Shown: positions 1-20,000, counted from the stretch's first letter. The stretch: 20,000 nt of DNA from an uncultured virus (IMG/VR IMGVR_UViG_3300003629_000002) (IMGVR_UViG_3300003629_000002); one strand, 5' to 3'. Notes: generated by a model not told the origin, from the sequence alone. Numbers and translations are program-made.

Positions 1-302
1 TCAATGATTTGTGGCTTTGTCCCGCGAGACTTGAACGACCTGACGACAGACTTGAGGAAACTCCTATACTCAGCGTCAGTCCTCCCGTCACGACGCCCGA
101 CTACTCCAAACATTGCACCGATTTCGTCAAGTTCGTCGCCGGTTGCGGTGTCGATGTAGTGGCTTTCCTCAATTTGCTCTATATCAAGACCCGCTTGCTC
201 AACTTCTGTATTAAATGCGTCGATGAAGCGCCGCCAATTCGAACTTTCTTTGACGGGGTGAATCTCGGGGAACTTGTTCAGCAGGCTCTCAAAGTGAGAC
301 AT
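1..302 (-). CDS. Baseplate wedge protein, P2 gpI / Mu gp48-like (partial, runs off the window start)
   Basis: Not in the ORF track; translated by hand. The ATG at 300-302 overlaps the baseplate J stop (TAATG). Sequence: MSHFESLLNKFPEIHPVKESSNWRRFIDAFNTEVEQAGLDIEQIEESHYIDTATGDELDEIGAMFGVVGRRDGRTDAEYRSFLKSVVRSFKSRGTKPQII. The 'IDTATGxxLDxIGxxFG..R....D..YR....RGT' pattern and the position after J are typical of this family. Confidence 0.8.
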   Translation of the reverse strand, partial: MSHFESLLNKFPEIHPVKESSNWRRFIDAFNTEVEQAGLDIEQIEESHYIDTATGDELDEIGAMFGVVGRRDGRTDAEYRSFLKSVVRSFKSRGTKPQII

Positions 303-2185
303 TATTGAACTGTCACCTCAGATTCATTAAGTACGGCAATCTCCTCGATTCCAGCCTCAATGTCTTCACGAACTTCGTAGTCCACGAAGAAGTCAGTTGA
401 ATCGTCAGGCGTGTATCCAATGAACGCTTGTTCTCCAAGTGGTTGCGTACTGATACTGCTAAAGGTGGATACTCTTGCTCGTACCCAATAGGTATCAGTA
501 CCGTCGATAGTTGTAGAGGTCCAATCATCAGGAACATCCCAACTTACTCGATTCGTACCAGCGTTTGTAAACGCACCCGTATCGTCAGTCACATTCGAGA
601 GTGCGCTCCACGCAGAGCCATCGTAATACTCCCACGTAATTGCATACGTACCAGCACCAGCCGTACTAACATTAAGGTCAAATCGACCGAACTCCGAGGG
701 TGCGCCGAAGTAGTACGCATCACCTTCAGCGGGTGACGATGGAAGAAGCGTCATATCGTCTGTCGTACTGTTATTAGCCGCAGTCGTTTCATCTGTAAAC
801 GCGCCGCCGTCTTCCGCTTTCGCGCCAGTCAGATTAGGGTCGAGGCTCCAGTCAATAGAGTCTTGTGGCTCACTTTCGTCAGAAGCAACGCTGTTCCACT
901 CGCGGTAGTCAACGTCCTCGTTGAAGGTCACGCTTGCGCCGTCGAGTGTCCCGGTAACTTCCGTAATCCCGACGTTATCTTCGTCGTCAGACGCAAGGTT
1001 TTTGTCAAAGGAGTATACGTTGGTTCCAGTTGAGAACGTAAATGTCTCGTTGTTGATTTCGATAATTAGTGTCGAAATATTCTCAATATCGGCGTCAGCA
1101 TTCATAATTCTCTGAACAATTTGGTCTTTATATACCGATTCGTCAAGTTCAATCTGCGCGAAGTAGTCGGCAATTGCTTCCTCGACTGCCGTCACGTCAA
1201 TACCACTTCCGACGAGTTCAGCAATGACGTTTACTTGGATTTCTACTGGTCGAATGAGAATGTGCTGAACGCCAGCAGGTCTGCCATCCTCGATTGCATC
1301 CTCGACTCCTGAATCAGTTCCGCCGAATGCGATAACGTGGACGTGTGGATACGAGCCGTGTTCAGCGTCTCCTGTAACTTTTTCGTCAATAATTACTGAA
1401 GACGCGCCTGAATTACTTTCAACGAATCCTTTTACACCGTCAACTGTTCCGCCATCAACGGATTCAATAATCGCGGCCTTCACGTCCTCGCGCAATTCAG
1501 CGTCCGTTTGTTCATCCTCGCCACCGCTTGTCGCAAGGGGATTCGTAACGCCGCTGATTCCAGTCGGAGGACTCGGCATATAGGTAACTGTATTGTTTCC
1601 AACGTTGTAATCAGTACCTCTTTCCTCTGCGCGAATTGCAACCTGCTTCGTTTCAGCACCAGTAAACTGAACGTCATCCCACGAGTCTTCGTCTATAAGA
1701 GAGAAGTCTCCACCAGATTCTCCCATTACGAAAAACTCGAAGAAGTCGCCGTCAGAGTCAGGTTGTGTCGCAAAGGACGTGCCTGCTTCGAGTGTTGTTG
1801 TAGTGGTACTTGTCACGTCAAGGTCGCCCGTTGCATATTCTCCGGGGTCACGAGAAACTCCGAACGCAACAGCGAACTGCTCTAACTGTTCAGAGTTCTG
1901 GTACTCGTTCAACTCGTTGACGGTTGCTCCGTCAATGCCGAGTTCGTCAAGGTCTTCTGCTGTTAAATCTTTGCCAACATAATTAACCCATCCAGATAGT
2001 TGCGCTGATGTTGCGGCAACTTCTTGCTGGTGTTGCTGTCGAGCAAAGGCATTTGTGAAAATGTAGTTGAAGGAGGTCGGTGCGAAGTTACTCAACTTAT
2101 CAGCCGCTTGACTGAAGTTAGACTCCAGATTACTCTTAATCGCCTGATAAATTTCGCTGTCTGTCCGTGGGTCAATTGCTGTCAT
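302..2185 (-). CDS. Baseplate J-like wedge protein with inserted C-terminal domains
   Basis: 627 aa. Shows baseplate J motifs (LEQFAVAFGVSRDPGEYATG, AEERGTDYNV, VTNPLATSGGEDEQTDAELR, GGTVDGVK, RPAGV) and lies between the gp25-like and gpI-like genes. Confidence 0.9.
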   Translation of the reverse strand: MTAIDPRTDSEIYQAIKSNLESNFSQAADKLSNFAPTSFNYIFTNAFARQQHQQEVAATSAQLSGWVNYVGKDLTAEDLDELGIDGATVNELNEYQNSEQLEQFAVAFGVSRDPGEYATGDLDVTSTTTTTLEAGTSFATQPDSDGDFFEFFVMGESGGDFSLIDEDSWDDVQFTGAETKQVAIRAEERGTDYNVGNNTVTYMPSPPTGISGVTNPLATSGGEDEQTDAELREDVKAAIIESVDGGTVDGVKGFVESNSGASSVIIDEKVTGDAEHGSYPHVHVIAFGGTDSGVEDAIEDGRPAGVQHILIRPVEIQVNVIAELVGSGIDVTAVEEAIADYFAQIELDESVYKDQIVQRIMNADADIENISTLIIEINNETFTFSTGTNVYSFDKNLASDDEDNVGITEVTGTLDGASVTFNEDVDYREWNSVASDESEPQDSIDWSLDPNLTGAKAEDGGAFTDETTAANNSTTDDMTLLPSSPAEGDAYYFGAPSEFGRFDLNVSTAGAGTYAITWEYYDGSAWSALSNVTDDTGAFTNAGTNRVSWDVPDDWTSTTIDGTDTYWVRARVSTFSSISTQPLGEQAFIGYTPDDSTDFFVDYEVREDIEAGIEEIAVLNESEVTVQ

Positions 2186-2532
2186 ACTTCCACCGTAAAG
2201 ATTAAATCAGTTTCAACTTCATCTGCACCGAAGATAATCGCCCGAAGGCGAACATCAATTGCGTCATTGTTATCTTCATTTGCTGTTACTTCAACCTCTG
2301 TGACTCGATTAAGACGTGGGTCACGGCTGAGAACAGTCGCAAGTGTGTTCTCAATTTGTGAGAAATTAGATGGAATAAGCGGCGTCCCAGTTTCCTCAGT
2401 TAAACGTACAGCCGAGATATACGCAAGGTCTTTTTCGAGTTCATCCTCACCGCGTGATGCCTTAATGTCACCTGTCTCGTCTACAATTAAATCCCAATCG
2501 GAGTCGAGGGCTATACCGTTACCGTAAGACAT
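2182..2532 (-). CDS. gp25/gpW-like baseplate wedge / sheath initiator protein
   Basis: About 116 aa from MSYGNG. The ATG at 2532, preceded by GAGGAGG, is preferred over the GTG at 2568. 'DLIVDETGDI...GEDELEKDL...VLSRDPRLNRVTEVEV' resembles the gp25 fold, and the gene directly precedes J. Confidence 0.8.
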   Translation of the reverse strand: MSYGNGIALDSDWDLIVDETGDIKASRGEDELEKDLAYISAVRLTEETGTPLIPSNFSQIENTLATVLSRDPRLNRVTEVEVTANEDNNDAIDVRLRAIIFGADEVETDLIFTVEV

Positions 2533-2597
2533 TATAATCCTCCTCGCAAATTGGGCTACCTGTTCCACACCTTACTGTTATATATACACTCATCATA

Positions 2598-2610
2598 CTT
2601 AAACCTTTCG
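2598..2610 (-). promoter_or_regulatory. Haloarchaeal-type BRE + TATA promoter (CGAAAGGTTTAAG)
   Basis: The minus strand reads CGAAAGGTTTAAG just after the PAAR-like stop, in an AT-rich intergenic gap of about 80 bp. The layout matches the promoter at 17030-17042. Confidence 0.55.
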
Positions 2611-2611
2611 A

Positions 2612-2995
2612 TTATGTTGTCTCGACCACGCTGTTGTTGCTCCCAGTATTGTCGATTTCGACAGGTCCACCTGTTCCGGGGTCCGTCGCCTCTGCTTGAA
2701 CATCGTCCTTTACATAGAGAGGGCTTCCGTTCACCGTGACAGATTGCGAGACAACCGATGGGTCGATGTCGTGACTCTGAAACGAGCCGCACGTTGGCGG
2801 GTCGCCGGAGTACGAGTGAGCGTGACTATCGAAATGAATGTCGGCGGTTGCCGTAGTAGCAACAGGCGTTCCATTTATGGAGACGCTCTGCGGCGCTCTG
2901 TTTTCGACAGTCCCCGGTGCTGGTTCCGTACAACTACTCGGGTGTCCGAAAGCGGTCGCGTCAGCACCTTCCAGCACAATAGTCTTCTCTACCAT
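2612..2995 (-). CDS. PAAR-like spike tip protein
   Basis: 127 aa directly after the spike gene. Contains repeated 'SVSINGTPVA' and 'SVTVNGSPLY' segments and His/Cys residues (GHPSSC, SHAH, TC..QSH) consistent with PAAR metal ligands. Confidence 0.75.
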   Translation of the reverse strand: MVEKTIVLEGADATAFGHPSSCTEPAPGTVENRAPQSVSINGTPVATTATADIHFDSHAHSYSGDPPTCGSFQSHDIDPSVVSQSVTVNGSPLYVKDDVQAEATDPGTGGPVEIDNTGSNNSVVETT

Positions 2996-3567
2996 GAGAT
3001 TTTACTCCCATCATCAACAAAGTCTACACTTTTCTCGTACCACGTAAAGTTTCCATTTCCATCAGAGACGATTCCATAACCAGAGCCGTCTCCAATCTTA
3101 AACGAGCCATCTTCCGATATTTCGAAGCCGCCTTTTGGTGTCGCGTCATCGCCTTCTGGCTTGAATGAGACTCGTGCCCAGTCGCCATCAGGATGCATCT
3201 CGATATAGAGGTCGCCACGGTTATATCTGATTGTTCCTGCTTCAGCAAGTGGCGCACGGTCTTGGTCGTTATAGAGAACCTGTGTCACGATTGGAAACTC
3301 ACCGGAACCGTGTTCATCGAGGAAGTGAATCATAACCATATCTTCCTTCTTTGGAACGTGTACCATTCCTGCACCGGGAGCCGCAACGGGAACATTACGC
3401 CGTTCCTGAACCTCATCTCGAAGTAGAACGTTAACCTCGAAATTAGAAAAGTCGTCATCTGACGTATGTTCTTCAACGCTCTGCACAATACCAATCTGCG
3501 GCATCTGCACAGACTGCTCGATTACTTGCTCGATGTATTTTGCTTCGGTTCTGTCAAATTCTGTCAT
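2989..3567 (-). CDS. Baseplate central spike (P2 gpV / Mu gp45-like)
   Basis: 192 aa. N-terminal OB-fold pattern (IGIVQSV...VPVAAPGAGMVHVPKKEDMVMIHFLD...PIVTQVLY), followed by beta-strand repeats (IEMHPDG, FEISEDGSFKI, IVSDGNGNFT). Confidence 0.85.
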   Translation of the reverse strand: MTEFDRTEAKYIEQVIEQSVQMPQIGIVQSVEEHTSDDDFSNFEVNVLLRDEVQERRNVPVAAPGAGMVHVPKKEDMVMIHFLDEHGSGEFPIVTQVLYNDQDRAPLAEAGTIRYNRGDLYIEMHPDGDWARVSFKPEGDDATPKGGFEISEDGSFKIGDGSGYGIVSDGNGNFTWYEKSVDFVDDGSKISW

Positions 3568-4913
3568 TGTTCAACACTATATTCTCCTTCTTCCGAACTG
3601 AGTACGATTTCCCCGTCTTGATACTCGAACACAGGTCCGCTGTAACGACCAGCAATACCCGCGCATTCAACTTTAGTAACGTACCCATCCGAACCATTCA
3701 GTCGATGCGAAACCTTTCCTACGAGGTACTGCGCTGGTTCAATGAACTCTCCTTGCGAAGTCTGTCCGAACCGCTTCGGCATTTCAACAACGTCGAGTAT
3801 ATCTACCATTGGACGACCAACAATTGTAATCGAGCCACCAGCCTGTTGCTCCTGTAATTCATTGAGAATCTTATTTCGGATTCGTTGGGCTTCCTCCTTC
3901 GTCTTAATAGACTTATTCTTATAGGTAAAGATAGGCTCTTTTAATTCTTGGTCTGTGCTGGATGCTTGCTGAACTGCCGCGATTTCCTCCTCGGTAAATC
4001 CAATTCGTTGGAGGTCAGCGGTCGTCCCATCATATCCGCCATACGGTTGACCACCAGCCTCGACGCTTCCAACAGAGATTACGCCATCTTTTGAAATTAG
4101 TTTCTTTGCTTCACGTCCAGACTCGGAGGATATTCCGTCTCCGACGACTCGGACGCTTCTATACGGAGGCGTCTGTTTTCCTGCGCTTGTTTCAGTAACC
4201 CAATCTAAGCGATGAATACTCGTTTCAGTTGGGCCAAAACGAAGTACGTTAAATGCATCGACCCACCAATTTACGTTGACTGCTTTTGCAAGGTCGTCGA
4301 GTACGTCAGCACACTTAACTTGTGTATACTGTCTTGAAATTTCTAATCCTTCTTTTGTTGCATTTCTCGGGACATTTGCCCGTGTTTTTTGAACAATGTC
4401 TACGTATCCAAGAGATACATTCTCCTCTGGATTTTCAATATTAATATCTGCTTCAAGGTCAGGAATAATGCTTGAGTCTTTCTCCGAATTTACCTTATCG
4501 ACAATCTCTTGCACGAGTGAAGAAACGACAGTTTCACCATCGCCGGTTGAGAAGTTGAGTTTAATTTTCTTGAGGTCAAGAATGAAATCAACTGCGTCAA
4601 CTTCCCATAGTCCTTTCTGCATCTGGAACGAGTTTGAAACGTATCCAGTAAAGACTCTGTATAATTCATCAGGGTCGTCACTTTTTGAGCGTCCAGCATT
4701 CTCGATGAATGATGTGCGCGGTCCTAATCTGATGATAATTTCAGTTCCTTCAACTGGGACTATATCGCCTTCCTGTTCGGGGTCAGGAATTACCATCATT
4801 CTTGCTGTATCAGTCTCGTTATATCTCGAACGAGAGACATCCATATCTGTCGGAATCCATTTGTTTCCGCCAATCTGAATGTCAATAGCAATATCGTGTT
4901 CGATTATCGTCAT
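3564..4913 (-). CDS. Baseplate hub protein (P2 gpD / Mu gp44 / T4 gp27-like)
   Basis: 449 aa between the initiator and spike genes. Motifs VFTGYV, 'DVLDDLAKAVNVNWWVDAFNVLRFGP', 'SITIVGRP' and 'YLVGKVSHRLNGSDGYVTKVE' are typical of hub proteins. Confidence 0.85.
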   Translation of the reverse strand: MTIIEHDIAIDIQIGGNKWIPTDMDVSRSRYNETDTARMMVIPDPEQEGDIVPVEGTEIIIRLGPRTSFIENAGRSKSDDPDELYRVFTGYVSNSFQMQKGLWEVDAVDFILDLKKIKLNFSTGDGETVVSSLVQEIVDKVNSEKDSSIIPDLEADINIENPEENVSLGYVDIVQKTRANVPRNATKEGLEISRQYTQVKCADVLDDLAKAVNVNWWVDAFNVLRFGPTETSIHRLDWVTETSAGKQTPPYRSVRVVGDGISSESGREAKKLISKDGVISVGSVEAGGQPYGGYDGTTADLQRIGFTEEEIAAVQQASSTDQELKEPIFTYKNKSIKTKEEAQRIRNKILNELQEQQAGGSITIVGRPMVDILDVVEMPKRFGQTSQGEFIEPAQYLVGKVSHRLNGSDGYVTKVECAGIAGRYSGPVFEYQDGEIVLSSEEGEYSVEQ

Positions 4914-5521
4914 CTATCAACCTCTACCAATTCAATGCCGAACGTGTGCGTGAATTGTCCATCAAGGTCGATTGCGCCTCCATCTTCCAATGGGCTTGTC
5001 GAAGTAGCCGCAACCTGACAAACACCAGAATATCGGCTACTAATTATCTCAATTGTAGCCTCATATCGGAGATTATCGAGAAGCAATGCTTCCATTGCCG
5101 TACAAACTCCCTCGATAGAGATTTCGACAAGTCCGGGTCCGATTCGTTGTCGAACAATTGGCCCGTCGATGGTCGCGTGTTCGGTAAATCGTGCGCTCGA
5201 ATTAACTGATACGTTTGGCTGGTCGTACTTCAACTGAAAGATGAGTCCACCATTATCAGTAAATCCTTGCGTGTCTCCTGAACTTCGAATCCGATTCTTC
5301 TGACGCTCGGCCTGTTGTGCGCTGATGAACCCTGCTTGTCGAAGTTGATTAATCCCTTCGATTGTGTTCTGTGTCGCGCCTTCAGGAAGACCCATCTCCG
5401 CGATTCTGGTCCCGCGACTCTCAAGTTCTGAAACTGAAACGGGAACATTATCGCGCTGGATTCCTGAAATAGTTACAGGCTCACGGTCGTCAATAAGCGT
5501 ATTGTCTTCTTGTAATACCAT
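4910..5521 (-). CDS. Tail tube initiator-like protein (P2 gpU-like) with N-terminal extension
   Basis: 203 aa after the tape measure gene. The C-terminal half 'ARFTEHATIDGPIVRQRIGPGLVEISIEG...FGIELVEV' resembles the gpU/tube-initiator pattern. Confidence 0.7.
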   Translation of the reverse strand: MVLQEDNTLIDDREPVTISGIQRDNVPVSVSELESRGTRIAEMGLPEGATQNTIEGINQLRQAGFISAQQAERQKNRIRSSGDTQGFTDNGGLIFQLKYDQPNVSVNSSARFTEHATIDGPIVRQRIGPGLVEISIEGVCTAMEALLLDNLRYEATIEIISSRYSGVCQVAATSTSPLEDGGAIDLDGQFTHTFGIELVEVDR

Positions 5522-8199
5522 TATCCTGAGAATGCCTCCTTACGACGACGGAAGGTATTCGCTTCTTCCATTGCGTCTCTGACAAGTCCTTTGATTCTCT
5601 GCTTGTCTTCGGGACGAGCATTAATTTCTTCAACGTTGTTATTCGTCTCGTTATAGACTGACACTTCGGGAGTCGGCTGTTTCGTTGGTTGCCGCCCGCC
5701 AACTTCGAAGTCTCTCGAACGGAAGTCAACTTCTTGAAGTCTGCCAACTTCATCAATTCCGTCAACGGGGACGCCGGTAGCGGCAGAAATTGCTTCCTTT
5801 GTTCCGGGCATATCAAGCAATTTATTGTACGAATCAATCATTCTGTTAATGCCTTTGATAAATGTATTGTTAATGAAGTCTTCGAGCGCAGTTGCGGCAA
5901 TGGAAAGTCCTTCTGTGACTGCCGGTCCAACTTCTCGCATTGACTCCATAAAGTCATCGGTTCTATCTGTAAGGTCATTAAATCCTTGACCGATTGCCGC
6001 AACAATCTCATTCATCGGTCCAAGGTCATTTATAAGGAAATCAATGACACCTGCAAGAATTTCGAAGAATCTAATTATTCCGATAGAGAGGATATTGAAT
6101 ATCGTCTGATAGATTGCTGTCCACGCATCTATCCAACCACCAAGAAGACCTGCGCTCTGGTCAATGAGTTCGTTGATTCCACCCATCATATCTGAGAATC
6201 CACTACCGAGATTTAGAATCTCAGAGAATCTCTCGATTCCGACACTAAGTGCATCCTGAAATGCCCAAATTGCACCAACTACAACCAATAAGACTGAGAG
6301 AACAATTGCGAGTTTTGCACTTATCAGACCAAAGACTCCTGTTGCAAGTGTTCTCGCAATTGCCGAAAATGCTGACCGTAAGATTGCGATGGTGTCTTTC
6401 CATCGGAACAGCAGAAGAAGCCCCTGTGCCAATGAAATAAGGAAGTTAGATTCCGCTTCACCAGAGACACCTTCACCGCGTGCCTTCTTAAATTCAGCAA
6501 GACTCTCGTTCAAGGATTCCATACTGCCATCGCTTTCCTCGATGCTGTCAGACAGATTCTCGAAGTCATCAGCCAAGTCTGTGACGAGGAAGTCGAGGTC
6601 CATAATTGCTTTCCCAAGATTCTGGCCTGCGTTAACAGTCTTCTTCAGTAGAAGAATAAATGCGCCTAACTTAAGCGCGTTAACCAGTAAGCCATCAGGA
6701 ATTGAATTGACGACTTTCACAACGTCAGTTAGTGTCTGTAGGAAGACACCGAGAACGGGCAGAACTGCCTTGAATAGTGTGACACCAAAGCGTGAGAACT
6801 CCTTCGTCGTTTCGATTAGTTGCTTACCGAACGCGGCAATAGTTGGCAGGATTCGAACGCCTTGTTCCTCGAAGAACGCAAGAGCGCGTGGGAGCGCATC
6901 CATAAACCAATAGATAAAGTCATTGATAAATGGTGCGAATGCTCTGATTGTTTCTTGAATTTCAACCACCAGATTCGGCATATTGTGGAAGAACGAGCGC
7001 CCGATGTCTGCTTGGAATACAGACAAGAAGTCTTGCATTCCGGCAATACCTCTTGCCGAGATATTGACCAAGCGTGCAACGCCGTCAACAAAGCGTTCGA
7101 GCATCTGGATAGATTGCTGGTTTTGAAGTGGCTCAAGCGCATTCACGAGTTGGTCACGGAATCCTTCCATAACGTGCTGGATTCCCTCCATCGTGCCTTC
7201 CAATTCGGAGTTAGCCTCAGCCGCCTGCTCTCCCATCGTGAGAAGACCAGCGCCGAAGATTCCACCAAACGCAACACCAGCAGTAATTGCCGCCGCAGTT
7301 ACGCCAGCAATCGAGGTCGTAAGACCACCGAATAGCGTAAGCAATGCCGGAATCTGGATAGCCATCTGCCGAAGTTGGAAGTTGAACGGACCAATGTTAA
7401 TAGATGCCGCAAGTGTCTCGAATGAGAACTCCGTAATCTCACGATTGAGGTCGGAGACTTCATCTTCAGCATCTTCTGCCGCTTCTTCCATTCCACGCAT
7501 CGAGGTCGCCCACGCCATTGCCGCAGAACTGCTCTGCCCCATTGCAATAGCCTGTTCGTATAGTTCCTCGTTAACGTCGTCAAGTTTTTCGGCAAGAGCG
7601 CCAGCACTTAACCGAGCGTTAACCATTGATTCGGCTTCCTCATTAATGGACGCTTGTGTAACGCCAGCCGCTCGCGCAAGTGCCTTGTTATTACCTTCAG
7701 CAATCTCCTTCATTTCCGCGAGTGAAAGCGAATCTTCAGCGGCTCGCGCAAATGCATCAGCCTCTTGGTCAATTCTGCGTTCTGTTTCTTGCGTTACAGA
7801 ACCAAGAACACCTTGCTGAGAGGCGACCTTATCCACGCCTTGCTCAAGTTGGTCGAGTTGCCTAATAGAGTCACCAATATCAGGAACTTGGAAATCTGCT
7901 TGCCTGACGCCTCGGCCACCCTCTCCGCCGAACATTTGGGCACGTTCTCTCTCGGAGAACATATCCCCAATTGTGGTATCAAGTCCCTCGAAGTCGCTTT
8001 GAGCGCGGTGGACCTGCTGTCGAACTTCTTTGAGTTCATCGGAGACGCGCTCTCCCATACCGTCACCGATGTTATCCATCGAGGAATCAGTAGCCTGCGC
8101 GACAGCCGCAGTCTCCCCAAGTTCTTTCTGTATTCCGTTTAACTTGCGTTGAGCGTTTTCGGATAGTCTTACGTTTAGGTCAATATCTCGTGTTGCCAT
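5521..8199 (-). CDS. Tail tape measure protein
   Basis: 892 aa, helical and Ala/Gly-rich, with hydrophobic TM-like segments. It follows the chaperone gene and starts 'MATRDIDLNVRLSENA', as is typical of TMPs. Confidence 0.9.
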   Translation of the reverse strand: MATRDIDLNVRLSENAQRKLNGIQKELGETAAVAQATDSSMDNIGDGMGERVSDELKEVRQQVHRAQSDFEGLDTTIGDMFSERERAQMFGGEGGRGVRQADFQVPDIGDSIRQLDQLEQGVDKVASQQGVLGSVTQETERRIDQEADAFARAAEDSLSLAEMKEIAEGNNKALARAAGVTQASINEEAESMVNARLSAGALAEKLDDVNEELYEQAIAMGQSSSAAMAWATSMRGMEEAAEDAEDEVSDLNREITEFSFETLAASINIGPFNFQLRQMAIQIPALLTLFGGLTTSIAGVTAAAITAGVAFGGIFGAGLLTMGEQAAEANSELEGTMEGIQHVMEGFRDQLVNALEPLQNQQSIQMLERFVDGVARLVNISARGIAGMQDFLSVFQADIGRSFFHNMPNLVVEIQETIRAFAPFINDFIYWFMDALPRALAFFEEQGVRILPTIAAFGKQLIETTKEFSRFGVTLFKAVLPVLGVFLQTLTDVVKVVNSIPDGLLVNALKLGAFILLLKKTVNAGQNLGKAIMDLDFLVTDLADDFENLSDSIEESDGSMESLNESLAEFKKARGEGVSGEAESNFLISLAQGLLLLFRWKDTIAILRSAFSAIARTLATGVFGLISAKLAIVLSVLLVVVGAIWAFQDALSVGIERFSEILNLGSGFSDMMGGINELIDQSAGLLGGWIDAWTAIYQTIFNILSIGIIRFFEILAGVIDFLINDLGPMNEIVAAIGQGFNDLTDRTDDFMESMREVGPAVTEGLSIAATALEDFINNTFIKGINRMIDSYNKLLDMPGTKEAISAATGVPVDGIDEVGRLQEVDFRSRDFEVGGRQPTKQPTPEVSVYNETNNNVEEINARPEDKQRIKGLVRDAMEEANTFRRRKEAFSG

Positions 8200-8202
8200 A
8201 AT

Positions 8203-8430
8203 TTATAGATTGGGGTTTCTGGACACGCCAGAGTCTTCTTGTCGCATTCGTTTACGTTCTTCCTTCGCGTGGAATAGGAAGTGTAATTGTCCCTCTGTCA
8301 ATTCATCTGCAAAGGCTTTTCGTTTCTTTCTCTGAATTTGACCAGAGTCAGTAACAGTTCGTTCAGTTACAGAGAATGGATGCCCATGCTCAATTGCATA
8401 GAACAGTTGTTGTCCTATCCCTGTTCGTGA
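8203..8430 (-). CDS. Predicted -1 frameshift extension of the tail assembly chaperone (gpT-like part of a gpGT fusion)
   Basis: An open -1 frame with no suitable start codon fills the gap to the TMP: SRTGIGQQLFYAIEHGHPFSVTERTVTDSGQIQRKKRKAFADELTEGQLHFLFHAKEERKRMRQEDSGVSRNPNL*. Candidate slip site GAT TTT C at 8429-8435. The stop lies 3 nt before the TMP ATG. Confidence 0.75.
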   Translation of the reverse strand, partial: SRTGIGQQLFYAIEHGHPFSVTERTVTDSGQIQRKKRKAFADELTEGQLHFLFHAKEERKRMRQEDSGVSRNPNL

Positions 8431-8861
8431 AAATCTTGAATTGCACCGTCGTTCTCCATCGAGTAGGAGATAACTTCAGTACCAAGTGCGAGTAGTGCCT
8501 CAAAGTTGAGACTCTCCACAATGTCATTCATCTGCGGCGGTGCAAGGTCTTCGTGAACAAGCGATGCTTGCACGAGGTCTTGGAACGCCTCGATGGTATT
8601 ATCGTCAATGTCGTTCATTGAGAGGCCGTCGCTCGATTCAATTGCTTCCTCTGCCTCCTCGACAGAATCAGCCTCCTCTGCCGCCTCGAACATTGCATCA
8701 GGAAGACGCGAAATCGTGGATGTAAGTGTCGGCTTATCCACGGGATGCATCTCAACTCCTGTAAGCGTTGAACCGCTCTTGTGTTCAAGGTTAATGGTCT
8801 TGTAATCCTCTACGCCCTGCGTTACTCTTTTGTAAAAGTCAATTGCTTCTTCTTCTTGCAT
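8415..8861 (-). CDS. Tail assembly chaperone (lambda gpG-like position)
   Basis: 148-aa acidic protein between the tube and TMP genes, ending ...IQDFHEQG and overlapped by an open -1 frame. Confidence 0.8.
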   Translation of the reverse strand: MQEEEAIDFYKRVTQGVEDYKTINLEHKSGSTLTGVEMHPVDKPTLTSTISRLPDAMFEAAEEADSVEEAEEAIESSDGLSMNDIDDNTIEAFQDLVQASLVHEDLAPPQMNDIVESLNFEALLALGTEVISYSMENDGAIQDFHEQG

Positions 8862-8915
8862 AATTAGTAATACCTAAGTTACAGTAGTTACAACCTTATC
8901 ACTCGACCATACTTG

Positions 8916-9068
8916 AACGGTGTCTTATTCAAGCGGGATAGTTGCCTCATTGCACTATATCTAAGAGGAATAGTGCGAGAGACTTCTGTCACGCTTGAAC
9001 AAGACAGAATAGAACTGGAAACCGTTCGTTCTCGTCGTTACACGAATGACAGGTCAACGTCATCCGTT
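8916..9068 (-). ncRNA. Putative structured RNA / cis-regulatory element (multi-helix junction)
   Basis: Within a 222-bp intergenic gap: a 15-bp stem (8921-8935 with 8992-9006), three short adjacent hairpins and a closing helix (8916-8920 with 9064-9068). No known family recognised. Confidence 0.5.
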
Positions 9069-9083
9069 AATTTAGCCGGGGTC

Positions 9084-9485
9084 TTACGCTACTACGAGTT
9101 CTTCTGCCGTGAAGTCGTAGGTAACGGAAGTCCGGTCGTCAGCGGGGAAGTCCTTCGACCGAGAACCGACAACCACACCCTTAAAGGTGTAGGTCGTTTC
9201 TGAGTCGATAATTACGAGTTGGTCAATCTTTCGAACGACTGACGACTTCGGCGCTGTCTGCTCACCGAAAATCGCATCACGAAGTTCCTTATTAGAACCC
9301 GTGTGTTCGAATGAACCTGAATACTCGATGCCAGTCTGGACAATGCTCTGCGTTAGAGACGTGTTAAACTGGACGTTTGATGTATTCGGTTCCTCTGAAT
9401 AGGACGCACTCGTCAGCGGAATCGGTTCAGGATTCCCACCAACAAACATCTCTACGTCATTGCCGATTTCTTCTCTGTTAGCCAT
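9084..9485 (-). CDS. Tail tube protein
   Basis: 133-aa beta-rich protein immediately after the sheath, ending 'YTFKGVVVGSRSKDFPADDRTSVTYDFTAEE'. AGGTGA SD at 9492-9497. Confidence 0.85.
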   Translation of the reverse strand: MANREEIGNDVEMFVGGNPEPIPLTSASYSEEPNTSNVQFNTSLTQSIVQTGIEYSGSFEHTGSNKELRDAIFGEQTAPKSSVVRKIDQLVIIDSETTYTFKGVVVGSRSKDFPADDRTSVTYDFTAEELVVA

Positions 9486-9496
9486 TTTATATCACC

Positions 9497-10882
9497 TTAG
9501 TTTGTGCTGATAGTAACTGTGGTGTCAATCCGCTTAACGATACCCTGCGGCGTGACACCAACGTCGATGTTAACTTGGTCAGCATTTGTCGTGTCTTCGT
9601 ACACATCGACGAAGTAATTCTGGTCATCAGTTTCATTCGGCTTAATGAGACGGTCGTTGGCAAGCGATTCGAGTTCCGTGTTGATTGTACGCTCCGCCGC
9701 ATTCCGAGTACGCTCGTCGTTGATTCGCCCAATCGTGTCTTCGCCAACCTGCTTGGCTACAAGAATTACGCGGTCAACGATACGCCGACGCCAGTAGTCG
9801 CGCTCCCAATCAGTCTCTTGCGAGGTTGAAAGATTACGTTTTGCACGAATAGAAGCACCCTGCCGAAGCGGGATGACTTCTTCTCCTGCCATTTCGTCTT
9901 CCTCTGTCTTCGTGAACTTCTGTTCGAGGTCACGATTACTGTCGTCAGGAAGAACGTTTACAACGTCATTGTAAACCGGCTCATTGATAGAGGAGCCTGC
10001 GAACAGGCCACTAATTCCACCAAGGACTGTCCTCGTATATGGACGAGTTTCGCCATCTGCCGTAATCGGCGCGAACCGAACAGGAGCAAACGCGAACAGG
10101 TCGTCCGAATCGAGACTATCGCTGTAATTTGCCGTATCGAAGTTCGGAGCCTGAATCCGAGTACCAGATTCGTCGGTTTCGGTATCGTTAGGCTGTGCGC
10201 CTGCGAATCCGACAACCATCTGATAATTTGGACGAAGGTCCTGAACTTTTGTATCGAGAGTCGATGCAACCGATTCTGCCTCTGAAAGAGTCACGTAAAC
10301 GCCAGTATCGTCTTCACCGACAACGTTATCAGCCGAGTCGAGTGCCGTACTCCACTCCTGATACTCGTAGTCGATGTCGTAATCGTCGGACCCGCTGGAG
10401 TCTACAACAAACTCGCCCGTGTATGGGTTTACGTATGCTGTGTCGTCCGTGTTTGCAGGGTCAACTGGTGGACTTTCATAGACGAACTGCACATCCATAT
10501 CGGTAGGTCCTGCCGTTTGCTCGATTGTAAGCGTGGAAGCGTCTTCCACAATCGGCGCATTGGCGAGGGTTCCCGAAGCGGAGGTAAAGTTCTCGTCTGT
10601 TACTGCCGTCGTGTCTACTGCGACTCCGTAGAGGTATTCGAGATTCGCACCATTGGCGAGAGCCTCTCGCATCGCTTGAGCAAGTTCGGAACCGCTTCCG
10701 AAAATGCTGTCAGCCTCCGAGCGTGCCCCAATCTGAGTTGGGTTATTTACGCTACCGGAACCGCTTGCGAGGTCGGCTTCGCCAAAGATGACAAGAATCT
10801 CCTCAGCACCGAGTGCGATGCCAGAGATTGCACCACCCTGAGTCGTTACTTGAATACCGGGGAAGTCTCCGTAAGTTGCCAT
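9497..10882 (-). CDS. Contractile tail sheath protein
   Basis: 461 aa. N-terminal 'FPGIQV', 'EADSIFGSGSELAQA..EALANGA', and the sheath C-terminal domain 'RRRIVDRV...IGRINDERTR...VNIDVGVTPQGIVKRIDTTVTI'. AGGTGA SD at 10891-10896. Confidence 0.93.
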   Translation of the reverse strand: MATYGDFPGIQVTTQGGAISGIALGAEEILVIFGEADLASGSGSVNNPTQIGARSEADSIFGSGSELAQAMREALANGANLEYLYGVAVDTTAVTDENFTSASGTLANAPIVEDASTLTIEQTAGPTDMDVQFVYESPPVDPANTDDTAYVNPYTGEFVVDSSGSDDYDIDYEYQEWSTALDSADNVVGEDDTGVYVTLSEAESVASTLDTKVQDLRPNYQMVVGFAGAQPNDTETDESGTRIQAPNFDTANYSDSLDSDDLFAFAPVRFAPITADGETRPYTRTVLGGISGLFAGSSINEPVYNDVVNVLPDDSNRDLEQKFTKTEEDEMAGEEVIPLRQGASIRAKRNLSTSQETDWERDYWRRRIVDRVILVAKQVGEDTIGRINDERTRNAAERTINTELESLANDRLIKPNETDDQNYFVDVYEDTTNADQVNIDVGVTPQGIVKRIDTTVTISTN

Positions 10883-10946
10883 ATGTTAAATCACCTTTGG
10901 TTTGTCATTGCTTAAATTGCTACCCGACATAACCCCATACATTGCA

Positions 10947-11534
10947 TTACACATTTTCAATGACACCATCGTCGTCAGAGTCATTGAAGTCGTCGTCTGT
11001 GGGATAATCGACGCTGACGATGTAATCTTCTGTCGTCTCGAACTCCTCGTATGCCCACAGCGTTACATCCTGACGCCATCGGCGGAGTGTTGGATTCATC
11101 GTCAAATCATCTATGCGCTCGCCTTCATCAACCGTGAAGCGCCAAACTGATTCTGCCAACTGTCGGGAGGGACCGGCAGAGTCGTATTGGTAGAGCGCAT
11201 TTCTTAATGCATCGGACATTGGCCCAATCCACTCATCATCCTGTGACCTATTGTCTACTGTTAATATGTCAATCTGGATGGTCATCGTGTATTCGGCGTG
11301 GTAGACTCGACCAATCTGGTTCCCGTTGTCATCGGTGACATATCCAGAAAGGTCGGTGTTGAAGTCTGTAATTCTTGCACTCGACACAGGCGTAATCTGA
11401 ATCACAGGAATCTTTGCTCCTGCTTCAAGACCATCGTGGTCAACTTCTTGTACGATGTACGTGGTTCTTGCAGGAAGTTCCGATGAATCCTGCAACGCAT
11501 CTTCAATTTCGTACAAAACCTGTGTCGGTGTCAT
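10947..11534 (-). CDS. Tail completion / terminator protein
   Basis: 195 aa directly upstream of the sheath. The 'KIPVIQI...YTMTIQIDILT...DALRNALY' alpha/beta pattern fits tail terminators. The call rests mainly on gene order. Confidence 0.65.
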   Translation of the reverse strand: MTPTQVLYEIEDALQDSSELPARTTYIVQEVDHDGLEAGAKIPVIQITPVSSARITDFNTDLSGYVTDDNGNQIGRVYHAEYTMTIQIDILTVDNRSQDDEWIGPMSDALRNALYQYDSAGPSRQLAESVWRFTVDEGERIDDLTMNPTLRRWRQDVTLWAYEEFETTEDYIVSVDYPTDDDFNDSDDDGVIENV

Positions 11535-12061
11535 TAGAAGTGTAGATTGTTTTGGATGTGGTCAACAAGTTCGTCGGCCACTTGGTCAAGTAGTCTGTCC
11601 TTTGCTTGAAACTCTTGGACTGCCTCTCGGAAGAAGGAATATTCGTCAACACCTTGAATAACCTGCGGATAGATTATTTCTCCAGATGTCGGTCCTTCTG
11701 TGCTTTCGAAGCGGAATACACCGCTTTCTGTTACATCCTCCGCGTAGATGAGATTTGCAGTCCCAAATTCGAGATAGAACGCTCGTTCGGAGACGACAGG
11801 AATTGTCTTAACCGTATAATCCATATTGCCGTTACGTTCTACAACCCACGCTTCTTCGCTTGCAAGCGGTGGGCCGGGACCTTTATCCGGTCCTTCTCCA
11901 ATGAGTCCTTTTGCCTTAATCTTATCTACAAGAAAGGGAACGAACTCATCTTCGAGAACGTTTTGCATTGCGTCGTCAGCCGTGTCTCGAATATTTATTG
12001 TTGATAAATCAGCCTGTAATTGCTCAATGTCTGATGCATCAATATTAACGTCAAACGTCAT
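11534..12061 (-). CDS. Neck protein, HK97 gp10 / Mu gpG-like
   Basis: 175 aa carrying the 'AFYLEFGT' and 'GVDEYSFFREA' motifs characteristic of HK97 gp10-like proteins. Confidence 0.75.
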   Translation of the reverse strand: MTFDVNIDASDIEQLQADLSTINIRDTADDAMQNVLEDEFVPFLVDKIKAKGLIGEGPDKGPGPPLASEEAWVVERNGNMDYTVKTIPVVSERAFYLEFGTANLIYAEDVTESGVFRFESTEGPTSGEIIYPQVIQGVDEYSFFREAVQEFQAKDRLLDQVADELVDHIQNNLHF

Positions 12062-12481
12062 TCAGGACCACCGATTGCCCGGAGTAGGGTCTGACGTTGA
12101 GTATGTATATGGTTGCGTCGAATCAGCGTCTTCAGTTTTCAGCACACCTTGCTGAAGCAACTTACCGACGATTTTTTCATACTCATCACAGAACGACTCG
12201 GCGTAGGAAACCTTCGTGTCTCCCGTGTCCGATAAGTCTCCGAGTGAAATATCGTCAGGATGCTCCGCACCTTTTGCAAGTTGACAGGTCGCCAACTGCT
12301 TGATTGCGGCTCGCATCATCGTCGTGATATTCGACGGATTAATGGCCTCACCATTATTTAAGTCTAATTCGAGTGACGCTTCTGCGTGTTCCAGCGCATC
12401 CTCCTTCTCCTCGTTAGAGTAATCATCAGGAATTTGCACAGGAACGTCAGAAACAGTCACGTATTTAGGGTCGTATGCCAT
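12062..12481 (-). CDS. Head-tail adaptor protein
   Basis: 139-aa helical protein right after the MCP: 'YVTVSDV...ALEHAEASLE...MRAAIKQLATCQL...ISLGDLS..VSY'. Confidence 0.7.
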   Translation of the reverse strand: MAYDPKYVTVSDVPVQIPDDYSNEEKEDALEHAEASLELDLNNGEAINPSNITTMMRAAIKQLATCQLAKGAEHPDDISLGDLSDTGDTKVSYAESFCDEYEKIVGKLLQQGVLKTEDADSTQPYTYSTSDPTPGNRWS

Positions 12482-12506
12482 AATCCAATATATTTTAGGG
12501 TGTCGA

Positions 12507-12547
12507 GTAGCAATAAAGCGATACTACAACAGAGAGCGTTCCCTGTT
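12507..12547 (-). terminator. Two adjacent hairpins after the MCP stop (possible 3' stabiliser or attenuator)
   Basis: Minus strand reads AACAGGGA-ACGC-UCUCUGUU (12528-12547), directly followed by GUAGUA-N9-UGCUAC (12507-12527). Each stem contains one G-U pair that forms only in the mRNA sense. Confidence 0.4.
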
Positions 12548-13383
12548 TATGCGTCAACCTTCACAGCCGCCTCGGGGAAGATAGCCTTCCACGCCTTGCG
12601 GGTGAAGATTTGCATAATGTCTGCCTGACGCTCGGGGTCCTCGTACTCGTTCGTAGAGACGGGGGTCCGCGTCAGTTCGTAGCCGTAGTGACTCGTGTCA
12701 ATGACGAACGCGCCAGCCTTCGGGTCAGAGTCGGAACCGCCCTCGTCTGTACCGATGCTTCGCGTGTTGTCAACAACAACTCGCATCCCGGCAATCTGTC
12801 CAACCTCACCAGTCGCAACAACCTCGTCACCAGACTCAGTAGCCCGGTTGAAGTTGCTGTCCGTTAGGAGGTCCCCGTATCCGTCGAGGTCCACGATAAG
12901 GAGGTCAGGATTGTAATTGTTCTGCCGAACGGCAACCATACCGTCACGGATGTCGCTGAAGGTAAGAACGTCGTCACCGTCACCAACCGTCGAGTCAACG
13001 TTGCCGTCCAACTCGGTGAAGGCTTCGTCGTTCAGTTTCTCAGCCATTGCACGAGCAAGGTCCTCGACCTCGCGTGCCTTGAAGTCAATCATACCGTCTT
13101 CCATCGCCTCCATAGTGATGGCAACCTCGCCACCGTACTTCTTGAAGGTAACAGTTACCTGATTGACCGAACTCTGGTCACGCTCGAACTCCTCACCTTC
13201 GGCAATGATGTTGGGCGAACCCATATCGTCATTGTCGATGTTGAACGTGTAAGAGTTGGACTGAATGCCCGTTGCGCTAATCTCTCGGAAAGCCTGTCGG
13301 TAGACAAGGTTCTCCTGAAGAACTTCCTCAACCGTTTCACGGACAAAGTCCTCCGTGATTACGTCATTAGTAGTTAGTGTCAT
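12547..13383 (-). CDS. Major capsid protein (HK97 fold)
   Basis: 278 aa with HK97-fold motifs: 'IAEGEEF', 'VTFKKYGGEVAITMEAMED', 'LARAMAEKLNDEAF', 'GEVGQIAGMRVVVDN' and a terminal 'PEAAVKV'. AGGTGA SD at 13391-13396. Confidence 0.93.
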   Translation of the reverse strand: MTLTTNDVITEDFVRETVEEVLQENLVYRQAFREISATGIQSNSYTFNIDNDDMGSPNIIAEGEEFERDQSSVNQVTVTFKKYGGEVAITMEAMEDGMIDFKAREVEDLARAMAEKLNDEAFTELDGNVDSTVGDGDDVLTFSDIRDGMVAVRQNNYNPDLLIVDLDGYGDLLTDSNFNRATESGDEVVATGEVGQIAGMRVVVDNTRSIGTDEGGSDSDPKAGAFVIDTSHYGYELTRTPVSTNEYEDPERQADIMQIFTRKAWKAIFPEAAVKVDA

Positions 13384-13402
13384 ATATTATTCACCTCTAA
13401 GT

Positions 13403-13873
13403 TTAGAGGGCCACCTCAGCCCAATGCTGACCCGAACCATCCGTGTATACCTCTACAGCACGGGCGGATAGGCCAAGCGAGTTGGAGTTTGCAAGAGACG
13501 CAGACCCAAACTCACCAGCATCGGTGTCGGTCCCGTTAGTGTTGTCAATGCTACCGAGAGCATCGCCAGCAGAAACGTCACCGCTCACGCGAGCCTTGTA
13601 ATTTCCACGAACAGCAACGTTTGCGTCAACGTCGCTGTCAATCTTCTCACCTTGATGGGATGCGCCGTATACCTCGTAACTCACGAGAACGCCAACAATC
13701 TCGTCACCTTCTCCGGCCTGCGAGATAGTTGTTCCATCATACGCTACAACATCGCCGGGCTGAACTGTCGCATTCTCAAGGAGAGTACCGTCACTCTCGG
13801 AATGAGGCAGTCCAACCGTGTCACCGTTACGGCGAACTTCCATACCGCCGCTTACGTCTTGAACACCTGACAT
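13403..13873 (-). CDS. Capsid decoration / cement protein
   Basis: 156 aa between the scaffold and MCP genes. 'VQPGDVVAYDG..IVGVL...ANVAVRG..ARVSGDVSAGDAL' resembles beta-tulip (DUF2190-like) decoration proteins. AGGTGA SD at 13880-13885. Confidence 0.65.
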   Translation of the reverse strand: MSGVQDVSGGMEVRRNGDTVGLPHSESDGTLLENATVQPGDVVAYDGTTISQAGEGDEIVGVLVSYEVYGASHQGEKIDSDVDANVAVRGNYKARVSGDVSAGDALGSIDNTNGTDTDAGEFGSASLANSNSLGLSARAVEVYTDGSGQHWAEVAL

Positions 13874-13890
13874 ATTAAATCACCTAAATT

Positions 13891-14418
13891 TTACCCGAGA
13901 ATCTTCTGACGAAGTTCTTCCTGCTTCTGCGAGACTTCTTCGTCTCGCTCAAGTTCTTCCTCAGTCTTGTAGTCACCGGAAAGTTCCTCCTCACTTGGGT
14001 CACTACCCTTCGGGTCAGGGGATAGTTCTTCCTCAAGGTCGCCAACGTGTTCTGCGTGCTTGGAACGGAGTTCCTCGATGGAGAACTTCTCCATCAGTTC
14101 CTCAGCGTCAAATGCGCCAAGTTCCTCAGCGAGATTGCTGGCATATACTTTCTTCACCTGTTCTGCCTCGTCCGAGAGAGACTCATAGCGAGAGGACTCG
14201 ATGACCATCGGCTCGTCGGAGTCAGCAAGTTCGTCCACGAGTTCACGGTCTACTTCATCGAGAACCTCGGTACGCTCTCGTAGTTCGGAAATATCTTCCG
14301 AAATATCTTCGTACTTGTTGGCCTTTTCTTGGAGTTCGTCGAGGTCCGTCTCCTCTACGGCGACGGGTTCCTCAAGTTCTTCAAGCCGGGCCTGAAGTTC
14401 TTCACTTAGTTCTGTCAT
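13891..14418 (-). CDS. Putative nested in-frame scaffolding protein (175 aa, MTELSEELQARL...)
   Basis: The in-frame ATG at 14416-14418 is preceded by AAAAGTGATTAAT, close to the AGGTGATTTAAT-ATG context of the decoration gene, and sits where the coiled-coil region begins. Confidence 0.6.
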   Translation of the reverse strand: MTELSEELQARLEELEEPVAVEETDLDELQEKANKYEDISEDISELRERTEVLDEVDRELVDELADSDEPMVIESSRYESLSDEAEQVKKVYASNLAEELGAFDAEELMEKFSIEELRSKHAEHVGDLEEELSPDPKGSDPSEEELSGDYKTEEELERDEEVSQKQEELRQKILG

Positions 14419-16944
14419 ATTAATCACTTTTGTTTTCGAGTCCATATCGCTCTCCCCGGACTTACAACTTTGCCGGAAGTCATCGCTGGTGAGGACAGAC
14501 ACCCCGGCAAGTTTAGGAGTGCCGGACTCCATTTCTTCATCGTCTCCGAAAGTTGCATCCTCGAAGTTATCATTGGCAAGTCGGTCAATCATATCGCTGA
14601 TTTCCGACTCATCCTCTGCGGATACGCCTTCAACCTGACCCGCTCGCGCCTTCGCATTTGCCAAGGCGTTTAGATTGAGCGTGCCATCAGGTTCCACAAC
14701 CGGAAGCGCGAGGTCGGAGAATCGCTCCGGCGGCATCTCGCCAGTCTTCGAAACGAGGAAGTGGTTTGCAATATCCATTCGCTCATCACCCGAGAGGTCG
14801 TCCCACGACTCATCCGTAAAGTCTTCAAGGTCAGGAGCATTCCATTCCTTATCTGCTGTGGAATCCCACTCGGGTTCGTGCATCGCCTGAAGTTCTGCGT
14901 TTTCCTCGAACGACTCGGACTTCCGAATCGCCCAATCAACGCCTTCATCGCCACCCCACGCCTTCCACATCATCCAGCCACAGTCAGCCTCGCCTTCATC
15001 ATCAGACATATCAGCATTCTGACGATGACGGTTAAACTGAGCCATACGCTCGATGGTATCGCGTGAGAGTGCTTCACCTGAAGCAAGTTGATTCGCTCTT
15101 GCCCAACCAACGTCGGTTCCGCAATCATTCGGATTGCCGGTCTGCTCTCTTGCGTCAAGGGCCATCTGCGCGTTCTCCTTTGCGGCTTCAGGGTAATCGG
15201 AGTATGTTTCCTCATTTTGCGAGGAGGAACGCATCGAGAAATCAGTCTCCGAGACTGTGTTCTCCTTATGTGCGACGATTGTACCGGAACGCTTCCAGCC
15301 ATTTTCAGTTTCCTCGACAACTGCGATAAGAAGTGCATCCTCGTCTTCCGAGGCGCAAACCTTCACATCACCGTCGATTCTACTTCCGAAACAGCCTTCA
15401 GTTCTCCGGTCAACAACGACGCCGCGTGCGTCTCCGCCAGAGGATTCCCACATTACCTTATCGCCTTCTGCGGCCATCTCCTCCTCATCCTTCATATGGC
15501 CGCTTTGAACAGCGCCCTTACGGAATTTTTGAATATCGGAGAAGCCAGCAGAGATGGTGAATCCTGTCGAAATGAGTTCACCGTTCTTCATTTCGTGAAT
15601 TTCTACCATCACGATGTCACGCTTTCGGTCAACGTGAACAATCTTTCCAAAGAGTTGTGGCTCAACCTGCCATTGGACAATCATTCCATCTTCCCATTCA
15701 GGAGTAGACGGAACATCATCTTCATCTTCAGGCTCGCCGTGTGTTTCTCCTTCAGGGTTCTCCCCCTCAAGGTCACGGTTATCCTTCATCGGATGCTTCC
15801 TGTCCATCAAGTGACGGTTGAGTTCTTCTGGAAGCGCGGACAACTCCCCGGTTTCCATATAGGCCGCAAGGAACTGCTCGTGAGTTTCCCCCGGCATATA
15901 GTATGTCACTCCTTCGACTTCCATCGTGTGAGTCGCACCTTCGAGGCCGAGTTGCCGGGATTTCTCAATCGCTCGGTCCTCAGATTGGAACATAAAGTTC
16001 TCGGGAGAGATGTTTTCAGTTGAGTGCTTCTCCTCGTGCCACTCTACAAATTCCTCGTGAGTGTCACCGGGCATCCAACTGCCATCCATTTCGTGAACTC
16101 CCGTAAGGCCGTCCTTGCCTTCAATGAACGCAAGCGCCTCATCTTCGGAGTCAAACATAAAGTCCTCGGGAGGAGCATTTTCTTCCTCATCTTTGGGAGC
16201 GCCGATGTCATCTTCATCGAGGTCCCATTCATCAAGGTCGTCAAGCGAAACTTCAGATTGTTCGCCAGTCGCACGCCACTTACCGTCAATCTCCTCCATT
16301 AGTTCAACGGTAGCCGTACCATCTTCAACTTTGAAGATGATTCCGTGATTATCGTCCCATTGGACGAAATCAGACGGTTCAAATTCTTGAAGTTCTTCCA
16401 AGCCATCAGTAAATTCGGCAAGTTCTGAAATGGAGAGTTCCGAATGAGCGCCCATTTCGAGCGAGTTGCTCGGTGATGCGCCTTTCGGGACAATGGAAAG
16501 ATTGTCAAATTGAATATCTTCGACAACCTTTACACCGTCTTCTTTTTCCTCCATCTCGTCTACGTCAACGTGGTATCCACGAATAGAGACTTCAAGCAAT
16601 CCATCCTTTACCTTCTCCGCAAGTTCCTTGTCAAAGAGTTCTGCCTCGTAGATGACACCAACGTCATCCTTGTAGCCAGCCTTTGTTACACGACCCACAA
16701 CACCATTAGAGGAGTTGTTGTGGTCAACGACAAGATTCTTGCCTTGAAGTGTTTCTGCGGCTTTCGCAAGTTCTTCACCGGGCCATAATTTCTTGATTCC
16801 AGAGGAACCATGAGTCACATCACCCGAGCCGAGGGCAACACCATGAATCGTGTAAGGTGGCCCATCCTGCTCATTTTCAGATAGGTGTGCCTCACGGCGC
16901 TCAAACTCAAGAACGTTTACTGTTTCAATATTCTGAACACTCAT
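13891..16944 (-). CDS. Prohead protease-scaffold fusion with multiple inserted domains
   Basis: 1017 aa. The N-terminal ~165 aa show the capsid maturation protease pattern (IHGVAL, ELAKAAETLQGKNLVVDH, VVGRV, LEVSIRG, FDNLSIVPKGA). The C-terminus is an acidic coiled coil. The gene lies upstream of the decoration and MCP genes. Confidence 0.85.
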   Translation of the reverse strand: MSVQNIETVNVLEFERREAHLSENEQDGPPYTIHGVALGSGDVTHGSSGIKKLWPGEELAKAAETLQGKNLVVDHNNSSNGVVGRVTKAGYKDDVGVIYEAELFDKELAEKVKDGLLEVSIRGYHVDVDEMEEKEDGVKVVEDIQFDNLSIVPKGASPSNSLEMGAHSELSISELAEFTDGLEELQEFEPSDFVQWDDNHGIIFKVEDGTATVELMEEIDGKWRATGEQSEVSLDDLDEWDLDEDDIGAPKDEEENAPPEDFMFDSEDEALAFIEGKDGLTGVHEMDGSWMPGDTHEEFVEWHEEKHSTENISPENFMFQSEDRAIEKSRQLGLEGATHTMEVEGVTYYMPGETHEQFLAAYMETGELSALPEELNRHLMDRKHPMKDNRDLEGENPEGETHGEPEDEDDVPSTPEWEDGMIVQWQVEPQLFGKIVHVDRKRDIVMVEIHEMKNGELISTGFTISAGFSDIQKFRKGAVQSGHMKDEEEMAAEGDKVMWESSGGDARGVVVDRRTEGCFGSRIDGDVKVCASEDEDALLIAVVEETENGWKRSGTIVAHKENTVSETDFSMRSSSQNEETYSDYPEAAKENAQMALDAREQTGNPNDCGTDVGWARANQLASGEALSRDTIERMAQFNRHRQNADMSDDEGEADCGWMMWKAWGGDEGVDWAIRKSESFEENAELQAMHEPEWDSTADKEWNAPDLEDFTDESWDDLSGDERMDIANHFLVSKTGEMPPERFSDLALPVVEPDGTLNLNALANAKARAGQVEGVSAEDESEISDMIDRLANDNFEDATFGDDEEMESGTPKLAGVSVLTSDDFRQSCKSGESDMDSKTKVINMTELSEELQARLEELEEPVAVEETDLDELQEKANKYEDISEDISELRERTEVLDEVDRELVDELADSDEPMVIESSRYESLSDEAEQVKKVYASNLAEELGAFDAEELMEKFSIEELRSKHAEHVGDLEEELSPDPKGSDPSEEELSGDYKTEEELERDEEVSQKQEELRQKILG

Positions 16945-16978
16945 CTGTAAGCCACCTGCTCTTGACCGTTCGTAGTCA

Positions 16979-17013
16979 TTTATATCTAATGTGCGTCGTC
17001 CCGTTTATATGTA
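16979..17013 (-). promoter_or_regulatory. Tandem TA(C/G)ATATAAA boxes upstream of the protease gene
   Basis: The minus strand carries TACATATAAA (17004-17013) and TAGATATAAA (16979-16988), 25 bp apart, followed by an AGGTGG SD-like motif before the ATG at 16944. Confidence 0.4.
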
Positions 17014-17029
17014 GATTCTGTGCTACTAC

Positions 17030-17042
17030 CGAAAGACTTAAG
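17030..17042 (+). promoter_or_regulatory. Haloarchaeal BRE + TATA promoter for a leaderless transcript
   Basis: CGAAAGACTTAAG ends 24 nt before the ATG at 17067, the spacing expected for leaderless haloarchaeal mRNAs. Confidence 0.7.
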
Positions 17043-17066
17043 TGTTTGCAGTACGTATACATTATT

Positions 17067-17204
17067 ATGCCTCGTTCTAACACAGTACGATTGAGCGATG
17101 AAGAATTAGAATTACTTAAAGAATACCGAGATAATGAATATAGTGGATATGTTCCATTAGGATTTGTTATAGGGGATATAATTAAGAATAGTAAAGATGA
17201 CTGA
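17067..17204 (+). CDS. Small ribbon-helix-helix (CopG-like) DNA-binding protein
   Basis: 45 aa: MPRSNTVRLSDEELELLKEYRDNEYSGYVPLGFVIGDIIKNSKDD, a beta strand (TVRLS) followed by two helices. The start was reassigned from the ORF track's 16857 using the promoter spacing. Confidence 0.65.
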   Translation: MPRSNTVRLSDEELELLKEYRDNEYSGYVPLGFVIGDIIKNSKDD

Positions 17205-17874
17205 TACTTGCCATATATGTGGAGCGGAGCGAAAGAATTTATCTATGCATTGGTATCAATCTAATAATTGTGATTTTCCAGAACTTACAAAAGAGCAAGA
17301 AGAAATAATAGTTGGAATCTTAATGGGTGATGGCTGTATATCACGTCCCGGTACGAATCCATTATTTACTGTTGTTATGATAAATAAGAAATATTTAGAA
17401 TATATCAATAGTAAACTTGGAAAGTACGGAAAGGGAGTAGTAAAGAAAATGACAGCAGAGCAAAGCGCAGAGGAGGCAAGGAGTAGAGGATTTAGACCAG
17501 ATGCCAATTCTGAAAACTACAGCGATATATACAGACTCGATACAAGAACATCTCCAGAATTTGAGCAATTTATAGATTGGTATAAGTCTGGAAAAAAGGT
17601 ATTCCCCAATAATATTAACCTTACACCAACTGTATTAAAGAATTGGTATGTTTGTGATGGTACATATGCAAGTTACGGTGGAAAAGATAGAATAGAAATA
17701 GCCGCAACTAATGAAATAGAAAGATTTGATTCATTAGTATCAAGTTTTAAAGATATAGGATTTGATGCTCGAACAAGTGGAAAGACTATATACTTTGGAA
17801 ACCAAGAGAGTAGAAAATTATTTAAATATATGGGTAAACCATTACCGGGATTTAGAAGAAAATGGCCTGAATAA
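17197..17874 (+). CDS. Free-standing LAGLIDADG homing endonuclease with N-terminal zinc-finger-like motif
   Basis: 225 aa with two LAGLIDADG-like helices (IIVGILMGDGCI, VLKNWYVCDGT), 'WYKSGKKVFP', and N-terminal CxxC...H...C. Lys-rich protein, visibly AT-rich DNA, opposite strand to its neighbours. Confidence 0.88.
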   Translation: MTDTCHICGAERKNLSMHWYQSNNCDFPELTKEQEEIIVGILMGDGCISRPGTNPLFTVVMINKKYLEYINSKLGKYGKGVVKKMTAEQSAEEARSRGFRPDANSENYSDIYRLDTRTSPEFEQFIDWYKSGKKVFPNNINLTPTVLKNWYVCDGTYASYGGKDRIEIAATNEIERFDSLVSSFKDIGFDARTSGKTIYFGNQESRKLFKYMGKPLPGFRRKWPE

Positions 17875-17891
17875 TCTTTCGGTTTGATTCA

Positions 17892-19781
17892 TTACCAGTC
17901 TTCTTCGAGTCGCATCGTTGTCGTAAGTGTCCCACTTCCACCACTACCAAATGCGATGAGTGAGAGTGTGTTGTTCTGTCCAAAGTCTACCTTTGCATCT
18001 ACGTCAACAGCGGCTTGCGCCTGTCCTGTTCCAGACACTCGGGATGAACCTTCCCACACCTTTCGTCCAGAACCAATCCCATTGAAAGTTCCAGCCGTGG
18101 ATACTTCAAGGAGTGTCTCGTCTGCTGGTGTGAGGGATGGGTCAACGAATGTCGTGCCAGTTATATTACCATTCAACACAAGGGCGAATTTACCCGTCTC
18201 CGTGAATGAAAGGTCCATATCCTTGAAGTCGAGGCGTGCGTTTGCGTCAATTGCATCGCCTCGCCGTCGCCACGTCATAATATGTGTCCACGCATCAGCC
18301 GCATACGATGTGCTGAATCTCGTCTCAGCGGTGATACGACGCTCCTCAGACTGTTTTCCGAAGATGGAGAACTGTCGTCCACCTACTGCAATGCGGTTGT
18401 CATTTCCAGCACTCGCATTATCCATCTCAACACGCACCGGCTCATTCGGGTCAGGGATTGTCGTATCGCCGTCAATAGTGAAAGAGTGAACTGTAACTGT
18501 CTCCTGACGAGGAGTACGTCCAGAAATGGTATCAATCGTCTGTGCAACTATATCGAAGTTGACAATACCATATCCGTACCACGAGAAATTAATCTGGTAA
18601 ATGTATCCGTCTTCTGGATTGAATGGTTTGTCGAATACGTTTTCGAAGTCTTCACCGTTCCAATCAGACTCATAGATTCTGCCCTTCTCAGTACCAGTAT
18701 CTCTTACGGCGACAAATACCTCATCCTGTGAGGCGTCATAGCCGAAGTAGAATCCAGAACCGTCACCACCATTCCCGAAGTAGCCCCATCGTGCCTCACC
18801 CTCTGTAAAGTTGGCGAGGTCAGGTACTCTTACACCAACCCCTACCTGCGCAGAGTAGCCGGGAGTGTATCTCCCATAGGCAGATGTACGAAGGTCTATA
18901 GTGGAATCAGGTGTCGTCCCTGTCGAAAGTTCAATTTCACCGTTGCTGTTAGGGTTTCCGACGATGGAACCAGAGCCAGTCGAGTCAGTCTCGTCACGGA
19001 GAACCGATGTGCCGAAGGAGGAAGCAACTTCGATAAGTGTCGTCCTCTCGATAGTCTCCAAGTCTCCAAACAGCGACGTTGGTGAGCCAATCTTTATCCC
19101 TTCCTCACCCTCATTCGTTCCAATTCGTACAAAGTTGTTCCCGAGTGTATTCTTCCCGACATAATTGGCGGCATCGGGAGACGGCTCTGTACGAAGCGTG
19201 ACAACTACTGTCAGGTTAGACGTAGCGTTCCCGTTATTCTGATACCGTACACGGAATCCGTCGAGGTCTGTCTCAAACTTGAACGTCTCGAATCCAAGGT
19301 CAACAGCCTCACCTGTAAATGTCTTGGTACGAGTCGCAAGAACATCTTGCGTGCCCTGAACGTCATCGGTGTAATCTACCTTGACACCATTAAGCGCACT
19401 CGGGTTGTCAGCAGAAACGAATACTTCGATTGAGGCCCACCCGTCGCTGTCAACAAAGCCATCAGTTACCTCAATCTCCTCATCGACAGCAAGTTGTTGC
19501 TCCATCTTCGCAACCTCACCTGACTCCACATCTCCAACGAGGTCACCGTCTGGCTGGAGGCCGAACCCTCGTGTCTTCAGGTGTTCTCCGCCTTGTGGCA
19601 GATTGTCAGTATATGATGCACCCTCAAGCGCATCAATCATATCTTGAATGACAATATCTAACTCTGTTCCATCCGTATCAATCGTAATAGAGCCACCGCT
19701 ATCGTCAACCGAAACACCATCGGCATTCTCAAGAGCGTAAATTACGTCTTCAACGTACTGTAGGTCTTCCGGTGCTGGCAT
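17892..19781 (-). CDS. Large beta-rich multidomain protein, probably virion-associated
   Basis: 629-aa acidic protein rich in Gly/Thr/Ser and aromatic residues. It has a jelly-roll-like segment (WASIEVFVSAD...FRVRYQNNG) and a lectin-like C-terminal region (GRYTPG, RWGYFG, SGFYFGYD, SDWNG, YQINFSWYGYG). No function assigned. Confidence 0.55.
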   Translation of the reverse strand: MPAPEDLQYVEDVIYALENADGVSVDDSGGSITIDTDGTELDIVIQDMIDALEGASYTDNLPQGGEHLKTRGFGLQPDGDLVGDVESGEVAKMEQQLAVDEEIEVTDGFVDSDGWASIEVFVSADNPSALNGVKVDYTDDVQGTQDVLATRTKTFTGEAVDLGFETFKFETDLDGFRVRYQNNGNATSNLTVVVTLRTEPSPDAANYVGKNTLGNNFVRIGTNEGEEGIKIGSPTSLFGDLETIERTTLIEVASSFGTSVLRDETDSTGSGSIVGNPNSNGEIELSTGTTPDSTIDLRTSAYGRYTPGYSAQVGVGVRVPDLANFTEGEARWGYFGNGGDGSGFYFGYDASQDEVFVAVRDTGTEKGRIYESDWNGEDFENVFDKPFNPEDGYIYQINFSWYGYGIVNFDIVAQTIDTISGRTPRQETVTVHSFTIDGDTTIPDPNEPVRVEMDNASAGNDNRIAVGGRQFSIFGKQSEERRITAETRFSTSYAADAWTHIMTWRRRGDAIDANARLDFKDMDLSFTETGKFALVLNGNITGTTFVDPSLTPADETLLEVSTAGTFNGIGSGRKVWEGSSRVSGTGQAQAAVDVDAKVDFGQNNTLSLIAFGSGGSGTLTTTMRLEEDW

Positions 19782-19783
19782 AA

Positions 19784-20000
19784 TTAATTGCTATCCATTC
19801 TGTACGCGGTCACACTTCCAGAAGTAGGCGACGTGGATGCAGTTACCGATAGTTCAACCTTATCCCACGGCTCGCTGATAGCGATATAGCCAGAGCCGCC
19901 TGCCGCAACTGCTTCACTTGAAAGTTCTACACCTTCCGAAAAGTCAGCGTCTCCTGCTCTGCTACCAGTAATTGCAAATGTTACTTCAGCGTCAGTACCA
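19784..20000 (-). CDS. Hypothetical beta-rich protein, C-terminal part (partial)
   Basis: Hand translation is open to the window edge: ...GTDAEVTFAITGSRAGDADFSEGVELSSEAVAAGGSGYIAISEPWDKVELSVTASTSPTSGSVTAYRMDSN*. The stop at 19784-19786 lies 2 nt before the next ATG. Confidence 0.7.
   Translation of the reverse strand, partial: GTDAEVTFAITGSRAGDADFSEGVELSSEAVAAGGSGYIAISEPWDKVELSVTASTSPTSGSVTAYRMDSN

Follow-up and report, generated by a model that had tools for sequence, protein, structure and literature searches.

A myovirus needs hundreds of copies of its sheath and tube proteins and only a few of its chaperone, tape-measure and baseplate proteins. The locus studied here lies where a viral tail operon passes from the first group to the second, and the question it raises is what the gap at this point carries. 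We examined it in a window of 20,000 nt, the whole stretch of DNA analysed, from an uncultured salt-lake archaeal virus (IMG/VR IMGVR_UViG_3300003629_000002). A preliminary description, made from the sequence alone, had placed a five-helix structured element at 8916..9068, in a 222-nt interval said to be the largest between co-oriented genes of the operon. ORF calling puts all long ORFs in this part of the window on the minus strand, and the genes around the interval are:

9497-10882, minus strand: sheath gene, a long ORF
9084-9485, minus strand: tail tube gene, an ORF of 133 aa, the neighbour upstream of the element
8415-8861, minus strand: tail assembly chaperone-like gene, an ORF of 148 aa, the neighbour downstream of the element
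5521-8199, minus strand: tape measure gene, a long ORF

The gap itself is real, spanning 8862-9083 between the tube and chaperone ORFs, and is the largest in the minus-strand block 302-16944 save for 8200-8414, which a -1 frame ORF covers. In Pfam, the tube (Phage_tube_2, E 4e-4), sheath and GpU matches are weak and fall under the curated cutoffs, and the Baseplate_J and capsid matches are clear; the tube protein is 86% identical to that of gene 18 of Halogranum tailed virus 1 (HGTV-1, Halomagnusviridae). Downstream, a 90-codon stop-to-stop frame at 8203-8475 (minus strand), -1 relative to the chaperone gene, overlaps the last 60 nt of that gene and runs until 4 nt ahead of the tape-measure start; it looks like the product of a G/GT-type programmed -1 frameshift, and the corresponding stretch of HGTV-1 is annotated as a separate gene 20. 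Elsewhere in the window, a 1017-aa ORF at 13891-16944 (minus strand) carries prohead protease signatures (Peptidase_S78, DUF2213) together with DUF3721 and a TUDOR-like domain, and is predicted to encode a fused head-maturation protein of unusual length. Adjacent to it, 16945-17891 comprises 947 nt without a long minus-strand ORF, flanked by two large minus-strand genes and containing a 225-aa plus-strand ORF (17197-17874).

That the gap is structured was borne out by folding energy on both strands. Its mRNA-sense fold reaches -71.7 kcal/mol where dinucleotide shuffles give -50.7 ± 4.8 kcal/mol (z -4.37; 0/200 as good), and the plus strand folds at -66.1 kcal/mol (z -3.96; 0/200 shuffles as good). 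By contrast with this gap, the one that follows the capsid gene and the one that precedes the sheath gene fold at the level of their shuffles (z -1.18 and +0.44). The minimum free energy (MFE) structure of the gap in mRNA sense includes hairpin 1 of the preliminary description, a 15-bp stem with an inner GCACUAU/AUAGUGC, and the pairing GAACGGU/ACCGUUC.

Homologous gaps between the same two genes are found in HGTV-1 and about 20 metagenomic contigs. HGTV-1 is the nearest named genome (72.8% identity over 8400-9500) and the sole relative returned by a search of a phage collection; its gap, 165 nt and unannotated (16232-16396 of NC_021328), lies between gene 18, the tube homologue, and gene 19 (z -3.85). 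Searching with the tube protein gave 12 close viral contigs, one distant contig and 7 metagenome contigs, and in 12/12 of the close viral contigs and 7/7 of the metagenome contigs the element lies directly past the tube stop, whole or cut at the contig end. The homologous gap measures 134-222 nt in the close contigs, and the chaperone homologues, 55-72% identical, always come after the element. A scan with a chaperone profile added L264 and L265, whose element is as in L091 (L264 lies on the L091 contig), as well as L275, L277, L278 and L279. The locus thus holds a genuine conserved structured RNA element, as had been proposed, at the tube-to-chaperone junction in every relative examined, the deep contig L279, taken up below, departing from this.

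We read a structure model by eye from the aligned gaps and then scored it by pair counts. On this comparison the gap encodes a pseudoknotted RNA element, conserved and present as a single copy, whose length is about 115 nt and, in the window, about 177 nt; it would be part of the sheath-tube-chaperone-tape-measure transcript and read in mRNA sense. Its parts in the window, listed from 5' to 3' of the message, are:

9042..9067, minus strand: H1 hairpin, ACGGAUGAC / GUCAUUCGU, a 9-bp stem, one pair of which is G.U, capped by an 8-nt loop; in the MFE structure
9051..9056, minus strand: pseudoknot 5' strand, (U)GACCU, the 3' part of the H1 loop; partner 8891-8896
9034..9037, minus strand: P0 5' strand, CGAC, forming a 4-bp helix with 8904-8907
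9028..9033, minus strand: J strand GAGAAC, whose GAA is one half of a sarcin-ricin-like internal loop; GAA in 9/10 rows of alignment A2
9021..9027, minus strand: P1 5' strand, GAACGGU; partner 8915-8921; in the MFE structure
9007..9020, minus strand: L, the unpaired pyrimidine-rich strand UUCCAGUUCUAUUC, with CCAGUU(C/U)U in 10/10 A2 rows
8921..9006, minus strand: P2, a variable hairpin of 86 nt; the MFE structure gives it a 15-bp stem on the outside, then middle pairs, GCACUAU/AUAGUGC further in and UCCUCUUAGAU as its apical loop
8915..8921, minus strand: P1 3' strand, ACCGUUC; partner 9021-9027
8908..8914, minus strand: J' strand AAGUAUG, whose AGUA is the other half of that sarcin-ricin-like loop; AGUA in 9/10 A2 rows
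8904..8907, minus strand: P0 3' strand, GUCG; partner 9034-9037
8891..8896, minus strand: pseudoknot 3' strand, AGGUU(G), six nt after P0, in register with the relatives in A2
8862..8890, minus strand: A/U-rich spacer to the chaperone AUG, with a possible local hairpin in the MFE structure that overlaps the pseudoknot 3' strand

Each of the helices that make up the core changes on both sides among relatives. H1, of 8-9 bp, has 95-99% of cells paired with compensatory change in 3-5/8 pairs, and is joined to P0 by a linker of 3-4 nt of which the last is A. P0 occurs as CGAC/GUCG, CAAC/GUUG, CACC/GGUG and CACU/GGUG (97% of cells paired), and P1 as GCUGG/CCAGC, AUUGG/CCAAU and UCUGG/CCAGA (compensatory change in 5/6 pairs). 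Where the relatives have GCUGG/CCAGC, the window and L015 have GAACG/CGUUC, and the nearby loop CCAG stays constant while P1 changes; it is therefore the distal pairing that is under selection. Between the H1 loop and the strand beyond P0, about 100 nt downstream, loop columns 37-42 of A2 are predicted to pair with columns 198-203, as in an H-type pseudoknot. This helix has 93% of cells paired, with compensatory pairs at 6/6 positions in A2 and 3/6 in A4, and occurs in relatives as AGUCAA/UUGACU, AGUCAU/AUGACU, GGUCAU/AUGACC and GGUUAA/UUAACC; it is GACCU/AGGUU in the window and only AAUC/GAUU in L015, the closest relative of the window.

Overall pairing was scored on three alignments, with counts that rest on about five lineages and are inflated by relatedness, and with a slid-partner control that favours the model, since the sequences counted are those from which we drew up the structure by eye:

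A2, 10 distinct sequences: 93.8% paired, 27-43% with slid partners, both-side change in 21/30, 0/500 shuffles as good
A4, 9 sequences without the window: 94.0% paired, 28-48% slid, both-side change in 19/30, 0/500 shuffles as good
A7, 11 sequences aligned to the model: 93.2% paired, 27-49% slid, both-side change in 20/30, 0/500 shuffles as good

The unpaired parts of the core are conserved in sequence. According to the accessible part of PMC1865062, the sarcin-ricin/loop E (bulged-G) consensus is AGUA/GAA, with AGUA/AAA also allowed. Like this motif, the element has AGUA on its 3' strand facing GAA on its 5' strand, between Watson-Crick helices and in the correct orientation, in 9/10 A2 rows; the deviating rows are L003 (ACUA) and L008 (GAC). 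Unlike the consensus it has an extra C:A mismatch beside P1, and the match is one of sequence, so that the invariant GAA and AGUA may be the two halves of a sarcin-ricin-like motif. The conserved pyrimidine-rich strand CCAGUUCUAUUCU lies between P1 and P2 and is enclosed by P1. The surroundings are not kept in this way: the element starts 2-24 nt past the tube stop and ends 24-40 nt ahead of the chaperone AUG, with unconserved spacers on both sides, and the flanks inside the gap are unalignable (16% identity in the 5' flank) though the core is kept. In the spacer at 8862..8890 the relatives align poorly, and no conserved Shine-Dalgarno or TATA was seen by eye. At 10883-10946 (minus strand), the sheath gene is preceded by an A/T-rich box and by AAGGUGAU, 7 nt ahead of its AUG, which we take to match the haloarchaeal anti-Shine-Dalgarno well; nothing equivalent is conserved at the chaperone gene.

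Compensatory changes were thus found among the related gaps, for another structure than the one in the preliminary description, whose specific five-helix model is not supported. For its closing helix AACGG/CCGUU, its second hairpin (UCGU/ACGA) and the kissing interaction between CGUUG and UAACG taken together, 54.8% of cells pair across 10 homologous sequences; shuffles reach 54.6%, 275/500 of them scoring as high, and all three compete with the covarying H1, P0 and P1. The third hairpin (GAAC/GUUC), a possible second pseudoknot, is paired in 70% of cells against 69% in shuffles, and does no better than these because both of its sides are nearly invariant. What survives is the first hairpin, which is the top of H1 and is present in the MFE structure, and the pairing GAACGGU/ACCGUUC, which is P1 and covaries; having been offered as a switch alternative, it is instead constitutively conserved. 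The 15-bp stem, for its part, belongs to the MFE structure and is not conserved, being a window-specific expansion of P2. The element also reaches past the span 8916..9068, outside which lie the 3' strand of P0, the AGUA strand and the pseudoknot partner, at 8891-8915.

The preliminary description had also left the functional strand in doubt, and this doubt is partly answered. The second-to-third pair of H1 is G.U in 6-7/10 sequences and G-C or A-U in the others, and P0 and P1 likewise contain U.G pairs in mRNA sense. Because these kept G.U and U.G pairs of H1, P0 and P1 would be A:C on the opposite strand, we take mRNA sense as the more likely functional strand. The pairing totals are nearly equal (93.8% of cells in sense and 92.8% in antisense), and a C:A at the innermost P1 position in four sequences runs counter to the sense strand. 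If the tail genes belong to a single operon, the mRNA-sense strand is certainly transcribed.

A covariance model built from nine relatives with the window left out (R1) recovered the element in the window at 8892-9070 on the minus strand, over the whole model (57.9 bits, E ~1e-10). With filters off, the local match in the window scored 27.9 bits and the next best in the window 7.0 bits. In the 143,855-nt HGTV-1 record R1 found one copy (117 bits, 16248-16361), in the gap between genes 18 and 19. A loose DNA pattern of the conserved strand gave, among the matches listed, mostly chance matches in viral and genome contigs; R1 kept 3/80 of the viral loci among the matches listed, with L091 as a new member, and, likewise among the matches listed, none of 80 unrelated genome loci sharing the pattern.

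The window differs from its relatives chiefly in the size of P2, 86 nt against 19-21 nt, which appears as a 70-nt insertion when the window is aligned to the covariance model. The P2 stems of the relatives are wholly different in sequence and compensating (5/6 pairs compensatory), and the apical CUCU(U) is kept in the window as in the relatives, except L015 with a bare CUC. The same expanded form recurs in a contig of a second study, with 0 differences over 8875-9080; an exact search of viral contigs for the expanded hairpin gave 0 matches, and no deletion variant of it was present among contigs from 4 DNA runs. Such fourfold growth of a peripheral hairpin with the core intact is typical of functional RNAs.

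Deeper relatives show how far the element extends. In three contigs (L275, L277 and L278, here clade 2), whose chaperones are 45-55% identical to that of the window, H1, P0 (CAAC/GUUG, CGAC/GUCG) and P1 (GCCC/GGGC, CUCUC/GAGAG, CCCU/AGGG) are kept in 3/3, and a covarying pseudoknot from loop to 3' strand in 2/3 gaps (UCGC/GCGA and UGGC/GCCA, in L275 and L277). For L278 we saw no strand that could close the pseudoknot, and the folding energy of its gap does not stand out from shuffles (z +0.82). P2 lies on the opposite side of the conserved strand in clade 2 and is absent from L278. The conserved strand itself reads ACACACC(AC)UAUUYUA, of which only CUAUUYU is common to the clade of the window, and the AGUA/GAA motif is absent from L275 and L277, L278 having AGUA/AAA. 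A pattern scan for clade 2 returned only the three contigs already found and 3 chance matches.

Contigs at 79-296x, against 2-4x for the window sequence, were observed in three runs of one study. Their match to the window is confined to 8830-8862, the 33 nt with which the chaperone gene begins. Further upstream they diverge and look like the 3' flank that the clade-2 element has in L275; an abundant relative carrying the other form of the element appears to live in the same habitat. In L279 (chaperone 41% identical) the element is absent. Its tube-chaperone gap holds, at 770-810 on the plus strand, a G+C-rich hairpin of 12 bp whose 10-nt loop is rich in U; UUUUU comes next, then two small hairpins (z -3.70); as modelled, this would be a different, terminator-like solution at the same locus. 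The hairpin was not called by our terminator scan because its loop is 10 nt long. Together, the 12-bp hairpin and UUUUU at this position suggest that the locus is a transcript boundary.

Comparison with catalogued RNAs identified no known family. Rfam 15 (4227 models) gave 0 matches at gathering thresholds over the whole window; at E up to 10 the region 8800-9150 gave only a chance match to mir-958 (16.4 bits against a gathering score of 78), and nothing was found at the element in the loci of 7 relatives. ARAGORN called 0 tRNA or tmRNA genes in the window and the Rfam tRNA model had 0 matches there, no hammerhead model matched at E up to 10, and the motif CUGANGA is absent from the window, in line with the earlier remark that the element was not recognised as a tRNA or known ribozyme. 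The xrRNA and riboswitch models of Rfam likewise had no match to the element, and the tail-gene context suggests no metabolite ligand. A terminator scan of 8700-9300 found 0 sites with a hairpin and U-tract. On inspection by eye the hammerhead was rejected, the helices standing in series (P0-P1-P2) without a three-way junction, and a K-turn, a BHB splice motif, a C/D box and a conserved TATA before the chaperone gene were dropped; stop-codon readthrough was dropped as well, another stop lying 3 codons past the tube stop.

The element, which matches no catalogued RNA family, probably helps to set the amount of the downstream tail proteins made. The reading that we prefer, and to which we give a probability of roughly 40%, is that it acts in cis as intercistronic punctuation, uncoupling translation, defining and protecting the 3' boundary of the sheath-tube message, and offering its U/C-rich strand as a docking site for a host factor or as a cleavage site. 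The compact knotted fold would break the translational coupling that links the other genes of the operon. It would also mark where the abundant sheath/tube message stops on its 3' side and protect that boundary, through an exonuclease block, through partial termination or cleavage at the displayed U/C-rich strand, or through both, probably by way of a U-binding host factor. The outcome would be lower expression of the chaperone, tape measure and baseplate genes downstream. The slot of this single-copy element, always between the abundant sheath/tube genes and the low-copy chaperone, tape measure and baseplate genes, is consistent with such a role. The available extract of PMC12542753 says that genes sharing a transcript in the haloarchaeal virus HFTV1 rely on termination-reinitiation coupling, which a structured gap of 134-222 nt would break. 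Against this reading, the conserved strand in the window has no run of more than 2 U, and the terminator scan was empty there.

A plain hairpin would do for stabilising a message, so the elaborate core, with its pseudoknot, sarcin-ricin-like loop and invariant CCAGUUCU, points to something more specific, be it a ligand, a protein or catalysis. It could be a translational operator, which we regard as possible though unlikely: a viral or host protein or a small ligand would bind the conserved core (the sarcin-ricin-like loop, the CCAGUUCU strand and the CUCU loop of P2) and control initiation at the chaperone AUG 24-40 nt downstream, giving autogenous or timed control of the chaperone and tape measure. 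Loops of the sarcin-ricin type are classic protein-docking sites, the unpaired nucleotides are strongly conserved and the stems vary freely, the element always lies just upstream of the chaperone start, and in the window the pseudoknot 3' strand overlaps the local hairpin beside the AUG. However, the start codon and any conserved Shine-Dalgarno fall outside the element, the spacer to the AUG varies both in length (24-40 nt) and in sequence, we identified no candidate binding protein, and no riboswitch or leader family in Rfam matches. Less probable, and a surprise to us if found, is a self-cleaving ribozyme or a dedicated RNase processing site, which would cut the polycistronic mRNA between tube and chaperone into two messages with different fates. 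Small ribozymes are typically compact and pseudoknotted, with unpaired nucleotides that do not vary. The pistol pseudoknot, though, presumably differs in topology from that of the element, the models for hammerhead, twister, pistol, hatchet and HDV ribozymes all give no match up to an E of 10, inspection by eye showed no CUGANGA/GAA core set in a three-way junction, and P2, which has switched sides in clade 2 and is missing in L278, has much freedom for part of a catalytic core. Haloviruses do provide a precedent: the consulted portion of PMC3088659 describes variant hammerheads in saltern viral DNA (HHmeta) and HHphage in HF1/HF2, one of them 13 nt upstream of a start codon. The element resembles those as a small RNA that uses a pseudoknot, sits in halovirus transcripts and lies shortly upstream of a start codon; it differs in having neither the hammerhead core nor the three-way junction, and its cleavage is hypothetical.

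Two further explanations were weighed. A stand-alone small RNA, sense or antisense, could act in trans by sequestering a host factor or regulating viral or host messages, and in one variant the complementarity of loop and tail might be intermolecular. The opposite-strand structure scores nearly equally, and antisense RNAs are frequent in the structural operons of HFTV1, as far as the accessible text of PMC12542753 goes. We nevertheless hold this improbable, for upstream of H1 the region is tube coding sequence with no conserved promoter-like A/T box visible by eye, the window has CTTCAC at the site where HGTV-1 has CTTTAC, the G.U of H1 becomes A:C in antisense, and the element is single-copy in a constant intercistronic slot. 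That there is no RNA function at all, the gap being a DNA-level protein-binding or recombination site or a neutral spacer with chance structure, is already disfavoured by the comparative data and would now be quite astonishing: the inverted repeats do fold on either strand, yet compensatory change runs through five helices including a long-range pseudoknot, which is meaningless in duplex DNA, and the core is kept while the flanks in the same gap are unalignable. A bolder proposal, which we rate as a long shot, is that the element founds a new functional RNA class specific to archaeal tailed viruses. It might then be a new self-cleaving ribozyme, or a riboregulator that senses a protein or ions and is adapted to molar salt; in either case it would act as punctuation in the tail operon and fix how much tube is made relative to chaperone and tape measure.

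Intercistronic punctuation of the kind we favour has analogues among known systems. The intercistronic hairpin of Rhodobacter puf and the REP elements of E. coli malEFG are simple bacterial hairpins; like them, the element is a structured RNA between highly expressed upstream and lowly expressed downstream cistrons, with an expected step-down, and unlike them it is a five-helix pseudoknotted RNA with conserved unpaired nucleotides in an archaeal virus, with a putative effect on stability or termination. In the xrRNAs of plant viruses and flaviviruses a hairpin loop and a 3' strand close a compact knot. The loop of the element also pairs with a strand 3' of it, and by analogy could plausibly be a barrier to a processive exonuclease, but its knot encloses an 80-nt domain through which the 5' end is not threaded, archaeal nucleases differ, and there is no likeness in sequence or to the covariance models. 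The T4 gene 32 leader, the S4 site of the E. coli alpha operon and the rpsO S15 site are pseudoknotted operators that overlap or abut the ribosome-binding site. With these the element shares an H-type pseudoknot upstream of a cistron and conserved single-stranded nucleotides suited to protein binding, whereas its knot ends 24-40 nt ahead of the AUG and its binding protein is hypothetical.

To our knowledge, very few structured cis-regulatory RNAs are known in archaea. Our literature search found no description of this element, nor of any structured cis-regulatory RNA in tail operons of archaeal tailed viruses, and the available sections of a 2021 survey of archaeal tailed viruses (PMC8651126) make no mention of such an element. 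PMC10690425 is a catalogue of more than 10,000 viral RNA candidates; six IMG/VR sample or genome ids (HGTV-1 and five related contigs) are absent from 6 of its supplementary files, three further files lying outside the search, and a prior listing there is possible. The element stands as a new RNA family, of a kind for which analogues are known, the structured mRNA elements that lie between cistrons and contain a pseudoknot. The element is testable because HGTV-1 and its host, Halogranum sp. SS5-1, are in culture. A compact pseudoknot with a sarcin-ricin-like module that folds at molar salt is of interest to work on RNA structure, and an element at the very point where the tail operon switches from abundant to low-copy proteins offers a concrete handle on post-transcriptional control in haloarchaea.
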